This document shows, piece after piece, positions 1 to 57,093 of a stretch of 57,093 bases of DNA. Each line of letters starts with the position of its first letter. Positions within the stretch are counted from its first letter, which is position 1. A model generated the notes under the pieces. That model saw only the letters and a program-made list of their open reading frames with translations. It ran no database searches and had not been told where the DNA came from. Position numbers and translations under genes: made by a program. Source of the stretch: a virus (taxonomy: Duplodnaviria > Caudoviricetes); the IMG/VR virus record IMGVR_UViG_3300030397_000312, positions 1-57,093 of that record. The stretch is one strand, 5' to 3'.

Positions 1-86
1 CGCACCTTCAATACGGGCGTTCCGTCCGGGAACTCCCTGCGCTGCGGGTCCGTGCCAATTCTCCCCGTGCAAATTGCCAATACCAT
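1..86 (-). CDS. ssb: single-stranded DNA-binding protein, N-terminal part (runs off the window edge)
   Basis: Manual translation MVLAICTGRIGTDPQRREFPDGTPVLKVR matches the SSB start pattern (GRLGxDPExR..P.G); AGGAGA SD upstream. Not in the ORF track. Confidence 0.75.
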   Translation of the reverse strand, partial: MVLAICTGRIGTDPQRREFPDGTPVLKV

Positions 87-294
87 AATGTTCTCCTTCT
101 TGTATAAGTAGTGTGCGGACATGATCTAGCAATATCTGAATTGCATCTGTCATATCGTCTACACCACGGCATGTGAATGCGTTTATTTTCTCGCGCCCTA
201 TTTCACCACCATACGTATGTACCACGCCATTCGCATTCTCTTCTGGCCACCGACGTACCGTCCATCCGTTTTCTATTTTGTTTATTTGGATCAT
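1..294 (-). CDS. hypothetical protein (open to the window edge)
   Basis: ATG at 294 overlaps the macrodomain stop (ATGA); MIQINKIENGWTVRRW... has no stop before the edge. Confidence 0.5.
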   Translation of the reverse strand, partial: MIQINKIENGWTVRRWPEENANGVVHTYGGEIGREKINAFTCRGVDDMTDAIQILLDHVRTLLIQEGEHYGIGNLHGENWHGPAAQGVPGRNARIEGA

Positions 295-752
295 TTATAT
301 TCTCCTACCACTATAAAGTTATCTGATAATTCCTCTAGTATCGGTCGTACTACCTCCTGTTTGAGTCCTCCTAATCCTGTTCCTAACCACGGTAGATAGA
401 ATTTCTTCTTGCGCGGCTCAGCTTCCAGGCTCCATACCTCCAATTCATCTAAATATTGTAGACTATGCACCCCACTTTCTATGAGTCCAATGTCTGCTGG
501 TTTCTTCCACGTGTACTTTGTGGGAAAGCAGATGACGTTATAATCTAATACCGTCCAGACAAATGGCTCCTCATTTGCTCTAATAATCTCTCCATAAAGT
601 TTGGCGAGTTTGGGATACCGGCGCTTCGCTTGGCGAGCAACACCGGCACCCATAATCGCCTCCCCTCCTAACTTTGTTTCCCAATTTGTTGGGACGATAT
701 GATACCCATCGTAATCCCATAGATTACCAGTACATATCTTCATACGTATCAA
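291..752 (-). CDS. macrodomain (ADP-ribose binding/hydrolase, DarG/TARG1-like)
   Basis: TGNLW...VPTN...MGAGVARQAKRRYP...CFPTK..WK...LPWLGTGLGGL motifs. Confidence 0.85.
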   Translation of the reverse strand: MIRMKICTGNLWDYDGYHIVPTNWETKLGGEAIMGAGVARQAKRRYPKLAKLYGEIIRANEEPFVWTVLDYNVICFPTKYTWKKPADIGLIESGVHSLQYLDELEVWSLEAEPRKKKFYLPWLGTGLGGLKQEVVRPILEELSDNFIVVGEYK

Positions 753-1023
753 ACTCCTCTAGTAGCCACGGGCGTAAATCAGCTAATTGTTCTCGCGCCT
801 CTTCAAAGCTCACTTGATATTGCTTTGCATTTTCCATATAATGAAACAAGCAGACAGTCATTTCCGTATAGAAATCTCCATACGTATTGTTCGACCAGTT
901 CGGCAACTCACCGAGCGTATGCCTCTTATCGCATTGAGGCATTTCGCAATCATATATACCAAAAGGAAATCCATCCTTACTTAAACAAGGATTCTCTTTC
1001 ACCCGATCCTCATCTTTAACCAT
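724..1023 (-). CDS. hypothetical protein
   Basis: ORF in operon; likely start MVKDED at 1023; several Cys/His. Confidence 0.5.
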   Translation of the reverse strand: MVKDEDRVKENPCLSKDGFPFGIYDCEMPQCDKRHTLGELPNWSNNTYGDFYTEMTVCLFHYMENAKQYQVSFEEAREQLADLRPWLLEEFDTYEDMYW

Positions 1024-1714
1024 TCCCTTGCTCCAATACGCGGACTCGTTCACAAAGATGGAGCAATGCTTGGCCAAAGTCTCCCGACTTCGTAAGGTCG
1101 CGTTTCTCTCCTGTGATTTCTAATACCATATTCATGGTTTCGAGGATGAATTCATATTCTCCTTCTGCGATGATACCACGGAGATGTTTTGGTCGTGCCT
1201 CTTCCCCAGAGTCCTCCTTGAGTGCGGCACGGAGTTGAGTAAGAGTGAGACTCTCATCCTTAATCCGTGCGAGCCACTCCTCTAGGGTCGTATCACGGAA
1301 CTTGCGTTCGCGTAATGTCGTGAGCTTCTGCCATCCAAAGTCTTGATAGAGGTCAAAGAACTTATCGAGACTGTAATCTAATGTCTCTACAAACCAACGA
1401 TAGTTTGCTTCCAGTCGGTAACATGTAGACATGGTACGATTCGTTAATGTCTCGCAGAAGTTTTCCCAATCTTTATAATGTCCTTCCCATAGTTCCGTCT
1501 TATCGTGTACTCGTGCGAGCATGACAGAGAGTGCTGCACTCATATACTCGAAGGTTGTATTCATGGCGGGCATCGCCCGCACTAAGTGACCCTCTGGTGC
1601 TTTCTCTAAGAACTGTACTAACTTTGGTTTATCAATATGAAAGTGTTCATTCTTTACAGCAATCTCGCGATCTGCTGGGCGGATATCGGCCCCATTATCA
1701 TCTGTATTGCCCAT
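1016..1714 (-). CDS. hypothetical phage protein, possibly DNA-binding
   Basis: 232 aa with SD; YKDWENFCE...MSTCYRL helical segment. Confidence 0.55.
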   Translation of the reverse strand: MGNTDDNGADIRPADREIAVKNEHFHIDKPKLVQFLEKAPEGHLVRAMPAMNTTFEYMSAALSVMLARVHDKTELWEGHYKDWENFCETLTNRTMSTCYRLEANYRWFVETLDYSLDKFFDLYQDFGWQKLTTLRERKFRDTTLEEWLARIKDESLTLTQLRAALKEDSGEEARPKHLRGIIAEGEYEFILETMNMVLEITGEKRDLTKSGDFGQALLHLCERVRVLEQGNG

Positions 1715-2127
1715 AATTTACTCCCTATATTTGCATGGTATAATTCACCGTCTGCATGATCCCAATAATTCGCCTTCCACGTTAATCCTGTATTATCTCC
1801 AAATAATTCCGCGTCGTACTCATCAAAACTACATGCCCAGCACGGCTCACATCGTAATACCCCTTTCTGCTGGAGGACGATGTAGAGGAGTGGCACTTTA
1901 CCCACTCCATTTGCTTCTTGCTCCATCTTATCGAGAAGCTTCGTGGTAATGCGATAGTCTAGTCGATTCTCTGAAGACTTCACTTCGATGAGATATTCAT
2001 CGGTGATAACGTCGCCTTTATACCCTGGTCGTGCCCCACTCGCGATGACGACTTCTCCATCTTCGAGCTGGGCGACGAGCTGCTGGGCTTTGTACCAGTA
2101 GCTTTCTTTAGTCTTTCTATTCGGCAT
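1654..2127 (-). CDS. PD-(D/E)XK Holliday junction resolvase-like nuclease
   Basis: ASGA...KGDVITDEYLIEVKS motif. Confidence 0.75.
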   Translation of the reverse strand: MPNRKTKESYWYKAQQLVAQLEDGEVVIASGARPGYKGDVITDEYLIEVKSSENRLDYRITTKLLDKMEQEANGVGKVPLLYIVLQQKGVLRCEPCWACSFDEYDAELFGDNTGLTWKANYWDHADGELYHANIGSKLWAIQMIMGPISAQQIARLL

Positions 2128-2360
2128 AAATCCTCTGGGAATATATGGAGTGGGTGATCTAAATCAAAACCTTCAACTGTAAACTCCGCCCACTCTAAGC
2201 TATAACTCTTATTTGTCTTGATCAGTGTTATCGTCGTCCCCGCTGGAATTATCCCCTTGGTCGTTGATATCGGAGAGGTCAAACGATAGGTCGCCCCACT
2301 GTCCACCGCTGACAGGAAACCACTCTGCGTCATCTTCTTCTTGCGTCTCGGCATTATCAT
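1980..2360 (-). CDS. hypothetical protein
   Basis: ORF with SD, but overlaps both neighbours. Confidence 0.4.
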   Translation of the reverse strand: MIMPRRKKKMTQSGFLSAVDSGATYRLTSPISTTKGIIPAGTTITLIKTNKSYSLEWAEFTVEGFDLDHPLHIFPEDLCRIERLKKATGTKPSSSSPSSKMEKSSSRVGHDQGIKATLSPMNISSK

Positions 2361-2670
2361 TCCCCTGTTCTTCTAATATCTTCTCCGCCTTGCGAATGAA
2401 TCCTGCCTGGAGTGGGAGATTTGACTGCGCGGCTATGATGCAATCATAATAGGTCAGGCGATTGCGAATCATCCATTCCCACATTTGCTCCTGTGTGGCT
2501 TCGTCTCCAATCACACTCTTTGCATCAATCTCTGCGGCTTGGATACGTTTATCTAAATCAATCAAATCGTCTCTGAGTTGTGGATGCTCTGCGAAGACTT
2601 CACGAATCATATCGTGTCGGCTCTCTTCCTTGGTTGATAAGTCTTTCAGGACTTCTAATAGTTCTTTCAT
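2209..2670 (-). CDS. hypothetical protein
   Basis: ATGA-coupled to the upstream gene; acidic tail. Confidence 0.55.
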   Translation of the reverse strand: MKELLEVLKDLSTKEESRHDMIREVFAEHPQLRDDLIDLDKRIQAAEIDAKSVIGDEATQEQMWEWMIRNRLTYYDCIIAAQSNLPLQAGFIRKAEKILEEQGNDNAETQEEDDAEWFPVSGGQWGDLSFDLSDINDQGDNSSGDDDNTDQDK

Positions 2671-2969
2671 TTCTTATGTCTCACTATTCCCTGTTCGTCA
2701 GGCTTCTCCCATTTACGTTGCTTATTGATTTTCATCTTCTCGCGGACTTCATTGATTAAGTCTGACCCTGTAAGATTTGCTACGGTACAGAGCTGTATTA
2801 AAAGTATCATTACATCTGCGTATTCTGATTTGTCTCGCGGGTCGGCAAGTATTTCATCAAGCTCCTCCTTGATGTGATTACAAATACCCTCGGCTGTGGG
2901 ATTAGGAAAGGTCTCCAGTCCCCAGCGCGACACATCCTGCCACATTAAGTCAAATTCTCTACTCATCAT
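2667..2969 (-). CDS. DUF550 / MazG-like dATP/dGTP pyrophosphohydrolase
   Basis: WGLETFP...HIKEELDEI...EYADVMILL...KMKINKQRKW; start re-called to MMSREF. Confidence 0.8.
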   Translation of the reverse strand: MMSREFDLMWQDVSRWGLETFPNPTAEGICNHIKEELDEILADPRDKSEYADVMILLIQLCTVANLTGSDLINEVREKMKINKQRKWEKPDEQGIVRHKK

Positions 2970-3996
2970 CAGTACTTCCGCTAAGCTCAGTCTCCTTATA
3001 GCGTTGGATAACCATTGGTAAGATAATTGCCTGGTCTGCCTCATATAGCTCATTGTCCTCTCGCCAGTGATCACAGATAGCTTCCTTGCTATCATACTCA
3101 CGATCACCACACTTCCATGTGCCACGTCCGTGGACATAGCCTACCATACGTCCAAAATTCCGCCATGCTTCATAGCTGTCGATCCATCCTGGGCGAAATC
3201 CATCCTTAATATATTGATAGAGATTAAATTTCCCACTGAGACCGCCTGGCCCACCGAGATTACTCTCTACACTAAAACTAAGCTCTACTTTTGGCTTATG
3301 CTTAACGGCTTTCTCCGTAATGCTGTCTTTCGCCCATGCATTAATCATACGAATACGAGTTGCAGCAAGATACATCTGCGCCTGCCCACCAGGGAGAATT
3401 GGTTTCGCGAGCGGTGATCCGCCAATCTCGTCACGCTCATGATTTAAGAGGAAGCTAGTATGAGGATTCCCTTCGCGAAGGCGATCACCTTGCTCAGCCA
3501 CAACCTGACGAATGAACTTATTCTGTACGGCTGCTTCTGGTGAATACTGTGCTTCCTCTACTGACTTTGCGAGTGTTGATTTAACGACTAAGCCACGAAG
3601 AGAGTCGGCCACTTGTGCGACTACATTCGGCTCTTCTCGCATGGTCCGTAGCCATGTATCACAGATACGTTCCATATACATTGGCGGATACACTATAAGA
3701 ACATCAGGGTCAGTATTAACACCAATGCTTCTAAAATAATCTTCGTCAAACTTATCCTCCGATGCATACCAGACAATCTCGCGGCCTGGATTCTTGCGTT
3801 GTAACTCTTTAATCATATGCGCTGTGACTGTGGTTTTCCCGCTTTTAAACTTTCCTGACAGAATGGTGATCATCCCCTCAAGAAACCCGCCCCGAAGAGC
3901 CACGTCGAGGTTCGCTATTCGTGTCGGCACGCGAACCAGTTTGGCTCGCGGTAAATTGCGAATGAGTTTGGAGTCGTCCTTCTTTGGTTTTGCCAT
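2959..3996 (-). CDS. RecA/UvsX-like recombinase
   Basis: TRIANLDVALRGG, Walker A GKFKSGKTT, Walker B VADSL, LLNHERDEIG, PGGQA. Confidence 0.85.
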   Translation of the reverse strand: MAKPKKDDSKLIRNLPRAKLVRVPTRIANLDVALRGGFLEGMITILSGKFKSGKTTVTAHMIKELQRKNPGREIVWYASEDKFDEDYFRSIGVNTDPDVLIVYPPMYMERICDTWLRTMREEPNVVAQVADSLRGLVVKSTLAKSVEEAQYSPEAAVQNKFIRQVVAEQGDRLREGNPHTSFLLNHERDEIGGSPLAKPILPGGQAQMYLAATRIRMINAWAKDSITEKAVKHKPKVELSFSVESNLGGPGGLSGKFNLYQYIKDGFRPGWIDSYEAWRNFGRMVGYVHGRGTWKCGDREYDSKEAICDHWREDNELYEADQAIILPMVIQRYKETELSGSTDDE

Positions 3997-4396
3997 GTTT
4001 CTCTCGTAACTTTCTCAGCACTTCATCGGGATCGTCTGCTTTTAGACCTTTCTCGATCTTCTTTTCTTGCTGTGCGAATGCTAATTGCTGGAGGATTTCT
4101 CTCCTGTTTGCGTAGAAAGCGCGGAACGATATTTCCAATCTTCCACCGTATTGCATATACTGCGTCGGCTTACTGAAGGCGAGTCGAAGTGCATCTTTGA
4201 AGACTGGTCCGTGCTCTCGGATAAAGCTTTTAAGATTCGCGAACTCTCTCGCCGTCCACGTAAGACGCAAGGTGGGGTAAAGTTCAGATACCGTGCTACT
4301 AAATATGAGTCGTGCTCGTTCAAAGGTAAGAGGCTTTGCATTGCGTCGTGCATCCTGAGCATCCCATGCAGCGGCGTTTCTTTCTCTGATTCCCAC
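3878..4396 (-). CDS. hypothetical protein
   Basis: GTG at 4396 with GGAG SD; lies between Bet and RecA-like genes. Confidence 0.5.
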   Translation of the reverse strand: MGIRERNAAAWDAQDARRNAKPLTFERARLIFSSTVSELYPTLRLTWTAREFANLKSFIREHGPVFKDALRLAFSKPTQYMQYGGRLEISFRAFYANRREILQQLAFAQQEKKIEKGLKADDPDEVLRKLREKHGKTKEGRLQTHSQFTASQTGSRADTNSEPRRGSSGRVS

Positions 4397-4415
4397 ATAT
4401 ATCTCCAATTCTGTA

Positions 4416-5501
4416 TTACGCAGCAGTAACGCGATCAACCTGCGTACTAAGATCGTCCAGTATTTCCTGCACTTCGTCAGGAAACATCCCATCAATTTCA
4501 TCAATGTTCTTCATTCCTGTTTGTGCTTCGAGTGTTGCATCGAAGGTGGCTTTATCAAATGCGGCAATCGCATCGACCATCTTCTTGATTTCATTCTTCT
4601 GATTATCTGTAGAGAGTGACTCATTGACCACGAGTGCACCGAGATTCTCGTATTTTGCTTGACCTTTTTCCTTTACCGTGAAAGACACTTGAATTGGCGT
4701 ATTATTCTCTAGCACAGCTTTCAAGATATCCTCGTCTACCATTTCTGGGAAGCGGAAGAATGAGAGAGACTTCTCACAAGTAGCCACTGTTTCATCGTCT
4801 CCACCTTGCATCAGATTTACCTTCACGAATCCTGGCGTTGGCCACTTCTGTCCTTCCTTCTTTTGTGGCGACTTAAACTCTAAGAGCTGTCCGTCATAGA
4901 TGATACCTGGCTCTGCACGGAATTCCGGTCCTGGCTCTGGATTCTCTGGAATATCTTTATTAAGTTTATAGGTATCACCTTGATTATCAATGTCGCGCTC
5001 TTGATCTAATTCTTCCATGACGTAGATACCTGAGTAATTAGCTGGGAATCCCTTACGGAGTGCGAGTGCTTCTGCACACTTCGCGAGCTGGCCATACGGC
5101 ATACTCTTCCACATTCCACCGTTGGCATTATACTCAGCCCATCGTGCGGTGCCAGTGAACCCGCAACGGACACCTTCGACCATCTTATAGATAGTGACGT
5201 GTGCGGCGACGATGGACTCACCGTCCATATCGAACTCTGCCTTATCGCAACCAGCATACTTCTCCGTGCGATCAGCAATCAGCCGATAGCCATCAATACC
5301 AACGACAATCATATGTTTTCCGCCACGAGGTAAGAGATAGATTTGTCGTGCGAGTGGATCAAGTCCTGTCCGTTCTATTGCATGAAAAAACTTCGTCAAG
5401 TCTTCCTCGCTCGCCCCCTTTGGGGCATATTTTCTAAAATTCTGCATTTCTTCATCGGTAAAATATTTATCCATCTCCATCTCCTTTCTACTTTCCGCCA
5501 T
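4416..5501 (-). CDS. bet: Red-beta/Bet single-strand annealing protein
   Basis: GLDPLARQIY...VGIDGYRLIADRT...WKSMPYGQLAKCAEALALRKGFP...GIYVMEEL. Confidence 0.9.
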   Translation of the reverse strand: MAESRKEMEMDKYFTDEEMQNFRKYAPKGASEEDLTKFFHAIERTGLDPLARQIYLLPRGGKHMIVVGIDGYRLIADRTEKYAGCDKAEFDMDGESIVAAHVTIYKMVEGVRCGFTGTARWAEYNANGGMWKSMPYGQLAKCAEALALRKGFPANYSGIYVMEELDQERDIDNQGDTYKLNKDIPENPEPGPEFRAEPGIIYDGQLLEFKSPQKKEGQKWPTPGFVKVNLMQGGDDETVATCEKSLSFFRFPEMVDEDILKAVLENNTPIQVSFTVKEKGQAKYENLGALVVNESLSTDNQKNEIKKMVDAIAAFDKATFDATLEAQTGMKNIDEIDGMFPDEVQEILDDLSTQVDRVTAA

Positions 5502-6093
5502 TCTTTCTCCTCATTCTTTCATGCTGTGCTGCGTAGTCGGTGCGATAATAAAGAATGTGCGAAGCTGAGTAAATCAACTCCCCCATAGAATCATCCCACT
5601 TAATTTCCTTCTCCTCTATACTGCCATCATTTCCAAGTCTTACTAATAATGCACGAGGAATTTCGGCTGCAATCATATATCCATGCATTTGCAAATCATA
5701 GACAGGGTAGAAATCTTGACCCGTCTTCCAATCTATAATACATGGACCTATATCATCCTGTACGATACAATCAATAGTACCAACATAGGGATTCTTTATG
5801 GGCGCAACCATAGAACGCTCAATAAAATCTACCTTATAATTCTGCTTCTCCCACCAGTCTTGCCATGCAGTTAACTGCACAGTATATTCTGGAGGGATAA
5901 TCACCTCTTCGTTTTGCAGAAGCTTCGCGACGCATTCGTGCATCTCCGTCCCACGTCGGGCGGCGTCTTCTGCTCCGTAAAAGCTGCTTGGTTTGATTAC
6001 GTCTAGGACAGTATGTAACGCGGGATAGATAAAACCACGTTCGTCTTTATAGCTACGTAATGTTCGGTAGGTTGTTAACTTGTATGCCATCAA
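5488..6093 (-). CDS. PD-(D/E)XK exonuclease
   Basis: AARRGTEMH, YVGTIDC, IIDWKTG, LQMHGY. Confidence 0.85.
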   Translation of the reverse strand: MMAYKLTTYRTLRSYKDERGFIYPALHTVLDVIKPSSFYGAEDAARRGTEMHECVAKLLQNEEVIIPPEYTVQLTAWQDWWEKQNYKVDFIERSMVAPIKNPYVGTIDCIVQDDIGPCIIDWKTGQDFYPVYDLQMHGYMIAAEIPRALLVRLGNDGSIEEKEIKWDDSMGELIYSASHILYYRTDYAAQHERMRRKNGGK

Positions 6094-6556
6094 TCTTCTC
6101 CAATAGGTATCCTCTCCGCTGGCCGCTACATATTCTTCTCGCTTGAGCTTGGCTTATATCGTATAGCCTCGATAACTGTGCATATGTATAGCGTCCAGTT
6201 CTATATTTACAAATCATCTCTAAAGCTGATTGATCATTCAACTTTGGAGGAACCCCTCCAGCTCGTGCGTGTCTGCCACGCTCCACTGCGTCAATACAAT
6301 TATCCCTCTGGGTTCCTAATAATAAATGCTTTGGATTACAGCATGATCTATTATCACACGAATGTCTTACCACTGTACCATGATATCCTTCGCTTTGAGG
6401 AATTTCCCCGTAAGATAATTCATAAGCCACTCGATGAACACTAACAGATTTACCCGCAATCCTAATCTTACCATAACCACCCGAATTACAGAAACCCTGC
6501 CACTCCCAACATTCATCTTCAGTAGCTTGATTCACCTTATCCCAGAAGCGTTTCAT
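6053..6556 (-). CDS. HNH homing endonuclease
   Basis: RFWDKV..CWEW..GYG..HRVAY..HSCDNRSCCNPKHLLLGTQRDN. Confidence 0.9.
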   Translation of the reverse strand: MKRFWDKVNQATEDECWEWQGFCNSGGYGKIRIAGKSVSVHRVAYELSYGEIPQSEGYHGTVVRHSCDNRSCCNPKHLLLGTQRDNCIDAVERGRHARAGGVPPKLNDQSALEMICKYRTGRYTYAQLSRLYDISQAQARRICSGQRRGYLLEKIDGIQVNNLPNIT

Positions 6557-6972
6557 CCTAAATTCCTAATACGATCCGACGCTCTTTTTGCCCGATTTGG
6601 CGTTTGCCTAGCCCATAAGCTGTCAAGCATCTCATCCGCAGCTTGATTATATTGTTTCTCGGATAAATACCTTAGTGTTTTCTTAAATCCCAATAACCCA
6701 AACAAGCCAACCTGAAAACACATTTCGGCTAATACTTGCTGTACGACGGGATCAGCATCCTCGAACCACTTGACACGACGGTTCAATATTGATACTATAC
6801 GCATGATCTTCATCTGTAAGACGAGACGCGACTCATTCTCACGAAGAGAAGTAAACCCATGACCAATAGTCCAATGACCCAAATGATCCTGATACGGCTT
6901 ACTGCGAAACCCCTCGTCTTGCTCTAATTGCTTAGAGGTCGTACTGAGAATCTTTGCGTAGTTGATCGACAT
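6553..6972 (-). CDS. GH24 (T4-like) lysozyme, endolysin
   Basis: DEGFRSKPYQDHLGHWTIGHG catalytic E/D/T motif; EMLDSLWARQTPNRA. Confidence 0.9.
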   Translation of the reverse strand: MSINYAKILSTTSKQLEQDEGFRSKPYQDHLGHWTIGHGFTSLRENESRLVLQMKIMRIVSILNRRVKWFEDADPVVQQVLAEMCFQVGLFGLLGFKKTLRYLSEKQYNQAADEMLDSLWARQTPNRAKRASDRIRNLG

Positions 6973-6978
6973 GCTGCA

Positions 6979-7007
6979 AGTATACCATATGCATCATTTG
7001 AAGTCAA
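6979..7007 (-). promoter_or_regulatory. sigma70-type promoter, leaderless lysozyme transcript
   Basis: TTGACT-N17-TATACT; ATG 6 nt downstream, no SD. Confidence 0.7.
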
Positions 7008-7011
7008 CCCC

Positions 7012-7203
7012 TTAGAGGGGATGACCAAACAATGATGTCTCTACTGTTGCTATTTCTTCTTCTGTTGATACGCGAGGCATACCATCTGCGGCGATCTCTT
7101 TCTCCTTTTGTTTGTAGAGTTTGAGTCTCCGCTCTAGTAAGTCATCACGCCTCCACGGTGGGAGGTCTGGTAGACAATGATCTTTGATATTAAATTTCTT
7201 CAC
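7012..7203 (-). CDS. hypothetical protein
   Basis: GTG start with GAGG SD right after the large gene. Confidence 0.55.
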   Translation of the reverse strand: MKKFNIKDHCLPDLPPWRRDDLLERRLKLYKQKEKEIAADGMPRVSTEEEIATVETSLFGHPL

Positions 7204-7204
7204 T

Positions 7205-10200
7205 CTATTTTCCTCTCTGGAAGTATTGAGCTAATCCGCGAACCTCTTCGTCAGTTCCTTTCTCTATAAGACCTGCTTCTTTCATATCTGTTCGCATATC
7301 TTCTAAGATTTCTCCGACGAGTTTCGTGTCTCCTTCTTCCTCCGTTGTGGCTAAATGTTTATATTGCGCTTTCCATCCTTCAATCTGATCGCCATGCGAT
7401 GGGTTCGCAAAGAAGTCTCGCACCTTCTTCGGGAGCTTAATGGATTTTCCCTTCGTGTTCGATACTTTTGTCTGGCGAACGATCTTCTTTGGCTTATAGC
7501 TCGTAGCCTTACTCTTCGCATCGTCTAATGAGATTGATGCACCAATAATCTTCCCATCTTTTGTTTGCGCTTGCCAGTTTCCCTTTTCCATCACGACTCG
7601 TGCACCACTCTCGTGGATATGCTCGCCGTATGATTGCTCCACCCAGCCTTCAGGGTCTCTCTCGATATGTCTGGATGGTGTACTGGCTGGCGTTACTTTC
7701 TGCGCAGCTTTTTTCACCACCTTCTTCACTGGCCTCTTCTTCGGTGGTTCTACTTTCGGTGGAGTTTCAACTTCTCCCTTTTCCTCTGCTACGCGAGCCT
7801 GTCCTTCTGCTTGCTGCGCTGCTGCCTCGGCTTCTGGAGTTGTCGCTGTAGCGCGAGTCTGCGGTTTCCGTTTCCGCTTCACAGCAGGTTTCTTCGCAGT
7901 GGATTCTGGCGTTGCATCAAATGGCTCAGTTAGGTCTTTCGAGCCAACTGGATTTAATAAACTCCTCTGCTTTTTCGCGGCTTCTTTTTGAGCTGCCTCT
8001 TTTTCATCAGGTAGTGACTCCTTTTCAGCTTTCTTATGTGCATCGAATCGTGCACGAAGCATATTATCGTTGACTTTCTCTTCCGCGACCGCAGCAAGAT
8101 GCTTCAACATATCGTTGTGACGATCTATCATGTCCATATCTGCACTTGGTAAACCTGCATCTATGGCGAATTGCGTCATCCATTCATTGAATGCACTGTT
8201 TCGCCCGCCCTTCTGCAAAGCGCCAAGGTCAATAGTGACAGTACGCTTCTTACCATCGTCATATGTGACATCATTCAGTTGGGCTTCAAGCTTGATCTTA
8301 ATCTGCTTCTTGAGGCGATTCATATTTCGCGAGAAGCTACTACGCTTGTCGGAATCCAACCCTGGTGCGAAATGCTCACGGAAGAGGTACTTCGCAATAT
8401 CTCGCCTTAAGTCTGGACTTGCATTGCGTAAGGCAACAGTCTTCGCTTCACCAAGCCGCCCTTTATATGTTGTGAGCGCTTCATCAGTAATGACAGGAAT
8501 AGCGCGAGCCATCATTGCTCCCTGTGCTTCTGTCTTGATATCCGCATGATCAGCTAAGCCTGCATGACGAGATTCTTTCTTCTTCTCGCGTGGACGTACT
8601 TCTGCTTTCCCACGGTCGGTGACTTGAATCTTTCGATCCTTCCACTCAAAGAGTTCTGTAAATCCAGGTGCGAGGTCTCTGTCGGTATGTGGCTTTGGCG
8701 GAATCATAGCTTCTGGATCAGCTCCAGCAGCTTTCTTCTCTTCGTATGTACGCGGTTTCTTCTTATTCACCTTCGTACCCACATCACCCGTAATCTCTTT
8801 ATAGAGTGGACCTTCACCCTTCACCGCTTTCGGTGTTGGCATCTTATGTTTCTTGCGAAACGCTTCATAAGTTTGCTTATCTGACGCACCAGGAATCTGC
8901 TTCGGTTCCGTTGGCATCCCGACCTGAATATTCTCTTCCTTGAAGTCACGGACTGGTGGTGCCGGGAAGTCTTTCTGTGGAGAATCATGCGTCGTATCAA
9001 CCCATGTGGATGATTGTTTGCGATCACGACGACGATCTAATACCTCTGCTTCCGCAGTTGTGCCACGCATACCAGCACCTAAACGCTTGGCTGCCAGTTG
9101 AATTTCACCAGATCGTTTCCGCGCTTCTCTGACTTGTGCTTTCGTCTGGACACGTTCCTTGAAGCCAGTAGCAGGAATTAATTCCCACTCGCCAGACTCT
9201 TCCATTGCGCGGAGGCGTTGGCTTTCATTGATCCAATCTTCCTTCTTCCACGTCAGCACATCTGGACCAATAGGATCAACACCTTCTAAGATGCTATATT
9301 TGTCAGCACGTTTATTAGAGAATTCCTTGTTCGATGCGGGGCCAAAATACTTACCCATCTGCGTGCGACCAGGCGGAAGTTCAATAGACGAAGCTGTCAC
9401 TAAAGCTGCGGCATCATCTCCAGCCATTGCGCTCTGTACAATACTCTTCCAGTCTCCGTATGGGACTTTCCGTACTTCATCATTGACTTGGACTGGTATC
9501 GCTAGTCGTTTAATAATGTTCTCACGTTGTTTGAGTGCGAGCTGTCGTCGCGCTTGTGAGGTGTCTGGAATCTTATCAGCCGCAATACCCATATCTCTCA
9601 GGAGATCATGTTCCTGCTGAGCGCGGACACTATCATTATCGGTACGCGGGAGAGCGGCCATAAAAGTACGATGGCCATCGTCCTTTGCGCCTTTCTCTAG
9701 CTTCCCCTTTGGTGGTGTCAGTGCCTTCAGAGCCTTCCGCGAGAACTCATTCATCGGAGTGACCTTATCCATCTCCTTGAGAACACTACGTTCTGGCTTT
9801 GCGGCTGGCTCACCTTTCATGCCGGGAGGTACAACAGGGACTACACCAGAAGGAATTGCTACATCTTCACCCGTGTCTTCATCTTCTGCGACAATTTCAC
9901 CAGGCTTATTATAAATATCTTCTAATGCTCCAGCTTTAATACGTTTCCGTACCTTCTCATTGACTAATGAGGCGCGAGCCACATCAAGACTCTTCTCGCC
10001 ATCATCACTAGTAACATTTAAATCAAGCTCTTCCGCGATAGTCAGGAGTTCTGGATCATCTTCCATATACATATTGCGGAGCTGTTTCTTATATGCGGCT
10101 GCACCAGTCTTTGCTGCATTCGATAAGTCTGCCCGCTTGTCAACAGGCACATCTTTCATCGTATCAACTGGCCCTGGAGCCTTCTCTTCGATCACCGATA

Positions 10201-12496
10201 CTGGCGGTGCCTTTGCTTCAGGTCCAGGCAATGCAATAGGCTTCCCTGGCGTTTTATCATCAAGGCGAATCGGTGGCTTCTTGGCTTCTGCGATTTGCTT
10301 ACGAGGCTCAGGTAATGCGGTTCGTTCTGGAATCTCTGTGGCCGTGGTTTCGATATCTGGCTGGCGACCTGGAGGATTAGGTGTTGGACCCTTTGGATCA
10401 ATGACTTCATCCGGCTCAATCGGACCTGGGCCTTTTGGCTCTGGACCTTTTGGCGTATCTTCTACATCTGCTTCCCACGTTTCATCTGGTTCGGCGGTTG
10501 TGAGATCGGTGCTTCCTGCACCAGCTCCTCCTACTAAACCTAAGAGGAAGGATGGGAGTAACGTCATACCGAAGTCACCTGCGGCACGACCAAAGTCAAT
10601 ATCTATATCACCGAAATAATCTTGTAAGACGGATTGTAAACCTTCTTGGAGAGATTCAAATCCTGATCCGCGAGCGGCTAAACCTGCAATCTGGCCAGCG
10701 CTTTTCTTCGCTCCACCAAACTTGGTGATATCATACAATCGCGAGAATCTATTCAGCGTCGTATTCAGAACAAAGTTTGCAGCCGCGAGTTTATTCGCAG
10801 CATCCAACGCTTCTTCTTGTTCCATCTTCCCAGACGCGACCTGCTGATTGTAAAAATCACCAACAATCGTCATGGTCTCAATGAAGCCAGATGCCGTAGC
10901 GCCCATTGTCGCAGCAAGCTGTGGCGCATTAGGAATTAATTTTAATGTCGCCGCACCAGCACCTAAACCAGTTCCAATGAACGGCAAGAAGTTACCAATA
11001 ATCCCCACAGTCTGCTCTAAGAAGTTTGGATCATCTGGTTGCAGTTGACGCAATCGTTCTTGGAGCATATCAGCCGCTTCGCTAGTGAAGGTGCCAAAGC
11101 CGGTATCAACACCAATCAAATCTTCAATATACTTCGGCGCGTGCATTAATGAGGCAACTGGACTCACCGCTCCAGCCGTAAACATTCGCTGTGCACGATC
11201 TAAGACAGGATGTTTATACGGGAACCCTGGCTTCTCTTCTTCTGGAAATTCTGGCGCACCTGTTGGCACGTCGCCACCAAGGACATTCTTATCCCCTGGC
11301 TTGTCGATTTCCAGCGTATCGTCCATTGACCACGGTGCAGCACGTCGAGCTGGATCATCTACTAGTGGAATCTCCATGCCACTATCTTGTGCTTCTGGAT
11401 AGAGTGCATTATCACCAGCATCGGCAAAACGTGTAGCGTCTTCTACGTCGCCCTTCGAGCGATCTGGCCAATCACTGCGAGCAAACTCTTCTTCTGCTTC
11501 CGTTGGAATATCGGGGAGTTTAATAGACGGCGATTCATGCGGGATAGTTGCCATCGAACCACCCTTACGGGCACGATCTGCGGTATCTGCCATCTCACCT
11601 GTATAGGGCTTCCCACTTTGCGCACCTAAGAGTGTGAATGGGCCTTCTGGTATGAGCGCATGAGTATTCGGTGGTAGCGTCTTCCCTGATTTAGCGTACT
11701 CCGCAACAGTTGTATCACGACCAAGCTGATCACGGAATGCACGGGCACGTTTGATATGCGAATAGAGGTCTCTAACTGCACGTTTGTTTGGCGCTACTTG
11801 ACCAGCATATTCAAGGAAGTCTTTTCCACCGCGTGCTTTTTGCATAAGACGTTCTGCCGTCGGCACTCCAAGCACCCACGCGGTTGAGGCAAAATTAGCG
11901 ATATCCTCTTCATCAGTAAACCATCGCTTTGCTGCGGGGAGGATTTCTTTATTAAGAAACGCCGCAGACATTGCCATATTCTTTTCTTTATTGAGCGGAT
12001 CATACTTATCATCTACAGGGCGTTTGAAGTCTTTATACTGTCCTTGGCGATTCCATATCGCCTTCCCCGTTCGATCAATAAACTGACCTAATCCCTTGGC
12101 GCTAGAATCTCGATTCTTTGCATCAGCGCGAAAGTCTGACTCAGCCTTATAAATCGGAGTAATAATGCGACGTGCTAATGGATCAGGAAAGTATCGGGCG
12201 AGCATCTCCGAGGTTTCTTCATCTAAACCTACGACTGTCCCTTCCTCTCTCCCTGGGGCTTTATATGGTGGAGCGATACTCTCTTCATGTGCTAAAAGAG
12301 GCTTCACAGGGGGAGCGATAGATCGCGCCTCCTCTGGACTTTCGAGCGGCTTCCCGGTATCGGGACGTAGCGCTGCAATGTCTGTACTGACATCCCAGCC
12401 AAACTTTGATCCGGCACGTTCGAGTGCGCGAATCTTTCCCTCTGTATCGGATTCTAAGAATCGTCGGTCTTGCTTAAACTCATGTAGACTAGCCAT
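7205..12496 (-). CDS. large internal virion/ejection protein with lytic transglycosylase (SLT) domain
   Basis: AESDFRADAKN..SSAKGLGQFI...DPLNKEKN; Gly/Ala-rich hydrophobic middle; long K/P-rich disordered C-terminal part. Confidence 0.75.
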   Translation of the reverse strand: MASLHEFKQDRRFLESDTEGKIRALERAGSKFGWDVSTDIAALRPDTGKPLESPEEARSIAPPVKPLLAHEESIAPPYKAPGREEGTVVGLDEETSEMLARYFPDPLARRIITPIYKAESDFRADAKNRDSSAKGLGQFIDRTGKAIWNRQGQYKDFKRPVDDKYDPLNKEKNMAMSAAFLNKEILPAAKRWFTDEEDIANFASTAWVLGVPTAERLMQKARGGKDFLEYAGQVAPNKRAVRDLYSHIKRARAFRDQLGRDTTVAEYAKSGKTLPPNTHALIPEGPFTLLGAQSGKPYTGEMADTADRARKGGSMATIPHESPSIKLPDIPTEAEEEFARSDWPDRSKGDVEDATRFADAGDNALYPEAQDSGMEIPLVDDPARRAAPWSMDDTLEIDKPGDKNVLGGDVPTGAPEFPEEEKPGFPYKHPVLDRAQRMFTAGAVSPVASLMHAPKYIEDLIGVDTGFGTFTSEAADMLQERLRQLQPDDPNFLEQTVGIIGNFLPFIGTGLGAGAATLKLIPNAPQLAATMGATASGFIETMTIVGDFYNQQVASGKMEQEEALDAANKLAAANFVLNTTLNRFSRLYDITKFGGAKKSAGQIAGLAARGSGFESLQEGLQSVLQDYFGDIDIDFGRAAGDFGMTLLPSFLLGLVGGAGAGSTDLTTAEPDETWEADVEDTPKGPEPKGPGPIEPDEVIDPKGPTPNPPGRQPDIETTATEIPERTALPEPRKQIAEAKKPPIRLDDKTPGKPIALPGPEAKAPPVSVIEEKAPGPVDTMKDVPVDKRADLSNAAKTGAAAYKKQLRNMYMEDDPELLTIAEELDLNVTSDDGEKSLDVARASLVNEKVRKRIKAGALEDIYNKPGEIVAEDEDTGEDVAIPSGVVPVVPPGMKGEPAAKPERSVLKEMDKVTPMNEFSRKALKALTPPKGKLEKGAKDDGHRTFMAALPRTDNDSVRAQQEHDLLRDMGIAADKIPDTSQARRQLALKQRENIIKRLAIPVQVNDEVRKVPYGDWKSIVQSAMAGDDAAALVTASSIELPPGRTQMGKYFGPASNKEFSNKRADKYSILEGVDPIGPDVLTWKKEDWINESQRLRAMEESGEWELIPATGFKERVQTKAQVREARKRSGEIQLAAKRLGAGMRGTTAEAEVLDRRRDRKQSSTWVDTTHDSPQKDFPAPPVRDFKEENIQVGMPTEPKQIPGASDKQTYEAFRKKHKMPTPKAVKGEGPLYKEITGDVGTKVNKKKPRTYEEKKAAGADPEAMIPPKPHTDRDLAPGFTELFEWKDRKIQVTDRGKAEVRPREKKKESRHAGLADHADIKTEAQGAMMARAIPVITDEALTTYKGRLGEAKTVALRNASPDLRRDIAKYLFREHFAPGLDSDKRSSFSRNMNRLKKQIKIKLEAQLNDVTYDDGKKRTVTIDLGALQKGGRNSAFNEWMTQFAIDAGLPSADMDMIDRHNDMLKHLAAVAEEKVNDNMLRARFDAHKKAEKESLPDEKEAAQKEAAKKQRSLLNPVGSKDLTEPFDATPESTAKKPAVKRKRKPQTRATATTPEAEAAAQQAEGQARVAEEKGEVETPPKVEPPKKRPVKKVVKKAAQKVTPASTPSRHIERDPEGWVEQSYGEHIHESGARVVMEKGNWQAQTKDGKIIGASISLDDAKSKATSYKPKKIVRQTKVSNTKGKSIKLPKKVRDFFANPSHGDQIEGWKAQYKHLATTEEEGDTKLVGEILEDMRTDMKEAGLIEKGTDEEVRGLAQYFQRGK

Positions 12497-12499
12497 ATA

Positions 12500-14914
12500 T
12501 TACTCACTAAATACGTCCGCGTATGGGTCTTTCTCTCCCGTTTCCTCATCAAAGACATCATCGAATTCCTCCCATTGTTTCTGCTTCGCAAGATATTCTC
12601 CGCGTTGCCATTCTGGAGACGGTGATCCCATCATTGCGAGACCATGTTCCTTAATGTAAGCAGCACCAATGCGACGTAATGCCTGGATGTGCGCGTTCGT
12701 AACTTCCTTGTTCCCTAGTGTATTAATTAGACCTTCTAATCCTTCATTAAATATACGGAATCCACCTGGCATACCGTGGACTAAACCACGTAACGCCGTA
12801 TGTGAACCAATCGCCGCTGTCCCTAATATCCCACCAAGGACAAGCGCGTGATACCCGCCAGCAAATCCAAATCCCCCAGCCATTGATGCGAGACCAACCG
12901 CCGCGAGACGACCCCAATTCTTCCATGCCCTCTGTTCGATTTGTTCAAATGCCGCCTGTTTCAGTCCAACATTCTGAATCCGCAAACCCTCAATAAGACT
13001 CATAAATCGTGTTAATTCTGGTAAGTCTTTATCGAAGAGCAGCTTTGCTTTCTCTGGATTCTGTGTAACTAAATTATAAAATGACGACGATATCTTATCG
13101 TAATCGACCTTATGCGGATCAACGAAATCATCAATCATCTTCTGCATATAGACGCCGCGCATTTCATTCCAGACCTGACGACCTTCTGGACCAGAGCGTT
13201 CAAGCGCATCCTTCAGAAGCTTTAAGTCTTCGTATGGAGTCTTTGGATCGAAGAAGACATCGCGGATTGCTTTCTCTGGATATTTAGCATCTATGATTTC
13301 CTTAACGCCACTCTTGTATGAGACGCCCTCATCACGTAACGCACCAAACGTGCGACGTTGTGACTTAAACATATCTGATGCTTTATCTAAATCTCGATAA
13401 ATAGAACGCTGATCTGCGGCATCTAACATTGCTTCGAGTGTATTATTGACACCACGATAGAGCTTGTGCATTTCGCTACTATCGGCACCAGCAGGAATGG
13501 AGCCGCGTAATCGGTCGCGAGCAATAACCAAATTCTTAATGGTCCACTTGCCATTCTTCGCGCCAGGGATCAACGGTCGCCCCTGAGAATCTTTCATCTT
13601 CTTGACATGCGGATGATCTTGCAACATCATCACAATATGATCATTAATATTGTCAGGATCAGCAGGGTCAATTCCATTCCGCTGCTGGAATCGCTGTACA
13701 AGATTCTCTACATCAGCATCTTTGAATTTCTTATTTGCCCATCCAGCACCAGGACGACTTGCATGAGATAACCCTTTGCTGTCTAATCCAACGCGACCAC
13801 GTGCACGATTTGCGACGGCTGCCGCATCATCCCATTCTTTCTTCGATTGTCGCCGAATGACATTTTGCACATTATCCCAAAAGGCATTATCGAGAGTCAT
13901 GCGATTAGGCGTGTACGCTTTCCACCAGTTACGCACAGAATAACGCATCGGCTTCATACGTTCTGTTCCATGCCGCGTGAGATGTTGAACCCATCGGTTC
14001 ATCTCTCTCGAAATGACACCATGCTGTTTCTTGACGATACCGCGTAGAAACGATCCTAGAAAGACGTGGTTCTGGACGAGAATCGTATGATCTTTCGAGC
14101 CTTTCCCTCCGTAGATTAACGGATGAGTAGGTTTCATTCCATATTTACGCAACTCATCTGTAATCTCTCTATGCGAGAGCGCATCTGGCACATCGCGCAT
14201 CCAGATACCTTTCAGCGTGGAGCCTTCGTCAATATATTGACCAACCTGGCGACCCATTTGTGCGTCACCAAAACGCGCCGTCCTATCAAAGAGCGGGATA
14301 AGTTTTTCGTTGACTTGACGAACGCCGGGTATTTTATAGAGCTGATCTCCTGCCCAAGAGATTGCTTTCCCCGCTGGTCCCATAAGATTACGAATAATGA
14401 CTTCTGCGACTACATCAACACCAGCGCCGATTCCCATTGCTTTTGCCACATCCGTTGCGGCATCGGGATTCTCTTTCAGGTACGCCTTAATGGAATTTTC
14501 TATTCGCGCAGGTCCACCCATTGGACCAAGATCGCGTCGTGACGTATCGTGGTAAATCTTCGTTGCGCCTTCCAGTATAGCGTTCTTTGCACCAACAATC
14601 GCAGCGCCACCAGGGATCATTTCCGTCGCTGCGTCAACAGTCCAACCAGTCCAAGTCTTTGGATCGAGTGCAGCTTTCCCCCACTCACCAATAGCTGACG
14701 GCTTTTGATTGAGCTGATCCTTCCACATGTAGCCTTCTTTTTCTGGACCGAAGGCAGTGTCAATAGCCCATTCGGCGAGACTTGGCTCGTCTTTCTTTTC
14801 GCGAACATTATGATAAGCGGTGGGCGGAGCAATACGGACAGGTCTCCGCGTAGGCTCAACTTGCTCACGTTCTTCTAATTGAAATTCGCTTGTCGGTGGT
14901 TGGAGATTCTGCAC
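12500..14914 (-). CDS. putative ejection (internal virion) protein
   Basis: 804 aa, helical, Gly-rich hydrophobic C-terminal segment; position in the podovirus ejection block. Confidence 0.55.
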   Translation of the reverse strand: MQNLQPPTSEFQLEEREQVEPTRRPVRIAPPTAYHNVREKKDEPSLAEWAIDTAFGPEKEGYMWKDQLNQKPSAIGEWGKAALDPKTWTGWTVDAATEMIPGGAAIVGAKNAILEGATKIYHDTSRRDLGPMGGPARIENSIKAYLKENPDAATDVAKAMGIGAGVDVVAEVIIRNLMGPAGKAISWAGDQLYKIPGVRQVNEKLIPLFDRTARFGDAQMGRQVGQYIDEGSTLKGIWMRDVPDALSHREITDELRKYGMKPTHPLIYGGKGSKDHTILVQNHVFLGSFLRGIVKKQHGVISREMNRWVQHLTRHGTERMKPMRYSVRNWWKAYTPNRMTLDNAFWDNVQNVIRRQSKKEWDDAAAVANRARGRVGLDSKGLSHASRPGAGWANKKFKDADVENLVQRFQQRNGIDPADPDNINDHIVMMLQDHPHVKKMKDSQGRPLIPGAKNGKWTIKNLVIARDRLRGSIPAGADSSEMHKLYRGVNNTLEAMLDAADQRSIYRDLDKASDMFKSQRRTFGALRDEGVSYKSGVKEIIDAKYPEKAIRDVFFDPKTPYEDLKLLKDALERSGPEGRQVWNEMRGVYMQKMIDDFVDPHKVDYDKISSSFYNLVTQNPEKAKLLFDKDLPELTRFMSLIEGLRIQNVGLKQAAFEQIEQRAWKNWGRLAAVGLASMAGGFGFAGGYHALVLGGILGTAAIGSHTALRGLVHGMPGGFRIFNEGLEGLINTLGNKEVTNAHIQALRRIGAAYIKEHGLAMMGSPSPEWQRGEYLAKQKQWEEFDDVFDEETGEKDPYADVFSE

Positions 14915-17631
14915 TAAATTCGTTCTTTCTTCTTCGCAAGAGCTTCTTCAATGTCACGGTACTCCGGCATTCGCTCTGCACCCATGCGATAGTTATCCAT
15001 ATCACGCGCATATGGACTGATCCGCTGATACTGCTCTAGTAAGAGCGCTTCTACATCTTCTGGTGTATGATAATCCTTCGCCATCAGCTCATGATAGTCT
15101 GACCGCTGGAGAAAGCTTCCCCAAAGGCGTCGATACTGTTGACCATTAATCGTATATTGATTACGCCCTTCAATATCTGCCTGATAATAGGGATCAAAGT
15201 TTTCCTCCTTCGCGTAAATCTGATCGCGAGTCGCTTCATCCATACCAAGTGGTAGCGGCTCATCAATCAGCGGCGCAATACCAAGCTCCGCATCATGCTC
15301 ACCGCGTAATTCCACCCCGTAGAGTGGGATCATCTGCGTTGGGACATGGTACGCCTCTTGGAAGTAGAGTGACTGTCCGTGCGTTTCACCATAACCTTCT
15401 TTCCGTAGGCGATTCATGGTGCGCCATTGAATATCTATACTATCATTAATCGCGTAGAGCATACGTCGCATAATTAACACAGGCGACAACGAAGATGGAT
15501 CACCAAGTGCGGCCATAGCTCGTCGCGCATCATCATTCGAGAATCGTTGCTCGTCAACCATTTCACGCAGCTTCAGGAACATCTGCTGATACGCATTCAT
15601 CGCATGAATCTCTGCCTCTGTTGGCGGCTGTAAGAAACTCTGCGCATCTGGATGATCCATTAACTGCTGATAGGATTCATCCGTTAACTTACTCCTTAAG
15701 AGATTATCGAGTCGCTGTGTATACGTCTGCTTCTGTCCTCGTAGCTGTCCAATAAATTGCGACCATTCCATCAGATTAAAGCCATTCGGCGTTAAGATTC
15801 TTCCACCCGTAAACCAATCGGTCACTGGCTCAAAGAGTGCTTGCTGTCGGAAACGGACTAACAAGTCTGGCCATCCGTCACGACGCTGATCACCAAAAGC
15901 ACGATTAAAGGCATCGTAGGCTTGCATCTCATGCTTGAGCATCTCTTTCCGCTTTGCCATTTCATCACCTTTATCACGAGTCTTCTGGTGGTCGGACATA
16001 TGGAGCGGATTCCAGTATGGATCGCCACGATTCATCTGAAACGAAATAAGCTCTCCATTTTGCCCATACGTATGATACGTAATCGAATTCTGCCACATAC
16101 CAGAACGCGCTTGTCGCTCTTGAATGTCCCCATCCTTTGGGTCCATATTTACACCAGATTTCCAGATAATTCCATCACCGGCTGACGTTGCCTCTTCATC
16201 AATGACATTCCCAGCACGGATATTCGCAATCGCTTTCTTTGCAAGATTCTGTCGCTCGTGCAATAAAGGTTCTATTTCCTTGTTCGCTTCCCCTTCGCTT
16301 CCTGGTAACTGGGTTGGGTCGATATTATTACGTATCGAGGCGATCTTCTGATCTAACCGATCTTCCTCCATATGGATACGTTGCGCGATTTGATGGGTCG
16401 TCCCATCCATACCGTACGCCTGTTCTAATGCATCTGCTGCATGATTATGAGCATCTCGTATATTCGCGACCTCATCTGCATTGTCTCTTACGTCTACTTG
16501 TACCGGAGTATAATTCACTGGCGTGATACCTGTATCGGCACGTTCGCGACCACTGACTGGTCGGATATGCTCAGACGTTAAACTCTCAAGACCTGCATGT
16601 GGATCGTTTGGCTCCCTCTCTAATTGAGAAGGGTCCATATAGACGCGGCCTTCTTTCTCTGATGCGCCTTCTGGGAGTTCTCCCCGCGAAACTGCTTGTG
16701 GGAGGTATTTCTCAGACTGTTTCCAGTAGGCAAACCATGTGATCTCACCATTATGAATACCGCTTACTTGGACCGCGCTTCTCCCTGCGGGCTTCTCGTT
16801 CATTGGCATCGCTGTGAAGAAACCAAGATTGGATTCCTGGAGGCGATTTCCACGATCCTTCATCGCATCTGAAAGATACGAATCATATTTGTCAAGCTCA
16901 TCGTAGAACATACGCATGTCGAAGTCTTTAACGCCATACATATGGGCATTAATTTGCGCCTGGGCGATACGTGCCTTTGCGCCACGTGCCCACATACGCT
17001 TCTGATGATTTGGGATATCTGTTCGGCGCTGAATAACGGCATAGTCTTTCATCAAACCATCTATGCCACTCATACCTACGGCTTGCATAATATAGCGCCG
17101 CTTGTACATATCACGCGAGAGCTTATCATTCTCGTCTACCCATTTAGGATCAAAAACTCCACGGACTAAGCCATAGATATTCCCACGACCGAGACCACTT
17201 CCCACAAAGTCTCGCATCCCTTGGCCAACTCCACCCATAAAGTCATCTACTTTATCAGTGAATCCCTGCTGTTGTGGTTGCGGCTTCTGTTGTGGAACGC
17301 CCGTCTGTTGTGTACGCTGAAAGGCACTGGTCCGATTATTCATCGGCATCGGACCTTTCCGTTGATCTCCTAGCTTTCCGGCATCTTCACGGAATTCAAA
17401 TCCCTGTGGAACATGGCGTGGATCATTTTGCCCAACACCTTGGAAATCTAAATTCGTCTCTGCGGCTTGCGCCTCTGCTGGGCCAAGCTTATCTCCAGCC
17501 CATCCAATTAAGTCTCCAGCTTTCTCGATACCATGACCAAGGATATGGCCAGGCACACGGATACCTAGCTCGATCAGTCGAGCGAGAGTATGAGGATGAA
17601 CATTCACATTCGATGGGGTTGCACTTGCCAT
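14914..17631 (-). CDS. putative ejection protein
   Basis: 905 aa; position and composition only. Confidence 0.5.
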   Translation of the reverse strand: MASATPSNVNVHPHTLARLIELGIRVPGHILGHGIEKAGDLIGWAGDKLGPAEAQAAETNLDFQGVGQNDPRHVPQGFEFREDAGKLGDQRKGPMPMNNRTSAFQRTQQTGVPQQKPQPQQQGFTDKVDDFMGGVGQGMRDFVGSGLGRGNIYGLVRGVFDPKWVDENDKLSRDMYKRRYIMQAVGMSGIDGLMKDYAVIQRRTDIPNHQKRMWARGAKARIAQAQINAHMYGVKDFDMRMFYDELDKYDSYLSDAMKDRGNRLQESNLGFFTAMPMNEKPAGRSAVQVSGIHNGEITWFAYWKQSEKYLPQAVSRGELPEGASEKEGRVYMDPSQLEREPNDPHAGLESLTSEHIRPVSGRERADTGITPVNYTPVQVDVRDNADEVANIRDAHNHAADALEQAYGMDGTTHQIAQRIHMEEDRLDQKIASIRNNIDPTQLPGSEGEANKEIEPLLHERQNLAKKAIANIRAGNVIDEEATSAGDGIIWKSGVNMDPKDGDIQERQARSGMWQNSITYHTYGQNGELISFQMNRGDPYWNPLHMSDHQKTRDKGDEMAKRKEMLKHEMQAYDAFNRAFGDQRRDGWPDLLVRFRQQALFEPVTDWFTGGRILTPNGFNLMEWSQFIGQLRGQKQTYTQRLDNLLRSKLTDESYQQLMDHPDAQSFLQPPTEAEIHAMNAYQQMFLKLREMVDEQRFSNDDARRAMAALGDPSSLSPVLIMRRMLYAINDSIDIQWRTMNRLRKEGYGETHGQSLYFQEAYHVPTQMIPLYGVELRGEHDAELGIAPLIDEPLPLGMDEATRDQIYAKEENFDPYYQADIEGRNQYTINGQQYRRLWGSFLQRSDYHELMAKDYHTPEDVEALLLEQYQRISPYARDMDNYRMGAERMPEYRDIEEALAKKKERI

Positions 17632-17641
17632 TATTTAATTC

Positions 17642-20323
17642 CTATCCTCCGGTCCCAGGATATCCGATATTAAAGTTCCAACCACCATCCGCACTTGCCC
17701 TCGCGATGGAGGTACTGAATTGTCCAGCATTCACTGTTGCAGCTCGCAACGCGGCAAACTCTTGGAATGCCAGAGCGAGAAACGCCTGTTCTGCATTTGA
17801 CTTCATTTGTATGTCATTTTGCAGAAGACCAAGGACATTCATAAAACTATCCCGCTCCCTGAACACGGATTGTACATTTAGACCAAGAGCCTGTGCGTAT
17901 TGTGACATATTTGCCATCTGTGCGCGGACCTGTTGATCCTGCGTCGCTAATGCTACTCGTGCTCCCGTCTCGTACTCTGTAAGATTCCCTGTCAGAAAAT
18001 TCCGTGCAGTTTGTACGCGAGCTTCCTGCGTAAATCCTGCGTTTGCTAAGTTAGTTTCTTGCTGTGCGCGATGATTCGCGGTGGCAACTTGCAGCTCGTA
18101 ATCCTTCGCCATACGGACTGCGGTCGCTTGCGACTCTCGTTCCAATGCAGCCTGCTGTCGGTCTAATGGTTCAATCAGATCACGGAAGGCGTACATACCC
18201 GTACCAGAATCTGCTAATCCTTTCGCGGCAAGCTGTGAATCAATCTGCTTCTGTGTGAGTTCTCGCCGACGCTCGTATTCCTCTGTTGGTCGTGCAGTTA
18301 ACTCATTATAAATAGCATCCTGCAAGAAGCCTGGACCAAGGTCCATACGGGCAGCTTGTGCTTGTGCTGGGTCAACCTGCACACGACTATCAAACCGGAA
18401 CGGATTAAGATTAATATCCCCAACTTGAACACCGCTCTTAAAAGCTTCTAAATCTTCATCACTAATGCGACCTTCTGGGCCAGCACCACCGATCAGATTA
18501 CCTAGCATATCTTCAGCAATCAGACCTGTTCCACCTGCGATTGGACCGCGTGTAATAAAGTCACGTGCCTGATCATGTGTGATGATATTACCCTGGAACC
18601 AGAACGTATCATTCGTTCCGTCATAAATCAAGTCTGGATTCAGTTGATCGCCATGCCATTGGCCATTAGCCCATCGTGCACCAGTTGCCGTTCCCGCAGT
18701 TAACGCATCTGTTAATGCCTGCGTTGGCATCTTGAGACCTTCTGGTCCGACTTCGCGCATCTTATTCCACTGCTCTTGTGAAATACCTTGCCCACGATAC
18801 CAGATAGACCCGTCACCAGCGGCAACCACTTCAGGATTCCCCTGTGTTTCCGTCCATGCGGACCCATCCCATGTCCATCCAGATGCATAGCCTTCTGCAT
18901 ATGCCTGTCGTACATCAATCGGCACGTCTTTTGAGAAACCCGTACCAGGGAATGGGCTAATCAGATCGCCTAATGGGTCTGCGGTATCAAATGCGCTAAA
19001 CGGTTCTTGTAATTCGTGGATACGTTTGACCTGCTCTAAGTGACCTAAGACGGCCATCAGCACGCCCTTAGAACGTCCACTCAGCGTGTTACCATCCGCA
19101 CTGCGGAAAGCATCATAAATACTCTGGAGAGTCAGTTCGTTACGAGCAGAAGCATCAAACCACCCCTCTTCTCCGAAGATTCTCCACCAGTCTTGCATCT
19201 TATCGGGATCGAATTGCCGAACGGCATCAACGATATCACCAATATTAACGCGATATTCATTGTCTGGAATACGTCCACCACCAGCGGTATTCTGCGGCGT
19301 CTGTACTGTGCCACCTTGCAACTTCTGTTGCGCAAGTGCCTGATTCTCCTGCTGTGATTGTGGGTTATTCCATATATTGTTTTGCTGTGGGTTATTATTT
19401 GTCAGCGCATTCTCTGCGGACGCGAAGAACGCATACCACGCATCGGGATTCTCTTTTAATGCTGCTTCTTGTTCTTTGGTGATTTCCCACCCACGAAACC
19501 ACAACTGATCAGTAGGACCATAATATACTAGATCAGCATCATTTCCTTTAGAATCCCATTGATTACCATTCCAACTAAGACCAGAAACATGACCTGCGGC
19601 ATAGGCATTCCAAACCTGCGGCGGGTAATTACCCCAATTCCCGGTCGTATTACTTTTCAGCCAGGTCATTGCCTGGGGAATTTGAGGATTATGACTGTCA
19701 GTATTTGGCGTGCCAGTATTCAGCCAATCAACTTGATCGTAACTGACAGGATGACCGAAGAGATAATATTGGCCAGACTGCCAATTCGCCCCATCACCAC
19801 CAACCCAGACAAGTTCAGGATTCTGATTACTCCGTTGCCAGCCAATCTGCGGATTCCACGAGAGACCAACAGCACTTTGATTTGCGTAAGCTCGGTAAGC
19901 ATCTTGATTCATACCCCATTGGGTCATGTTACCAAAACCACCAGCACTTCCGCCACCGCCAGTACCACCAGTCCCACCACCACTTCTCTGATTACCAGAG
20001 AAATTAATCGGTTGATAAGGATTCCACCCAGCCCTGACATTCATCTCAGGATAAGACTGCTGGAGCAATGCTTGTGGCGCAACCCCAAAGTTGAACCCAA
20101 AGTTCATCTTTCCAGCATCGCCGTATCCGCCACCGCCTGGACCAAATCCAGAACTACCAAAGAGTGAAGATTGACTACGACCCTTACTGATCGCATCAAA
20201 TGGGTTCGGCGTCGGGCCGAACGCGCTCATCATCCCACCCAACAAATGAGCAGGGAAGCCTGTTGCGTTTAATGTGCGCGAGCGGTTTTTAGAGCTTCCG
20301 CCACTACCTAATCCAAAAGACAT
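17642..20323 (-). CDS. putative DNA pilot/ejection protein with four Trp-rich repeats
   Basis: MSFGLGSGGSSKNRSRT pilot-like start; QLAAKGLADSGTG and Q/A-rich coiled C-terminus. Confidence 0.6.
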   Translation of the reverse strand: MSFGLGSGGSSKNRSRTLNATGFPAHLLGGMMSAFGPTPNPFDAISKGRSQSSLFGSSGFGPGGGGYGDAGKMNFGFNFGVAPQALLQQSYPEMNVRAGWNPYQPINFSGNQRSGGGTGGTGGGGSAGGFGNMTQWGMNQDAYRAYANQSAVGLSWNPQIGWQRSNQNPELVWVGGDGANWQSGQYYLFGHPVSYDQVDWLNTGTPNTDSHNPQIPQAMTWLKSNTTGNWGNYPPQVWNAYAAGHVSGLSWNGNQWDSKGNDADLVYYGPTDQLWFRGWEITKEQEAALKENPDAWYAFFASAENALTNNNPQQNNIWNNPQSQQENQALAQQKLQGGTVQTPQNTAGGGRIPDNEYRVNIGDIVDAVRQFDPDKMQDWWRIFGEEGWFDASARNELTLQSIYDAFRSADGNTLSGRSKGVLMAVLGHLEQVKRIHELQEPFSAFDTADPLGDLISPFPGTGFSKDVPIDVRQAYAEGYASGWTWDGSAWTETQGNPEVVAAGDGSIWYRGQGISQEQWNKMREVGPEGLKMPTQALTDALTAGTATGARWANGQWHGDQLNPDLIYDGTNDTFWFQGNIITHDQARDFITRGPIAGGTGLIAEDMLGNLIGGAGPEGRISDEDLEAFKSGVQVGDINLNPFRFDSRVQVDPAQAQAARMDLGPGFLQDAIYNELTARPTEEYERRRELTQKQIDSQLAAKGLADSGTGMYAFRDLIEPLDRQQAALERESQATAVRMAKDYELQVATANHRAQQETNLANAGFTQEARVQTARNFLTGNLTEYETGARVALATQDQQVRAQMANMSQYAQALGLNVQSVFRERDSFMNVLGLLQNDIQMKSNAEQAFLALAFQEFAALRAATVNAGQFSTSIARASADGGWNFNIGYPGTGG

Positions 20324-20324
20324 A

Positions 20325-20966
20325 TTACATCCTCTGCGGTAAATCTAATCGCGGAGTCGGCTGTTGGCCTAATCCCGTCTGCGGTATGCCTCGTAGATTT
20401 AACTTCCCACCTACTGACGATACCATTGGTTGATAACCGTTCTTGCCTTCTATTTGCTGTTGATACTTATGAAAGATAGCTTCTCCAAATGTCCGTGCAC
20501 CACCTTCACCAAGCGTTTGCATTGCTTGCTCTAATGTCGGTAACGGTCCTTCTGCAAGCTGTGCCGCAGAGACCTGCTTTGGTCCTCCAAATCGCGCACC
20601 AGTCATATCAAGTCCACCACCACGAGAAGCAGAATGCGTCTCCTGAACAGAGGGAATCTCGGGTGCGGGCACATGTTCAAAGCTTGATCCTTCAAGGACT
20701 TTCTTCCCGAAATCTACCATATCACCAAACTTGAAGCCTGGCGTTCCGGCATCCATCGTAGACTGAAAGGCACTTCCTTTTCCCGTCTCGGGATAACCTG
20801 GACGACCAGTGAATTCAAAGCCGGAAGGAATGGTATTGACCCCATCACCAGTCTTGAGCTTACTAAGTCCTGGTATGTCTAACGCATCGAGGAGACCATT
20901 CCAACCTTTTCCGGCGGCCTCAAACATTGCATCAAAGAAGCGCTCTGGCGCGTCAAATAATCCCAT
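20325..20966 (-). CDS. putative small internal virion protein
   Basis: MGLFD start, Gly-rich. Confidence 0.5.
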   Translation of the reverse strand: MGLFDAPERFFDAMFEAAGKGWNGLLDALDIPGLSKLKTGDGVNTIPSGFEFTGRPGYPETGKGSAFQSTMDAGTPGFKFGDMVDFGKKVLEGSSFEHVPAPEIPSVQETHSASRGGGLDMTGARFGGPKQVSAAQLAEGPLPTLEQAMQTLGEGGARTFGEAIFHKYQQQIEGKNGYQPMVSSVGGKLNLRGIPQTGLGQQPTPRLDLPQRM

Positions 20967-20969
20967 ATC

Positions 20970-22697
20970 CTATCTCCAGAAGCTAAATGGGTTGCCTCCA
21001 CTTGCGGTATTTAAGAAACTTGACTGTATTTGCGGTTGCGATTGTACATAATTAGAAGTATAGCCAGTGTCCGGTCGATATCCCATCGCAGACCAGTATG
21101 CGTAATTTGCTAACGCCGATGGGTCTTGCCAGTAATTCTGTACAGGATTTTGCGTTGCTGGTGGCGTATAACCAGAGACACTATTGTAACCACCTAACGA
21201 AACTCCTGGATATGACTGCTGCTGGAATCCACCAAGATTGCCGCCCATACCAAGGCTTTGCAGTAATGGCATAATTGCCTGCACGATAGATGTTAACTGC
21301 TGTACTTGCGTCTGTAACTGTTGCGGTTGTGTTGACATACTTTCGGGCGTGCCATTCACCGGGCGCATATCTACACCTCGCGGATTCCACCCTGAAGCTG
21401 ATCCGCGTGCGAGAAGGGAATTTTGACCATTATATCTAATATAATTAGAATACATGACTTCTTCTTCAGTCATGCCAAAGCGTTCCATCGCTTGCTGTAG
21501 CCGTGCTTCGTACATTGCAGCTTGCTGTTCAGGCGTCTTAATTGAATCTGTCATCGGCATTTGTGAAATGAAATTCATTGCCTCTCGCGACCTATTGAAT
21601 AAGTCTCGATCAACTGGATTCCCATTCCTATCTGTCGCGCCTCTGAGCAGCATCTCTTGCTTATCTAGTTGCGCACCTTGCCGAGCATTTTGCGTACCAC
21701 TCTGAAGACCTAATTGATTAGGACGTTGGAAATCGGATGGATTCGCTGCGCCACTAGGATTCTGATCTCCTGGAGCATTAATAGGCGGCATATTTGTCGG
21801 ACTGTCTGGTGTTTGCGGTTGTGGAGTTGTTCCGCCGCCTTGCTGTGGCGCACCTTCATTCCGCGCCCGTAGCCATCTATCTATCGCAGCTCTCGTTTCT
21901 CCATGTTGACCAGGGGATGGAACGGCATTCGGATTATCAGGATGTTGTGTAATTTGTGCTGGGTCCCACGCATTCGCCGTCGTGTTGCCACCCATACCAC
22001 TAACAAAGGACCCACGATCCTGATCATACCAATGAACACGACCATCTGGGCCAACATATGGAGTAATGTTTGTACGTTCTTGACCGATACGTTGCTGATC
22101 AGCGCCCGTTGGACGCGCATCAGGACTCTGACCTGTCCAAGTACCCTGTCCAGTACGCGGATCAAGACCAGTGACGGTTTTGTATTCTTGCTGCTTGAGC
22201 ACATAATTATCATGCGCATTAAGTGCTTCGCCGCGCATTACTTTATTGCGAGCTGCGGCAACTTCCCTATTGGCTGGAGCATGATCAAGTTGCGTGTTCG
22301 GCATCATGGCTCGCCGATATGCTGCATTCCTACCACCTGGGTCTTGCACATAGACCATACCAGTATACTTCGGCTGATTGTTGGGTGGCGCGGGGACTTT
22401 TGGCTTCCCGTGCCCACTTATTACACCACCTGGAGTAACCGTTGCCGTATGTGGACGATTCCGTGGATCATGTTTTGTGCCGCGTAAATCTACTGTTGTA
22501 CCACTAACTGCACCTTTTTTCCCAGTAAGAGGTTTGGGTTTTACTTGTCGCGAAGCCGAGGTGTTCCGCGAACTATACGGATTATAGCTTGTGCCTTTTG
22601 CGGCTGTACCTAATCGTGCAGCTTTATTCTTCGCGGCAGCTTTTGCAGCAGCGGCAGCACCTCTTGCTGTTATATGTGATCCGCCCTTATATGCCAT
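20970..22697 (-). CDS. low-complexity protein (basic N-terminus, Q/G/S/Y-rich C-terminus)
   Basis: 575 aa ORF, TAATG-coupled. Confidence 0.6.
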   Translation of the reverse strand: MAYKGGSHITARGAAAAAKAAAKNKAARLGTAAKGTSYNPYSSRNTSASRQVKPKPLTGKKGAVSGTTVDLRGTKHDPRNRPHTATVTPGGVISGHGKPKVPAPPNNQPKYTGMVYVQDPGGRNAAYRRAMMPNTQLDHAPANREVAAARNKVMRGEALNAHDNYVLKQQEYKTVTGLDPRTGQGTWTGQSPDARPTGADQQRIGQERTNITPYVGPDGRVHWYDQDRGSFVSGMGGNTTANAWDPAQITQHPDNPNAVPSPGQHGETRAAIDRWLRARNEGAPQQGGGTTPQPQTPDSPTNMPPINAPGDQNPSGAANPSDFQRPNQLGLQSGTQNARQGAQLDKQEMLLRGATDRNGNPVDRDLFNRSREAMNFISQMPMTDSIKTPEQQAAMYEARLQQAMERFGMTEEEVMYSNYIRYNGQNSLLARGSASGWNPRGVDMRPVNGTPESMSTQPQQLQTQVQQLTSIVQAIMPLLQSLGMGGNLGGFQQQSYPGVSLGGYNSVSGYTPPATQNPVQNYWQDPSALANYAYWSAMGYRPDTGYTSNYVQSQPQIQSSFLNTASGGNPFSFWR

Positions 22698-23530
22698 TAC
22701 ACACCCAATCCTTTAAATTTATTCCCACCACTGAAACCATATCGCGGATTTTTTGTCCACTGACTCAACAGGTTTCTCACGATCCCTTGAGTCTGCTCTC
22801 GTCGGCGATCTTCCTCAGAACGCTCAAAAGGACTCGTCGCGGCTCCTGGTGTTCCCTGTGCGCGAAACGGAGCTGGGCGTCCAGATGGGCGATTCTCCTG
22901 AAGATATTTCTGCCAAGCGGCACCGGCTTTTCGTCGATCTGCCCCTTCTCCTAATGTCACCCAAGATGGTAAATTGCCTGAGACATCACGCGCTTCTCCT
23001 GGCCGTGCGCGACTAATATATTTCTGGAGAAATTGGCCAAAACCACCTTCTCCTGGATCATTAATAGCGCTCATTTCTTGCTCAGTGAGTCCGATACCTT
23101 GCTTCGCAAAGGCAGATGCAAGTGCCGGACTCGTCGCCCTTCTCTCTGGAGCACGTTCAATAAGAGAGCTTGTTTCTGGCACAGCCGATGGCATCGGTTT
23201 TGATGCTGATGGTGTCCGTTGTGGCGTTCTATTGATAGGTTGCGGACCACTGCCAGTGTCCACATGTGCGTAACCGCTCGTACCATGCCCTGTTCTTATC
23301 CCACCGGAAGGTGTAATTGTTGCCGTTCGTGGATTCGCACGTGGACCAAATTTTGTACCCTTGAGATCAACCATAGTTCCACTCACAGGGCCTTGCTGTT
23401 CGCGAGGCTGACTAGTAGATGCGCGAATTGATCCCTGCGGACGAGTATTCTCTATTCTTCCAGGCGGTGGAATCCCAAATCGTCCACGGAAGTTACTCAT
23501 CGAAGCGCCTTGTCTATTAAACCATGACAT
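22697..23530 (-). CDS. R/P/S-rich disordered protein sharing a motif with its neighbour
   Basis: 277 aa ORF directly after a promoter. Confidence 0.6.
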   Translation of the reverse strand: MSWFNRQGASMSNFRGRFGIPPPGRIENTRPQGSIRASTSQPREQQGPVSGTMVDLKGTKFGPRANPRTATITPSGGIRTGHGTSGYAHVDTGSGPQPINRTPQRTPSASKPMPSAVPETSSLIERAPERRATSPALASAFAKQGIGLTEQEMSAINDPGEGGFGQFLQKYISRARPGEARDVSGNLPSWVTLGEGADRRKAGAAWQKYLQENRPSGRPAPFRAQGTPGAATSPFERSEEDRRREQTQGIVRNLLSQWTKNPRYGFSGGNKFKGLGV

Positions 23531-23563
23531 ATTATATCTCTTTTTTCTTTATTTTATGCGTGT

Positions 23564-23598
23564 ATTATACCATATATACGCGGTTTAGTCTAGGAAAA
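23564..23598 (-). promoter_or_regulatory. conserved phage promoter
   Basis: TTTTCC-TAGACT-N17-TATAAT. Confidence 0.7.
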
Positions 23599-23602
23599 TC
23601 AA

Positions 23603-24226
23603 CTAGCTAGTTGAGGGCGAGACCCATTGCATCCAAAACTCTGGACTACTCTGGAGTGATGCATTAATATCCAAATTACCCCCAGATGTTTGTGTGGCAA
23701 AAGATTCAACATAGTCATTTAATGCCATTTCATAAAAAGTTATTAAAGTCTGCGGCATTACAAGGCTTCCTGCGGTGGCTTGCCGCATGTCTTCCGCAAT
23801 AATAGTAGTCGTTGGGGTAGAATCGACATGTTTAATCGTAATGAGACGATCTCCCGCAGTAGATGCAGCCCATTCAACATGTAATCCTATCATATAGACG
23901 CCAGAACGTCCTGCTATGAGGCGGGAATTATTGGTCGAGGGGTCATGCATATTCCGAATATCGAAGCGTTCCTGATTATAGTCCAGGCGCTTTTCAGTCG
24001 CAGTGGTGCATGTAATTGCGGCGTCATTATAGACGCGACAATTATAATCGAACCCTAAGTCGTCAATTAATCTACGGTATTCTTCTACAAGGAAACGCAG
24101 GAGTGCGTTATGTTTCTTGGCGAGGTCTTCCGTGTCAACTGCAAAATCTTGTGCACTGAAAAGGTTACTCCGTTCAGCCTCGACTTGGAATAATCCTTCC
24201 GGGAATTCTAAGATGCGCCTGGGGAT
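23603..24226 (-). CDS. C1q/TNF-like beta-sandwich tail appendage protein
   Basis: Frame stays open upstream of the track start to ATC at 24226 (GGAG SD); CRVYND...ERFDIRNMHDP...SRL..SGVYMI pattern. Confidence 0.6.
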   Translation of the reverse strand: MPRRILEFPEGLFQVEAERSNLFSAQDFAVDTEDLAKKHNALLRFLVEEYRRLIDDLGFDYNCRVYNDAAITCTTATEKRLDYNQERFDIRNMHDPSTNNSRLIAGRSGVYMIGLHVEWAASTAGDRLITIKHVDSTPTTTIIAEDMRQATAGSLVMPQTLITFYEMALNDYVESFATQTSGGNLDINASLQSSPEFWMQWVSPSTS

Positions 24227-24828
24227 ATACTACTCCAATACTCCTCCAGTGATTTGATATGTTTACTTAAATTGCATTGACTATGTGTAGGGGCTAAGTT
24301 TTCTTCAGTATGTATGCCGCCCTTAACAATAGGTACGATGTGATCCATATGTAAATCGCCTTCGTCAATAGGCTTTTCACATAGATAACAGATCATTTCA
24401 TAAGCTTTACATATCTTTTTTATATCAACTGGAGACTGAACGGCTCCTAATCGGATTCGTCGTAACGCTTCATGATGGACTGAAATTTCAGGATGATCCT
24501 TTCTGTAGCGCTTATTATAACGACTAACTCGTTCCTTATTAATCGCTTTCCATCGCCGAGTTGCGGCGTTATATTTATCACGGGATAATTCACGTTGAAC
24601 GCGAATCTCCTCCCTATGTTCATCTTTCCAAAGTTTCTGCTTACGTCGTATAACGTCCCTATTGCGATAATAGTAAGAACGATCAGAGGCTCTTTTTTTG
24701 ACTACATCGACTGAGCTAAATTTACGACATTCTTTACATATCGTGTATAATCCATCCTTCTTAGCTCCATCCCTATGGTACGCTTCTGCTGTTAAAAGCT
24801 CACCGCATTTGGGACATAATTTACTCAT
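24208..24828 (-). CDS. HNH endonuclease with N-terminal Zn finger
   Basis: CPKC...CKEC; CYLC...HMDHIVPIVKGGIHTEENLAPTHSQCNLSK. Confidence 0.9.
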   Translation of the reverse strand: MSKLCPKCGELLTAEAYHRDGAKKDGLYTICKECRKFSSVDVVKKRASDRSYYYRNRDVIRRKQKLWKDEHREEIRVQRELSRDKYNAATRRWKAINKERVSRYNKRYRKDHPEISVHHEALRRIRLGAVQSPVDIKKICKAYEMICYLCEKPIDEGDLHMDHIVPIVKGGIHTEENLAPTHSQCNLSKHIKSLEEYWSSISPGAS

Positions 24829-25021
24829 TTTTCTTTGTCTTATTTTCTCTTACGATAGGTGCAGGCAATCCGCTATGATCGCACTCTGGACTCCAGATTC
24901 CATGCCTATGTGAATCTAACACTCCTTGCCCTCCGTGATCAAAGACTTTCTTAGGTTTATAGGTTCTTTGAGATCGGGCTTTTGGACATCTTATCCATTC
25001 GCCCTCTTGAGGGTCTCTCAT
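24821..25021 (-). CDS. hypothetical protein
   Basis: 66 aa with AGGAG SD. Confidence 0.5.
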   Translation of the reverse strand: MRDPQEGEWIRCPKARSQRTYKPKKVFDHGGQGVLDSHRHGIWSPECDHSGLPAPIVRENKTKKNE

Positions 25022-25023
25022 AA

Positions 25024-25269
25024 TTACTCCTTCTCTTCCGTCTCTTCTACTTCTTCGGGGTGATGTTTCTGAAATTCTCCTGAGAGATTATTATGTGCAT
25101 CCGCGACTCGCTTCATGTTCGCATCTAGATTCACGATTGCGCGTTTCATTGCTGTAATTTCTTTTGCAAGATCGGCATCTGGATTACCAATCCGCATCTC
25201 ACAACCCATCCCTAATCCAATAATAATCGCGAGTAAAAACCCGGTAAATGTGAGCATTGTGCTCTTCAT
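25024..25269 (-). CDS. putative lipoprotein with coiled coil
   Basis: Hydrophobic N-terminus ending LGMG-C, then heptad repeats. Confidence 0.6.
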   Translation of the reverse strand: MKSTMLTFTGFLLAIIIGLGMGCEMRIGNPDADLAKEITAMKRAIVNLDANMKRVADAHNNLSGEFQKHHPEEVEETEEKE

Positions 25270-25278
25270 AATAACTCC

Positions 25279-25590
25279 TTACTGACAGAATTTAGTGTCT
25301 ATTTTAAGACCTTTTCCTACCATAGCATTTTTCTCACGCTCTGTCAACCCACACAGATCGCCCATGAGTCGTGTTTTGAGGATATTATCATTATGATCTG
25401 CGACTATTCCTTTGAGGTTGCGATCAATGGTATCAAATAACTATGTATCCGCCTGTGCGTTAACTGCGGGTTGTTCGTCTTTGTCAAATACGACTATGTA
25501 CTTGCCGCTGTTTCCTTGTCGCTTTACCTCTAAAGCTTCTACTGTGATTGGAATACACATCAAAATAAAGGCTAACCACCAATTACGCAT
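25279..25590 (-). pseudogene. signal-peptide protein (103 codons) interrupted by an in-frame TAG
   Basis: MRNWWLAFILMCIPITVEA...ADT*LFDTID...KFCQ; TAG at 25441-25443; the frame fills the intergenic gap exactly. Confidence 0.55.
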
Positions 25591-27336
25591 TTATGAATTC
25601 TCTAATACGTCAATCCGCGCTTCTAAGTCTTCAATCGTCTGATTGAGTTCCTGGATAGCCTTGACAAGTAAAGCTGTCATGTGACGATACTTCACACCAC
25701 CCAATTCCCCATTCGCATATGTCGCTAATATTGGATTGATAGACTCCACTTCTTCAGCAATAAAACCAAGGTCTCGCTGTCCACCCTGATCTTCTGTCCA
25801 TGTATATTCAACTGGTCGTAATTCCATCAGCGTGTCCAGCCCTAACGGTAAGTCTTCTACATCTTCTTTGAATTTCGACAATGAGGTACAACTTGTCAGA
25901 TAGCTAATGCCCGAATTATCCCAACAGACCGTGGCTGAATTTGCGGTGGCAAATTTACCAACTTGCACATCTCCATCAGCTTCAAGTAATAAAGCTGTTG
26001 TTGTTGCGGAAAAGTCCGCATCTGCAACTGTGCTATCATTAAACATAAATACGACATTATCACTGCCATTTCCATGTACCATGCCAAACCCCTGGAATCC
26101 GGCATTAGAATTCTTCAGCGTATTCGCCGTAGCGGAATGAATAGCATGTAATGCAAAAAATGGTGCACCATTACCAGAATAATGACCCCATGCACTGGTG
26201 TAATCTGCGTTCGTATGTTCCGTCATGAAACTATTTCGTCCATCTTCAGAAAGAACACCTATGTCAGTATTAGCTGCGGTGGCTTGGATAATATGCAATC
26301 GTGCTTCAGGACTATCCGTATTGATACCAATATCTCCATCACCTTTCACGCGGAAAAAGTCCGTAACGCCGGACTGATCCTTAACAAGGAGCGCGGCATC
26401 AGAGCTGTTCGTTCCAGCAGTAATACGTACCCCAAAACTTTCACCTGAGTCTGTATCTTGCGATTCGACACGAACCACGTATTGATTATCAATCGCCGTT
26501 GCAATATCCAAGACCGCATCTGGAGTCGTATCGCCAATACCAATCACACCGCTTTGCAAGATACGCAGCGCTTCTGAATCTGCACCAGTTGCAAGGGCCA
26601 GATCAGCGGAAGATTTTTGCGTGCCGACTGTCAATAAGTCAGCATCATGATTCCAATATATCGCAGCTCCTAGACTATCACTTGGTGAACCAAACCCAAT
26701 ACTTGCATTATTTGCATCAGGTGTTAACACTGTAATACCGCCTGCTGCATTTTGCTCTACCACTAAGTCGTCGAAATTGGCTGCTGCTGTCACTGACCCA
26801 GCACTATTCGTTAAGGCGTGCAATGTGCCATCTGGCTCGACGTTAATACCCACGCGACGAGAAGCACCAACAAGCCGAAGAATAGAAGTCTCACTCCCGC
26901 CATCCATAACATAGAATTCCATGTCTGCATCTTCTGATCCGTCCGTGACTGTGGTCAGATTCACTTCAATACGTGCTTGTCGCTGCGAACCACCGGCATC
27001 TTCAACTTTAATTCCTAACGATCCACCAATACCAGCCTGCGGCGTCCCTGAAGTGGTCTTCTCAATATCAAGTACAACAGTATTGCTGCTATTATTAGCA
27101 TCATCGACCGTTGGTGCAGATGTGTCATCAGTCCCATATCCTAATTGCCCATTCGCACCAACACACTCAACAACCTCTCCGACCGTACATGTTCCGCCTT
27201 TTGTCGCGCCACCATCAATATCAAGAATATTGATTGGATCGTCGGCACTCTTACTATGAGTCAAAGAGTGATCAGCCGCGTGGACTGGTGCAGCTATTAA
27301 AAACGCCGCTAACAATGTTGCTACTATTTTCTTCAT
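25591..27336 (-). CDS. tail fibre with C-terminal peptidase S74 intramolecular chaperone and N-terminal signal-peptide-like sequence
   Basis: Repeats of the GxIGIxTxxPxAxLHI type; S..KFKEDV...LRPVEYTW...GFIAEEVE...VKY..LLVKAIQEL; start MKKIVATLLAAFLIAAPVHA. Confidence 0.85.
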   Translation of the reverse strand: MKKIVATLLAAFLIAAPVHAADHSLTHSKSADDPINILDIDGGATKGGTCTVGEVVECVGANGQLGYGTDDTSAPTVDDANNSSNTVVLDIEKTTSGTPQAGIGGSLGIKVEDAGGSQRQARIEVNLTTVTDGSEDADMEFYVMDGGSETSILRLVGASRRVGINVEPDGTLHALTNSAGSVTAAANFDDLVVEQNAAGGITVLTPDANNASIGFGSPSDSLGAAIYWNHDADLLTVGTQKSSADLALATGADSEALRILQSGVIGIGDTTPDAVLDIATAIDNQYVVRVESQDTDSGESFGVRITAGTNSSDAALLVKDQSGVTDFFRVKGDGDIGINTDSPEARLHIIQATAANTDIGVLSEDGRNSFMTEHTNADYTSAWGHYSGNGAPFFALHAIHSATANTLKNSNAGFQGFGMVHGNGSDNVVFMFNDSTVADADFSATTTALLLEADGDVQVGKFATANSATVCWDNSGISYLTSCTSLSKFKEDVEDLPLGLDTLMELRPVEYTWTEDQGGQRDLGFIAEEVESINPILATYANGELGGVKYRHMTALLVKAIQELNQTIEDLEARIDVLENS

Positions 27337-27345
27337 GTTATCCTC

Positions 27346-28956
27346 TTAATTATCATCTGCGTCAATGTCAACTTGAATACTATCTCGTTTCCACGCGAGC
27401 GGACCACGATACTTTACGTCAAGCGCAAGTTCATAGAATTCCCCATCATGACCAGTCGCAGGAAAGATCACATCACATGACATGAAGTGTCCCCAATTTG
27501 CATTACTCGTAATTGGAGCAATAACATCTTGAATCTGAAAACTTCCTTTCGTTTCTCCTAATGCAACAAAATCCGCATATGAACTCTCATTATTATCATA
27601 GAGTAAGCCGAGTGAGAGTGCCGACTTCCCGCGATAAATAGCTTTTGCACGATAGGCGCGGCCATACGAATCAGCTTCCCCAATACGAACAAAGGGCACT
27701 TGGATACGAGTATCAATATCCGTCTCTGTTCCGTTATCATCGTCTTTTTCAGGATTACTATTCGCGAAGTCGATCTCACGAATATCCCCTGTCGTATCGC
27801 CGATATACATCGCGCCACCATTCGTATCATCCTCTGCGGGACTATCCGCAATAGCATTGAATGGTAGCCCTGTCCAACGTGCCCAAAGGAATCGCGGCCC
27901 ATCTTGCGTTAACACACGCGAGACAACATATGTGGTATCCGCATCAGAAGGATCAAGTTGAATGATGTACATATCTTTTCGCGTGAAGTAGCATCCGACT
28001 GCACTCGTATAGAGATTCTGTCCACCAGGAGTCACAAATAAGCTACTAATCGGTAATGATAAATCCTGCGACTGCGGGCTTTGCCCATCAGTAATACGCA
28101 ATCCATTACGGCTCAAGTATACGACGCCCCACGGAGTCAACTTAATGGTCTCTGGAGCGATACATCCCTCCGTATTATATCGGACGAACTGCCCGGATGT
28201 GGTGGACCCGAACTCAATATCGCCTAAGAAGCGCCAAATACCAGAAGTTTTAAAAACCAGTAAAGCGTCTCCAATTCCCACAAGGCCAACAATGTCGCCA
28301 CCATCAGGGTCATTGGCAGATAGCTGGTTAAGAGAAGGAAAATTACTATCGGAATTAACGTCCGAAGCATAGACTGAGAAGTTAACATTATCATCATCTA
28401 CTACCCACATCCGCGACTTCCAAACTTCTATATAGGGGCCAATATCATCATTACTCGCGAAGACGCTAGTACTATCTTGCGTAATCGCAGTAATATTACT
28501 CCCGTCGTAGAACTTAATGCCCTCTTTCCCGTTGACCATATAGGTCTTATTTTTCGCGGGCCAGTTCACAAAATGCCAGCGCGTATTCGCAAGATAGCCC
28601 GTTGGACTCCCGCCAAGCGCATCATCAAAAACACCATCCGCATCATTATCGTGGACGAAATCCACATTTCCAGAGGAACTGTTCTGAATCACTGCGAGCC
28701 AGGAAGGACTATTACTCCCCGTATCTCTTGGATAATGTCGCCAGAGTCCTAAGATACTCGATGCATTCGTTGGCTTATCGAGATAACGTATACCTCTCCG
28801 TCCGCGTAATTTGATGGTTTCCCCACCAGACACGTATTCAATATTCTGGGCTTTGAGTAAGGCATTCTCAGGCGTGTAGATATTCAGCGCCCGCGAATCC
28901 CAAAGTCCCCCAGAGAAGTCGTTAAATCTTACAGTTGGGATAAACAATGCCTCCAT
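27346..28956 (-). CDS. tail nozzle / tail tubular protein B (P22 gp10-like)
   Basis: NDFSGGL start, beta-propeller-like pattern, GCIAPETI motif, size and position. Confidence 0.7.
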   Translation of the reverse strand: MEALFIPTVRFNDFSGGLWDSRALNIYTPENALLKAQNIEYVSGGETIKLRGRRGIRYLDKPTNASSILGLWRHYPRDTGSNSPSWLAVIQNSSSGNVDFVHDNDADGVFDDALGGSPTGYLANTRWHFVNWPAKNKTYMVNGKEGIKFYDGSNITAITQDSTSVFASNDDIGPYIEVWKSRMWVVDDDNVNFSVYASDVNSDSNFPSLNQLSANDPDGGDIVGLVGIGDALLVFKTSGIWRFLGDIEFGSTTSGQFVRYNTEGCIAPETIKLTPWGVVYLSRNGLRITDGQSPQSQDLSLPISSLFVTPGGQNLYTSAVGCYFTRKDMYIIQLDPSDADTTYVVSRVLTQDGPRFLWARWTGLPFNAIADSPAEDDTNGGAMYIGDTTGDIREIDFANSNPEKDDDNGTETDIDTRIQVPFVRIGEADSYGRAYRAKAIYRGKSALSLGLLYDNNESSYADFVALGETKGSFQIQDVIAPITSNANWGHFMSCDVIFPATGHDGEFYELALDVKYRGPLAWKRDSIQVDIDADDN

Positions 28957-29418
28957 CGTTTATTATTCACCACACCGGCTATCAACTGATGGCTCACTTT
29001 ATACTTAGTCGCAAGCTTCCTATGTGATGTTAAGCCTTCATTATATTCTTTGCGAATCTCTTTCACATCATTATCTGATAATTTTGCCCTGTTATTTTTC
29101 TCTCCATAAGTGTGTCTTTTTTTTAACAACTTTATCTTCCGTGTTATCTCTATTGGAACCTAAAAATAGATGAGCCGGATTAACACAGTGCCCTATATCA
29201 CACTTATGTAACACATGAAGCCCTTTCGGTATTCGACCTCGATGCAATGTAAATGACAGGCGATGAGCACATATGACCTTACCGTCTCTATTAAGAACGC
29301 CATATCCATGATTACCAAGAGCGGCATCCCATAACCAACAACCATCATCTTGACGTTTAACTTTAGATCAAAAAACGTCCAAGATTGGTTTCTTCTTATA
29401 TTTACGTACAGTTGGCAT
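28929..29418 (-). pseudogene. degenerate HNH endonuclease
   Basis: MPTVRK...VF*SKV..GCWLW..AHRLSF..HKCD..CVNPAHLFLG; TGA at the conserved Trp and an extra A in an A8 run near 29120. Confidence 0.8.
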
Positions 29419-29831
29419 TAGTACCCCGATTGTGCGCTACGTTTCGCCTTACCTTTTAATCTGTCTTTCGTCCCTAATCGTTCGGCTATGCGCCGCTGCT
29501 GAGCAGCTTTAAAATCAGGCTTCACGCCAGTGCGTAGTTGAGGTAAATCTCCAGGCTTTAATCTTCGCGTCGCCTTAAGTAATTCTGGAAAATCTTTCGA
29601 CGCATTCCCAGGCATTTCATGCGTGATTGATCCAGTACCCTTACGAGTGACCTTCGGGCGTGGATTTTTCACCGTATCTTTCGCTTCACTCTTGACCGTC
29701 TTTCGTGCGCCTTTTTTAGCCGCTTTCTTCGCACTCTTCTTGGCGGATTTCTTTCCTAGATGTTTAATTAACTTCTTTAGTCCTACTTTGGCCGCAGCTC
29801 CCGCTGCTCCCATTAGTGCTGGATGTGGCAT
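29418..29831 (-). CDS. Lys-rich histone-H1-like basic protein
   Basis: KKSAKKSAKKAAKKGARK repeats. Confidence 0.65.
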   Translation of the reverse strand: MPHPALMGAAGAAAKVGLKKLIKHLGKKSAKKSAKKAAKKGARKTVKSEAKDTVKNPRPKVTRKGTGSITHEMPGNASKDFPELLKATRRLKPGDLPQLRTGVKPDFKAAQQRRIAERLGTKDRLKGKAKRSAQSGY

Positions 29832-29849
29832 ATTTAACTCGGCAATCTA

Positions 29850-30308
29850 CTATACATGCGTCCAAACCTGACGATGTATAATTCTATTAATAGCCGCTGA
29901 TGTTACGTCATATTTACGTGCTAATTTGGCTTGAGATATATTCCCTTCATCGTATTGATGTCTAATATTGATAATTTGATCTTCATTGAATTTAGACGCA
30001 CCGTTACGGGAACCCCTTGGACCTTTTCCCCTAGCTCGTCCTTTATGAACCATATCCGTCATATTATCATAATGAGTACCTATAGTTAAGTGATCAGGAT
30101 TCACACATGATGGATTGTCGCAACGATGCATAACGTGCATCCCATCAGGGATATCCCCTATTAGATGCTGATATGAATACCTATGCGCTCTATAATTCAC
30201 TCCGTCAGCCTTGAATTTCCCATATCCGCGACTAAGATTTCCCATCCATCTCCAGCAACCTTTGCCGTTAGTATCTATACAAATAAAATTCCAGAAATTA
30301 TCTTTCAT
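29850..30308 (-). CDS. HNH homing endonuclease
   Basis: CWRW..GYG..AHRYSY..HRCDNPSCVNPDHLTIGTHYDN. Confidence 0.9.
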   Translation of the reverse strand: MKDNFWNFICIDTNGKGCWRWMGNLSRGYGKFKADGVNYRAHRYSYQHLIGDIPDGMHVMHRCDNPSCVNPDHLTIGTHYDNMTDMVHKGRARGKGPRGSRNGASKFNEDQIINIRHQYDEGNISQAKLARKYDVTSAAINRIIHRQVWTHV

Positions 30309-30317
30309 AAATATTCT

Positions 30318-30959
30318 CTATGATGGTAATCTTGATCTTAATACCGCGCCCCAAGTCTGAACGAGTGTATCAAGGAATTCTGCGACAGCATTTGTAATTT
30401 GTTCGCGATCTCCCGCGTCTTCATCTGCTTCTTCTGTACTTTCACGCAGCATATTCGCCGCTGTCCGATACATGAGCATCGGATTTAAGTAAGTCATAAC
30501 CGGATCATCATCGTCTGGTCGGATAATACTAAAGACTGTTAAGCCTGAGCTTCCACTCCCTGCGGTATCTGGTGGTGGTACTACAGCGAAGTCAATGAGG
30601 AGGGTGCCAACAACCGAATCCAGACCTTCGGGAATATGGTCCGTAAACCAATATTCCGGCGTGCCGTCAGACTCGCTCTCCCAGGTACTTCGCACCCAAT
30701 CGAGAGTATCAGACGTGGCTTTTCGGAGCACGCCTTGGTTATATAGCACATCCAGGATACGATGTGTCTGTGCGTCCGGGGAATATATGCTCTGACTAAC
30801 GACCGTATCAATCGTCTCTTCCTGGGCAGTGAGGTCGAACTCACGTATGAGTTGGTCCAGTGCGCGTTTATATACTGTTTCAATCTCTTCATCGCGATTC
30901 GCATCCTTGATCCAGAGATAATCTTTGACTAAATCTTTAACATCAGTTGGTATCGGCAT
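30318..30959 (-). CDS. head-tail adaptor / tail ring protein
   Basis: Helical N-terminus, GTPEYW...VVPPPD motif shared with two paralogues. Confidence 0.6.
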   Translation of the reverse strand: MPIPTDVKDLVKDYLWIKDANRDEEIETVYKRALDQLIREFDLTAQEETIDTVVSQSIYSPDAQTHRILDVLYNQGVLRKATSDTLDWVRSTWESESDGTPEYWFTDHIPEGLDSVVGTLLIDFAVVPPPDTAGSGSSGLTVFSIIRPDDDDPVMTYLNPMLMYRTAANMLRESTEEADEDAGDREQITNAVAEFLDTLVQTWGAVLRSRLPS

Positions 30960-32350
30960 TAGTCATTCCCGCTTCTACGTTGATCTACAATCTTATGAGA
31001 TGCGACCTCTTTCTGTACTGGTCCTGGCATAAATCGTCGATCTCGCCGCAATCCTATCGCTTCCATAAACTGCTGCATGAGTCCCTGCACACGCTCGCTA
31101 ATCTTTCCTTCAGAGATGAGTGCGAGAGAGGCAGCATAGAGTGGCAGTAGGTTATGCCATACGGGGTCCACTGAGGGTGGCGCATATTTATCCGTCGCCC
31201 CATCTGGGACTTTCAAGCGTGTCACCTTAGCCGTAAAGCTCGCATTTGGCACGGGATAGAACCCCATTATTGTACCGCCAATCATATAATAGAACTCTGG
31301 CGTTCCAGTCGTTGAGTTCCAATTTGCATCGAGTGCTTGTAAATGTGCAATATGAGATTCTTGTAATGCGACATTATTAATCGCGACTCTGAGTGGCGCG
31401 ATAAAATCCGAGAATGTATTATGTATTTTATAGGTCGCCGTGCCACTCGTAATGGACAGATCGCCTGTTTCCTCTCCTAGTGCGCGATAGATGGTGACAA
31501 ATAATTCCGCTTGCTCTAGGAAGACACGCACTTGCGTCTCTGTATGGAAAAGTCCATCCTCATCATCAATTAATCGCTGCGTTCGCTCAATCAGCGTACT
31601 CCATGACTCTTCCTGTGCACCAAGCAAGTAGAAGTTAATATGATCTGATGCTATAGGATTCATTCCTAATGTAATCACATCGCCAGTATCATCTGAAATA
31701 TATTCTGTTGCTGCCGCGAGATAATCTGTCCGCTCATCAAAGAGCTGACCATTCAGTGTTGTGAGCAATCGCGGCTTATCTCCACTAATCTGCCCTGTCT
31801 TTGTTAAGGTATATGCAGCATTGGTGCCATCCTGCGAGCCAGTAAACGCGAGTGTTGCGGTATTCGTATCTGTTGGGACCGGCAAAAAAGCTTCAATACG
31901 ATCCGTCCGAAATGGCGCTGTCCAGAAGGATATACTATCCGTATCCGTGCCAGTTGTGTACGTTATTTCATTTGCACCTGGTCCAGATGCAACCTCTTCA
32001 CATGCGAGACCATTAAAGAAGATTAGTGCATTCGTACTACTTGGTTTTGCTTTAATCGTAAATGTCTGATTACTATTGTCGATATCGCCAGTCAGTTCTG
32101 TTCTCCGCAGCGACGTGAGAATATTGTCCTGCACAAACGCCCAGAATCCATCTCCTGAATTAGGCGCAAGGCCCACCTCTATAGCTGTTCCCGTAACGGT
32201 ACATTCCCCTACTCCTGGAGTACCTCCGACAACATCGAGGATAAGTCCATTATGAATAATGAGCACTAATCCACCTGTCGCTGGCGTTGTGTCCAACGTA
32301 AAGGAAGTAATTGCTCCATCTGGAGATTCTGAAAAACCAGCCTTAACCAT
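30959..32350 (-). CDS. tail ring protein with three N-terminal beta-sandwich repeats
   Basis: Three repeats G..DG.N..FT....NG; C-terminal adaptor domain GTPEFYY...GFYPVPN. Confidence 0.6.
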   Translation of the reverse strand: MVKAGFSESPDGAITSFTLDTTPATGGLVLIIHNGLILDVVGGTPGVGECTVTGTAIEVGLAPNSGDGFWAFVQDNILTSLRRTELTGDIDNSNQTFTIKAKPSSTNALIFFNGLACEEVASGPGANEITYTTGTDTDSISFWTAPFRTDRIEAFLPVPTDTNTATLAFTGSQDGTNAAYTLTKTGQISGDKPRLLTTLNGQLFDERTDYLAAATEYISDDTGDVITLGMNPIASDHINFYLLGAQEESWSTLIERTQRLIDDEDGLFHTETQVRVFLEQAELFVTIYRALGEETGDLSITSGTATYKIHNTFSDFIAPLRVAINNVALQESHIAHLQALDANWNSTTGTPEFYYMIGGTIMGFYPVPNASFTAKVTRLKVPDGATDKYAPPSVDPVWHNLLPLYAASLALISEGKISERVQGLMQQFMEAIGLRRDRRFMPGPVQKEVASHKIVDQRRSGND

Positions 32351-32535
32351 TATCTCAACCTGAAATCGCGACCCTTTTTCTTCTCTAATGCACGACGGAT
32401 ATTCCCTGACCCGCGGAGCTTTTCATTGCCTTCGTACTCGTGCGTACCCTTCTTGAATCGTTTCTTCTTCTTTGATTCTAGTCGTTTACCAAACTCTGGC
32501 GGAAATTTACTTTCTCTATCCTTTAATCGCCCCAT
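32350..32535 (-). CDS. small K/R-rich protein
   Basis: 61 aa, TAATG-coupled on both sides. Confidence 0.6.
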   Translation of the reverse strand: MGRLKDRESKFPPEFGKRLESKKKKRFKKGTHEYEGNEKLRGSGNIRRALEKKKGRDFRLR

Positions 32536-32975
32536 TACACACCTAACACTATATATCGGAACTCATATCGCTCATCTGCCGTTGGCGTTCCTGGGTTCGT
32601 TAACGTAATAACTAAGGTTGTTGCTGTCGTTGTCCATGTGCACGTAACTGCTTCAGTAGGGTCCGTAATATTATATCCAACAACAAGAGCAATTGGCGCG
32701 GAAGTAAATGTCCCATCGCCAAACGTGAGTGTCGCAGTTGGGTTTGCTCCCTGACTACCTCCGGTTGCATCAAGATTCATGGAGCCGATCTGATCATTTC
32801 CTGTCACCGCATTCACATGTCCGGTTGCGCCCCAATTTGCATGGAGTGCCCAATCACCAGCGACCGTGGCATTCCCCGTACAATGGAGTCGATATCCAGA
32901 GACTTTCGTGGTGCCTGCTAATTGTGCTACACTAAAAGGGCTTTCGCACTGATCTGCCCGTACTGGTCCTGCCAT
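32535..32975 (-). CDS. putative structural/fibre protein
   Basis: Thr/Gly-rich beta protein, LTFGDGTFTSAP...RYIVLG. Confidence 0.5.
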   Translation of the reverse strand: MAGPVRADQCESPFSVAQLAGTTKVSGYRLHCTGNATVAGDWALHANWGATGHVNAVTGNDQIGSMNLDATGGSQGANPTATLTFGDGTFTSAPIALVVGYNITDPTEAVTCTWTTTATTLVITLTNPGTPTADERYEFRYIVLGV

Positions 32976-33356
32976 TTAATACCCCCACCTATGTGGATAA
33001 TTTTGTGCGCCCATCATCTGCTGTACTGTCTGCTGCGGATAGCGTTGTCGCATATACTGTTGCATCGCCATGCGAATCTGATCTGTCATCATCTGATGTT
33101 GACTCTGGCCTGGCGGCTGCGCGGGTTGCGACTGTACCTGCTGGGGTGATGCGCCATTCATCTGCTTCTGCATTTGCTGCTGTGGCGTATTATGTTGTCC
33201 ATATTGCTGCGGATTCAGCATTGGATTCGCCTGTGCATTCTTATTATTCGGATTCGGGAACTGGTCCATATTATGCATCATCTTATTCGCATAACCCCAG
33301 CCTCGGAACGAGAAGGGATTCCGTGGAAACCCTTGCCCGAGAAAATCCTTCTCCAT
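32976..33356 (-). CDS. Gln/Met/Asn-rich low-complexity protein
   Basis: ORF; likely leaderless start MEKDF 7 nt after a -10 box (track start is 33368). Confidence 0.55.
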   Translation of the reverse strand: MEKDFLGQGFPRNPFSFRGWGYANKMMHNMDQFPNPNNKNAQANPMLNPQQYGQHNTPQQQMQKQMNGASPQQVQSQPAQPPGQSQHQMMTDQIRMAMQQYMRQRYPQQTVQQMMGAQNYPHRWGY

Positions 33357-33363
33357 CTTATTA

Positions 33364-33399
33364 ATCATAATATACCTTCACTATGCTAGTCAAGGAAAA
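33364..33399 (-). promoter_or_regulatory. conserved phage promoter
   Basis: TTTTCC-TTGACT-N18-TATGAT. Confidence 0.65.
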
Positions 33400-33412
33400 T
33401 TTACTATTCAAA

Positions 33413-34327
33413 CTATAAGTCCAAAAGCAAGTCGTGACGTGACGCAAAATCGTCACTAACTTCATTACCTCTTTCGCTGTTCCTCTGCGCATGGGGAGCA
33501 CCAAAGGCATTTATATCTCTCATTTGTAATTCTTGCAATGTCGCTATAGATTGCTGCTCCCATTTATCCGCTACCGAGAACCATTTCTGAGCATCTTGTG
33601 GGTCTTTCTCAGCTAAGGCAATGGACATCGCCGCCTGAGCTGCGGTAGATTTAATGAGTACAGTGACAATCATTTCCTCCAAGGTAGTGCTATTAGAAGT
33701 AAGAGCAAACGACAACATCTTCATTCCGACATAATTGAAATGATCCTGTGTATTCGGCACTGGCCACAATTCAATAATCCGTCCGCCACCACTCCCGAAC
33801 CCACTATACGAGTAATAGAGCGGGTCTCCTGAAGATTGCCGCGACTCATCTAAGTCTGCGAGGTCTTCATGGGTGACTTCAATAAGGTCTCGCCCACCTC
33901 CAGAGATGGATATAAGATACCAAACCGCCGGATCAAGCTCGTACCGAGCCTGGTTAAGTGTGTAAGTCTTGCTGGCACCCGTGGTCCCACCATAATTGTA
34001 CTTGAGTGTGCCAGTTGTCGTATTAGTGAATAAGTTAACCCGGTAAAAGTCCGAGTCAACCCGTAGGTATCCATCGTCATAATCACTCGTAAATGCAGTT
34101 GACGCACCCGCGATAGTCTTCGCTGCGTTTGTTAATGTTATCGTACCTCCAGAAAGCTCCGCAAAGGTGTTAAATTCGCCATCTAATTTGGCGAATGACC
34201 ATCCCCACGTATTCGCGAGTTCGCGGTACTGTGTCTCCAAGAGCGCACGAATAGCAGGCCCTTCGAGCTTATGGTGTACCATTGAAAGGATACGCCCTTC
34301 AATCTCTTTAACAGTCAGTCCCCCCAT
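33413..34327 (-). CDS. head-tail adaptor / tail tubular protein A-like
   Basis: WGWSFA, SGDPLYY...IELWPVPN; inserted GTITLTN..IAGASTAFTS domain. Confidence 0.65.
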   Translation of the reverse strand: MGGLTVKEIEGRILSMVHHKLEGPAIRALLETQYRELANTWGWSFAKLDGEFNTFAELSGGTITLTNAAKTIAGASTAFTSDYDDGYLRVDSDFYRVNLFTNTTTGTLKYNYGGTTGASKTYTLNQARYELDPAVWYLISISGGGRDLIEVTHEDLADLDESRQSSGDPLYYSYSGFGSGGGRIIELWPVPNTQDHFNYVGMKMLSFALTSNSTTLEEMIVTVLIKSTAAQAAMSIALAEKDPQDAQKWFSVADKWEQQSIATLQELQMRDINAFGAPHAQRNSERGNEVSDDFASRHDLLLDL

Positions 34328-35034
34328 TAGCTATCTTCCTTTCGTAAAATCCTTGACATACTATTAAACCTGTGATATAATATCCCCATATTATCAATCA
34401 AGGAGTTAGTATGGGAAAACTTATTGATAGAGTTGGGCAGCATTTCGGTCGTCTCGTAGTTTTGGAACGAGCGGCTAATAGAGGGAAAAAGACCGCCTGG
34501 ATATGCGAATGCACATGCGGCAACAAAACAACCGTCACTAGCACCAGCTTGGTAGCTGGGGATACTGCTAGTTGCGGGTGCCTTGCTCTCGATACGCGGA
34601 CTAAACATAACATGTCCCAATATCCTGAATATCGAGTATGGCTCGCCGCTAAGAGTCGTTGTTTCAATATTCGGGATAGATTCTATAGTCGATACGGTGG
34701 GCGCGGAATCACTATGGATAAAGATTGGGCTGCATCGTTTGAAATATTTATTCGAGATATAGGTAGACGGCCTTCGTCTCAACATTCTTTGGATAGGATT
34801 GATAACGACAGGGGCTACATGTCCGATAATTGTCGATGGGCAACACGTATTGAGCAGTCTCACAATACCTCCGCCAATCGCAATTTGACCCATAATAACA
34901 TCACCCTCCCATTGGAGGAATGGGCACGAAGAATTGGCATCACTGGTAATGCTCTGCGATGGCGCATTGGAGCCTGGGGACAGGACAAAGCCCTGAGTAC
35001 TCCTAAAGGGTAATTTAGCTGTCAGTCCTGCCAT
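34327..35034 (-). CDS. antisense bridging ORF across the HNH insertion (expression unproven)
   Basis: Starts MAGLTAK 3 nt after the upstream stop and ends TAATG on the ring-gene start. Confidence 0.35.
   Translation of the reverse strand: MAGLTAKLPFRSTQGFVLSPGSNAPSQSITSDANSSCPFLQWEGDVIMGQIAIGGGIVRLLNTCCPSTIIGHVAPVVINPIQRMLRRRPSTYISNKYFKRCSPIFIHSDSAPTVSTIESIPNIETTTLSGEPYSIFRILGHVMFSPRIESKAPATSSIPSYQAGASDGCFVAACAFAYPGGLFPSISRSFQNYETTEMLPNSINKFSHTNSLIDNMGILYHRFNSMSRILRKEDS
34353..34381 (+). promoter_or_regulatory. consensus sigma70 promoter for the inverted HNH gene
   Basis: TTGACA-N17-TATAAT followed by AAGGAG SD. Confidence 0.8.
34411..35013 (+). CDS. HNH-type homing endonuclease, inverted orientation
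   Basis: FGRLVV..WICECTCG..SCGC..RYGGRGI..SLDRIDNDRGYMSDNCRWAT. Confidence 0.9.
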   Translation: MGKLIDRVGQHFGRLVVLERAANRGKKTAWICECTCGNKTTVTSTSLVAGDTASCGCLALDTRTKHNMSQYPEYRVWLAAKSRCFNIRDRFYSRYGGRGITMDKDWAASFEIFIRDIGRRPSSQHSLDRIDNDRGYMSDNCRWATRIEQSHNTSANRNLTHNNITLPLEEWARRIGITGNALRWRIGAWGQDKALSTPKG

Positions 35035-35037
35035 AAT

Positions 35038-35346
35038 TTAATCCAGTTGTTCACTAATCAGCCAGCCGCCGACTGGTGGTACAATCACCTTTGCGGCACT
35101 CCATAGAACACCCGAAATCGTGGTCGGGTCACTTCCTTTACTCTCTATAATCACCGCTGGTGGCGGTAATGCTGGACATGGTTCTGGTTGCTTCACACAT
35201 TTCTGTAAGTATTTCGTTGCATATTTATTATAAAGTAATGCAGAATCTTCTATTGCCTCATTGCCACGCAATGCTTGCGACGTCGAACATCCACTCAATA
35301 TAATCATGAGGGTCGCGATTAAAATAATCTTAAGAGCCGTTATCAT
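35038..35346 (-). CDS. lipoprotein, o-spanin-like
   Basis: Lipobox LSG-C; Pro/Cys-rich segment. Confidence 0.6.
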   Translation of the reverse strand: MITALKIILIATLMIILSGCSTSQALRGNEAIEDSALLYNKYATKYLQKCVKQPEPCPALPPPAVIIESKGSDPTTISGVLWSAAKVIVPPVGGWLISEQLD

Positions 35347-35674
35347 ACCTATCCGCCTCTAGGCGATCTAACCGTTTCTCATTTTGTTCTACAATCGCTA
35401 ATACCCTACCGAGCTGCTGTTGAGACTTAAGAAATGTTTCATTCATTTTTTCAATACGCCTAAGTCCATCATTAAGTTTTGCCTTATCGCGAACGTATGG
35501 AGCTTGATGTTCTAGTTGCTCTGTAGTCACAAAATTCGCGGCTGCCTGTGTATATTCTAATCGTAAATCTTGAATATCTCCCTTAATATGAATAACGATT
35601 CCAAGATACATAGCCGCGCCCGTTAGTAGCGCTGTTGTAATTACAGGCAATAAGTGGTCTTTCCAATTTGTCAT
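35330..35674 (-). CDS. single-TM coiled-coil protein (i-spanin- or holin-like)
   Basis: N-terminal TM then heptads; overlaps the lipoprotein gene. Confidence 0.55.
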   Translation of the reverse strand: MTNWKDHLLPVITTALLTGAAMYLGIVIHIKGDIQDLRLEYTQAAANFVTTEQLEHQAPYVRDKAKLNDGLRRIEKMNETFLKSQQQLGRVLAIVEQNEKRLDRLEADRYDNGS

Positions 35675-35823
35675 TATCGTCTCCGAGGGCGAAAAATCGG
35701 CTTATACGTGGCTGTCACAGCGACATCGCCTGCACCAGCTTGACCCGAACTCCAGGTCCAAATCGTTCGCAACTGATAATGTTGAGGCTGGTAAATATTT
35801 CCATATGTCCATTGGACAATCAT
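35674..35823 (-). CDS. 49-aa protein ending FRPRRR
   Basis: Manual translation; TAATG-coupled on both sides. Confidence 0.6.
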   Translation of the reverse strand: MIVQWTYGNIYQPQHYQLRTIWTWSSGQAGAGDVAVTATYKPIFRPRRR

Positions 35824-36866
35824 TATGTACTCTGCGTATAAATCGTAATCAGGCGATCATCACTCGTTGCAGCAGTAAATCGTAACGTAACCACATCTGC
35901 ATTCATTTCTGTTGCGGTTAAATCTACTTTATACATACCATTTGCGATCTCTGATTCTGCGTTTGTTAATGCCGCGAATGCTCCACCATCTTTACTAATC
36001 GTGCCAGTAATCGTCTCGCCGGTCTGTGGAGTCACATGATCAGTGCTATTAACCATCAGGAAGCTGAAGTTACTGACCGCGACATTCTTCGTGAATTTGA
36101 CAGGAAGGTCTGCGATCAGCGCATCAACATTTGTATCAATCGTATCAATCTTTGTATCTAATCCGCTGATATCTGAAGTTAATTCTGCACGAGTGGGTGG
36201 ATCGTAGGCATTTAGTGCGTCCGTACATTCGCTCTGTACTTCAGCATCCCAGCTAGCGTTCCAAGGTATTGCAGTTAATCCCGCTCCGGCTGCACCAATT
36301 TCAGCCGTATCTAAGAGAATAGCATCAACAATGAGGTCTAATCGCCCACCATCAGCCCAATCGCCCTGGAGTTCATTGGTATCAGTCTCGATATCATTAA
36401 TATTTGTATTCATCGCATCGAGGTCTAATCCACCAGCATTACTAATGGGTAATCCACCAGCAGCATCAGCATTTGCATTCGGCAGTGCTGTGAGTCCCAT
36501 GCGTGTTGCATCTTCAGGATCAAAGTCTACTAATTGATATTCTTTATGAACGGGATGAAAACCTGCGGCTTTGACCGTACAGACTACTTGACTCACACCA
36601 GTGGCAAACGCAGCATCAGGCCAATCGACACGATATAACCCAGGTTGATCTGTACCGTCAACTTCAAACATCGTATTATCACTATGGGCACTATCTATTC
36701 CGGCAAGTGCAGTTGCATCTACCTTTGCAGATGGGGCAGCTCCGTTACGAACGTACTGCAAATCGAAGTCGGTGATTGTTGCGCCTGTCTCAGGCGTACC
36801 ATCAGAAGAATCTTGCACAAAAACATAATCGGTAATATTCGTACTACCCTTTTGAATGAGTCTCAT
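35823..36866 (-). CDS. putative fibre/appendage protein
   Basis: Similar Ig-like domains at both ends (PGLYRVD / NGMYKVD) joined by IDTIDT-type coiled repeats. Confidence 0.55.
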   Translation of the reverse strand: MRLIQKGSTNITDYVFVQDSSDGTPETGATITDFDLQYVRNGAAPSAKVDATALAGIDSAHSDNTMFEVDGTDQPGLYRVDWPDAAFATGVSQVVCTVKAAGFHPVHKEYQLVDFDPEDATRMGLTALPNANADAAGGLPISNAGGLDLDAMNTNINDIETDTNELQGDWADGGRLDLIVDAILLDTAEIGAAGAGLTAIPWNASWDAEVQSECTDALNAYDPPTRAELTSDISGLDTKIDTIDTNVDALIADLPVKFTKNVAVSNFSFLMVNSTDHVTPQTGETITGTISKDGGAFAALTNAESEIANGMYKVDLTATEMNADVVTLRFTAATSDDRLITIYTQST

Positions 36867-37580
36867 TTAAACAAGACCTCCACTTAATCCTTGCATACCG
36901 AATCGCAATTTCCCTGGTAGCAGTAACGTATTCACTCCCCCACCGGCACCCGCCTCGGCAATCTCCGCTATCCCAGCTACCATATCGTGACTACCTGTTG
37001 CGGACCATGTACAATCCGTATCCGTATCATCGTATGCATCATGGTATTCCGTTGTAGGGTTCACGTAGTTTGTTGAAGTGCCAATTTCTACCCATCCAGC
37101 TTCCGCCGTAAAGGTCGCATTATTGTCTTGACACGCGCCGGTAATTGCAATACTCCCCGAAGCAAGACCAGCTAATGCATTTGTTGTGATGCTACTTGCG
37201 GCTGTCACCGTATTAAATGTGGCAACTTCTGGGACTGGCGTTGTCGTATCCGCTCCTGTCACTTCATTAATACGCCAGGCACATCCAGTTTGGTTCGTGC
37301 CAAATCCGATATCGAGCGTTCCGCCTCCTGGAGAACTCCCGGCAAATCCGTACGCAAGCGTTAGTCGCCTGTTCGTCGTTGTAGCGGTGTTGCTAATCGT
37401 AAAAGATGATACATCAGGATGTGAGACGCTCGATACGGTCCCCGCTCCACCATTATCGCTATTCGTAATCCATACCCAGACCAATGCATCAGCGGTCGGA
37501 GTAATAGACGCACTCGAATAAGATGATACATTAGAGCTACTATGCCCCTGCGTGAGCTGAGTAGGGGTACCAAGTGCCAT
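36867..37580 (-). CDS. Ser/Thr-rich putative virion appendage protein
   Basis: Beta-rich composition, GGG linker before a short C-terminal tail. Confidence 0.5.
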   Translation of the reverse strand: MALGTPTQLTQGHSSSNVSSYSSASITPTADALVWVWITNSDNGGAGTVSSVSHPDVSSFTISNTATTTNRRLTLAYGFAGSSPGGGTLDIGFGTNQTGCAWRINEVTGADTTTPVPEVATFNTVTAASSITTNALAGLASGSIAITGACQDNNATFTAEAGWVEIGTSTNYVNPTTEYHDAYDDTDTDCTWSATGSHDMVAGIAEIAEAGAGGGVNTLLLPGKLRFGMQGLSGGLV

Positions 37581-38650
37581 TAGGGAACCTTTATGATCCT
37601 TTCTACCGTATCTGGCTGTAGACTCGGTACTTGTTCCATATCTACATTAGTGATAGTTACACCGGGTTTTGTCACTATGACCGCATCTTCCCAAATTTGC
37701 TTTGACTGATATACGCCTTGACTACCGCAGACGCCCGCGACACCATGCACCACACCGCAGCCGTGGATATCGACATTCTCGACATTAATAGTCACATTAT
37801 TCCAACCCCCGCCACCTTGTGGGTCAAGGAGTAATTTTTCCCCAGACCCTACCCCAAGGACTTGCAGGTTGACATCTTGCCCATTAGGATCATAATCACA
37901 CTGTCCGTCTCCACCACCAAAAGATGTGCCATTACATACCGTACGCCAATCATCGCAGGGTCCATTCTCATTAATCTCCGACTCTTGGCCTCGTACTGAA
38001 TCATGCATACAGGTGGTTGGCGTGATAACAACATCACCACCAAAGCGACATCGCACCCTCGTGAAGCTATTATTGCCTCCGGTGTCTTTAATACATGGAA
38101 AATTCAATCGCGGCTTCAATAAATTCGCACCAACGATATGATTATCATTGCCGGTAATTAAAAAATTGCCATGCGATTTCTGAATACGTCCATTGATGAC
38201 TGTCGCGCCATCTGCTTCTATCTTTAACCCAGCAGAGACTTCATCATTCGTCGAGCCAATTTCATAAACTTCCATATGGAAATTATCTGCGGTATCAGCG
38301 ATCACCACTCCACCATCACATCCTGGCTTGACTTCAAAATGATATAACTCTACATCATCTCCAGTCACATGCACAGCGATCCCACTATGATTGTTATCAC
38401 AGACCACTTTACAGCCAGCGTCGAGGTCGTATTTATAATCTTCAGGTATGCAACCAGCATTATCTTCAAAAGTGATAGTCTTTTCCACATTAAGGAATTT
38501 TGTACTATGAATAACATCGGTAACTGTAATGTTACCATCTGTTTCGCATATCACACCAGGAATAGTACTTGGACAATCAACGACATGATCAAATGCAGCA
38601 TAAGCACTTGATGGTATCAATAGCATTGCTAATAGTAAAAATATTTTCAT
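37580..38650 (-). CDS. Cys-rich parallel beta-helix-like protein with signal peptide
   Basis: MKIFLLLAMLLIPSSAYA; repeats such as GxxIxADxxxVxN; 14 Cys. Confidence 0.6.
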   Translation of the reverse strand: MKIFLLLAMLLIPSSAYAAFDHVVDCPSTIPGVICETDGNITVTDVIHSTKFLNVEKTITFEDNAGCIPEDYKYDLDAGCKVVCDNNHSGIAVHVTGDDVELYHFEVKPGCDGGVVIADTADNFHMEVYEIGSTNDEVSAGLKIEADGATVINGRIQKSHGNFLITGNDNHIVGANLLKPRLNFPCIKDTGGNNSFTRVRCRFGGDVVITPTTCMHDSVRGQESEINENGPCDDWRTVCNGTSFGGGDGQCDYDPNGQDVNLQVLGVGSGEKLLLDPQGGGGWNNVTINVENVDIHGCGVVHGVAGVCGSQGVYQSKQIWEDAVIVTKPGVTITNVDMEQVPSLQPDTVERIIKVP

Positions 38651-38654
38651 AATA

Positions 38655-38692
38655 ATAAAAAAGGGGAGGGGTTATCTGCCCACTCCCCTATA
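38655..38692 (-). terminator. rho-independent terminator
   Basis: AGGGGAG...CTCCCCT stem followed by a T run. Confidence 0.75.
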
Positions 38693-38710
38693 ACGCCTCA
38701 TGCAAGGGTT

Positions 38711-39349
38711 TTATTTAAATTGCGATTGTACTTTCTCAATGTAAGTCTTCAGTTTTCTGACAGCTTCCATGAGTTCTTGTTTTTCGTCACTGAGTTTCTT
38801 GAGATGCTCATTAGCGAGTAATTGTGCTTTATCGCGACTCTCTTGAATCTCTTGAATATTCTGAAGGAAGCCTTCTTTACGAACCTTAAACTCTTCTTCA
38901 AGTTTTGCAGTTAACGCACTATATTCCTGCTGTTTATCTTTAATCTTTTTCGTATAGCTCGCGACTGATTTCTTTGCATCTTCTTTCTTTTGCGTAAAGA
39001 TGGCTATTTGTTCATTTGCATTCTTTATCGCAGTTTCGATTTCCGCCATCTTACCTTCACGATAATTTGCTAATGCTTGCTCTAATCCTTCTTGTTTACT
39101 ACGCGCCTCTTCTTCAAAAGCTTCACGCTTATCAGCAATGACCTTCTCGACACTTTTGATCTCTTTCTCAAGAGTGTCTTTTTGATCATAAAGCCCATCC
39201 ACCTTACTCGCAATCCCACTCACCTTTTCTAATGCTTCGTGCAATTTTAACCATGCTCTAAATTCCGCCCGACGGGGATTCAATGCGGAATAAAGGCTCG
39301 CGAGTTCCTTCGCGTCAACTTGTGTAAATTTCGATTTACTATTAGCCAT
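38711..39349 (-). CDS. coiled-coil protein
   Basis: E/K-rich heptads; start re-called to MANSK. Confidence 0.6.
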   Translation of the reverse strand: MANSKSKFTQVDAKELASLYSALNPRRAEFRAWLKLHEALEKVSGIASKVDGLYDQKDTLEKEIKSVEKVIADKREAFEEEARSKQEGLEQALANYREGKMAEIETAIKNANEQIAIFTQKKEDAKKSVASYTKKIKDKQQEYSALTAKLEEEFKVRKEGFLQNIQEIQESRDKAQLLANEHLKKLSDEKQELMEAVRKLKTYIEKVQSQFK

Positions 39350-39749
39350 ATGGACCCTTATTATCTGCAACCATTAATCGAAAAGTCGCAGATGCTTCAC
39401 CACCTAAATTGGATATTTCGGGACGTATATGATTCACATTCTCCAATACGGCGGAAATTAAATCAGTATCCGATCCCCCCATATCTAAAAATCCAGCATC
39501 CGAGAGAAGTGTTGAATCTGCCGCGTGTAAGGTTGGGTATTTGGCAGTATCAGTTGCTATATACAATCCCCCGGTCCATTTGAACACATCACCAGTAGGA
39601 TTTGTAGGGAAACTCACCTGAACAGTCTTATCTGTCCAGTAGCCAATATCGTAAAGGGTGTCCCCTTCCCCTGTTGCCGTGAATATCCACTCGTATATGC
39701 GATACCCAGGGGCACGTTCGATTAATGTATGATTCGATACAACAGCCAT
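39342..39749 (-). CDS. hypothetical beta-rich (structural?) protein
   Basis: 135 aa ORF in operon. Confidence 0.55.
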   Translation of the reverse strand: MAVVSNHTLIERAPGYRIYEWIFTATGEGDTLYDIGYWTDKTVQVSFPTNPTGDVFKWTGGLYIATDTAKYPTLHAADSTLLSDAGFLDMGGSDTDLISAVLENVNHIRPEISNLGGEASATFRLMVADNKGPYG

Positions 39750-39751
39750 TA

Positions 39752-39907
39752 TTATGCCTTAATTTTACGTTTCTTTTGGCGACGCTTCTCACTAAGTGCA
39801 ATCGCTATCGCCTGCTTCCGGTCGGTTACTTTCTTCCCGCTGGAAGACTTCAGCTTGCCATGCTTAAATTCGCGCATGACAGTTTCAACTTTATCTTTTT
39901 TTGCCAC
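39752..39907 (-). CDS. DUF6496-like basic protein (51 aa)
   Basis: KVETVMREFKHGKLKSSSGKKVTDRKQAIAIALSE. Confidence 0.8.
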   Translation of the reverse strand: MAKKDKVETVMREFKHGKLKSSSGKKVTDRKQAIAIALSEKRRQKKRKIKA

Positions 39908-39980
39908 CTTTTTTACCACCACTAATGGTTACAGGCGGAACCGTAGATTTAATAATGTCTACTTTTACTTCTTTACCCAT
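39891..39980 (-). CDS. 29-aa basic peptide
   Basis: MGKEVKVDIIKSTVPPVTISGGKKGGKKR; overlaps both neighbours. Confidence 0.45.
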   Translation of the reverse strand: MGKEVKVDIIKSTVPPVTISGGKKGGKKR

Positions 39981-40077
39981 ATGCTTTTCTCTGTTTACCG
40001 AGCTTCTTACGTTTGGTGAGAAATCGGTCTTTAGATTTTCGCCTTTTCTCCTCGTCACTATAATCTTTCTTCGCCAT
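39973..40077 (-). CDS. 34-aa basic peptide
   Basis: MAKKDYSDEEKRRKSKDRFLTKRKKLGKQRKAYG; GGAGG SD. Confidence 0.55.
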   Translation of the reverse strand: MAKKDYSDEEKRRKSKDRFLTKRKKLGKQRKAYG

Positions 40078-40088
40078 CTATCCTCCGC

Positions 40089-40135
40089 AATAAAGCCGGG
40101 AATCCAGACGACACCGCTGGCCCCGGCAATTTTAT
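40089..40135 (-). other. intergenic stem-loop
   Basis: AATAAA-GCCGGG-CCAG...CTGG-CCCGGC-TTTATT pairing. Confidence 0.5.
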
Positions 40136-40138
40136 TAC

Positions 40139-40315
40139 TTAGTAAGATTTCCGCTTGCCACTCTTAGAAAGGGTTGGCTTGAAAGACAAAGGAGTCACCT
40201 TCCGAGGAGTCGTATGCAAACCCTCAACCGGCGTCTTAATAGGCGCACGCGAGCCAGCACTACCAGGCATATGTGGGGTTACACCGTGATCTCGAACTTT
40301 CATCTTATTCTTCAT
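40139..40315 (-). CDS. 58-aa basic Pro-rich peptide
   Basis: MKNKMKVRDHG...KSGKRKSY; AAGGAG SD after a promoter. Confidence 0.6.
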   Translation of the reverse strand: MKNKMKVRDHGVTPHMPGSAGSRAPIKTPVEGLHTTPRKVTPLSFKPTLSKSGKRKSY

Positions 40316-40343
40316 CTATATTCTCCTTTAACAGAATGGTACT

Positions 40344-40378
40344 ATTATACCTGAATTTGATCGTCAGTTCAAGGAAAA
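40344..40378 (-). promoter_or_regulatory. conserved phage promoter
   Basis: TTTTCC-TTGAAC-N17-TATAAT. Confidence 0.7.
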
Positions 40379-41080
40379 TTCCTCATTATTTTCATTATCC
40401 TGCTGTAGTATCTCAATATCCGCTAAATCTTCTACACGACCGGGGAAGATTTCTGAATTATCAAAATTACTAATATCAATGATTTCGGAACGCAGATGCC
40501 CTATCTGTACCGTTGTATCGAGCAATGTTGGTATCCCTAATTTTCGCAATCTCATAAAAAAGCTAAAATCCTCTGAATAATTCCCCATAATAGAGAAGGG
40601 TTGCTCCCCTAAGTCTACAGCAATTTGATCAAAAACATCACGCCTGACCGCGAGAAATCCAGCTCCAGCAGCATCAACACGCACGACATCATCATCCCAG
40701 GCTGTGCACGGAGAAAAACGACCTGTTTCTTTATGGTAAATATGAGCTTCAGGATGAAAAGGATATTTCTTGCGGAAATACATGCCTGTGATTACAGGCG
40801 CTTCATATTCTTCCATATGGCGAATCAAACGATACGCTGAATCCGCCTCAAAAACATGATCCGCATCTACTTGTAAGAGCCAATCGCCGAGGAAATTTTC
40901 AACTAACCAGTTCCGCATCGTTGAATGCATTGATCCCTTTGCGCGTAAATAATACGGTTCATATTGTTCATCGCAGAGAAATCGCTCATTAAATTGCACC
41001 ATCCCCATCCATGATTCCATGAATTCCGTCTGCACATACCCCATGCTTGCTAAAAATCCAATAGTTCCTGCAACTTTCAT
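40364..41080 (-). CDS. GT-A fold (GT2-like) glycosyltransferase
   Basis: RN...WLLQVDAD (DxD), AGAGFLAVRRDVF, SEDFSF, IGH. Confidence 0.8.
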   Translation of the reverse strand: MKVAGTIGFLASMGYVQTEFMESWMGMVQFNERFLCDEQYEPYYLRAKGSMHSTMRNWLVENFLGDWLLQVDADHVFEADSAYRLIRHMEEYEAPVITGMYFRKKYPFHPEAHIYHKETGRFSPCTAWDDDVVRVDAAGAGFLAVRRDVFDQIAVDLGEQPFSIMGNYSEDFSFFMRLRKLGIPTLLDTTVQIGHLRSEIIDISNFDNSEIFPGRVEDLADIEILQQDNENNEEFSLN

Positions 41081-42765
41081 TATACACCTATCCCTATAAT
41101 ACCCCAACCTATATCAATACCTACATCACGATAATTCAACGGATCGCAATGTCGCACCATAAAATTTGCCTTATGGAGCCAGTCAAACATCTCTTCTCGT
41201 TGGATTAATTTATGTGCATATGAAATATCATCCACATAAATTGCATCTTCACTACCTGCGAATCGTTGTTCTTCAGGTGTCCGATTATCCTCAGGATAAG
41301 TAATAACTACTTTTCCGCCAGGTTTTAGGCAATTATGCGCTTCCTGTAAGATGGCAATCCCGTCCTCCCTATTGCAATGCTCTAATACTTCCCCTAATAC
41401 AACAGTATCATATTCGCCATGATGTACAACTGGCATATGACGGATATCAGCCTGTAAGTCTATCTTATGTCGAATATCTGGTCGATTAGGCTCATAGTCT
41501 AAGATATCGACATTCAATGCATTTTTCTTTTCGCGCAATTTGGCGAAATCAGCACCAGCTCCCATGTTGAGTATTTTACCCGTCGCGTGCATGAGCTGGA
41601 AAATATTACGACTCGCGATACGAGAAGGACGATGATATTCCTCCTCAAGGAATTCTTGCGAACGGTCAGGTTCACCGGTTGCGAGATGGTGATATTGTTC
41701 TGCGATCCTATCCCAACTAAACATCTCACGCGCCCATTTCATCATATCTTGACGATATTGTTCTACTTCATCAGGAAATTCGAGTTGTTTCGCGATCTGT
41801 TCCGTTAATGCCATTGCTGCCTGCGTGAGTGTAAAAGAATGTTCCACTGTGCCATGAATCATCTTTCCCCATTGCACATAATCACCAAGTGCCCATAACG
41901 AAGAAGAGATAGGGATAGCGCCCATACATTGCGCCTCCATACAGGAGATACAACTTGTTTCTGGGAAATCGGTGATATAAAGATAATGACTAGAAGAGAG
42001 GAAATGTCTATAGAGAGCTTCTTGCGGTTGACGCGAACCCCATGTTACACCTGGCGTATCGTTGAGTTTTTTCTCGATTTCATCTGCTTGATCTGCGATT
42101 TCTTTAATACGCTTCCGCATGTTATCAAATCCATACGCGGAGTAGAATTCTACATTGTTAATATATTCACGAACACGCTTAAATACATGCAATGAAGGCA
42201 ATAATCCTCGATCAGGAGATGAGGTATGAATAATCTTCAACGGATCGCGTTCTACACCCTCTGCTTCAATCTTCTCAATGAGATCAGTACGAACTCCGTT
42301 ACGACTGAGACAAAATCGACGTTCTAGTTCGGGGTATTTTCTTTGGAGGTAATTAAGTTGATATGGACACAACGCGAAAATGATGTCATATGCGGCATAA
42401 TCATTTACACGCACTGGTCGAATTCCGCGACGATGAGAGTAATCTACATCCTGACATACAAGCCACGGCGTCTGACGAGCACCTAAATTCTCTAATTTAT
42501 GGACATAATCCGGTGCACGACTAATAACCCAGATACCGTCTAAAGAATGATCCGCATCGTCTATATGACGCCACGTCACTCCTTCATGTTCCTTCGGACA
42601 ATCGTCGGGAACAGGCGCATACGAGATCACCTCATGGCCCATTGCGGCCAATCGACGAGCTGTTTCTATGTGTGCTGTTTCAGAACCACCGATACCGGTC
42701 GTATCAGGACTGCGGAAGTCCCACGGTTCAAAGTGGATAGGGCTAACGAAAATAAATCTGGCCAT
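41080..42765 (-). CDS. GT-B (GT4-like) glycosyltransferase fused to a class I SAM methyltransferase
   Basis: GIGGSE..GHEV, SSPDRGL, ETSCISCMEAQ; ILNMGAG, GEVLEH, LKPGG. Confidence 0.85.
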   Translation of the reverse strand: MARFIFVSPIHFEPWDFRSPDTTGIGGSETAHIETARRLAAMGHEVISYAPVPDDCPKEHEGVTWRHIDDADHSLDGIWVISRAPDYVHKLENLGARQTPWLVCQDVDYSHRRGIRPVRVNDYAAYDIIFALCPYQLNYLQRKYPELERRFCLSRNGVRTDLIEKIEAEGVERDPLKIIHTSSPDRGLLPSLHVFKRVREYINNVEFYSAYGFDNMRKRIKEIADQADEIEKKLNDTPGVTWGSRQPQEALYRHFLSSSHYLYITDFPETSCISCMEAQCMGAIPISSSLWALGDYVQWGKMIHGTVEHSFTLTQAAMALTEQIAKQLEFPDEVEQYRQDMMKWAREMFSWDRIAEQYHHLATGEPDRSQEFLEEEYHRPSRIASRNIFQLMHATGKILNMGAGADFAKLREKKNALNVDILDYEPNRPDIRHKIDLQADIRHMPVVHHGEYDTVVLGEVLEHCNREDGIAILQEAHNCLKPGGKVVITYPEDNRTPEEQRFAGSEDAIYVDDISYAHKLIQREEMFDWLHKANFMVRHCDPLNYRDVGIDIGWGIIGIGV

Positions 42766-42797
42766 CTCTTCTCCTTGTTTGAGTTCGAGAGGTTACA

Positions 42798-42817
42798 GAG
42801 AGGGCCGAAGCCCTCTC
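42798..42817 (-). terminator. UUCG-tetraloop hairpin after the decoration gene (terminator or mRNA stabiliser)
   Basis: GAGAGGGC-TTCG-GCCCTCTC; weak U tract. Confidence 0.6.
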
Positions 42818-42835
42818 CAAGTTTAGATACTAAGC

Positions 42836-43630
42836 TTAGTTAGTACCAGATAAACCGAACGGAATGTTACCAAAGTCGAGCGTTAAGAACGCAAGCGCCC
42901 TAAACGGCGATGCTAAGTCAGACGCAACCGCAAGCGGAGCGTAACCAACAAAGAGCTGGCTATTGTCACCAGCAGCAGCATCAACAATCGCAGCAGTTCC
43001 CGCCTTCAAAGCCGCATTCGCGGTAATCGCAGCAGTCGTGAAGCGTGCCCCAGGAGTCATACCCCAGGACTGATACCATCCAAATTCAAAGTCATCCAGA
43101 CCATCGCCAGCGCAAACAACACCGTAGACATCGAAACTCAAGTCTGCATCAGCAGCATCTTGCGTTCCCCATACGCCCAAGAGCGTAATGTCATCGCCAG
43201 TGAGAATTGCCGTACTAAAAGGCAAGTCAGGATCAACGTTCACAGTCGCGGTACTATTATCAGTCACGATACTCGTCTCGCCTTCAGGAGCAGCACCAGC
43301 AGCCGAAGCAGCATCGTCCACCAAGGCAATAGCGCCTTCGTGAATACCAGATACCCAAGCATCAGCCTTCCCGAAAGAAGTAGTCGTACCAGACGTTACG
43401 TCGTCAACAGCCGTCCCAGCAGTCGTCCCATATCGCGTGGCGAGTTCACCCTGTGCAGTGTTCGAGCCAGATCGGTTCTGTCCATAACGGAACAACCGAA
43501 TCCCATACCCGTCCACCATGAACGCATAGGTCCCACCTCGCTGTTGGCGCGAGCTGTGGTCTTCATCAATATCATTATGACCGACAGGAACGATTCCTCG
43601 TAACCCAGCAGTCAACTTAGTTTGAGCCAT
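42836..43630 (-). CDS. capsid decoration/cement protein
   Basis: Downstream of the capsid gene; FRYGQN...VYGVV...FGWYQSWG pattern; strong SD. Confidence 0.6.
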   Translation of the reverse strand: MAQTKLTAGLRGIVPVGHNDIDEDHSSRQQRGGTYAFMVDGYGIRLFRYGQNRSGSNTAQGELATRYGTTAGTAVDDVTSGTTTSFGKADAWVSGIHEGAIALVDDAASAAGAAPEGETSIVTDNSTATVNVDPDLPFSTAILTGDDITLLGVWGTQDAADADLSFDVYGVVCAGDGLDDFEFGWYQSWGMTPGARFTTAAITANAALKAGTAAIVDAAAGDNSQLFVGYAPLAVASDLASPFRALAFLTLDFGNIPFGLSGTN

Positions 43631-43667
43631 TTTTTATATCTCCTCCTAGTAGTTTCCTACAAATAGG

Positions 43668-44003
43668 TTAATCATTTGGCATATACAGCCCAGAACCATG
43701 ATTCACATGATGCGTTGACACAATCTGTTCAAGTCGTGTCTGAGGTTTTGGGAGGTAGTTCCAAAATGCTTGATTTTTACGGCAGAAGTCAAATACAGTA
43801 GATGTTTTATAATCCGTGTATCGTTCTCCATCAGCTTGCACGCGAATGTATTCACATCCTTCTGCAATCGCTGGCCGTAATCCAATAGCTGCCCCAATCT
43901 CATCAGGAAGTCGAGTACCGACTCCCTGCTTTAAGTATCGAGGCAACCCCCAAACCTGAAACGTCTTCGGCCTCAGGTTATGATCTAAAATAATATTACT
44001 CAT
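43668..44003 (-). CDS. hypothetical protein
   Basis: 111 aa between capsid and decoration genes. Confidence 0.55.
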   Translation of the reverse strand: MSNIILDHNLRPKTFQVWGLPRYLKQGVGTRLPDEIGAAIGLRPAIAEGCEYIRVQADGERYTDYKTSTVFDFCRKNQAFWNYLPKPQTRLEQIVSTHHVNHGSGLYMPND

Positions 44004-44042
44004 AATGGAGGGGACTACACCCCAAATCCTTTCTAAGCTATA

Positions 44043-45029
44043 TTACGAAGTGATCGAAGTACTGACAGCATTCAGTCGCGGTGCGCAGTTGACTAACTGG
44101 CACGCGGCGAAGATACGCCAGACCTTCTGGTCTCGGTTAGCCGGGGTCCAAGGACCATCGGAAACAAAAGACCGCTGACTATGCACGAACAACTTAATGT
44201 ACGCGGTATTCAGGAAGTAGATGTGATTCGCGGGACACTGGTTGTCCACAACGATATCCGCACCCTGCCACCGAAGCACCTGGAAGCCTGCATCAGCGAG
44301 GTCCGCCCCACCGTCAAAACGCTTCAAGTTCTGATTCCCAGCACGAGCATTATCGGTCGTGGTTGCACCACCGATCAGATCATGCATAAGGTCCCAAATA
44401 TCCTGAGTCGTTACGATCAGGTCAGGACGGGCAGAACCCTTCGTCGCAGCGCCCATCTGGTCGGTCATATGTTTTAAGGTGAGGGCAGTAGCGGTATCAA
44501 CCGTACCCTTAATCACATTACCAGCACCAGTCGCAGCGCGATCGATTCCACCATACGAACCGACGGTATCACCATTATCGACTGCGGCACGAAGACCAAC
44601 CAACTCAGGGCCAGTCACCTTTGAACCATATAGGTCGGAACCAATACTGTCCTCTAGTTTCATCCGAGCAGCCTGCATTCGTACTTCAACCAAGTCGATG
44701 ACTCGCGAAGCACCTGCATTCTGAATCTGTTCGAGACCCTCAACGGTAACTGCACTGTAGTACAGAGACCACGGGAAGATCAACGAAGTCATGATATTCT
44801 TACGGGTGATATCCAGCTCATCACCTAGCCCATAAGCTCCACCTGGAGGTGAATCATACAGAAAAGGCTGTTGGATTTCATGCCCGCCGTCCAAGACGAC
44901 GTTGTTGCGACTTGCTAATCGCACGAACAGTGCCCGGCTATTGAAAAAGTTATCAATAACATCAGGCATGACGTGACGAATAGTAGTGCTAACTACATCA
45001 TCAAGTTCTTGCGTGACTGTAATTGCCAT
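44043..45029 (-). CDS. major capsid protein (podovirus type)
   Basis: DNFFNS..L..L...DGG.I..P; PDLIVTT; AGFQVLRWQGADIVVD..CP..IYFLNT. Confidence 0.85.
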   Translation of the reverse strand: MAITVTQELDDVVSTTIRHVMPDVIDNFFNSRALFVRLASRNNVVLDGGHEIQQPFLYDSPPGGAYGLGDELDITRKNIMTSLIFPWSLYYSAVTVEGLEQIQNAGASRVIDLVEVRMQAARMKLEDSIGSDLYGSKVTGPELVGLRAAVDNGDTVGSYGGIDRAATGAGNVIKGTVDTATALTLKHMTDQMGAATKGSARPDLIVTTQDIWDLMHDLIGGATTTDNARAGNQNLKRFDGGADLADAGFQVLRWQGADIVVDNQCPANHIYFLNTAYIKLFVHSQRSFVSDGPWTPANRDQKVWRIFAACQLVNCAPRLNAVSTSITS

Positions 45030-45045
45030 AGCTTATTTATTCTCC

Positions 45046-45852
45046 TTATTTATTTCGGGACGCAAGTTCAGCGAGGATCGCATCCTTACGTGCGCTCTGA
45101 CCACCGAGTTCCATATTCCCAAGTTTGGGAACCGGAGTTCCGGTCAAAACATTAAGGTCCTCTTTCTCACGTTCGGTTTCGAGTTCCTGTTCTCGCTTCT
45201 GTGCCCCTTCTTGTCGGGCTTGTTCTAGCTCGCGTTCATATTCGCGAGGCCCATAATACTGATTATATGCTTGCTCAAGATCAGGGATGTTCTGATGTCG
45301 GGCGTAATTCACAAGCTCATTCCAGTCAAAACCATCATCATCTTTATGGTTAATACGTACCCATAAGGCACGATCATATCCGTCGAGAGCTGCCGGGAGT
45401 ACTTCTCCAGTCATCGTTTCTAGCATTTGCTGCTGCACTTCTTCTCGTACTTGCTGAATCCCCTGTTGAAATGCTTCATTAAATAACTGCTCTTGACGTT
45501 GAAATAATTCGCGGGTCTGATCGTATGTAGTGAAATCTTCACCTTCTAAACCATTAAGATCATACGATGCTTTCCGCTCTACACTCTCCGTCGAGCGCTC
45601 TGGCTCAGGATCACCTTGTGGTAATCGTCCATTTAACGCATCTGACAAAAAGTGCGTAAACTGTTCTGGATCGGCATAATGGGCAGCCACATTATCGGCA
45701 TACCATTTGTCCCATCCTTGTGCGCGTGCGGCATCTGCCTGTGCCGTCTCATACTGTCCTTGCAGTTCTGAATACTGATCCTCAATCGCTTTGAGGCGTT
45801 CATACTCAGCTTGCAACTCTTCTTGAGTCATGCTCCCATCTTCATTCGGCAT
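45046..45852 (-). CDS. capsid scaffolding protein
   Basis: Acidic, helical, immediately upstream of the capsid gene. Confidence 0.65.
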   Translation of the reverse strand: MPNEDGSMTQEELQAEYERLKAIEDQYSELQGQYETAQADAARAQGWDKWYADNVAAHYADPEQFTHFLSDALNGRLPQGDPEPERSTESVERKASYDLNGLEGEDFTTYDQTRELFQRQEQLFNEAFQQGIQQVREEVQQQMLETMTGEVLPAALDGYDRALWVRINHKDDDGFDWNELVNYARHQNIPDLEQAYNQYYGPREYERELEQARQEGAQKREQELETEREKEDLNVLTGTPVPKLGNMELGGQSARKDAILAELASRNK

Positions 45853-45872
45853 AATTCCTCCTTATAAGGTTC

Positions 45873-46280
45873 TTACATTCCTGGTGGCGGCCCTGGCGGT
45901 CCCGGCGGTGGCATTCCAGGCGGCGGCCCCATCATCGGCCCCGGACCTGGAGGTCCTGGAGGTCCTGGAGGCATCATACCTGGCGGCATTGGAGGTCCTG
46001 GCGGTCCCGGTGGTCCACCCATCGGTCCACCTGGAGGTCCACCTGGTTTCCCAGAGAGTCGCTCCATAAGATTCAACATTACCTCCTTTGCACCGGATTC
46101 ATCTTTATCCGCGAGATCGTTAAACCATTTCAGGAATGTCATACCTACACGCGAAGGCTGCTCTTTCTTCTGAAAGCTCGCACCGCGAATAGGTAATTGA
46201 CTTGTACGTTTCAACGTAGGACCCTTCCGCTGAGAAGCGGGATCAGGGATTCCTTTCGCTGTTGGACTCTGTATTGCCAT
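45873..46280 (-). CDS. protein with Pro/Gly/Met-rich tail
   Basis: GPPGPPGPPMPPGM repeats. Confidence 0.6.
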   Translation of the reverse strand: MAIQSPTAKGIPDPASQRKGPTLKRTSQLPIRGASFQKKEQPSRVGMTFLKWFNDLADKDESGAKEVMLNLMERLSGKPGGPPGGPMGGPPGPPGPPMPPGMMPPGPPGPPGPGPMMGPPPGMPPPGPPGPPPGM

Positions 46281-46432
46281 TATCGTCCTCTAAGTTTCCG
46301 TTGATACGTCCTGATTCTCATATGTCTCCCACCATTTCCAAGTGCTTTGACTTGTGGAGCGCGTAAGCTGCCCTTGACAAGCCCTGAGCTTTTTGTTACT
46401 GGTGTTATAGGAGAACGTATCCAATTTTTCAT
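46280..46432 (-). CDS. 50-aa basic peptide
   Basis: MKNWIRSP...RTYQRKLRGR; TAATG-coupled on both sides. Confidence 0.55.
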   Translation of the reverse strand: MKNWIRSPITPVTKSSGLVKGSLRAPQVKALGNGGRHMRIRTYQRKLRGR

Positions 46433-46884
46433 TACGCAGTCGGATGCATACTTGCATTTCTAAACGACGGTCCACCTTGCGGTCCCTGCGGAGGAATACT
46501 CCCCTGCTGCACTGGAGGACCACCCGGACCAGCGGCTTTCGCCTGGCCTTGGGCGTTCTGTGTTTTGAGCTGCATTAATTCTGCTTGCTTCTTAATAAAG
46601 CCATCAGCTTCTTCTTGCGTCATTCCTCGCTCAAGGAGTGAATTCCGCAGCATATGCATACCAAGTGGACCTAACTTATCTGCATTCTGATAGGCATTAG
46701 AAAGGTCCTTAAAATATTTATTCATTAAATCAGATGCTTCGACCGCAGCCTTCGCATCATGTTGGGCTTTCCCCTCTTTGGCTTGACCTCCTTGAGGCAA
46801 CATACCCTGTGAACGAATCATCGTCCCTAGCGCCTGCGGGCCAATAGGTGGAGCCTGCATATTAAATGGTGCATTCGTTAACAT
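46432..46884 (-). CDS. Q/P/G-rich hypothetical protein
   Basis: 150 aa; near-leaderless start. Confidence 0.55.
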   Translation of the reverse strand: MLTNAPFNMQAPPIGPQALGTMIRSQGMLPQGGQAKEGKAQHDAKAAVEASDLMNKYFKDLSNAYQNADKLGPLGMHMLRNSLLERGMTQEEADGFIKKQAELMQLKTQNAQGQAKAAGPGGPPVQQGSIPPQGPQGGPSFRNASMHPTA

Positions 46885-46892
46885 TTGCGAAT

Positions 46893-46927
46893 ATTATACC
46901 TTTTTTTTACCCATGATGCAAGGAAAA
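46893..46927 (-). promoter_or_regulatory. conserved phage promoter
   Basis: TTTTCC-TTGCAT-N17-TATAAT. Confidence 0.7.
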
Positions 46928-47215
46928 TTACTCTTTATCGAGCATTTTTCCCTCTTTATATTTTTCTTCAGTAACAGAATCTATAATATTAACACTATGC
47001 GGCGACCCTGCATGGTAATTCACTTGGATTTTGCCAAAGAATTCAGGTCGTCGCGTGCGGTCACGTAATTCTTTATATTCTGCGTATGGGATATTATATG
47101 GAATATTCATGCGGACCCCGCGATCATTGACGTGGATTTCGCATACTTTCCCCATCTTCCCATCATCGAGCATTTGGTCGATAAGTTCGTGTAACCATTC
47201 TCTATTCTTCATCAT
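46928..47215 (-). CDS. hypothetical protein (DUF2292-like C-terminal half)
   Basis: FFGKIQVNYHAGSPHSVNI pattern. Confidence 0.5.
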   Translation of the reverse strand: MMKNREWLHELIDQMLDDGKMGKVCEIHVNDRGVRMNIPYNIPYAEYKELRDRTRRPEFFGKIQVNYHAGSPHSVNIIDSVTEEKYKEGKMLDKE

Positions 47216-49047
47216 TATTGTGCTCCTGCTCCCGGCGTTGGCGGCGAATCAGTAGGCTTTTGCGCAATCGGGACACCCTGCGGTGCGGCGGCTGCTGCCT
47301 GCTCCATTCGCGCTTGATTAACGAGCTGTTCCGCTTCTAAGAAGCCAGCAATTTCCATGACCTTTGATCCAGGCATTAAGCCCATATTAAACCAGTTTGC
47401 CGCAGCAATGATTTCTTGTTGTTTTGAGATAGACAATGAAGACATCGGTTTGACGCGGAATCGGAAATCCCTGAACGCATTATGCCAATCTTTACCCTTC
47501 AGGGCTTTGATCAGTGCATCTCGTTCAAACATATACGGGATAATGCGGCCATCGTCTCCGACTGTCTGCATAATTCTATTCTCATCGTAATACTGAAGTA
47601 CGCGAGCAATCCACTTCTGACCACAGCGCTGCATAAATGCTTCCATTTCACGTGCTTGCGCACGCACGATGGTTTGTGCAGCCATCTGAAGATTCTCAAT
47701 CGCGACACCAGAATCCGACATGCCCTTACCCTGGAGAGCCTCAGAGAGGCCCGTCACGTGCTCAACCGCAGTTATCATAAACTGCATAAGATTGAACACG
47801 GACGCGGGAAGGGCTGGCGGCCCCTCACGTCGTAACTCTGCGCCAGGACGTTTCTTAACAATCATACCCGGCTTATCATTCAGTCGATCCCACTGTTCGG
47901 TAGTGAGCGCATTCACATCACCAACCCAGATCAGATTGTTCATGTGCAGCGTATTCTCGACCATTGCTCCACCGAGTTTATTAATAATATCCTGGAGCTT
48001 CATGAGGTCTTTGATCTCTGATCGACCCCACGGATGTTCGATTTCCATTCCCCACGACATCATCTCCATAGGGAATAATTTGTCTACGTATGGATTTTCC
48101 TCGTCTATGAGTATCTTCCCGCCAGAACGGACAATATGTCTCCCGCCTTGGAAGACGAGATCATCTTTTCCGCGAGGCGCTTGTTTTGAGCGGGCGAGAC
48201 GCTCATTGATGTAATCCTGATCGCTTTGCGAAAGCTCACCCATCCGGCGATAATCCTTCAGCCAGAACTCCTGCAATACGGCTTTTGGTATTGCGGAAGA
48301 TTCCCATCGGACACGCTCATTTGGATTCGCAATTTGACGCACGTGTTCCTTCAGTGCGGAAATAGCATTAGAACCTCCGCGAACAGCTCCATCATGAAAT
48401 GTACTATATTTGGAAAACTTCGGGTCTGCGGAGACATCGACACCAAAACGAAACTTAATCTCGTCTAGTGATCGCAACTCCTCTAGGACTACATAATTAG
48501 CGGCTTGAATATCTTTCGCCATGACCACGGACGGGTCCATAACGAAGTGGCGTGGATCAATAGGGGCAAATCCAATATCACCGCGACCCCAATCAAGGGT
48601 GCGATCCCACGGCATATTGACAATACACGAGCCAAATATCTGGGCAGTATACAGCATATGCATCAATGTTTCCATGATGCCACGCTCGTCCCACCACGAA
48701 AGCGAGAGCTTAGACATAAGCTCGGACGCTTCTATGAGATTCGTATCATTATACGGCTCAATATTGATGACTGGCTTGGTGTCTGTCAGGAGAGCGGCTT
48801 TCCTCTTGATCGAGGAGCCGACAATATTCATCGTAAAAGGAATACGATGACGGGGAATGTTATCAGGCCACTGATCGCCACGTGCGTATTGCACGAGCGT
48901 TTCCCAATCTTTGTCTAAGTGACGGCGAGATTGGACACCTTCTTCAGAAAGGTGATCTAGGTACTCATTAGTCAGCGCATCGCGAGAATGTTGCTCGGAC
49001 GGCGTGTACGATAAGGCTTTCTTAATTTCATCTGCTACATTTGCCAT
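47215..49047 (-). CDS. portal protein (P22-like)
   Basis: YARGDQW, DLMKLQDIINK, EHVTGLSEALQG..SGVAI. Confidence 0.85.
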   Translation of the reverse strand: MANVADEIKKALSYTPSEQHSRDALTNEYLDHLSEEGVQSRRHLDKDWETLVQYARGDQWPDNIPRHRIPFTMNIVGSSIKRKAALLTDTKPVINIEPYNDTNLIEASELMSKLSLSWWDERGIMETLMHMLYTAQIFGSCIVNMPWDRTLDWGRGDIGFAPIDPRHFVMDPSVVMAKDIQAANYVVLEELRSLDEIKFRFGVDVSADPKFSKYSTFHDGAVRGGSNAISALKEHVRQIANPNERVRWESSAIPKAVLQEFWLKDYRRMGELSQSDQDYINERLARSKQAPRGKDDLVFQGGRHIVRSGGKILIDEENPYVDKLFPMEMMSWGMEIEHPWGRSEIKDLMKLQDIINKLGGAMVENTLHMNNLIWVGDVNALTTEQWDRLNDKPGMIVKKRPGAELRREGPPALPASVFNLMQFMITAVEHVTGLSEALQGKGMSDSGVAIENLQMAAQTIVRAQAREMEAFMQRCGQKWIARVLQYYDENRIMQTVGDDGRIIPYMFERDALIKALKGKDWHNAFRDFRFRVKPMSSLSISKQQEIIAAANWFNMGLMPGSKVMEIAGFLEAEQLVNQARMEQAAAAAPQGVPIAQKPTDSPPTPGAGAQ

Positions 49048-49058
49048 AGATAGTATAT

Positions 49059-49093
49059 ATTATACACTATCTGATGGCGTTAGTTAAGGAAAA
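49059..49093 (-). promoter_or_regulatory. conserved phage promoter
   Basis: TTTTCC-TTAACT-N17-TATAAT. Confidence 0.7.
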
Positions 49094-49100
49094 TTACAAA

Positions 49101-49319
49101 TTATTTACCCCAGCGATCTATCCAACCGGGATTTGGGTCATCATAATCCGCCTTACCTGATAATCGCGACTCTAATATCCTCACCTTACGTATAAGTTTT
49201 GTTTCTCTATTAAGAATATCCGTAATAGATCGCTCTAATTTAGCGATCTGATCTTCTAATTTGCGGATATCTCCCATCTGCGGCTCGTATGTTTGGAAAC
49301 TTCCACCTTCGATACCTAT
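49101..49319 (-). CDS. small coiled-coil protein (ATA at 49319 or ATG at 49277)
   Basis: IRKLEDQIAKLERSITDIL; frame open up to an ATA overlapping the upstream TAA. Confidence 0.5.
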   Translation of the reverse strand: MGIEGGSFQTYEPQMGDIRKLEDQIAKLERSITDILNRETKLIRKVRILESRLSGKADYDDPNPGWIDRWGK

Positions 49320-49609
49320 TAAATCACCTCTGATCCTTCTGGTTCGGGGTCTTCGACATCTTCTTCGTCCTCCATTGCGTACATATCGTATGCGAGTGAC
49401 GCATATTTAATTGCACCTGCGACTTTGAGTGGATTATCGCGGACTCCTGGCGTCCATGCGTAATACAGGTCTGTTTCTGCCTCTTCATTCGGCATTCCTA
49501 CCACGAAGAGCGCATCGAGTTCGTCATTCTGGTACATCTTCTCCAATGAGTCCAAGATTTGGCGAAACTGTTCCCTGTTCTGTTCCTTTAGGTCTGATTT
49601 CATTTGCAT
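49319..49609 (-). CDS. hypothetical acidic protein
   Basis: GGAGG SD before MQMKSD. Confidence 0.55.
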   Translation of the reverse strand: MQMKSDLKEQNREQFRQILDSLEKMYQNDELDALFVVGMPNEEAETDLYYAWTPGVRDNPLKVAGAIKYASLAYDMYAMEDEEDVEDPEPEGSEVI

Positions 49610-50948
49610 CTGCCTCCCATAGATTTGCGAATCGTGTAAATTCTTTCTTAAAATATAATGTTGCCATACCAGTCGCTCCATTTCGGTTTTTTGCGACAAT
49701 GACTTCCACTTGATTCGGGGTTTGCGACTCATCTGTGTAGTAATCATCCCGGTAGAGGAATAATACCATGTCCGCGTCCTGCTCGACGCTTCCCGATTCG
49801 CGGATATCTGCCAACATTGGGCGTTTATTTGGGCGATTATCAGTCCCCCTATTTAATTGCGTTAACGCAATGACGGGAATCTTTAGTTCTCGTGCGATTT
49901 GCTTTAACCCGGCGGAGATTTCAGACACTTCATTCACGCGATTATCCCGATATCTGCCTGATCCTTGCATAAGTTGCAAATAATCGACAAAGAGAAGGGA
50001 AATATCATGGTCTGTATACATTCGCCGAGCACGCGCCGTCACGTCAGTAATGGATAACGCAGGCGAATCGTCGATATATATCTTCGCTTCCTGTAAAGCA
50101 CCGGACCATTTCGCATATTTGCGAATTTGCTCGTCATTTAACCCCCATTGACTTTTCTTCTGCCTAAAGTTATTAGTATTTAACAAAGCAGCAGAGCCAA
50201 CCATGCGATCATGGAGTTGTTCGGCGGACATTTCTAGGGAAAACATCCCAGCCGCGTAGCCGCCATCCACACAAAACCCATGCATTAAGTTGAGTCCGAA
50301 CGCAGTCTTACCCATACTTGGTCGCGCACCCACGATCACAAGGTCGCCGGGGGCAAATCCAGTGAGAATCTTGTTTAAATCTTCAAACTGCGTCTGATAT
50401 AAGACATTATCTATCTCACCGTTCCATATCTTTTCCATGTACGGAAGGTGTTCTTCCGCGATTTCGGCCATAGAGCGGATAGTGCTAAAGGATTGCCGTT
50501 CGGTGGCAGCTTTCAGGTGGGCTTGTGTATCCGCGAGAAACTTGTTAAAGTCATCAGGTGGATTATCACAGTCGATTATAATACGCTGGGCGGCTCGTAT
50601 CATCTCGCGTAGTGTAGATTGTTCGCGGACAATCTTTGCATACTCAGGAGCCATGACAGGAGATGGCACCATCCCCTGTACGTCGGCAAGATACTCACCT
50701 GCCCCAACGTATCCCTTGGAAAAAGTGTCGTGATGTTTAACGATGTCGAAGATGGTGTCAAGGTGGACAACTCGTCGGACTTCGCGGAGATGAATGATTG
50801 CGTCAAATGCAGTACGGGCTTGCTCTGTATGGAAATCATCCCGCAAGACAGGAGGGTCTATGGTGTCTAATACGGTCGCGTCTTGCATTAAGCAACTGAT
50901 TAAACCACGTTCCGCATTCTCATCTACTGGTGGGACACCAACACTCAT
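49524..50948 (-). CDS. dnaB: replicative DNA helicase
   Basis: GARPSMGKT, FSLEM, VDYLQL, QLNR, DIRESGSVEQDAD, KNRNG. Confidence 0.95.
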   Translation of the reverse strand: MSVGVPPVDENAERGLISCLMQDATVLDTIDPPVLRDDFHTEQARTAFDAIIHLREVRRVVHLDTIFDIVKHHDTFSKGYVGAGEYLADVQGMVPSPVMAPEYAKIVREQSTLREMIRAAQRIIIDCDNPPDDFNKFLADTQAHLKAATERQSFSTIRSMAEIAEEHLPYMEKIWNGEIDNVLYQTQFEDLNKILTGFAPGDLVIVGARPSMGKTAFGLNLMHGFCVDGGYAAGMFSLEMSAEQLHDRMVGSAALLNTNNFRQKKSQWGLNDEQIRKYAKWSGALQEAKIYIDDSPALSITDVTARARRMYTDHDISLLFVDYLQLMQGSGRYRDNRVNEVSEISAGLKQIARELKIPVIALTQLNRGTDNRPNKRPMLADIRESGSVEQDADMVLFLYRDDYYTDESQTPNQVEVIVAKNRNGATGMATLYFKKEFTRFANLWEADANEIRPKGTEQGTVSPNLGLIGEDVPE

Positions 50949-51592
50949 ACAATCTCCTGTAGTTTAGCTGGATTTTCAATAATACGGGCGATTATATCAC
51001 ATATGGCTTCTGTTGACAAGGGGGGGTTCTCACGGACCCAGGTTACGAGACGTTTATGGGTGGTAAAATCCAGAGCCTTGTGTGCGATATTAAGCGCTTT
51101 CATGACTTGGAGGTTCGGTGGCTCTTTAGGAAGTAATTCCCTTTCTTTTTTAATTCTTTTATGTTTTATAGTAGAAGGTGAAGTTTCTTTACCTTCCCAA
51201 GGTACAGTTTCTTGACCATCCAATGGTAAAGTTCCTTCATGATCCATAGTTAAGTTTCTTGATCTTGCATTTTCATTGAACTTTTCGCAAAATGCTGGTA
51301 TGTCTAATTGATAACGCATGGTACGATCAAAACCCGGCTTTTGCATCTCCTTTAACAGCCCCATTGTTTTAAGTCTATTGCGAGCACGGCGTTGCTGGTA
51401 CTTAGATAAGCACCATTCTTGCTCGATCTCATCCATGCTTACTTCAAACCATTTACCTTTGTTATTATTTTGACAATAGATAAATTGTGTAAGCATCACC
51501 GCAACGGTAAAATCCCCAACCATGCGAACATATTCTGGACGTAATGCAATAATACGCCCCGTTAAATTACTGAAATTCTCAGGTGTTAACAT
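50945..51592 (-). CDS. replication initiator (lambda O-like, N-terminal wHTH)
   Basis: AVMLTQFIY...WF...LSKYQQRRARNRL; upstream of dnaB; internal repeats. Confidence 0.7.
   Translation of the reverse strand: MLTPENFSNLTGRIIALRPEYVRMVGDFTVAVMLTQFIYCQNNNKGKWFEVSMDEIEQEWCLSKYQQRRARNRLKTMGLLKEMQKPGFDRTMRYQLDIPAFCEKFNENARSRNLTMDHEGTLPLDGQETVPWEGKETSPSTIKHKRIKKERELLPKEPPNLQVMKALNIAHKALDFTTHKRLVTWVRENPPLSTEAICDIIARIIENPAKLQEIV
51141..51270. repeat. replication origin: four iterons plus an AT-rich tract
   Basis: AGTT(T/C)CTT cores at 51182, 51206, 51230, 51253; AT-rich 51141-51170. Confidence 0.7.
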
Positions 51593-51602
51593 TACTGCTC
51601 CT

Positions 51603-51812
51603 TTATGCAGTTAACTCAATAGGATCAATAGTATAGCCAGCCGCAAGGATACCCTCACGGACGGCTTCTATGCGGCCAGGCATAGCGATAATACCACGAT
51701 GCCCTTGTTTATGTTGGCAGTCAAAATGAGCCATGCTTCCATACCAAGTGATATGGTAGTGACATGGCTCGGCGAGGAGTTCTTTCTTAGTCTTCTTTTT
51801 GCTCGTTGGCAT
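51603..51812 (-). CDS. hypothetical protein
   Basis: 69 aa ORF. Confidence 0.5.
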   Translation of the reverse strand: MPTSKKKTKKELLAEPCHYHITWYGSMAHFDCQHKQGHRGIIAMPGRIEAVREGILAAGYTIDPIELTA

Positions 51813-52734
51813 TAGGCCACACCATCAATCCCATTGCGGGGTTATACCATGCGGGGTCTTTTTGCTTCTTCTCTCTCATAACTGGACACAGATTCACCAA
51901 CGGGGCGGTGAGTGTGGCACCATTCTGATACATCACGCCTGCGGCGGAACAGCCAGTCCGTTGTCCAACTTGCGGGTCTTTAATAGGAATACCGCACACT
52001 ACACAATCCTGCTTTCCTTCCACAGCCATCATACGCTGATTCTCACGGGTACGTGTCTGTTCAGCTCGCACTGGCCAACGATTCGAGTCAATACAATGCC
52101 GCAAGAGATCAATAACGAGTTCCCAATTCTCGTTATATTTGAGGCGTTTCTTGTTAATCTCCAGTATCTTCCTTCGATGTCCATCAAGAACAGTATTCAC
52201 AATCTCGTTAATAGAGGCCGTAAATCGGTCCTGCATGTCAGCAGTATCGCGATCAAGTCTTTCCTCTTGCCAACTGTCTTCGAGGTCCTGAGCGCGTTTT
52301 ACGAGCATTTCAGCGGTATCTGCACCGGACTCAGGGAGTTTAGGCACATCAGGCATTACTTCATGTTCTTGCGGGCTTTTGACTTCCGCCAGAGCCTCTG
52401 ATAATACAGGTGTTGGCTCAATAACATCCTTGATCGCCGCCTCGGCCTCTTTCAATACATCTTCTGGAGACATTGGCTCAAAGTCATTGACTGGACGCGG
52501 CGCATCTCCAACATCCTGCTGGAGTGCTCGCATGACATCATCGCCTGCTTCTGGTCGCAGTCCTGGGTCATGCGCACCAAAGTTTACACTTGATCCTGCG
52601 AGTGCTTGCGCAGCATCGTTTGGATTCGTCTGTGGGGTTGACGGTGGTTCCTGGTACGCGCCTGGAGCCGGTGCTATCGGCTCGCTTGGAACGGATACAG
52701 TAGGGTTACTCGTCTGTCGGGGTTTTCGTGCCAT
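51787..52734 (-). CDS. hypothetical protein (disordered N-terminus, C-terminal CxxC)
   Basis: AAGGAG SD before MARKPR. Confidence 0.6.
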   Translation of the reverse strand: MARKPRQTSNPTVSVPSEPIAPAPGAYQEPPSTPQTNPNDAAQALAGSSVNFGAHDPGLRPEAGDDVMRALQQDVGDAPRPVNDFEPMSPEDVLKEAEAAIKDVIEPTPVLSEALAEVKSPQEHEVMPDVPKLPESGADTAEMLVKRAQDLEDSWQEERLDRDTADMQDRFTASINEIVNTVLDGHRRKILEINKKRLKYNENWELVIDLLRHCIDSNRWPVRAEQTRTRENQRMMAVEGKQDCVVCGIPIKDPQVGQRTGCSAAGVMYQNGATLTAPLVNLCPVMREKKQKDPAWYNPAMGLMVWPNANEQKED

Positions 52735-52745
52735 TGTTTTTCTCC

Positions 52746-54563
52746 TTATCTCATCCAATCACGATCTGGCGTGGTATTTCCTGGTCGCCAGTCATCGTAA
52801 AATACATCTTCTTTATCGCGTTTAGGTTTACTGTCATCTGGCATATCCATCGCGGACAAATCATGGCGTGCGATTTTGCGCCACATTGCCATACATGCGA
52901 TAAGCCAAGCCATTACTAAGTCGTCACGTCCTCCTTCTGCCGCACCATATCGACCATCTCCAAAGTCATTAAATACCATAAGTTGACTCAGAAGTCCATG
53001 CGACCTGATCAGTACGTCTAAATCAGGCATCGGACGGATAATGGATCGTGCATGACCGACCAAGAGAGATTTCGTCTCTAGGGTCGTTTGCCATCCAAGC
53101 TGCATGGTGCGTGTTTGCTGACGTTGATTGAACTTCTCCCACACATAAAGATTTCCACTCGGGTAAATCTCTTCGAGTTCGGAGTTGGTTAAAACACCAG
53201 CATTGTTAATTTCAACCGCGATCAATGCATGGTTAAAATATGTCCCAATTTTGCTCACGATATGCGCGAGTTCCTTGGGGTCAATTTTATCACTTGACCA
53301 TTCCGCAACTTGCTGATATCCTGGATGTTTGAGCACTTCAACCACTGATTCCGATTGCCCTGCACCTAAGCTCACATCTACGCCAATAGCATAGTACGTA
53401 TCATCTTTTGGCTCTTCCCAAATCTTCAGTGGCGCATCTTGGCCTTGATAAAAGCCACTCCGATCTACCGTGAAGGTTTTGAGCGGTTCTTCAACATCTT
53501 TGCGACACTCCAGAAGAGCATCCTCATCAAATGCGCAGAAACCTGTACCAGAGAATGCCTCATGTTCATTGCTCGGATACATGGCTCGCATAACCTTATC
53601 GCCACGTCCTGGGTGGAGCGTCTCGATATTCCTCCGTTTGTAATGATACCACGTTAACTCCTCGTCTGTCAAGAGGTATTCCTCCTGCAAGTCGAGTAAG
53701 TCTTCAGGAAATGTCAGATAGGATGGTTTCGGTTGGCGGTATTCATTATGGAGAAACCACGGGAGGAAGATTGCCTCAAATTCACTATCCCCTGCGATAG
53801 CTTCCGTATAGTAGTGATGAAAATGGTCGTTTGCATAGTTTGCAACAGACTCAATAATCATCATTGTCCCGGCGCTATCCATACCAGACGGCATCGCCTC
53901 ATTCAATCCCTCCATGACCTGCTCCATGTTCGATTCTGGCCAACGGGCCAGCTCAGAGAGAACTAAGACTTGGAGTGTTCGTCCGTGACCGGAGCCTTTA
54001 TCACCAGCAGTCGCCGTTGTAAGACTCGAATTGATCCCTGCTCCTTTTTCCTCTTCGGAGACGTTACGCTTGGTGCGACCGAAGATAAGTTCGGACTGCG
54101 TGCGGTTTTGGATTGCGGGCTTAAATTCGGCAGGGAGATAGTCATAGAATCTATCAGCCATACCAAACAAATGCTTAGTGGCTTCTTCCTTGTGTGCGAT
54201 AACCATTGCGTTTCGCCCAACAGAATTGACAATACGCCAAAATGCGAAGGCCATAGCGATTGTTGACATCCCTGCTTGACGATATTTAAGAATAACTTCT
54301 CGTATTGCTTCGCCATTCTTGAGCTTCTTCTGCCAGCCGTCGCCAATACGAACGGTACGATATCGTGAACTCGTATCAAAGTCTGGCAGACGTTCCTTTC
54401 CGTACCAGAGTAGCTCCTGCATACTGTTCAGCTTCAGAGGAAGTAAGTTGCCTTTTTTCGGGACGATACGTAAGAGCTTCTCCGCGTAATAGGGAAAGTC
54501 CCGTAAAGCGCGGTCAATATCAATAGGTTCTCCTGTTTCCCTATGCTTGATATATCTTGCCAC
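52746..54563 (-). CDS. terL: terminase large subunit
   Basis: ILKYRQAGMST, LVLSELARW, IIESVAN, IGVDVS, DDLVMA. Confidence 0.9.
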   Translation of the reverse strand: MARYIKHRETGEPIDIDRALRDFPYYAEKLLRIVPKKGNLLPLKLNSMQELLWYGKERLPDFDTSSRYRTVRIGDGWQKKLKNGEAIREVILKYRQAGMSTIAMAFAFWRIVNSVGRNAMVIAHKEEATKHLFGMADRFYDYLPAEFKPAIQNRTQSELIFGRTKRNVSEEEKGAGINSSLTTATAGDKGSGHGRTLQVLVLSELARWPESNMEQVMEGLNEAMPSGMDSAGTMMIIESVANYANDHFHHYYTEAIAGDSEFEAIFLPWFLHNEYRQPKPSYLTFPEDLLDLQEEYLLTDEELTWYHYKRRNIETLHPGRGDKVMRAMYPSNEHEAFSGTGFCAFDEDALLECRKDVEEPLKTFTVDRSGFYQGQDAPLKIWEEPKDDTYYAIGVDVSLGAGQSESVVEVLKHPGYQQVAEWSSDKIDPKELAHIVSKIGTYFNHALIAVEINNAGVLTNSELEEIYPSGNLYVWEKFNQRQQTRTMQLGWQTTLETKSLLVGHARSIIRPMPDLDVLIRSHGLLSQLMVFNDFGDGRYGAAEGGRDDLVMAWLIACMAMWRKIARHDLSAMDMPDDSKPKRDKEDVFYDDWRPGNTTPDRDWMR

Positions 54564-54867
54564 TCACTAATCCTTTATACGTGATGATCTTTTCGCCGTC
54601 ACATTCTGGCGTCACCTCTTCCGCAGTTAACGCGGATAGAATGAACCAAGTTTTCATATCAGATAACATGAGACGGCCTTCTTCATCGCCATTATCATTA
54701 ATATCTTTCTGTATCGCAAGCGTATTGCCTGACATGCCCCAAGAATCACACTCAATGAACTCCTCGCGCATACGGGTCTTCTGGAAAGCGTAGACTTTCC
54801 CGTCTTCCGTCACATCATGGTCAGGTAATCTCTCGAACGGTTCTCGATATACTACTCGTACTATCAT
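54541..54867 (-). CDS. hypothetical protein
   Basis: 108 aa with AGGAG SD. Confidence 0.55.
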   Translation of the reverse strand: MIVRVVYREPFERLPDHDVTEDGKVYAFQKTRMREEFIECDSWGMSGNTLAIQKDINDNGDEEGRLMLSDMKTWFILSALTAEEVTPECDGEKIITYKGLVSGKIYQA

Positions 54868-54869
54868 AT

Positions 54870-55463
54870 CTACTCCTTTTTAGGTAGTTTTGGTTCTTCT
54901 ACTATTGCTTCATACGTGCCATCGTCTTCTTGCTCTGCGCTAATCACGTGCTCATCCCAGCTAAAGACAACATCATTCTTGACGGCAACCTTCTGCGTGC
55001 CTGTCATTTTCACCATGAGATTTAAGGCTCGATCAGCAGAGTCAGGTGTATGTTCATCCCAGGTTTCTTCTGCTCGCGCTTCAAGGAGCTTAAATGTCTG
55101 CATTTCTGCAATATCTCGCGGATCAAACTGTCGTTTCCGGTCCCATCGTTTCTCGTAAATATGCTGCGAAATCTCACGCTTCGGGAGCTTAAAGACCTTG
55201 GAGAGGGCAAATGCATCTAAGCCTCCACAATACAGATCACGCATGTGGCGCAACTGGTAGAGCTTCTCTCCATACTCTTCACACACGCCGCAATGCTTCG
55301 CGGGTGCGCAAGTCGTTAATCCCCATTCTCCCTTAAACTCCTCCAATTCTCTATTATCGAGCGGAGCAGGAACATCCTTATTCGTCTCTTGGGGGATTGA
55401 TTCCGGCTTGGGCGAGGACGGCTTCAAAGCTTGTTTCTTGGGGGTATGAGCCTGTATTCGCAT
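54870..55463 (-). CDS. possible terminase small subunit
   Basis: HTH-like LSKVFKLPKREISQHIYEKRW; ALNLMVKMTG then a beta tail; near terL. Confidence 0.45.
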   Translation of the reverse strand: MRIQAHTPKKQALKPSSPKPESIPQETNKDVPAPLDNRELEEFKGEWGLTTCAPAKHCGVCEEYGEKLYQLRHMRDLYCGGLDAFALSKVFKLPKREISQHIYEKRWDRKRQFDPRDIAEMQTFKLLEARAEETWDEHTPDSADRALNLMVKMTGTQKVAVKNDVVFSWDEHVISAEQEDDGTYEAIVEEPKLPKKE

Positions 55464-55695
55464 CGGTTCGCTCCTGTTCATAACGGTCTTCGTCTGACAT
55501 ATAGACGATACCCGTTTCCTTGGACCAATCCTTATCCTCTTCCCGGAATTGGGCCATGAAGAACTTGTCGTGCATCTTCGCAATCTTCATCAGCCACCAG
55601 ACGGTCCATCCTTGTACAAATACTGAGGTCGCGCCAACACTAATCAGCAGGACCAGTAGTATCAGGTTGATAATGTCCATAAAAATCTTCTCCAT
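55378..55695 (-). CDS. membrane protein (holin candidate)
   Basis: Long hydrophobic N-terminus, charged tail. Confidence 0.45.
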   Translation of the reverse strand: MEKIFMDIINLILLVLLISVGATSVFVQGWTVWWLMKIAKMHDKFFMAQFREEDKDWSKETGIVYMSDEDRYEQERTDANTGSYPQETSFEAVLAQAGINPPRDE

Positions 55696-55933
55696 TTTCG
55701 AGTTTCATTCCGCGTATCTTCTTCGCGAACGCGAGGCGGTTCTCATGCGTGCGTATGTCACTAATGCCATATTGCAAGACACTCGCGATAATGGGAAAGT
55801 GATATCTGCCACGTTTATTCGCCTGGATATGGTTGTTTTGAATTGCCTGCCATACCGCTTGTCGCGTAACATTCAGCAAATCAGACGCTTCGGCTATTGA
55901 CATGTCTGGCTGAATATGATATGATTGGGCCAT
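55640..55933 (-). CDS. excisionase-like helix-turn-helix DNA-binding protein
   Basis: MSIAEASDLLNVTRQAVWQAIQNNHIQANKRG. Confidence 0.8.
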   Translation of the reverse strand: MAQSYHIQPDMSIAEASDLLNVTRQAVWQAIQNNHIQANKRGRYHFPIIASVLQYGISDIRTHENRLAFAKKIRGMKLENGEDFYGHYQPDTTGPAD

Positions 55934-55958
55934 GCTTTACTCCTTTCAGTATCAGACT

Positions 55959-55994
55959 ATTATACCATTATCACTTTACACCAGTCAAGGAAAT
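55959..55994 (-). promoter_or_regulatory. conserved phage promoter at the divergence point
   Basis: ATTTCC-TTGACT-N18-TATAAT. Confidence 0.7.
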
Positions 55995-56001
55995 ATCAAG
56001 T

Positions 56002-56490
56002 ATGGCAAGAAAAAACTCAAAAGAATCATCGGGTTTCGGGATTTTCGCAGTTGACGCGAGACTCTTTACAACCCTATCAGAATTTAATACTAAACCATTC
56101 GGAGCTGCGCAGAGATTTCATCTCGCGTTAATACAAAATGCCGTTGAAACAATTTATATCTATTTGGATAAAAAACGTCGAGGGATCGACCCGTCGCGAA
56201 GCCATGAAGAAATCACTAAAGAAGATGTGGATCGTGCTATTAGCTGGATTGATGGATGCGAAGATGTTGATGAAGAGTACTACTACACCCATCAGAAACA
56301 TATTCTTCGGCATCCTGATGATCCCGTTCCTAATCACTGTTATATTTCTCGTCCTGGTTTTATTTCTTTTGACAGTTGTTGTGAAGCTACTTTTCTGGAA
56401 CCATCCTATTTTCGCGAAAGACTTAGAGAAGAACTCAGAGAATTCGTCAGAAAATATCCATACGTCCTAGAAAGGAAAGATAATGAGTGA
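56002..56490 (+). CDS. hypothetical protein
   Basis: Start MARKNS; divergent from the HTH gene. Confidence 0.6.
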   Translation: MARKNSKESSGFGIFAVDARLFTTLSEFNTKPFGAAQRFHLALIQNAVETIYIYLDKKRRGIDPSRSHEEITKEDVDRAISWIDGCEDVDEEYYYTHQKHILRHPDDPVPNHCYISRPGFISFDSCCEATFLEPSYFRERLREELREFVRKYPYVLERKDNE

Positions 56491-56656
56491 CCGAACGATA
56501 GATAGATTAAGTGAGTACATGGAAGCAGTGAGAGAAATCGAAAAAATTCTCTATTATTATCGCGGCGAAATCGACTACGGGAGTATTTATTATGATCCGA
56601 CTTATCATATAGAATTAGTCAATAAAATACTAGACTCCCTAGACAGAGATAAGTAA
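56483..56656 (+). CDS. 57-aa hypothetical protein
   Basis: MSDRTIDRLSEY...; AAGGA SD; manual translation. Confidence 0.5.
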   Translation: MSDRTIDRLSEYMEAVREIEKILYYYRGEIDYGSIYYDPTYHIELVNKILDSLDRDK

Positions 56657-56668
56657 ATATGATATAAT
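56640..56668 (+). promoter_or_regulatory. sigma70-type promoter
   Basis: TAGACA-N17-TATAAT, 9 nt before ATG. Confidence 0.55.
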
Positions 56669-56677
56669 AGGTAACTT

Positions 56678-57076
56678 ATGAGTCGAATTACGCGAATGGC
56701 CTTTCTCTCCGACCTCCATTATCCCTTCATCGACAAGCCTGCTGAAGCACTCGCACGACGAATAGTAGAAGCCGCAGATGTGGACTTACTCTATTTTGGT
56801 GGCGATATCTTTGATGCGCATGAGCTAAGTCGATTCCGATCAGACCCGAATGATCGGCTAGGATTACGAGAGTCGTTAAAAGTAACGCGACGCGCACTCA
56901 AGAAGTGGCGCGAATTAGTCCCCAATGCCAAGTGTAAATACAGGATTGGGAATCATGAGGTACGACTGAGGAACTACCTTATTGACAAAGCACCCGAACT
57001 CATGTATCTTGATGATCTCAACATCAAGAGCCTCCTCCGCCTCAAGGATTATGAGATTGATCTAGTAGAAAAGTGA
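56678..57076 (+). CDS. calcineurin-like metallophosphoesterase (apparently truncated)
   Basis: SDLH, GGDIFD and GNHE motifs; later HG and GHxH motifs absent. Confidence 0.8.
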   Translation: MSRITRMAFLSDLHYPFIDKPAEALARRIVEAADVDLLYFGGDIFDAHELSRFRSDPNDRLGLRESLKVTRRALKKWRELVPNAKCKYRIGNHEVRLRNYLIDKAPELMYLDDLNIKSLLRLKDYEIDLVEK

Positions 57077-57093
57077 GATCGTGACTGGGAAAC

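What the first reader, a model, noticed from the sequence alone, without database searches (positions are those of the whole stretch)
25024..27336. Tail fibre with a Sec-type signal peptide, followed by a secreted protein and a lipoprotein
Seen: a clear S74-chaperone fibre begins MKKIVATLLAAFLIAAPVHA (basic, hydrophobic, xHA cleavage) where a virion-anchoring domain is expected, and its four Cys form two close pairs. The next two genes also carry export signals. Known: tailed-phage virions normally assemble in the cytoplasm. Inference: the fibre may be exported and folded in the periplasm with dedicated helpers and joined to particles at lysis, or it may be a secreted receptor decoy or exclusion factor. 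I know of no characterised example.
Basis: partly seen in the sequence, partly recalled or inferred. Interest (0 to 1): 0.8.

Follow-up and report, generated by a model that had tools for sequence, protein, structure and literature searches.

The report
Phage tail fibre with export signal
An uncultivated short-tailed phage encodes, at its tail-fibre locus, a fibre that starts with a classical bacterial secretion signal; related phages keep the signal, which suggests the fibre matures outside the cytoplasm where virions are built.

Summary
ORF 25591-27336 (-) is a 581-aa fibre with a C-terminal Peptidase_S74 chaperone (Pfam E 5.5e-10). A Shine-Dalgarno site precedes its ATG. It starts with a tripartite Sec-type signal: MKK, a 15-residue uncharged core, then V-H-A. 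The signal is not a one-off. The syntenic 1262-aa fibre of metagenome contig L012 has one, and so do the relatives P0040/P0157 and P0067. In an unrelated complete podovirus, G001, three consecutive ORFs at the tail-fibre position also have one. Two cultured-phage homologues lack it.

Downstream lie a small signal-peptide protein, a lipoprotein and a Cys/His protein, in the same order as in L011 and L013. In the window the first of these is cut by an in-frame TAG, and L012 shows no lipoprotein at that place. They are therefore unlikely to be obligatory helpers.

The best structural matches are the exported Bdellovibrio MAT fibres. Five literature searches found no tailed-phage tail fibre described with a signal peptide.

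Export is well supported; the destination is open. I put periplasmic maturation with attachment at lysis at about 0.4, and a non-virion envelope-acting fibre at about 0.35. No SignalP run or experiment was possible.

The parts
27346..28956 (-). Upstream 536-aa beta-rich structural protein, a candidate tail hub or nozzle. Its stop is 9 nt before the fibre start.
   Evidence: ORF. No Pfam or NCBIfam family. It is 38% identical to the 436-aa ORF directly upstream of the L012 fibre. The ESM Atlas places it next to viral ~500-aa clusters (TM 0.78-0.85); one of these has PF11134 Phage_stabilise in 17% of members, which is a lead only. My AF2 model was unusable at pLDDT 36.
25591..27336 (-). Fibre gene, 581 aa: signal peptide, short conserved N-module, shaft repeats, distal domain, Cys loop, S74 chaperone.
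27277..27336 (-). Codons 1-20: Sec-type (SPase I) signal peptide, with predicted cleavage after A20.
   Evidence: Anatomy. SD site and start codon. The AF2 model shows an isolated helix over aa 2-14 at pLDDT below 40. Signal-like N-termini are also present in the L012 fibre, P0040, P0157 and P0067.
27154..27270 (-). Conserved mature N-terminal module, aa 23-61, containing the Cys50-Cys58 pair.
   Evidence: Local alignment to the L012 fibre scores 56, against 27.5 +/- 5.4 for shuffles; 2 of 2000 shuffles reach the observed score. It is not conserved in P0040.
26257..27159 (-). Shaft repeats, about aa 60-360, with three (V/I)-G-I-(N/G)-x2-3-P-x3-L loop motifs at aa 162, 265 and 336.
   Evidence: The exhaustive search with aa 1-300 gave 3324 proteins at E <= 0.001, mostly matching aa 130-300 and often in several copies per protein. 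Motifs. Model pLDDT is 79-86 over aa 201-280.
25594..25926 (-). Cys471-Cys483 loop, S485/K490 cleavage dyad and the S74 intramolecular chaperone.
   Evidence: Pfam match. Invariant C, S and K columns in alignment A3. Model pLDDT is 84-93 over aa 491-580. This stretch is 49% identical to P0040.
25279..25590 (-). Small signal-peptide protein gene, interrupted by an in-frame TAG at 25441-25443. The 49 aa before it and 53 codons after it in the same frame together match the ~105-aa protein of relatives.
   Evidence: TAG is a normal stop in the window. No family or Atlas match.
25024..25269 (-). 81-aa lipoprotein-like protein: Cys23 followed by a helical, charged tail.
   Evidence: TAAGGAG SD site. 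It aligns with the 76-aa lipoproteins of L011 and L013, which have a canonical F-A-G-C box. No homologue is seen at this place in L012.
24821..25021 (-). 66-aa Cys/His-containing small protein without an export signal. It is the last member of the conserved downstream set.
   Evidence: It aligns strongly with the L011 and L013 ORFs in the same position. The word-index search found only the protein itself.

Best explanation
The gene encodes the phage's own receptor-binding fibre, made as a Sec precursor. Steps marked (shown) rest on calls; those marked (inferred) do not.

1. The N-terminal 20 residues have the features of an SPase I signal, and relatives keep them (shown).
2. The signal sends the unfolded chain through the host Sec translocon and is cut after A20 (inferred).
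3. In the periplasm the C-terminal S74 domain drives trimerisation and then cuts itself off at S485/K490. The domain and the dyad are shown; the activity is inferred.
4. The two short Cys loops can be oxidised there (inferred).
5. Heads with complete tails form in the cytoplasm without fibres (inferred).
6. When the holin opens the inner membrane, the two compartments mix inside the still intact outer membrane. The conserved ~40-residue mature N-module then docks the trimers onto the tail. This would be a last step like the late addition of P22 tailspikes, which works in vitro (that fact is recalled, not taken from a call) (inferred).

The downstream small periplasmic protein and lipoprotein are accessory envelope proteins of the kind often encoded beside receptor-binding genes. 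They are not obligatory helpers.
For: Position:
- The gene starts 9 nt after the hub-like gene and lies two to three genes after a Pfam SU10_adaptor protein (30959-32350, E 2.7e-15). It sits ahead of seven large Cys-free internal-protein-like ORFs.
- The same hub-then-fibre order occurs in L012.

No other candidate:
- It is the only ORF in the window with fibre or receptor-binding family hits among the ORFs I scanned.

Conservation of the signal:
- The window, the L012 fibre, P0040, P0157 and P0067 all have a positively charged n-region, an uncharged run (13-15 residues in the window, L012 and P0067; P0040's run continues into mature sequence) and small residues at -3/-1.

Second lineage:
- G001 is an IMG/VR record of 40,793 bp that CheckV rates 100% complete, with terminase, portal and major head protein hits.
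- After its 843-aa and 1706-aa internal proteins it has a 664-aa fibre-like ORF (PHROG tail fiber, 3.6e-14), a 515-aa ORF and a 246-aa Laminin_G_3 ORF. All three have signal-like N-termini.

A docking element may exist:
- Aa 23-61 are significantly similar to the L012 fibre.

Host envelope:
- A spanin-like pair is present: an N-terminal TMD plus coiled coil at 35330-35674, overlapping a lipoprotein with an L-S-G-C box at 35038-35346. A Phage_lysozyme ORF is also present. Together these point to a diderm host with a periplasm.
Against: - No precedent was found in five literature searches. Tailed phages are known to assemble in the cytoplasm.
- The mature N-terminus leaves only about 40 residues before the shaft repeats, and that module is absent from P0040.
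- G001's 246-aa protein is essentially a signal plus a lectin domain, with little room for a virion anchor. That fits a secreted protein better.
- The Cys pairs do not separate signal-bearing from signal-less homologues.
- Many structural ORFs of the window have no annotation, so another receptor-binding protein without a signal could be hidden among them.
- The signal-peptide call rests on my own rules, not on SignalP.
- The closest solved structures, and about half of the genome-encoded S74 relatives, are cellular exported fibres that are not virion parts.
Confidence: 0.4

Rival explanations
1. The protein is an exported fibre that never joins the virion. It would be a phage-borne counterpart of cellular exported S74 fibres such as the Bdellovibrio MAT adhesins. 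After Sec export and S74 maturation it stays in or on the envelope of the infected cell, or is set free at lysis. There it binds a surface or periplasmic glycan or protein. Possible uses are masking or occupying the phage's own receptor (superinfection exclusion, or protecting progeny from debris), acting as a decoy, or changing cell adhesion. It would work together with the neighbouring periplasmic protein and lipoprotein.
For: - The top Foldseek hits of the model are five chains of the exported Bdellovibrio fibres Bd2133, Bd1334 and Bd3182 (E 5.6e-5 to 6.1e-4). In passages of PMC10769870 these are described as signal-peptide proteins on the cell surface, 13 of 21 with S74.
- Of 50 genome-encoded S74 relatives with a complete N-terminus, 23 are signal- or TM-like by my script.
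- The best of them, L016 from an Alphaproteobacteria MAG, has 52% identity in its best segment, shares the Cys loop, and sits among non-phage neighbours.
- Exported proteins next to receptor-binding genes are known: Lom is mentioned in a passage of PMC12309495; T5 Llp and Cor are recalled.
- G001 couples its fibre-like ORF with a bare signal-plus-lectin protein.
- There is no recognisable virion-anchor family in aa 1-60.
Against: - The gene occupies the tail-fibre slot in two phage lineages, and no signal-less fibre is recognisable in either. That includes G001, which is rated 100% complete.
- It is large and length-variable, like a host-range determinant (581, 1262 and 404 aa).
- Known exclusion factors are small.
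- MAT fibres have a conserved ~130-aa N-domain for surface attachment. Nothing equivalent is evident here, because aa 60-160 are a shaft repeat that recurs along P0067.
Confidence: 0.35
2. The hydrophobic N-terminus is not used for export. It stays on the protein as a structural element, for example a trimerising or tail-socket helix, or a membrane-active tip. The fibre then assembles in the cytoplasm like any other.
For: - Virion proteins with hydrophobic segments exist, such as tape-measure and ejection proteins (recalled).
- The three G001 N-termini resemble each other in the n-region (F-K-K/E), as shared docking peptides would.
- AF2 places a helix at aa 2-14.
Against: - All 7 fibre-locus N-termini examined have the full n-h-c layout, with small residues at -3/-1 shortly after the hydrophobic run. 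These are the window, L012, P0040, P0067 and the three in G001. A structural helix does not need that layout.
- The h-regions are 13-15 residues in four of them, which is shorter than a membrane anchor.
- Such an N-terminus would be recognised by the host targeting machinery whatever its intended role (established knowledge of Sec/SRP targeting).
- The sequence of the segment is not conserved between the window and L012; only its character is.
Confidence: 0.1
3. The gene is a recent capture of a host surface-fibre gene, or a mis-assembly, with no lasting function in the phage.
For: - Cellular signal-bearing S74 fibres are common, and one is 52% identical (best segment) in the C-terminal module.
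- The window is a metagenome-derived record that CheckV estimates at 74% complete.
Against: - Synteny and the signal are kept between phages whose hub-like proteins are only 38% identical.
- GC content across the gene is unremarkable: 0.46 for 26001-28000, against 0.41-0.50 along the window.
- Spacing to the upstream gene is tight, there is a good SD site, and the 581-codon frame is intact.
Confidence: 0.05

Closest known systems
Phage tail fibres and spikes with a C-terminal Peptidase_S74 intramolecular chaperone, such as K1F endosialidase and the T5 L-shaped fibre pb1. PMC10769870 names these as the S74 references.
   Same: The C-terminal S74 domain is above the Pfam threshold. The S-x4-K dyad is present. 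An upstream beta-rich trimer-type shaft is present. PHROG tail-fibre hits are found, and the gene sits in a tail module.
   Different: Those proteins start with a virion-binding domain and fold in the cytoplasm. This one starts with a Sec-type signal. The two cultured-phage homologues I read, Pelagibacter phage Bylgja gp15 and Synechococcus phage S-B28 gp08, have no such signal.
Bdellovibrio bacteriovorus MAT (mosaic adhesive trimer) fibres (Caulton et al., Nat Microbiol 2024, PMC10769870; I read passages only, and its supplements were not open).
   Same: Signal peptide, long trimeric beta-helical fibre with recurring V-G-x-x-x-x-P-x-x-x-L type loops, and an S74 end in 13 of 21 members. These are the best Foldseek matches to my model.
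   Different: MATs are cellular proteins displayed on a predator's surface, and all share a ~130-aa N-domain after the signal. Here the gene lies in a phage tail module. The post-signal module is only about 40 aa. Foldseek TM-scores are low (0.11-0.14 by query) because the model is a poor monomer with mean pLDDT 61.
Exported proteins encoded beside receptor-binding genes: lambda Lom (passage of PMC12309495), and T5 Llp and the Cor proteins of phi80, N15 and T1 (recalled).
   Same: The small signal-peptide protein and the lipoprotein directly downstream of the fibre occupy the same kind of position and have the same kind of export signals.
   Different: There is no sequence similarity to any family in Pfam, PHROGs or NCBIfam. 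Function is untested. In those systems the fibre itself is not exported.
Phage proteins that use the host Sec system for lysis: spanins, and SAR or secreted endolysins (established knowledge, recalled).
   Same: They show that late phage proteins are routinely exported in infected cells. This window has its own spanin-like pair.
   Different: Those are lysis effectors, not fibre-like adhesins.

Membership tests
Peptidase_S74 chaperone-bearing fibre or spike | PF13884 match above the gathering threshold at the C-terminus | tested here: met
   E 5.5e-10, 39.8 bits against a cut-off of 22, over aa 488-535.
Peptidase_S74 chaperone-bearing fibre or spike | Catalytic Ser-Lys dyad (S-D-x-x-x-K type) at the cleavage site | tested here: met
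   The sequence is S485-L-S-K-F-K490. Ser and Lys are invariant in the 4-sequence alignment A3. Asp at +1 is replaced by Leu. Cleavage itself was not tested.
Peptidase_S74 chaperone-bearing fibre or spike | N-terminal virion-attachment domain | tested here: inconclusive
   No family covers aa 1-60. A ~40-aa module is conserved with L012 but is absent from P0040.
Sec/SPase I signal peptide | Positive n-region, a 7-15 residue hydrophobic h-region, and a c-region with small residues at -3 and -1 | tested here: met
   MKK (+2), a 15-residue uncharged run, then V-H-A before ADHSL. This is a rule-based script only; SignalP was not available. The criteria are recalled from von Heijne's rules.
Sec/SPase I signal peptide | Actual export and cleavage | not testable with these tools
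   Needs a PhoA fusion, cell fractionation, or N-terminal mass spectrometry.
Bdellovibrio MAT superfamily | Signal peptide plus a trimeric beta-helical fibre, with or without S74 | tested here: met
   Foldseek ranks 1-5 are MAT chains (E 5.6e-5 to 6.1e-4, probability 0.99-1.00). Family features were taken from passages of PMC10769870.
Bdellovibrio MAT superfamily | Conserved ~130-aa beta-rich N-terminal domain directly after the signal peptide | not tested
   No full-length MAT sequence was at hand, because the PDB chains cover C-terminal parts only. In the window, aa 60-160 behave as a shaft repeat that recurs five times or more along P0067, which argues against an N-specific domain.
Bacterial lipoprotein (SPase II), for the 81-aa ORF | Lipobox [LVI][ASTVI][GAS]C after a hydrophobic run (pattern recalled) | tested here: inconclusive
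   The window has G-M-G-C, with G at -3. Its homologues in L011 and L013 have the canonical F-A-G-C. There is no Pfam LPAM hit for this ORF.
Llp/Cor-type exclusion lipoproteins | Sequence or profile similarity to the known families | tested here: not met
   No Pfam, PHROG (apart from one unknown-function family at E 0.0059) or NCBIfam match. Only the genomic position is alike.

The most novel reading that the evidence does not exclude
Some tailed phages build their receptor-binding fibres outside the cytoplasm. The fibre is secreted by Sec and trimerised and trimmed by its S74 domain in the periplasm. It is fitted to finished, fibreless particles only when holin lesions join the two compartments. 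Infectivity would then be acquired at the moment of lysis. This would be a compartmentalised assembly pathway not described for Caudoviricetes. It recurs in at least two unrelated podovirus lineages: the window with L012, and G001.
Probability: 0.4. Interest if true: 0.9.

Novelty: new variant of a known kind. Interest (0 to 1): 0.7.

Why it matters
Tailed-phage virions are taken to assemble wholly in the cytoplasm, and annotation pipelines call any S74 fibre a virion part.

A conserved secretion signal on the protein at the tail-fibre slot leads to one of two conclusions. Either the last assembly step can take place in the periplasm or at lysis, which is a new morphogenetic route with consequences for in vitro fibre swapping and host-range engineering. 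Or phages carry exported fibre-like adhesins that act on the infected cell's envelope, which would be a new class of exclusion or decoy factor related to the Bdellovibrio MAT fibres.

Both ideas can be tested directly once an isolate, or a cloned gene, is in hand.

The case also warns that 'tail fibre' annotations in viromes include proteins that may never be in a virion.

Tried and rejected
Close relatives
- Searching by the fibre found none in IMG/VR. The word-index search returned only the protein itself at full length.
- The hub-like protein had no match in phages, in IMG/VR or in genome contigs.
- The portal had no match in IMG/VR.
- The 66-aa protein matched only itself.
- Megablast of 20000-32000 against phages gave no match.

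Viral loci found through P0040 and P0067 (L002-L010)
- These are other large fibres sharing short motifs. None that I could read from its start has a signal. They were not used further.

Structure and binding
- The AF2 model of the fibre is poor: mean pLDDT 61, and below 50 for aa 1-57.
- The AF2 model of the hub-like protein is unusable at pLDDT 36, so I ran no fold search on it.
- Complex prediction of the hub-like protein with three copies of fibre aa 21-130 returned 'no answer' (score 0.01). This is neither support nor evidence against.
- PDB sequence searches of the hub-like, 347-aa, 237-aa, 235-aa and 356-aa proteins gave nothing at E below 0.1.
- The Atlas gave nothing for the small signal-peptide protein.
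- NCBIfam gave nothing for 9 proteins.

Ideas rejected
- TAG recoding as the explanation of the interrupted small gene. TAG ends 16 of 64 genes, including the largest, and there are no tRNA genes.
- An internal start that would make a signal-less isoform. Between codon 2 and M139 the only in-frame start-type codon is TTG at codon 25, and it has no SD site (read).
- The 81-aa lipoprotein as the o-spanin. A better spanin-like pair lies at 35038-35674.
- Cys pairs as proof of periplasmic folding. The pairing is non-random, but it is not specific to signal-bearing homologues.

Inconclusive scans
- The promoter and terminator scan of 22500-30500 was not informative. It found 16 promoter-like sites against 17.8 expected. 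One site at 25347-25319 (-) lies upstream of the lipoprotein gene.

- Supplements of PMC10769870, which hold the list of MAT proteins, could not be seen.
Full report
**What the window is.** The 57,093-base window is an IMG/VR virus record that CheckV estimates at 74% complete. All long ORFs lie on the minus strand, and there are no tRNA genes.

PHROG and Pfam hits identify these genes:

| Gene | Coordinates |
|---|---|
| Terminase | 52746-54563 |
| DnaB-like helicase | 49524-50948 |
| Portal | 47215-49047 |
| Major head protein (phrog_9953, 1.6e-56) | 44043-45029 |
| SU10_adaptor-type protein | 33413-34327 |
| SU10_adaptor-type protein | 30959-32350 |
| Phage_lysozyme | 6553-6972 |
| Exonuclease | 5488-6093 |
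| RecT | 4416-5501 |
| RecA-like protein | 2959-3996 |
| HNH endonucleases | several sites |

The nearest cultured relatives by capsid protein are podoviruses at 26-33% identity: Myxococcus phages Mx8 and Mx9, Stenotrophomonas phage BUCT555, a Bradyrhizobium phage, and the Brucella phages. I saw no integrase among the ORFs I scanned. This is a divergent, probably lytic, short-tailed phage.

**The observation.** ORF 25591-27336 (-) encodes 581 aa. It carries Peptidase_S74 at aa 488-535 (E 5.5e-10, 39.8 bits against a cut-off of 22). It also hits 17 PHROG families, 14 of them labelled tail.

Its ATG is the first start codon after the stop of the upstream gene, 9 nt away. AGAGGA lies 5 nt before it. 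The N-terminus is MKK, then a 15-residue uncharged run, then V-H-A followed by ADHSL. That is the classical SPase I layout.

The four cysteines are at 50, 58, 471 and 483. Only 0.5% of random placements pair this closely.

The next ORF (25441-25590) begins with a signal-like segment ending V-E-A. The ORF after that (25024-25269) has a lipobox-like G-M-G-C, with Cys at position 23, behind a TAAGGAG site.

My crude script flags 8 of 73 non-overlapping minus-strand ORFs as having an N-terminal signal or TM segment. Three of the eight are these consecutive genes. SignalP could not be run.

**Is the signal kept in relatives?** At full length the fibre is an orphan.

An exhaustive search with aa 1-300 found 3324 proteins at E <= 0.001. 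Most match a shaft repeat at about aa 130-300. Of the 155 proteins then in hand, including the query itself, 21 have a signal-like N-terminus by my script.

Two of these are informative:
- P0067 (1406 aa) aligns from residue 1 through the signal and an A-A-D-H junction (33% over 171 columns).
- P0040 (404 aa) has a signal, two shaft repeats, the same Cys loop and S74. It is 49% identical over the last 118 residues.

Fetching relatives of P0157 from metagenomes gave three contigs.

L012 is syntenic with the window:
- It has a 436-aa homologue of the window's upstream 536-aa protein, at 38% identity.
- That gene is followed by a 1262-aa fibre, which starts with MGLFRK plus a 14-residue uncharged run. 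AGAGGG lies 7 nt upstream of its start.
- The fibre is followed by a signal-peptide protein of about 103 aa.
- Its eight cysteines form four close pairs (p 1.4e-4).

L011 and L013 carry the fibre's C-terminus, followed in the same order as in the window by:
- a ~105-aa signal-peptide protein;
- a 76-aa lipoprotein with a canonical F-A-G-C box;
- a Cys/His small protein;
- a protein ending like the window's 115-aa ORF at 23603-23950.

After the signal, aa 23-61 of the window fibre are significantly similar to the L012 fibre. The score is 56 against 27.5 +/- 5.4 for shuffles, and 2 of 2000 shuffles reach it.

By contrast, the two cultured-phage homologues I read have ordinary N-termini. They are Pelagibacter phage Bylgja gp15 and Synechococcus phage S-B28 gp08.

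**A second lineage.** P0060, one of the signal-bearing homologues, lies on IMG/VR record G001 (40,793 bp, CheckV 100%). G001 has terminase, portal and major head protein hits.

Its gene order recalls T7: two large internal proteins of 843 and 1706 aa, the second with an LPD38 domain, then the fibre slot. The T7 comparison is recalled, not taken from a call. In that slot stand three consecutive ORFs, each with a positive n-region, a hydrophobic run and an A-x-A-type end:
- the 664-aa fibre-like P0060 (PHROG tail fiber, 3.6e-14);
- a 515-aa ORF;
- a 246-aa Laminin_G_3 protein.

So the feature is not confined to one phage group.

**The accessory genes.** In the window, the small signal-peptide gene is broken by an in-frame TAG at 25441-25443. 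The same frame continues for 53 more codons, and the two parts together align with the intact relatives. TAG is an ordinary stop here: the 64 genes I counted end in TAA 42 times, TAG 16 times and TGA 6 times.

L012 shows no lipoprotein and no Cys/His protein at this place.

Neither protein has any family match. Because each is missing or broken in one genome, I read them as accessory envelope proteins. That is the kind of gene known beside receptor-binding genes: Lom, and Llp and Cor (recalled). They do not look like obligatory fibre chaperones.

**Host envelope.** A 114-aa protein with an N-terminal TMD and a coiled coil (35330-35674) overlaps by 17 nt a 102-aa lipoprotein with an L-S-G-C box (35038-35346). 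This is the usual layout of an i-spanin and o-spanin pair. It points to a diderm host with a periplasm, but this is an inference.

**What the fibre resembles.** The AF2 model is weak, with mean pLDDT 61. It shows an isolated low-confidence helix at aa 2-14 and confident stretches at about aa 200-280 and 490-580.

Foldseek against the PDB ranks five chains of the Bdellovibrio fibres Bd2133, Bd1334 and Bd3182 first (E 5.6e-5 to 6.1e-4). The K1F chaperone, T4 gp34 and T5 fibres follow at weaker scores.

Passages of PMC10769870 describe these MAT proteins as follows:
- There are 21 in B. bacteriovorus.
- All have a signal peptide followed by a conserved ~130-aa domain.
- Thirteen end in an S74 domain with an SDxxxK motif.
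- They form intertwined trimeric fibres with a V-G-G/N-pi-x-x-P-x-x-x-L capping loop.
- They are located on the cell surface.

The window fibre has three similar loops, at aa 162, 265 and 336. Its dyad is S485 and K490.

A scan of one genome per species with the C-terminal alignment found 92 relatives, of which 80 were kept. Many come from Patescibacteria, DPANN archaea, Alphaproteobacteria, Bacteroidales and Bdellovibrio-like MAGs. Of the 50 whose N-terminus lies inside the locus, 23 are signal- or TM-like.

The best of these is L016, from an Alphaproteobacteria MAG. It is a 511-aa protein with a signal, the same Cys loop, S74 and a C-terminal TM segment, among non-phage neighbours.

Exported S74 fibres are therefore a common cellular kind. 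The phage protein has their format, but it sits in a tail module.

**Mechanism.** Export is the well-supported step, and I put it at about 0.75-0.8. What happens next is inference.

For a virion role:
- the gene holds the fibre slot in two lineages;
- no other fibre is recognisable, even in a genome rated complete;
- a short N-module is conserved with L012;
- late fibre or spike addition is chemically feasible outside the cell (P22; recalled).

For a non-virion role:
- the cellular MAT analogy;
- no recognisable anchor domain;
- P0040 lacks the N-module;
- G001 has a bare signal-plus-lectin ORF;
- the neighbours look like exclusion genes.

The Cys pairs do not discriminate. Eighteen signal-like and 119 other homologues have the same Cys density (p 0.87).

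I commit to periplasmic maturation with attachment at lysis at 0.4. An exported non-virion fibre follows at 0.35, an uncleaved structural N-terminus at 0.1, and capture or artefact at 0.05.

**Novelty.** Five full-text searches returned no paper describing a tailed-phage tail fibre or spike with a signal peptide. The search terms were combinations of:
- tail fiber, signal peptide, periplasm;
- S74;
- Sec-dependent;
- superinfection exclusion, receptor-binding protein;
- tailspike, signal sequence.

For these I saw listings and abstracts, plus passages of PMC12309495 and PMC12923769. Subscription journals are not covered.

I class the finding as a new variant of a known kind: an S74 fibre in the exported, MAT-like format, inside phage tail modules. 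If the lysis-coupled assembly route is real, it would be categorically new.

**Limits.**
- No SignalP run was possible.
- There was no read mapping, because the tool was unreachable.
- No genomic context could be fetched for most signal-bearing homologues.
- The models are poor and the complex prediction gave no verdict.
- The phage group is known from one record plus three metagenome contigs.

Noticed in passing
window 25279-25590 (-), TAG at 25441-25443: The small signal-peptide gene downstream of the fibre is split by an in-frame TAG. Relatives in L011, L012 and L013 encode an uninterrupted protein of about 105 aa. TAG is a normal stop elsewhere in the window, so this is a nonsense allele or an assembly error. 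It could not be checked in reads.
   Followed up: partly
window 37580-38650 (-): A 356-aa orphan protein with a textbook signal peptide (MKIFLLLAMLLIPSSAYA, then AFDH) and 14 cysteines (3.9%). It is a second large exported protein, lying between the head and tail modules. It has no family, PDB or homologue match. The gene caller behind P0160 started it 8 codons later.
   Followed up: partly
window 35038-35674 (-): A spanin-like pair. The 114-aa protein has an N-terminal TMD and a coiled coil. It overlaps by 17 nt a 102-aa lipoprotein with an L-S-G-C box (Pfam LPAM_1, E 0.0057, below the cut-off). No holin was identified.
   Followed up: partly
window 7205-23530 (-): Seven consecutive large ORFs of 277, 575, 213, 893, 905, 804 and 1763 aa contain no cysteine at all. 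By eye several are rich in Gln, Asn, Gly and Trp. Only the last has a family hit (transglycosylase, phrog_4067). They are presumably internal or ejection proteins.
   Followed up: no
window 24208-24828, 29850-30308, 6053-6556, and 28929-29247 (-): Several HNH endonuclease genes are scattered through the structural and lysis regions. The two short ORFs at 28929-29247 read like a frameshifted copy of the 152-aa HNH at 29850-30308. That reading comes from the translations and was not tested.
   Followed up: no
window 40364-42765 (-): A 561-aa protein with glycosyltransferase and methyltransferase domains and a 247-aa glycosyltransferase-like protein sit between the head and tail genes. They might glycosylate virion or exported proteins.
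   Followed up: no
L096 / G001 (IMG/VR record, 40,793 bp): L096 10001-14284 (+), and 20011-20634 (-): An unrelated complete podovirus has three consecutive signal-bearing ORFs at the fibre slot: a 664-aa fibre-like ORF, a 515-aa ORF and a 246-aa Laminin_G_3 ORF. It also has a 207-aa signal-bearing ORF with a G-D-S-N motif, which reads like an SGNH esterase. That last reading is by eye and was not tested. The start of the 664-aa ORF has no SD site.
   Followed up: partly
L016 3783-8504 (+) (Alphaproteobacteria MAG): Two tandem cellular proteins of 1055 and 511 aa. Each has an N-terminal signal or TM segment, fibre repeats, S74, and then a C-terminal TM segment after the S74 domain. Autocleavage would leave the chaperone tethered in the membrane and release the fibre.
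   Followed up: no

What the first reader, a model, noticed from the sequence alone, without database searches (positions are those of the whole stretch)
28927..35034. Intron-less HNH elements that invade tail-gene termini and carry a recoded replacement of the terminus
Seen: three HNH genes are each flanked by a protein-level duplicate of the adjacent tail gene's end (MAGLTAK/MGGLTVK; SRLPS*/SRLPS*; MPTVR/IPTVR), while the DNA of the two copies differs. Known: free-standing phage homing endonucleases spread by cutting naive alleles, and fungal mitochondrial homing genes can displace a gene end and supply a duplicate. Inference: these elements insert inside essential ring and nozzle genes and repair them without splicing, and the recoded copy gives self-immunity. 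Three independent cases in about 6 kb point to a recurring strategy.
Basis: partly seen in the sequence, partly recalled or inferred. Interest (0 to 1): 0.85.

Follow-up and report, generated by a model that had tools for sequence, protein, structure and literature searches.

The report
Homing-endonuclease genes leaving orphaned tail-gene ends
Three selfish HNH nuclease genes sit at the very ends of tail genes of an uncultured aquatic phage, and each has left a short orphan copy of the gene end on its far side, which looks like a footprint of how such genes enter tightly packed operons.

Summary
Three HNH genes are each bracketed by two copies of the neighbouring tail gene's terminus: H1 34411-35013 on the + strand, H2 29850-30308, and the broken H3 28929-29418. 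One copy works; the other is an orphan still joined to the neighbouring gene's start/stop overlap.

A metagenome relative, L005, lacks H2 and H3 and has a single terminus at both sites. Homologues of all three tail proteins have orphan-like or single termini. No intron RNA was found.

The SRLPS* pair shares 9 of 18 bases yet the same peptide. Drift of a duplicate almost never gives this (5 of 2,000,000 simulations), so the two copies are diverged alleles.

My best reading is one-sided homing from a diverged donor. The tail-gene end next to the nuclease gene was co-converted, and the recipient's own end was stranded beside a non-homologous neighbour. "Self-immunity by recoding" is untested and not needed.

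By inspection, 6 of 80 unrelated HNH loci show the same architecture. My bulk scans show no clear enrichment over controls, so it recurs but is not common.

I rate it a new variant of a known kind: phage free-standing homing endonucleases, and the terminus duplications known in fungal mitochondria.

The parts
35014..35034 (-). Orphan start of the 304-aa adaptor-like gene (MAGLTAK), 4 nt after the stop of the upstream 102-aa gene
   Evidence: Homologues start MA.LT.K.
34411..35013 (+). H1: intact 200-aa HNH endonuclease gene, antisense to the tail operon. Its stop codon abuts the orphan.
   Evidence: phrog_374, E 2.3e-60. 1165 phage records match by tblastn, with at most 44% identity among the 25 rows listed and one unlisted record in the 60-80% band.
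34353..34381 (+). Perfect sigma-70 promoter (TTGACA, 17 nt, TATAAT, with TG), followed by AAGGAG and the H1 start
   Evidence: It is the only exact match in the 57 kb window; 2 of 100 shuffles had one.
34327..35034 (-). 235-codon open frame that runs from the orphan ATG through the antisense of H1 to a TAA overlapping the working ATG
   Evidence: H1 has no TTA, CTA or TCA codon. 50 of 7689 200-codon windows of the window's genes are equally open.
33413..34327 (-). 304-aa adaptor-like tail gene. Its working start MGGLTVK (34327-34307) is preceded by AGGAAG.
   Evidence: PF24175 SU10_adaptor, E 4.8e-07
30318..30959 (-). 213-aa structural gene. Its working end SRLPS* is at 30335-30318.
   Evidence: Both homologues are 213 aa and end TRVPS and SRVPS.
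29850..30308 (-). H2: intact 152-aa HNH_3 endonuclease gene, starting 9 nt after the 213-aa gene's stop
   Evidence: PF13392, E 5.3e-11; phrog_6254, E 1.2e-31. Absent from L005.
29834..29851 (-). Orphan end SRLPS*, overlapping the H2 stop. Its TAA lies 2 nt before the start of the next gene.
29418..29831 (-). 137-aa lysine-rich gene between H2 and H3, with no detectable similarity to the L005 genes at this position
   Evidence: E 1.9-4.6
28929..29418 (-). H3: decayed HNH_3 gene. It starts at the orphan nozzle start MPTVR (29418-29404, TAATG overlap with the upstream stop). It carries a TGA at 29370-29368 in place of the W of 'FWSKV', and a frameshift in A8 at 29124-29117.
27346..28956 (-). 536-aa tail nozzle gene. 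Its present start MEALF (28956-28942) is encoded inside the H3 3' end and is followed by IPTVR (28941-27).
   Evidence: Model pLDDT 83.9. Fold match to P22 gp10 (E 1e-18, TM 0.63/0.70), T7 gp12 and the SU10 nozzle.
6053..6556 (-). H4: fourth HNH_3 gene. It overlaps both neighbours and has no flanking terminus duplicate (internal negative case).

Best explanation
These are ordinary free-standing HNH homing endonuclease genes from two families. They entered a tightly packed tail operon by break repair that had homology on one side only.

Inferred sequence of events:
1. The nuclease cut an HNH-free allele within the first or last few codons of a conserved tail gene.
2. The end lying in the tail gene invaded a diverged donor phage that carried the HNH gene next to its own copy of that gene.
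3. Repair synthesis copied the donor's gene terminus and the HNH gene.
4. On the far side the neighbour was not homologous, so the new strand was joined illegitimately to the other broken end. That end still carried the recipient's own terminal codons.

Result: a working terminus of donor origin, then the HNH gene, then an orphan terminus of recipient origin still fused to the neighbour's start/stop overlap.

Shown: the architecture; the empty sites in a relative; the allelic (not drifted) nature of the case 2 pair; the non-homologous neighbour on the orphan side.

Inferred: the cut position; which copy is donor and which is recipient; the joining step.

Later history: H3 decayed, but the nozzle gene now takes its start codon from the H3 remnant, so the remnant cannot be lost cleanly.
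For: 1. L005 (74% identical nozzle protein) has no HNH gene and one terminus at both sites. The TAATG upstream-stop/start overlap is kept, exactly where the window's orphan MPTVR sits.

2. The orphans look native. They sit at the native junction with the neighbouring gene. Case 1's orphan has A at position 2, as do P0036 and 8 of 11 fetched homologues at their start; 2 more have an internal MA start and 1 starts MD. Case 3's orphan keeps ATG and a CGN arginine codon as in L005, while the working copy has ATC and AGA.

3. Case 2 has 9 of 18 nt different, including two TCA/AGT serine switches, yet the same peptide. 9 random substitutions keep SRLPS* in 5 of 2,000,000 trials. An untranslated orphan is not selected for its peptide, so both copies evolved as real gene ends in different genomes.

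4. Third-position identity between the window and L005 is 0.32-0.40. A donor as distant as the known relatives would give this degree of 'recoding'.

5. The orphans of H2 and H3 both face the lysine-rich segment, which has no detectable similarity between the window and L005. That is one-sided homology.

6. Genes here abut or overlap (gaps of -1 to 10 nt at most junctions), so there is no intergenic room for an insertion.

7. The same architecture occurs in L028, L056, L062 and L075 (N-terminal orphans of about 9 to 41 codons), L049 (C-terminal) and L037 (a duplicated 42-aa stretch, terminal or internal). Where I read the junction, the orphan is often still coupled to the neighbour by an ATGA or TGATG overlap. 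Synonymous-site differences are the rule; L028 has 5 of 6 codons differing only at the third position, which 5 of 500,000 simulations reproduce.

8. Established knowledge. Free-standing endonucleases cut in a conserved gene near their own gene and co-convert flanking DNA (review PMC2988022, passages read). Illegitimate recombination is thought necessary for moves to sites without homology (PMC3984707, passage read, citing Parker et al. 1999, which I could not open).
Against: - No donor and no close (>90% identical) HNH-free relative is available, so the assignment of donor and recipient copies is an inference.
- Site 1 has no empty-site DNA.
- Cases 1 and 3 are about 80% identical at DNA level, and their differences are not biased to synonymous sites (83286 of 200000 and 44069 of 200000 simulations do as well). 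They could equally be duplications of one sequence.
- There is no step in window-versus-L005 identity next to the HNH genes that would mark a conversion tract. One distant relative could hardly show one.
- Bulk scans of 80 HNH_3 loci show no clear excess of flank duplicates: HSP>=36 in 8 of 160 against 30 of 798; exact >=6 in 4 of 160 against 9 of 798; Smith-Waterman >=55 in 7 of 160 against 17 of 802; terminal peptide >=35 in 9 against 4 of 178. One scan ran slightly the other way.
- The six external cases were picked by eye, without a measured false-positive rate.
- No contig in the four runs bridges an empty site.
Confidence: 0.55

Rival explanations
1. Dedicated terminus-swapping cassette. 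The mobile unit is the HNH gene plus a substitute gene terminus. It homes into the coding end of the tail gene again and again, and the DNA-diverged substitute protects the occupied allele from re-cutting.
For: - It predicts the same architecture.
- H1 is a compact self-contained unit: promoter, ribosome-binding site, open reading frame and the new start with its own AGGAAG.
- In run X1 the unitig 28892-29460 (H3 plus 36 nt of the nozzle gene's 5' end and 42 nt of the upstream gene's 3' end) has depth 260, against 120 and 110 for its flanks. At both ends it also continues into unlike sequence in other contigs (depth 35 and 10.6). This hints that H3 together with short flanks sits in more than one context.
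- An organelle precedent exists: partial C-terminal duplications of cob and atp6 with endonuclease ORFs between or beside them (PMC6279837, passages read).
Against: - No second genome with the same HNH gene and the same pair of termini was found.
- Insertion already splits any target that spans the junction, so recoding is not needed for immunity.
- The degree of recoding equals ordinary divergence between relatives.
- Orphan length varies from 5 to about 41 codons between loci. That fits accidents of repair better than a designed unit.
- H4 and most of the 80 external loci have no duplicate.
Confidence: 0.25
2. Target-site duplication. A staggered cut or microhomology-mediated insertion duplicated 15-21 nt of one sequence, and the copies drifted apart afterwards.
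For: Cases 1 and 3 are direct repeats of 81% and 92% identity in the repeat finder, and their differences show no synonymous bias.
Against: - It is excluded for case 2 (5 of 2,000,000) and for L028 (5 of 500,000).
- There are no terminal inverted repeats at the borders.
- The three repeats differ in length, and the external orphans reach 29-41 codons at about 50% identity.
Confidence: 0.12
3. Chance resemblance of short peptides at HNH borders.
For: Case 3 alone is within chance for loose windows (460 of 4000). The bulk scans of external loci are not enriched.
Against: - Case 2 is matched in 1 of 4000 placements and case 1 in 17 of 20000.
- All three coincide with a gene's exact first or last codons and with an HNH border.
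- The empty sites in L005 and the homologue termini agree.
Confidence: 0.03

Closest known systems
Free-standing HNH homing endonucleases of phages (T4 mob genes; 'intronless homing')
   Same: These are HNH genes outside introns, variably present between relatives, placed beside conserved genes, overlapping or coupled to neighbours, and decaying after fixation. The host gene depends on signals embedded in the endonuclease gene, as with the T4 promoters inside seg and mob genes (PMC2988022, passages read).
   Different: That review has no occurrence of 'duplicat'. It describes insertion between genes or splitting of genes, not an orphaned copy of the neighbour's terminus beside a second, diverged working copy.
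Endonuclease-associated partial C-terminal duplications of fungal mitochondrial genes (cob, atp6)
   Same: A working gene end, endonuclease ORFs, and a displaced partial copy of the same end downstream (PMC6279837, passages read). The Allomyces atp6 case is recalled from memory; I did not see the paper.
   Different: Those are LAGLIDADG or GIY-YIG ORFs in organelles, with C-termini only and segments of about 300 nt. Here the nuclease is HNH, in a phage. Both N- and C-termini are involved, in stretches of 5-7 codons, and one element is antisense with its own promoter.
T4 mobA with the gene 60 bypass insert as a mobile cassette
   Same: An endonuclease travels with extra sequence that alters the host gene without splicing. 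I saw only search listings and the abstract of bioRxiv 10.1101/2022.08.31.505936. That the insert protects against cleavage is recalled from memory.
   Different: Here there is no translational bypass. The host gene is kept whole by a second copy of its terminus.
Gene splitting by endonuclease 'transposition' (Aeh1 nrdA/mobE, T4 gene 39/60, phage 25 gene 43)
   Same: An endonuclease gene lands inside a coding region of an essential gene (PMC2988022).
   Different: Those yield two polypeptides that reassemble. Here the protein stays in one piece and only an untranslated or mistranslated stub is left.
[quoted passage not shown]
   Same: It offers a mechanism for acquisition when only one flank is homologous. 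It is cited for this in PMC3984707 (passage read).
   Different: I could not open the paper. It concerns the td intron in engineered T4 crosses, not natural free-standing genes. Whether it reports flank duplications rests only on my memory.

Membership tests
Free-standing HNH homing endonuclease gene | Encodes an HNH nuclease domain | tested here: met
   H2: PF13392, E 5.3e-11, above the curated cut-off. H1: phrog_374, E 2.3e-60; Pfam gives only a sub-threshold CapR match. H3: two pieces, 45% and 33% identical to H2, broken.
Free-standing HNH homing endonuclease gene | Not inside a self-splicing intron or an intein | tested here: met
   No Rfam family at E<=1 in 28000-36000. H1 and H2 are separate ORFs with their own starts. 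H3 is fused only to 5 orphan codons.
Free-standing HNH homing endonuclease gene | Present or absent at the same site among related genomes | tested here: met
   L005 lacks H2 and H3 and has uninterrupted junctions. For H1 the result is inconclusive, because only homologue N-termini are available.
Free-standing HNH homing endonuclease gene | Site-specific cutting of the endonuclease-free allele, and biased inheritance in mixed infection | not testable with these tools
   Needs enzyme assays and crosses. No isolate is known.
Organelle-type terminus-displacing endonuclease element | The endonuclease ORF lies between a working gene end and a displaced partial copy of that end | tested here: met
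   Three cases in the window.
Organelle-type terminus-displacing endonuclease element | LAGLIDADG or GIY-YIG ORF, commonly continuous in frame with the upstream gene. This feature is recalled from memory; the paper I read names only the ORF types. | tested here: not met
   The nucleases are HNH. H2 starts 9 nt after the stop of the 213-aa gene, and H1 is on the other strand.
Transposon with target-site duplication | Near-identical direct repeats of fixed length, with terminal inverted repeats or a transposase | tested here: not met
   The repeats are 21, 18 and 15 nt long, with 17/21, 9/18 and 12/15 identity. No inverted repeats lie at the borders. No transposase is among the ORFs of the region.

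The most novel reading that the evidence does not exclude
The HNH gene together with a substitute gene terminus is a heritable mobile unit. It lets free-standing endonucleases colonise the coding ends of essential, translationally coupled virion genes without an intron or intein. The DNA-diverged substitute both blocks re-cutting and prevents repeat-mediated precise excision. Once the nuclease decays, the host gene stays dependent on the remnant, as the nozzle gene depends on H3 for its start codon. In the antisense case the cassette's opposite strand is kept open, so ribosomes starting at the orphaned start codon translate across it to the new start. Orphan length would then record the cut position of thousands of uncharacterised phage endonucleases.
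Probability: 0.25. Interest if true: 0.75.

Novelty: new variant of a known kind. Interest (0 to 1): 0.55.

Why it matters
Free-standing homing endonuclease genes are among the commonest accessory genes of phages. How they enter operons whose genes overlap by one base is seldom asked.

The orphan-plus-working-terminus architecture gives a readable footprint of single acquisition events. It shows which side had homology, roughly where the break was, and that the donor was a diverged phage. That could be mined across phage databases to predict target sites and to trace gene flow between phage lineages.

It also shows a ratchet. After the nuclease gene decays, an essential tail gene still needs the remnant for its start codon.

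For annotation, it explains short spurious ORFs and odd N-terminal extensions next to HNH genes.

In my searches and in the papers I read in part, this architecture is described for fungal mitochondria but not for phages. The library lacks most subscription journals, and supplements were closed, so an earlier description may exist.

Tried and rejected
Searches for close relatives that found little or nothing:
- Megablast of 27300-35400 against phages found nothing.
- tblastn of the nozzle protein against phages found nothing.
- Scans of viral contigs with the 304-aa protein, with H1 and with alignment A4 found nothing.
- H2 alone found one high-GC locus, L006, which was of no use.
- The metagenome scan gave one locus only, L005. 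L005 starts downstream of site 1.

Bulk tests of 'recurring strategy' on 80 HNH_3 loci (352 relatives, the best 80 kept):
- Flank HSP or exact-peptide scan against displaced controls.
- Terminal-peptide scan.
- Smith-Waterman flank scan.
- Terminal 40-mer against a reversed-sequence control.
None gave a clear excess. High-GC contigs, spurious ORFs and real tandem gene duplicates in the controls (L034, L051) add noise, and my scans missed several cases that I later saw by eye. L064 and L076 turned out to be a repeated terminator-like hairpin, not a gene end.

Co-conversion tract. Sliding identity of the window against L005 shows no step near the HNH genes.

TGA read as tryptophan in H3: rejected. 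TGA ends 3 of the 37 listed genes, and H3 also has a frameshift.

Antisense open frame across H1. It is suggestive only: P about 2e-4 from codon usage, but 50 of 7689 windows are equally open, and the antisense case L075 is not open.

Sequencing runs. The four runs come from one study, and three may be the source of this DNA. No contig joins across an HNH gene, and contigs cannot show that rare empty-site variants are absent.

Solved structures by sequence: nothing for the nozzle protein or for the 463-aa protein. The 304-aa protein weakly matches a distal tail protein.

Supplements of papers were not opened.

Full report
WHAT THE WINDOW IS

The window is a 57-kb linear IMG/VR virus record, estimated 74% complete. 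Almost all genes lie on the minus strand. It has no near relative among 50,697 phage records.

The finding lies in the tail module:
- The 463-aa and 304-aa proteins carry the SU10 adaptor domain.
- The 536-aa protein, modelled at pLDDT 83.9, has the fold of podovirus nozzle or tail-hub proteins. It matches P22 gp10 at E 1e-18 and TM 0.63/0.70, and also T7 gp12 and the SU10 nozzle.
- Genes in this module abut or overlap, typically as TAATG.

THE OBSERVATION

All three pairs exist.

Case 1. An orphan start ATG-GCA-GGA-CTG-ACA-GCT-AAA (35034-35014) lies 4 nt after the upstream gene's stop. It is followed at once by the complement of the H1 stop codon. The working start of the 304-aa gene (34327-34307) is 17/21 identical to it.

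Case 2. The 213-aa gene ends SRLPS* (30335-30318). H2 follows 9 nt later. A second SRLPS* (29851-29834) overlaps the H2 stop and ends 2 nt before the next gene's ATG. The two copies share only 9 of 18 nt.

Case 3. The stop of the 137-aa gene overlaps an ATG (29418) that opens MPTVR and runs in frame into H3. The nozzle gene now begins MEALF-IPTVR (28956-28927). MEALF is read from the 3' end of H3 in another frame.

- H1 is on the plus strand, with its own promoter.
- H3 is dead. It has a TGA where relatives have the W of 'FW.KV', plus a frameshift in an A8 run. TGA is a real stop here, ending 3 of 37 genes.
- A fourth HNH gene (6053-6556) has no duplicate.

IS IT MORE THAN CHANCE?

I placed windows at random in the same sequence with the same spacing.
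- Case 2: an exact shared peptide of 6 or more occurred in 1 of 4000 placements.
- Case 1: at least 17/21 nt occurred in 17 of 20000 (+-10 nt) and 13 of 4000 (+-45 nt).
- Case 3: this is not significant alone. At least 12/15 nt occurred in 140 of 20000 and in 460 of 4000.
- Looser BLOSUM scores are unimpressive. Case 2 scores 30, reached in 145 of 5000 placements; case 3 scores 24, reached in 1184 of 5000.

The stronger evidence is comparative.

RELATIVES

Nozzle gene. It has 31 homologues, of which I fetched 21. The two closest (74% and 73% identity) start MPTLRFNDF and MSVLRFNDF. None of the 21 starts MEALF.

213-aa gene. It has two homologues. Both are 213 aa, and they end TRVPS and SRVPS.

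304-aa gene. Its closest homologue starts MAELTLK. Of 11 further homologues fetched (out of 494 at E<=0.001), 8 start MA, 2 have an internal MA start after an extension, and 1 starts MD. The orphan MAGLTAK is therefore the family-typical form, while the working copy has G at position 2.

Metagenome contig L005. This 9127-nt contig carries the 146-, 464-, 213- and 530-aa homologues in the same order and has no HNH gene. The 213-aa gene ends once and is followed by the next gene. The nozzle gene starts once, at a TAATG overlap with the upstream stop. Site 1 is not covered by L005.

No Rfam family, and so no group I or II intron, is found at E<=1.

WHAT THE TWO COPIES ARE

In case 2, every one of the 9 differing bases is synonymous, and two serines are switched between TCA and AGT. 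If the orphan were a drifting duplicate, 9 random substitutions would keep the peptide in 5 of 2,000,000 trials. An orphan that is not translated as part of the gene cannot be held to that peptide by selection. Both copies must therefore have served as real gene ends in different genomes; they are alleles.

The window and L005 are only 0.32-0.40 identical at third codon positions. A donor as distant as the known relatives explains the 'recoding' with no further mechanism.

Cases 1 and 3 are about 80% identical, and their differences show no synonymous bias. They may be closer alleles or true duplications.

MECHANISM PROPOSED

The orphans of H2 and H3 both face the lysine-rich segment between the 213-aa gene and the nozzle gene. 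That segment is 414 nt in the window and about 2.3 kb (six small ORFs) in L005, with no detectable similarity between the two. The working copies face the conserved tail genes.

This is what one-sided homing would leave. A break falls in the terminal codons of the conserved gene. The end lying in the conserved gene invades a diverged donor that carries the HNH gene. Repair synthesis copies the donor's terminus and the HNH gene. The new strand is then joined illegitimately to the other end, which still holds the recipient's terminal codons and its coupling to the neighbour.

Two points of established knowledge fit this. Free-standing endonucleases cut in a nearby conserved gene and co-convert flanks (PMC2988022, passages). 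Illegitimate recombination is invoked for moves without homology (PMC3984707, passage, citing a 1999 paper I could not open).

The cut sites, the polarity and the joining step are inferences.

The structural part stands. Relative to the ancestral gene, each insertion lies inside the terminal codons, and a second terminus keeps the protein whole without splicing.

The functional part, self-immunity through recoding, is untested and not required, because insertion already splits any site that spans the junction. A dedicated cassette remains a live rival.

H1 is strikingly self-contained. Its promoter is the only perfect TTGACA-17-TATAAT in 57 kb (2 of 100 shuffles had one). It is followed by AAGGAG and the ORF, and the new AGGAAG for the tail gene lies on the other strand.

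In run X1 the unitig 28892-29460 (H3 with 36 and 42 nt of flank) has twice the depth of its surroundings. At both ends it also continues into unlike contigs. That hints at the same segment sitting in another context.

IS IT A RECURRING PATTERN?

Within the window, 3 of 4 HNH genes show it.

I then took 80 viral-contig loci with HNH_3 relatives of H2 (the best 80 of 352). Four automated scans gave no clear enrichment over displaced or reversed controls.

Inspection of the top hits nevertheless found six loci with the same architecture:
- L028: orphan MTTPMFPNT*, coupled by ATGA to the upstream stop. The working start is MTIQRPMFPNTF, and 5 of 6 shared codons differ only at the third position.
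- L056: an orphan of 29 codons that ends just before the HNH start.
- L062: an orphan of about 41 codons, fused in frame to the HNH ORF.
- L075: the HNH gene is antisense to the host genes, as with H1.
- L049: a methylase C-terminus. The orphan is still coupled by ATGA to the next gene.
- L037: a 42-residue duplicate.

These were chosen by eye, and I have no false-positive rate for that choice. The honest statement is that the architecture recurs in unrelated phages at a few per cent of loci. It is not a general property of HNH_3 genes.

COMPARISON WITH WHAT IS KNOWN

The elements pass the testable criteria for free-standing HNH homing endonuclease genes: domain, no intron, and presence or absence between relatives. 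Cleavage and biased inheritance cannot be tested here.

[quoted passage not shown] It differs in nuclease family, in host, and in that it involves only C-termini.

The T4 literature that I read in part describes overlaps, embedded promoters and split genes. The main review does not contain the word stem 'duplicat'. A 2025 survey of 268 lactococcal phage HNH genes and a 2023 study of ICP1 nucleases do not describe it either.

Nine full-text searches found no phage description. The library lacks most subscription journals, and supplements were closed.

VERDICT

The finding is a new variant of a known kind. Its value is moderate: a readable footprint of how homing endonuclease genes enter packed operons, and an example of an essential gene locked to a dead endonuclease remnant.

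Noticed in passing
window 34327-35034 (- strand): A 235-codon open frame starts at the orphaned ATG, runs through the whole antisense of H1 and ends in a TAA that overlaps the working ATG of the 304-aa gene. H1 uses no TTA, CTA or TCA codon. It may keep ribosomes on the operon mRNA across the antisense insert, or it may be chance (50 of 7689 comparable windows are equally open).
   Followed up: partly
window 34353-34381 (+ strand): The only perfect sigma-70 promoter in the 57 kb (TTGACA, 17 nt, TATAAT, with an extended -10 TG) drives H1 against the direction of the tail operon. This implies host-polymerase expression and head-on transcription.
   Followed up: partly
window 27521-27550 and 30105-30129 (run X3): A 55-nt unitig of depth 92 joins the 3' part of the nozzle gene to the HNH motif inside H2. 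The 2.6-kb segment between them has depth 227, against 168 and 145 for its flanks. This looks like a tandem duplication or a circle in part of the population, with one end inside an endonuclease gene.
   Followed up: no
window 28892-29460 (run X1): The H3 remnant with 36 and 42 nt of flank forms a unitig of depth 260, against 120 and 110 beside it. At both ends, other contigs (depth 35 and 10.6) continue with unlike sequence. The one readable continuation does not encode nozzle-like protein.
   Followed up: no
window 32350-32535 (- strand): A 61-aa lysine- and arginine-rich ORF sits between the 146-aa and 463-aa genes and is bounded on both sides by TAATGG. L005 has a single TAATGG there and no such ORF. 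This is a non-HNH insertion that also duplicates the coupling junction.
   Followed up: partly
L005 1878-2216: The relative has its own 112-aa ORF of unknown kind inserted between the 464-aa and 213-aa genes, where the window has a one-base overlap.
   Followed up: no
window 29418-29831 versus L005 2842-5112: The segment between the 213-aa gene and the nozzle gene is hypervariable. The window has one 137-aa lysine-rich protein. L005 has six small ORFs, three of which end in ...PRGKGYKPK. Both HNH orphans face this segment.
   Followed up: partly
window 35038-35346 (- strand): The gene upstream of the case 1 orphan encodes a 102-aa protein with a lipoprotein-like signal (…LSGCSTS), unusual inside a tail module.
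   Followed up: no
window 30959-32350 and 33413-34327 (- strand): Two paralogous proteins with the SU10 adaptor domain (463 and 304 aa) lie in one tail module. The precomputed Pfam entry for a homologue of the 213-aa protein names the same family.
   Followed up: no

Follow-up and report, generated by a model that had tools for sequence, protein, structure and literature searches.

The window analysed here, a virus record of 57,093 bases with an estimated completeness of 74%, carries on its minus strand an intact HNH endonuclease gene, HNH-1, that lies between two differently spelled copies of one gene end. Both copies encode the peptide SRLPS followed by a stop codon (SRLPS*); the first closes the gene upstream of HNH-1, whose product is predicted by its fold to be a head-to-tail adaptor, and the second sits between HNH-1 and the next gene. 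We consider it likely that HNH-1 represents a homing endonuclease gene of the free-standing kind, which entered this genome together with a replacement 3′ end for the adaptor gene, and that the former end of that gene was left behind as a relic. The initial annotation had read the downstream copy as the displaced original 3′ end, and this reading gains support, short of proof, from the conservation of the peptide, from the intactness of an untranslated relic, from the HNH-like codons of the tail now in use and from a mirror-image case at a neighbouring gene.

Two spellings of one gene end

The adaptor gene ends in TCA AGA TTA CCA TCA TAG (30335..30318, minus strand), which we call the copy in use, and the putative relic, the stranded former adaptor 3′ end, reads AGT AGA TTG CCG AGT TAA (29834..29851, minus strand). 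The sequence bears out the initial observation that SRLPS and a stop are encoded twice around the nuclease gene with only 9 of 18 bases identical: of the six codons the two copies have just AGA in common, and all six (6/6) have identical meanings. Codon comparison likewise confirms that both serines switch codon box (TCA against AGT). The downstream copy does precede the next ATG by 2 nt, as had been described, since its TAA is followed by AT and then by the ATG at 29831; it does not, however, lie just past the HNH-1 stop, but overlaps that TAG (29852..29850) by 2 nt.

Comparing the five-residue-plus-stop words that end the 58 ORFs of the window with its 114,182 six-frame positions, we observed that SRLPS* is the sole C-terminal word to recur, and that it does so exactly between the stop of HNH-1 and the start of the next gene. 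Given the window's own trinucleotide composition, the probability of this word is 1.7e-7 per position. The window does contain chance matches between short peptides, for example the six-residue VATLLA and several of four to five residues. The exact 27-nt pattern that spans the relic and the next start was found in 0 other IMG/VR contigs.

The relic lies within no ORF, and its own frame is not translated. In a simulation, its peptide or stop was kept in 20%, 4% and 0.8% of trials after one, two and three random substitutions, respectively; as it is intact although so few hits would destroy it, the relic appears to be a recently stranded gene end that was formerly under selection. Independent spellings of SRLPS* drawn from the codon usage of the phage were identical at 9 or fewer of 18 bases in 20.5% of 200,000 trials, with a median of 11. 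The pair is thus as unlike as two unrelated spellings, which fits two gene ends that evolved separately, and, since the relic has barely changed, the nine differences would either predate the event or sit in the copy that is under selection.

The arrangement of adaptor end, HNH-1 and second SRLPS* copy is bridged by contigs from two of four public sequencing runs, with 0 differences, and in a third run the same stretch is covered by two overlapping contig pieces. We stress that all four runs belong to one study, which may be the window's own source, so their contigs do not constitute independent support. Between positions 28700 and 31000, no contig from these four runs of one study contained a joint skipping HNH-1 or HNH-2 (a second nuclease gene, described below); contigs drop rare variants, and the missing joints therefore say nothing about the absence of HNH-free variants.

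The host gene is predicted to encode a head-to-tail adaptor

The gene that precedes HNH-1 (30318..30959, minus strand; the ring gene of the initial annotation) encodes a protein of 213 residues that matches PHROG 399, a structural protein family, at 7.5e-5. An AlphaFold model of this protein (pLDDT 89.3, pTM 0.78) retrieved 13 PDB chains at E<=0.001 in a Foldseek search, all of them from podovirus portal-tail, tail or adaptor assemblies, namely those of GP4, SU10, VP1, Pa223, cyanophage A4, KHP30, B2, N4 and PhiM1. The best matches are GP4 (8jov_G, 2.8e-7, TM 0.64) and SU10 (7z47_A, 4.7e-6), and the T7 adaptor gp11 (7box_N) follows at 8.6e-3. By the fold of its model, the host protein is a podovirus head-to-tail adaptor. 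At the level of sequence, it matches no Pfam family at E<=0.01, SU10_adaptor (PF24175) being unmatched too, although that family is on record for one of its relatives (P0002, 62% identical). A neighbouring protein of 463 residues does belong to SU10_adaptor, and an hhalign comparison of the adaptor family with it gave a probability of 7%.

Close relatives of the adaptor are few: a collection of 5.8 billion clustered proteins holds only two, 62% and 59% identical, both of them 213 residues long and ending in KTRVPS and KSRVPS. An exhaustive profile search extended the family to 39 proteins, and among the 35 members that were aligned an arginine occupies position 210 in 22, a hydrophobic residue position 211 in 32 and a proline position 212 in 18. 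In this alignment, an arginine-hydrophobic-proline tail emerges as the conserved C-terminus of the adaptor family. Homologous proteins without an SRLPS-like end had been named as grounds for rejecting the displacement; since the peptide is conserved at the C-terminus of the family, that refutation fails.

Codon choice in the tail in use

The replacement end proposed here comprises the last eight sense codons of the adaptor gene, encoding VLRSRLPS, together with its TAG (30318..30344, minus strand). All eight sense codons (30344..30321) end in A. Within the adaptor gene, AGA is confined to positions 208 and 210, with CGN at the other 10 arginine codons, and it makes up 9% of the arginine codons in the phage ORFs against 38% in its HNH genes. 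Over the five terminal codons, the log2 ratio of host to HNH codon preference is −3.9 in the copy in use, and the relic has +0.9. In its codons, the present tail looks out of place in the adaptor gene and resembles the HNH genes. This codon evidence is not unequivocal: AGA is present in the relic also, and the phage has 3 runs of at least eight A-ending codons among 17,513 codons. The replaced tract is, moreover, very short, at five codons.

An intact HNH endonuclease gene behind the adaptor stop

HNH-1 (29850..30308, minus strand) encodes 152 residues and matches Pfam HNH_3 (PF13392) at 5.3e-11, with 42.4 bits against a cutoff of 24.8, as well as PHROG HNH endonuclease families, the best of which is PHROG 6254 at 1.2e-31. 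As a candidate for a separate DNA-binding region behind the nuclease domain, its residues 100–147 match PHROG 517, annotated as "HTH DNA binding protein" (2.8e-5), and its matches to Pfam MarR and Mor fall below the cutoffs of those families. The G+C content is 0.39, compared with 0.46–0.48 in the neighbouring genes. HNH-1 ends in VWTHV, and the motif W.H[VILC] lies within the last 10 residues of 51 of 119 homologues; given this family-typical end, nothing is missing from the ORF as far as its junction with the relic. A resemblance of its QVWTHV to residues 201–206 of the adaptor, QTWGAV, was set aside for the same reason.

Relatives of HNH-1 at E<=1e-10 are present in 1208 phage records, all at below 60% identity. 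Those that cover most of the protein are at most 49% identical, short partial matches reaching 61%, and no donor can be named among them; a search by sequence gave no match in the PDB.

The start codon of HNH-1 follows the adaptor stop after a spacer of 9 nt (30309..30317, minus strand) that is without a Shine-Dalgarno motif, although the phage otherwise uses such motifs widely. From this layout, re-initiation past the adaptor stop probably gives HNH-1 a low level of expression. A promoter or terminator belonging to the HNH genes themselves was looked for and rejected: between 28700 and 31100, promoter-like sites number 4 against 5.7 expected, and terminator-like sites 0. We also considered a group I intron or an intein and rejected both, given 0 Rfam matches in the window, a gap of just 9 nt and a host gene that needs no splicing to be whole.

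A proposed mirror-image case where the next structural gene begins

The gene that starts at 29831 (29418..29831, minus strand) encodes a basic protein of 137 residues, rich in lysine and alanine and called H1-like in the initial annotation, which matches no Pfam or PHROG family. It is bracketed by two putative relics, the SRLPS* copy before it and a second one behind it.

Searching the record against itself, we found two further HNH genes in the window, HNH-2 and HNH-3. HNH-2 (28929..29403, minus strand) was recognized by this search and by alignment with HNH-1 and HNH-3. The gene is decayed, since its frame is interrupted by a TGA (29370..29368) at a position where relatives carry tryptophan and is shifted at or near a run of eight A residues (29124..29117). 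With the TGA read through, it matches Pfam HNH_3 at 1e-11; its G+C content is 0.38. Reading of TGA as tryptophan throughout the organism would explain the internal codon but is unlikely, as 9 of the 58 ORFs end in TGA. The HNH-2 ORF has about 11 N-terminal residues more than HNH-1 and HNH-3. Immediately before it stands ATG CCA ACT GTA CGT (29404..29418, minus strand), encoding MPTVR, whose ATG shares bases with the stop codon that ends the basic protein gene (TAATG) and which now reads in frame into HNH-2.

Downstream of HNH-2 lies a structural gene encoding 536 residues (27346..28956, minus strand), with 31 homologues and weak PHROG matches only. Its present 5′ end (28927..28956, minus strand) encodes MEALF, drawn from the 3′ end of HNH-2, and then IPTVR, spelled ATC CCA ACT GTA AGA (28941..28927), such that an ATC would occupy the old start position and the protein now begins MEALF-IPTVRFNDF. 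Besides the ATG at 28956, candidate start codons are a TTG at 28947 and the ATC at 28941, the last of which stands 8 nt behind a GGAGG. Its closest homologues begin MPTLRFNDF (74% identical) and MSVLRFNDF (73% identical). We infer that HNH-2, about 400 nt downstream, is the mirror image of the HNH-1 case: the sequence suggests that MPTVR is the former start of the 536-residue gene, its old first five codons having been stranded upstream and fused to the nuclease ORF.

The two copies of this 5′ end are identical at 12 of 15 bases, nine of them in a row, and arginine is encoded by CGT, the type of codon typical of the host, in the putative relic and by AGA in the copy in use. A homologue of the 536-residue gene on the metagenome contig L001, introduced below, starts with ATG CCG ACT TTG CGC for MPTLR, with the same TAATG overlap and an arginine codon of the CGN type; it agrees with the MPTVR relic at 11 of 15 bases and with the IPTVR copy in use at 9 of 15. 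Over the four shared codons of PTVR, the pair is identical at 10 of 12 bases, which is no closer than independent spellings are (24% of draws). Because this identity is unremarkable and the window abounds in four-residue matches (14 in our scan for duplicated peptides), the weight of the mirror case rests on its exact position. The same scan found no flanking peptide duplicates around HNH-3 (6053..6556).

Relatives that lack the nuclease gene

A search of metagenome contigs yielded one related adaptor locus, on the 9-kb contig L001, whose adaptor shares 62% protein identity with that of the window. Its adaptor gene ends in ACG AGG GTT CCA TCA TAA, and the next gene follows after 12 nt; no HNH gene was found between this stop and the next gene, nor anywhere in the 7826 bases of the L001 locus. 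HNH-1 is therefore present in the window and absent from the same site in this single relative. The other ground named for rejecting the displacement, a downstream copy present without the HNH gene, was not seen in L001, which is the one HNH-free relative examined.

It had been proposed to ask which codon version joins the H1-like gene directly where the nuclease gene is missing. L001 was the only locus to which this comparison could be applied: its adaptor end is identical at 12 of 18 bases to the copy in use and at 9 of 18 to the downstream copy, but at this distance third codon positions are saturated (32% identical), so that the 18-nt comparison cannot tell the native spelling. Further relatives of the adaptor were found neither by tblastn of phage records nor in IMG/VR, where a single protein and an alignment of three sequences served as queries. 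Nor did IMG/VR yield loci when searched with the 536-residue protein and the 463-residue adaptor. An alignment of 11 sequences of the 536-residue family did retrieve three distant loci from IMG/VR (L006–L008); as neither an adaptor nor an HNH homologue was detectable in them by profile search, they are uninformative here. Overall, phage records, IMG/VR and metagenome contigs gave no close HNH-free relative, and neither copy was seen joined directly to the basic protein gene. For this reason, the native version of the adaptor end is one that we infer only.

Origin of the duplicated gene ends

We hypothesize that repair of a break introduced the HNH-1 element from a related phage, the donor's adaptor 3′ end being carried on its upstream side. 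The upstream crossover would then fall inside the adaptor gene and the downstream join just before codon 209 of the recipient, so that the recipient's last five codons and stop would have been stranded behind HNH-1, still 2 nt from the next ATG. By analogy with the WHO elements of yeasts, discussed below, the nuclease may cut HNH-free alleles across the site now interrupted by the insertion, its putative target, and the respelled tail would protect the carrier from being cut and still preserve the adaptor's conserved R-L-P end. In the event at HNH-1, the element would supply a new tail and stop. HNH-2, before its decay, would have been the product of a mirror-image event at the 5′ end of the 536-residue gene, in which the nuclease ORF takes over the host's start and first five codons and the host gains a start from the 3′ end of the nuclease gene.

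The foremost alternative is that the insertion duplicated an 18-nt target in place, through a staggered break or a template switch, and that the copy in use was respelled later, under selection either to escape cutting or to avoid deletion between direct repeats. The flanks of HNH-2, with their nine matching bases in a row among 12 of 15, do look like direct repeats, and the AGATT common to the HNH-1 pair could be a remnant of one. Such a history would nevertheless require nine changes in the copy in use while the unselected copy and the HNH ORF both stayed intact, and the two serine box switches would need either non-synonymous intermediates or double hits; a pair as unlike as unrelated spellings is not what it would be expected to leave. 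Furthermore, we know of no HNH enzyme with staggered cuts of 15–18 nt. We therefore regard in-place duplication as unlikely, though it is the best of the alternatives.

Somewhat less probable still is that the downstream copy was kept for a function, either as an original leader through which the basic protein gene is translationally coupled or as a downstream homology arm in homing. The TAA-AT-ATG junction is preserved and the basic protein gene is without a Shine-Dalgarno motif, both of which would suit a coupling leader, and the model put forward for WHO elements treats the fragment behind the nuclease gene as part of the element (PMC7282813). The frame of the relic is untranslated, however, and HNH-1 ends in TAG TAG in another frame, so that classical termination-reinitiation at the TAA of the relic is impossible; for a homology arm, 18 nt is short. 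Retention for function would in any case not compete with an origin of the copy as a relic, but only add a reason for its having been kept.

Chance resemblance or an assembly chimera we consider very improbable: short peptide matches do occur in the window, but the only repeated C-terminal word among its 58 ORFs falls, against its low probability per position, exactly at the junction of the HNH stop and the next start, a second and independent case lies 400 nt away, and contigs of two runs bridge the whole arrangement without differences.

Comparison with known systems

The anatomy that we ascribe to the HNH-1 locus, namely displacement of a gene end by an incoming nuclease gene and its replacement end, is known from fungal mitochondria and yeasts, and this locus is a small and clean example from a phage. 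In fungal mitochondria, gene hybrids with so-called mORFs are described for atp6, atp9, cox2 and nad3 of Glomus (Beaudet et al. 2013, PMC3630166), where a case in atp6 of Allomyces macrogynus is also cited, and similar duplications are reported from Endoconidiophora (PMC6279837). The passages of PMC3630166 on these hybrids give the order as inserted C-terminal part, nuclease ORF and native C-terminal part, the two parts being 64–81% identical in DNA and near-identical in protein, and explain it by transfer of the nuclease gene along with the gene end of the donor. The window resembles these cases in that the nuclease ORF stands directly behind a full-length host gene with the putative native 3′ end stranded downstream, and in that the two ends agree closely in protein but far less so in DNA (64–81% there, 50% over 18 nt here). 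The differences are that the mORF nucleases are of the LAGLIDADG or GIY-YIG type, whereas ours is HNH; that the duplications span tens to hundreds of bases there and 18 here; that the native copy was matched to close relatives there, whereas no close relative was found here; and that the host is an organelle genome there and a phage here. The passages of PMC3630166 describe no counterpart of the 5′-end mirror case.

The WHO elements of Torulaspora and Lachancea yeasts reside at the aldolase gene FBA1, and, as their description has it, each homing event replaces the FBA1 3′ end and leaves behind old ends and decaying nuclease genes, the functional unit being a nuclease gene together with a gene end that confers resistance (Coughlan et al. 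2020, eLife, PMC7282813). Older nuclease copies become pseudogenes there, as HNH-2 has decayed here. The WHO proteins, on the other hand, are intein-like LAGLIDADG proteins with zinc fingers, whereas those of the window are HNH_3 proteins; their replaced tract is about 400 nt long at 85% identity; and cutting and allele specificity are experimental for WHO elements, whereas the present case is known from sequence alone. Since the nuclease family (HNH_3) is a different one, the HNH-1 element works like the mORF and WHO elements but is not their homologue.

Among phages, the T4-type phages carry free-standing seg and mob homing endonuclease genes capable of intron-less homing, several of which are described with the same re-initiation-type expression (review PMC2988022), and in ICP1 phages homing endonuclease genes (HEGs) are reported at the boundaries of genetic exchange (PMC10448857). 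As far as these accounts go, HNH-1 is like the T4 and ICP1 genes in being an HNH_3 gene between conserved phage genes and beside essential structural genes, in adjoining or overlapping the stop of the upstream gene with no translation initiation region of its own, and in being present in one genome and absent from a relative, with decayed copies occurring. In the openly accessible full-text literature searched, and in the passages of PMC2988022 and PMC10448857 consulted, we found no account of a free-standing phage nuclease gene flanked by a duplicated and respelled gene end; nor was the 5′-end mirror form found described in those parts of the literature.

Implications for phage homing endonucleases

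To our knowledge, the HNH-1 case would be gene-end replacement at the smallest scale known. The combination of a nuclease gene, a resistant replacement end and a stranded old end would thereby extend to HNH elements in a phage structural operon. More generally, and as a tentative suggestion that could well prove wrong, phage HNH homing endonucleases may spread by gene-end replacement at either end of a gene, with patches of 5–8 codons as their putative immunity. If this were true, homing elements would directly give rise to synonymous changes of spelling and to extended termini in essential structural genes of phages, and stranded gene ends could reveal candidate target sites from sequence alone; in the window, the stranded 18 nt and the codons before codon 209 mark the region in which to look for the cleavage site of HNH-1. 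For those who annotate phage genomes, it would follow that the terminal codons of a gene beside such a nuclease gene may have a foreign origin, and that an insertion can leave its neighbours with short extra termini, such as MEALF, as a by-product.

HNH-2 and the start of the 536-aa structural gene

The second HNH gene, HNH-2, which lies between the basic protein gene and the 536-aa structural gene (28927..29418, minus strand), is decayed: its reading frame is broken by an in-frame TGA (29370..29368) and by a frameshift at or near a run of eight A residues (29124..29117). Two copies of the first codons of the 536-aa gene, encoding MPTVR and IPTVR, lie one on either side of HNH-2. In this arrangement the 3'-end duplicate at HNH-1, the intact gene behind the 213-aa adaptor gene, is mirrored at the 5' end of a gene. 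Within the candidate start region of the 536-aa gene (28941..28956, minus strand), we found no Shine-Dalgarno motif at the first ATG (28956). A GGAGG within the 3' end of HNH-2 lies 2 nt upstream of a TTG (28947) and 8 nt upstream of an ATC (28941), the latter occupying the position of the ATG in relatives.

In the assembly graph of X2, one of four public sequencing runs from one study that may be the source of the window, branch points are found at both flanks of HNH-2 (28892..28921 and 29431..29460), where side contigs of 760 and 650 nt run on into unlike sequence. Judged from the 30 letters available per branch, the HNH-2 segment seems to be common to another genome in the sample in which the surroundings differ.

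Ends and neighbours of the other HNH genes

HNH-1 ends in six codons (QVWTHV; 29853..29870, minus strand) that resemble adaptor codons 201-206 (QTWGAV; 30342..30359, minus strand), with 10 of 18 bases identical when counted by hand. We consider that this likeness is probably due to chance combined with an HNH end typical of the family, while microhomology used at the join could also produce it.

The third gene, HNH-3 (6053..6556, minus strand; 167 aa; HNH_3, Pfam 8.5e-12), overlaps both of its neighbours: a phage lysozyme gene on one side, by ATGA, and the gene for a PD-(D/E)XK-like nuclease on the other, by about 40 nt. A search for a peptide duplicate flanking HNH-3 found none.

Variability around the adaptor genes

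Upstream of the 213-aa adaptor gene, the same operon (30959..34327, minus strand) encodes two proteins with Pfam matches to SU10_adaptor, of 304 aa (33413..34327) and 463 aa (30959..32350); profile comparison of the 213-aa adaptor family with the 463-aa protein gave a probability of 7%, which is not significant. In L001, a related HNH-free metagenome locus, an extra 112-aa ORF without a Pfam match (1878..2216 of L001) separates the 464-aa adaptor-like gene from the 213-aa adaptor gene; the counterparts of these two genes in the window overlap each other (TAATG).

A side contig of 2480 nt from run X1 has 30 nt in common with the basic protein gene (29720..29749) and diverges toward HNH-1; the diverged sequence, in frame, does not encode the basic protein.

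At the place of the window's single basic protein gene, L001 contains a series of small ones (2842..5112 of L001); several of the proteins start with MPI(G/S)K and end with PRGKGYKPK, so the genes make up a paralogous array. The segment between the adaptor gene and the 536-aa gene is therefore highly variable.

Follow-up and report, generated by a model that had tools for sequence, protein, structure and literature searches.

The window analysed here is the whole stretch of 57,093 nucleotides of a virus record assigned to the Caudoviricetes (IMGVR_UViG_3300030397_000312). A gene for an HNH-family protein is the sole plus-strand gene within its structural module and lies backwards between the genes for a predicted lipoprotein and an adaptor. 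The features of the region are given below; the open reading frame that spans the backward gene on the other strand is called the bridge.

33413..34327, minus strand: adaptor gene, 304 aa (Pfam SU10_adaptor, PF24175)
34325..34329, minus strand: TAATG, in which the bridge stop (TAA, 34329-34327) shares one base with the adaptor ATG (sequence)
34327..35034, minus strand: bridge ORF, 235 codons plus TAA, ATG at 35034; antisense and codon-aligned to the complete HNH gene, and also covering the 5' leader and promoter of that gene
34335..34341, minus strand: adaptor Shine-Dalgarno AAGGAAG, within the final bridge codons, 8-14 nt ahead of the ATG (read off the sequence)
34353..34381, plus strand: HNH promoter, TTGACA-17 nt-TATAAT with TG ahead of the -10 (promoter scan, 12/12)
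34400..34405, plus strand: HNH Shine-Dalgarno AAGGAG, 5 nt ahead of the ATG (read off the sequence)
34411..35013, plus strand: gene for an HNH-family, putatively homing, endonuclease, 200 aa (ORF list; phrog_374)
35014..35034, minus strand: apparent relic of the adaptor start, ATG plus six codons (M-A-G-L-T-A-K), 17/21 identical to the present adaptor start
35038..35346, minus strand: upstream operon gene, predicted lipoprotein of 102 aa with signal peptide and L-S-G-C lipobox, o-spanin-like (ORF list)
35330-35674: membrane/coiled-coil gene, i-spanin-like, 114 aa, preceding and overlapping the lipoprotein gene (assigned from sequence features only)

The first-pass annotation of this DNA had described the backward HNH gene as spanned by a 235-codon minus-strand frame leading from an old start codon to a new one, and each element of that description is present in the sequence. 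The relic ATG at 35034 is situated 3 nt past the TAA of the lipoprotein gene and now opens the bridge, which ends in TAATG on the start of what had been termed a ring gene and is an SU10_adaptor by Pfam; both bridge ends thus have the geometry of coupled cistrons. Analysis of the 51 junctions of the phage's minus-strand ORF list indicated that 28 are overlapping or at most 10 nt apart and that six, the bridge/adaptor junction included, have the same one-base stop/start overlap. No clear Shine-Dalgarno precedes the old ATG, the use of which would depend on re-initiation.

The present first seven codons of the adaptor gene (34307-34327) duplicate the relic, and the coordinates and match count claimed earlier for this repeat were reproduced. 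Seventeen of 21 positions match (35034-35014 vs 34327-34307), the similarity stops at both edges, and the chance of at least 14/18 matches past the ATG is about 4e-6. Since the HNH ORF extends from 34411 to 35013, the relic directly abuts the HNH stop, as had been stated. The adaptor matches PF24175 with an E value of 4.8e-7 and 30.8 bits (cut-off 27) over residues 119-271, which places it in the SU10-type family. Protein searches revealed one adaptor relative, P0002, encoded on a contig of 1285 b, which belongs to the same Pfam family, is 62% identical over its full length and begins M-A-E-L-T-L-K, so that each seven-codon copy seems to encode the genuine N-terminus of the adaptor. The Pfam LPAM_1 match of the upstream lipoprotein was weak (E 0.0057, under the cut-off), and this protein and its 114-aa neighbour may be an o-spanin-like and an i-spanin-like pair.

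Comparison of the HNH protein with PHROGs gave matches to phrog_374, annotated "HNH endonuclease" (E 2.3e-60, residues 1-183), and to phrog_3377 (E 4.5e-41). Relatives were found in 1165 phage records. The closest homologue of the protein is just 53% identical. No match was obtained among Pfam HNH models, NCBIfam models and PDB sequences. By profile the protein belongs to the HNH endonuclease family; its name is that of the PHROG annotation and its activity is putative. The AF2 model of the protein has a mean pLDDT of 89.3. Foldseek returned no PDB match at E <=0.001, and in a wide VIA-align search the best match was the HNH restriction enzyme PacI (3m7k_A), with a middling Z of 6.0 and an rmsd of 2.4 over 76 residues spanning model residues 66-156. 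Alignment of 43 HNH sequences revealed a conserved block, D128 (>=90%)-R129 (invariant) ... N140 C141 R142 W143 ... Q149 ... N152, in which the invariant Arg presumably occupies the place of the first His in an HNH_3-type motif.

The perfect TTGACA-17-TATAAT promoter that the first-pass annotation had placed against the operon scored 12/12 and is the only perfect sigma-70 site within the 57 kb, where 0.02 were expected. The HNH gene is free-standing, being a separate ORF with this promoter and with AAGGAG ahead of its ATG, and members of the family are found between unrelated genes across many phages. Site-specific cleavage and homing by the protein are putative.

None of the 27 leucine and serine codons of the HNH gene (13 Leu, 14 Ser) is TTA, CTA or TCA, while the share of these codons in the phage is 0.27. 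Zero such codons has a probability of 1.9e-4 under phage codon usage (16718 codons in 51 minus-strand ORFs, our own selection of non-nested ORFs out of 105), and none of the 51 reference ORFs lacks them. The avoidance is limited to the three codons that read as stops on the antisense strand: control A-ending codons are at 29/95 = 0.305 vs 0.292 in the phage, and the three trinucleotides are found 0, 14 and 4 times at the successive offsets of the gene, normal numbers at the two offsets other than the codon frame. This codon choice leaves the operon messenger a frame of 235 codons that runs uninterrupted from the old start to TAATG and stays open across 28 codons of AT-rich promoter as well.

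An origin of the HNH gene in a GC-rich or otherwise biased donor, where TTA, CTA and TCA are rare, would account for their absence without any role for the other strand, and a mobile cassette with so distant a closest homologue could have such a donor. The composition of the gene is however that of its host, with a GC of 0.476 vs 0.465 in the window and a GC3 of 0.435 vs 0.412 in the phage, and neither the control codons nor the trinucleotides at the other offsets depart from normal. Foreign codon usage is already disfavoured and we regard it as most improbable.

Opposite any gene the frame most frequently free of stops is the codon-aligned antisense one, and the bridge might be a chance shadow ORF, a long example picked out afterwards. 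Long genes of the window contain four stretches of at least 200 codons without TTA, CTA or TCA, so the simple per-codon model understates chance, and in other parts of the window, too, real genes have ORFs of about 200 aa opposite them on the plus strand. Against chance stand the probability of about 2e-4 given above, the normal control codons, and a frame that continues through the promoter from an ATG placed 3 nt after a stop to an end in TAATG. Stop-free frames are expected at high GC, and the three co-oriented stop-free cases in the family survey described next have flank frequencies <=0.008; at GC <0.56, on the other hand, 8/19 backward homologues are stop-free where 0.6 were expected. 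With this result we consider a chance ORF quite unlikely.

The first-pass annotation had proposed checking whether the antisense frame is open throughout the HNH family regardless of context; this check was run, and it is not. The sample consisted of 279 viral-contig loci giving 211 distinct HNH ORFs in 203 clusters at 80% identity. Excluded before the counts were L049 (a parsing artefact), L062 (110 codons) and ORFs with an HMM score <80, with <120 profile positions covered or running off the contig, and orientation calls relied on raw ORFs no shorter than 80 aa and not on curated annotation. Stop-free antisense frames were found in 11/34 backward copies (3.52 expected) and in 3/104 co-oriented copies (6.27 expected; Fisher p 1.0e-5), with 3/54 in mixed context (4.37 expected) and 0/11 at contig edges. 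Among co-oriented homologues the density of antisense stops is 3.27 per 100 codons. The eight stop-free backward copies at GC <0.56 (0.60 expected, Poisson-binomial P 9e-11) compare with 1/78 co-oriented copies in the same GC range, and have 0/163 target codons while their control NNA codons are at 233/724.

The excess stems mainly from the first scan, in which 8/17 backward and 1/42 co-oriented copies were stop-free. Loci found only in the three later scans gave 3/17 backward (2.65 expected) vs 2/62 co-oriented (p 0.064), and among them the median stop density of backward copies was not lowered (Mann-Whitney p 0.80). Ten of 23 tightly embedded backward copies and one of 11 loosely embedded ones were stop-free (p 0.06). 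The stop-free design is not obligatory for backward HNH genes in structural operons, as four backward copies, L088, L039, L137 and L109, have 7-15 antisense stops and at least one flank each that matches a structural PHROG family; all of these are tightly embedded except L039. A backward full-length homologue in Gordonia phage CherryTomatoes is uninformative because of its high GC, and the HNH copies in Phab24 and Ab69 are co-oriented. Taken with this heterogeneity between scans, the comparison of sequences points to selection on the reverse frame in backward copies.

Junctions were compared among the 12 stop-free backward loci, the window included. Eight have an in-frame start -4 to +3 nt from the upstream stop, and both ends are tight in six (the window, L005, L041, L016, L235 and L015), with the TAATG ending also at L005 and L041; control frames gave 1-3 and 2-4 of 12. 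Both ends were tight in 1/12 backward loci with more than three antisense stops. The flanks of the stop-free loci are structural genes of differing kinds, e.g. portal|protease, tail|tail and major head, mostly unrelated from one locus to the next, and their HNH proteins are 35-54% identical to each other and dispersed over the tree.

We also considered a sub-lineage specialised for backward insertion, and clustering was not borne out by trees or neighbours. The quick IQ-TREE phylogeny (79 rows) required 11 changes for 14 rows, with 36/500 shuffles as low, and the FastTree phylogeny (204 rows) 11 changes for 12 rows, with 101/500 shuffles as low; nearest-neighbour clustering of backward stop-free HNHs was weak (3 vs 0.65 expected, P 0.049). 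L088, the nearest HNH neighbour of the window, was ruled out as a copy at the same site, its downstream protein being unlike the adaptor (E 5.2).

The frame might also be kept open by a working 235-aa product, one that regulates or inhibits the endonuclease, for example, or that acts in the virion or in lysis. Gene callers annotated the bridge, and missed the endonuclease, on two of the three contigs carrying the region, and 641 cluster representatives of a library of 1.84 billion proteins resemble the bridge product at E <=0.001; for the ambigrammatic narnaviruses, mass spectrometry evidence of a translated reverse ORF is mentioned in the report of Retallack et al. 2021 (PMC8316113). The bridge product, on the other side, has no family match in Pfam or PHROGs. 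When the bridge product was aligned with 14 of the 150 hits among the matches listed, chosen because they matched over long stretches, the invariant Pro columns proved to correspond to the antisense of conserved HNH-family Trp codons, and conserved columns mirror the conserved HNH Trp and Gln codons, which explains the conservation of the bridge. Co-oriented relatives break the frame about three times per 100 codons, which rules it out as a second gene inherited from the ancestor of the HNH family, and the parts of the bridge outside the HNH gene vary between loci. A product that keeps the frame open seems to us very unlikely.

Relatives of the region were few. Megablast of 33400-35700 and tblastn of the adaptor against phages, searches with adaptor patterns in viral and metagenome contigs, and a search with the HNH protein as a single query in viral contigs gave no match, and no HNH-free relative of the phage was found in phages, viral contigs, metagenome contigs or sequencing-run contigs. 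Only DNA runs were listed for the stretch: four runs from a single study contain all or part of it, and three of these may be its source. The insert is present in all contigs and runs carrying the region, including a 523-b contig from the fourth run that spans 34690-35180 with 4 differences, and no joint skipping the HNH gene occurs in contigs from four DNA runs of one study.

We consider it probable that the operon's ribosomes translate the stop-free antisense frame of this backward HNH gene and so read across the insert. A free-standing HNH cassette, equipped with a consensus sigma-70 promoter and a ribosome-binding site, would have entered the packed late operon of structural and lysis genes backwards, seven codons into the adaptor gene. 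The old adaptor start codon would have been left 3 nt past the lipoprotein stop, and the adaptor would now be initiated from a second copy of its first seven codons, behind a good Shine-Dalgarno.

Ribosomes finishing the upstream gene could then re-initiate at the old ATG, cross the 0.7-kb insert and terminate on the adaptor start. Mean C-G of the operon RNA is +0.040 over the bridge and -0.055 in the structural module, and 22% and 0.8% of 78-nt windows, respectively, have a C-G of at least 0.12. With ribosomes crossing the insert this C-rich, G-poor antisense stretch would never be left bare. That would prevent polarity of the Rho type, degradation of the RNA or its pairing with the HNH messenger, and the downstream gene would stay in the translation chain. 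On this reading the function lies in the act of translation and not in the 235-aa product.

The earlier proposal that antisense translation keeps ribosomes on the messenger, preserving translational coupling and avoiding polarity, draws support from the family survey, the codon specificity and the junctions. The adaptor has a good Shine-Dalgarno of its own, however, and so does not strictly depend on coupling; the likelier gain is that ribosomes shield the RNA from polarity or decay. That such stop-free antisense coding is a general adaptation, evolved repeatedly by homing-endonuclease genes that invade phage operons backwards, has in our judgement an even chance of being correct.

Selection on the frame for the benefit of the endonuclease itself would be a different matter: ribosomes or polymerases on the operon side could shut the HNH gene off late in infection, or antisense translation could control pairing with the HNH messenger. 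The perfect host-type promoter faces the operon, so that early HNH and late operon transcripts would be fully complementary, and the T4 review describes, in the parts dealing with them, tightly regulated homing endonucleases and a segD gene antisense to its neighbours (PMC2988022). Convergent transcription alone would however interfere, and neither an open frame nor a start and a stop placed on the gene boundaries is needed for it. We hold this explanation to be unlikely.

In their account of T4-type homing endonuclease genes, the passages of the same review on free-standing seg and mob genes describe them as inserted between phage genes or into their ends, with regulatory signals of their own and the need to fit the expression programme of the host, and give for mobE on nrdA a start/stop overlap, UAAUGA (PMC2988022). 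Selfish insertion, own signals and start/stop overlaps with neighbours are common to those genes and to the one reported here. Those passages mention neither an antisense frame free of stops nor translation being relayed across a gene in reverse orientation, whereas here the HNH coding sequence is so shaped that its complement reads as a single ORF linked to both neighbours. Among the papers listed by our literature searches, none describes a homing endonuclease gene in backward orientation whose antisense frame is free of stops.

In bacteria, translational coupling proceeds by termination and re-initiation at overlapping stop and start codons, and Rho terminates transcription on untranslated RNA. 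The bridge has in common with such systems its TAATG 3' end, a start 3 nt past a stop and a C-rich, G-poor stretch that would be exposed if untranslated, and it differs from them in that the middle "cistron" is the complement of another gene.

Ambigrammatic narnaviruses avoid the same three codons, whose complements are stops. Their long reverse ORF covers nearly the whole RdRp gene and has no known homology, and in the part of the report concerned its authors propose that translation itself may matter, with ribosomes protecting the RNA (Retallack et al. 2021, PMC8316113). The bridge likewise has a codon-aligned reverse frame that is stop-free over the 200 HNH codons; it works like an ambigram and is not a member of the narnavirus group. 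Narnaviruses are single-gene RNA viruses, whereas the present case is a DNA phage (a 57-kb contig) with a mobile parasite as its forward gene, and the reverse frame belongs to the messenger of the host operon, stitched to a neighbour's stop at one end and a neighbour's start at the other.

It is generally held that homing endonuclease genes survive only where they burden the host little, and inserting a gene backwards into a packed operon should interrupt the translation chain and leave 0.7 kb of RNA bare. If the explanation preferred here, in which operon ribosomes read across the insert, is true, it would be a new means by which a mobile gene spares its host and would show clearly that selection can act on the strand of a gene that does not code, and the parasite could direct a host-type early promoter against a late operon while harming the phage little. 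Stops can be put into the bridge by synonymous HNH changes that leave both proteins untouched, so that the design is directly testable. For annotation, the bridge has been mistaken for the gene while the endonuclease was missed; at least 641 protein clusters among public sequences are antisense products of this sort, and if the phenomenon is general, hundreds of database "proteins" derived from antisense translation of HNH genes would be bridges. They would then constitute a DNA-phage counterpart of the ambigrammatic narnaviruses, namely ORFs whose function is to be translated.

The window is a viral contig of 57,093 bases with an estimated completeness of 74%, recovered from an aquatic metagenome. 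Its long ORFs are almost all on the minus strand, and its structural module extends from about 7 to 49 kb. The HNH gene is the single gene of opposite direction within this module.

Genes of the structural module and of the HNH region
47215-49047, portal gene
35038-35674, pair directly upstream of the insert: a membrane/coiled-coil gene (114 aa) overlapping the 102-aa lipoprotein gene
35038-35346, minus strand, upstream operon gene, predicted lipoprotein of 102 aa with an L-S-G-C lipobox
34411-35013, plus strand, HNH gene, 200 aa
33413-34327, minus strand, downstream adaptor, 304 aa, Pfam SU10_adaptor above the cut-off
25591-27336, tail-fibre gene
7205-12496, gene of an internal virion protein that includes a transglycosylase part

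The overlapping pair at 35038-35674, centrally placed in the structural module and without any family match, may be spanin-like judging from its sequence features. Two further small ORFs were observed. The one at 32976-33368 encodes a 130-aa Gln/Pro/Asn-rich low-complexity protein without PHROG match; it contains one TTA/CTA/TCA codon and is faced by a 123-aa ORF on the other strand (32993-33364). The 61-aa strongly basic (Lys/Arg-rich) ORF at 32350-32535, among structural genes, might encode a small virion protein that binds nucleic acid.

The HNH product matched PHROG family 374, 'HNH endonuclease' (E 2.3e-60), and the putative label is that of the PHROG annotation. By sequence it had no match in Pfam, NCBIfam or PDB. 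Its AF2 model (pLDDT 89) gave no match in a Foldseek search, while a wide structural alignment placed the HNH restriction enzyme PacI at the top (residues 66-156; Z 6.0, a middling value). The family alignment contains an invariant Arg in a D-R-I-D block, where the first His of the HNH motif would be expected. Common as this phage family is (relatives in 1165 phage records), it has neither a Pfam or NCBIfam model nor a sequence-matched solved structure.

The stop-free bridge described by the first-pass annotation was confirmed: the minus frame is open for 235 codons, from the ATG at 35034 to the TAA at 34329-34327, and the last base of this TAA is the A of the adaptor ATG (TAATG). The 21-mer abutting the HNH stop (35014-35034) is, as claimed, identical to the adaptor start at 17 of 21 positions; the likeness stops outside these 21 nt and has a chance of about 4e-6. 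The adaptor had one relative only among 5.8 billion proteins (62% identity). Since this relative begins M-A-E-L-T-L-K, both the relic (M-A-G-L-T-A-K) and the present start (M-G-G-L-T-V-K) are read as adaptor 5' ends. The HNH cassette would have inserted 7 codons into the adaptor gene, and the four differences between the 21-mers could reflect age or, equally well, a donor from a different lineage. The phage records, viral and metagenome contigs and sequencing runs searched contained no relative of the phage that lacks the HNH. The perfect HNH promoter was likewise present, TTGACA-17-TATAAT with a TG extension, as the sole such site in the window (0.02 expected), and AAGGAG precedes the HNH ATG. 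An 11-nt motif around the -35 element is common to the window and locus L005, which carries HNH homologues. A fourth sequencing run within the same study yielded a low-depth 523-b contig that spans from the HNH end into the upstream gene and shows four differences (positions of note: 35014 and 35150); one of them, T>A at 35014, changes the final relic base and the bridge frame stays open.

The bridge runs codon-aligned to the HNH gene, in which any bridge stop would therefore appear as a sense TTA, CTA or TCA codon. None of these occurs among the 13 Leu and 14 Ser codons of the HNH gene. In 51 non-nested minus-strand phage ORFs (16718 codons), chosen by us from 105 ORFs, the three make up 3.67% of codons, TTA alone accounts for 30% of Leu, and every ORF contains at least one. 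The resulting HNH probability was 1.9e-4, from a simple per-codon model that is too strict, since four runs of at least 200 codons free of these codons exist inside long window genes. Composition was excluded as the cause because the three trinucleotides are found 14 times at one and 4 times at the other of the two remaining offsets in the HNH gene, other A-ending codons are at the phage level (29/95, 0.305 versus 0.292) and GC3 is similar (0.435 versus 0.412). The bridge frame is also open through 28 codons of promoter and leader at 31% GC.

Homologues and their flanks were gathered from viral contigs in four scans, and the HNH ORFs were placed with a profile from 43 family members. After duplicate removal 211 distinct ORFs remained, in 203 clusters at 80% identity. 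Orientation was judged against the strands of the closest ORFs of 80 aa or longer on the two sides, and expected stop-free counts were derived from flank codon usage.

Stop-free antisense frames by orientation of the HNH homologue relative to its neighbours
Backward: 11/34 stop-free, 3.52 expected
Co-oriented: 3/104 stop-free, 6.27 expected
Mixed: 3/54 stop-free, 4.37 expected
Contig edge: 0/11 stop-free, 0.47 expected

Backward and co-oriented copies differed with a Fisher p of 1.0e-5. At GC below 0.56, 8/19 backward copies were stop-free (0.60 expected; P 9e-11) versus 1/78 co-oriented; these eight contain 0/163 target codons, control A-ending codons being at 233/724. Antisense stops in co-oriented copies occur at 3.27 per 100 codons, slightly above their own flanks. 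As stop-free copies are concentrated in the backward class, the frame is not open regardless of context, an alternative that the first-pass annotation had allowed for.

Most of the excess arose in the initial scan, whose ranking followed similarity to the window HNH (backward 8/17 versus co-oriented 1/42). Among loci unique to later scans, 3/17 backward copies were stop-free (2.65 expected) versus 2/62 (p 0.064), and the median stop density of the backward copies was not reduced. This difference could be sampling noise or a lineage effect. Median likeness to the window HNH was 144 bits for backward stop-free copies versus 127 and 123 for the others compared, and the nearest neighbours of the former were weakly enriched for their own class (3 versus 0.65, P 0.049). 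Four backward loci (L088, L039, L137 and L109) carry 7-15 antisense stops; in each at least one flank matches a structural PHROG family, and all except L039 are tightly embedded. The bridge is therefore one solution, not a requirement. Tightly embedded copies were stop-free in 10/23 cases and loose ones in 1/11 (p 0.06).

Twelve loci, the window among them, formed the stop-free backward set. An in-frame start lay within -4 to +3 nt of the upstream stop in eight, and both ends were tight in six (window, L005, L041, L016, L235 and L015). L005 and L041 are close to the window plan, with ATG 2 nt past the upstream stop and TAATG at the downstream start, while L016 and L235 show overlaps of the ATGA type; the 7-codon relic as bridge start was seen in the window alone. 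Two control frames gave starts in 1-3/12 and stops in 2-4/12, and backward loci with more than three antisense stops gave starts in 3/12, stops in 2/12 and both ends in 1/12. A stop match in L104 was left out of the count, as it is not the true end of that ORF. The HNH proteins of the set share 35-54% identity and are dispersed on poorly resolved trees. Their flanks are varied structural genes (e.g. portal and protease, tail and tail, major head), unrelated bar three cases: the two L005 HNH copies have the gene between them in common, the L041 and L044 downstream genes are 27% identical, and L037 and L235 are joined by one cross-side match.

Other arrangements were observed among the loci. In the viral contig L005 two backward homologues (2599-3111 and 4001-4636) flank one 230-aa gene, and both antisense frames are stop-free. 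Gordonia phage CherryTomatoes (L281, PP978796.1) carries at about 2480-3100 a backward full-length homologue of about 205 aa with minus-strand neighbours; its annotation there is limited to a 123-aa hypothetical protein (gene 177), and the 23-aa gene 178 is annotated inside it on the other strand. In Acinetobacter phage Phab24 (L282, MZ477002.1) a co-oriented homologue in two pieces (2474-3295) is flanked by two ORFs of 1059 nt and 135 nt, each annotated as thymidylate synthase, in what looks like a split td gene.

Gene calls on the three contigs holding the region gave the bridge on two and the HNH on one. In a complete HMMER search of 1.84 billion cluster representatives, 641 matched the bridge product with E no higher than 0.001, eight of them at 1e-10 or better. 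In an alignment of 14 of 150 listed matches, chosen for long matched stretches, columns P38, P66, P103, P132, P179 and L60 were invariant. With bridge codon j opposite HNH codon 209-j, the columns correspond in antisense to W171, W143, W106, W77, W30 and Q149 of the HNH family, and the aligned matches are therefore antisense HNH translations. In such cases (database proteins P0126-P0274) gene callers often choose the wrong strand.

As the best reading, we infer that operon ribosomes would re-initiate at the relic ATG, cross the insert by translating the bridge and terminate on the adaptor start. The first-pass annotation had proposed that the bridge preserves translational coupling and avoids polarity. 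Its ribosome-bridging interpretation is supported by the open-frame bias in the controlled family comparison, heterogeneous between scans, but strict coupling is unneeded, because the adaptor has its own AAGGAAG. The likelier gain would be that the antisense stretch of operon RNA is never bare. C-rich, G-poor RNA favours Rho loading, and the operon RNA over the bridge is of this kind (mean C-G +0.040, 22% of 78-nt windows at 0.12 or above; -0.055 and 0.8% in the structural module). Shielding from decay would fit as well, as would shielding from pairing with the early HNH messenger, to which this RNA is fully complementary.

No description of a stop-free bridge design in phages was found in the full-text literature of the one library searched. 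Passages of a review on T4-type free-standing homing endonuclease genes, which share the setting of the window HNH, stress the fit into host expression and mention segD as antisense; unlike for the window HNH, these passages describe no antisense frame (PMC2988022). The principle of the bridge is shared by ambigrammatic narnaviruses, in which a reverse ORF without homology spans the RdRp gene and the act of translation may shield the RNA (PMC8316113). The window design joins known kinds: a putative homing endonuclease gene, coding that resembles an ambigram, and coupling within an operon.
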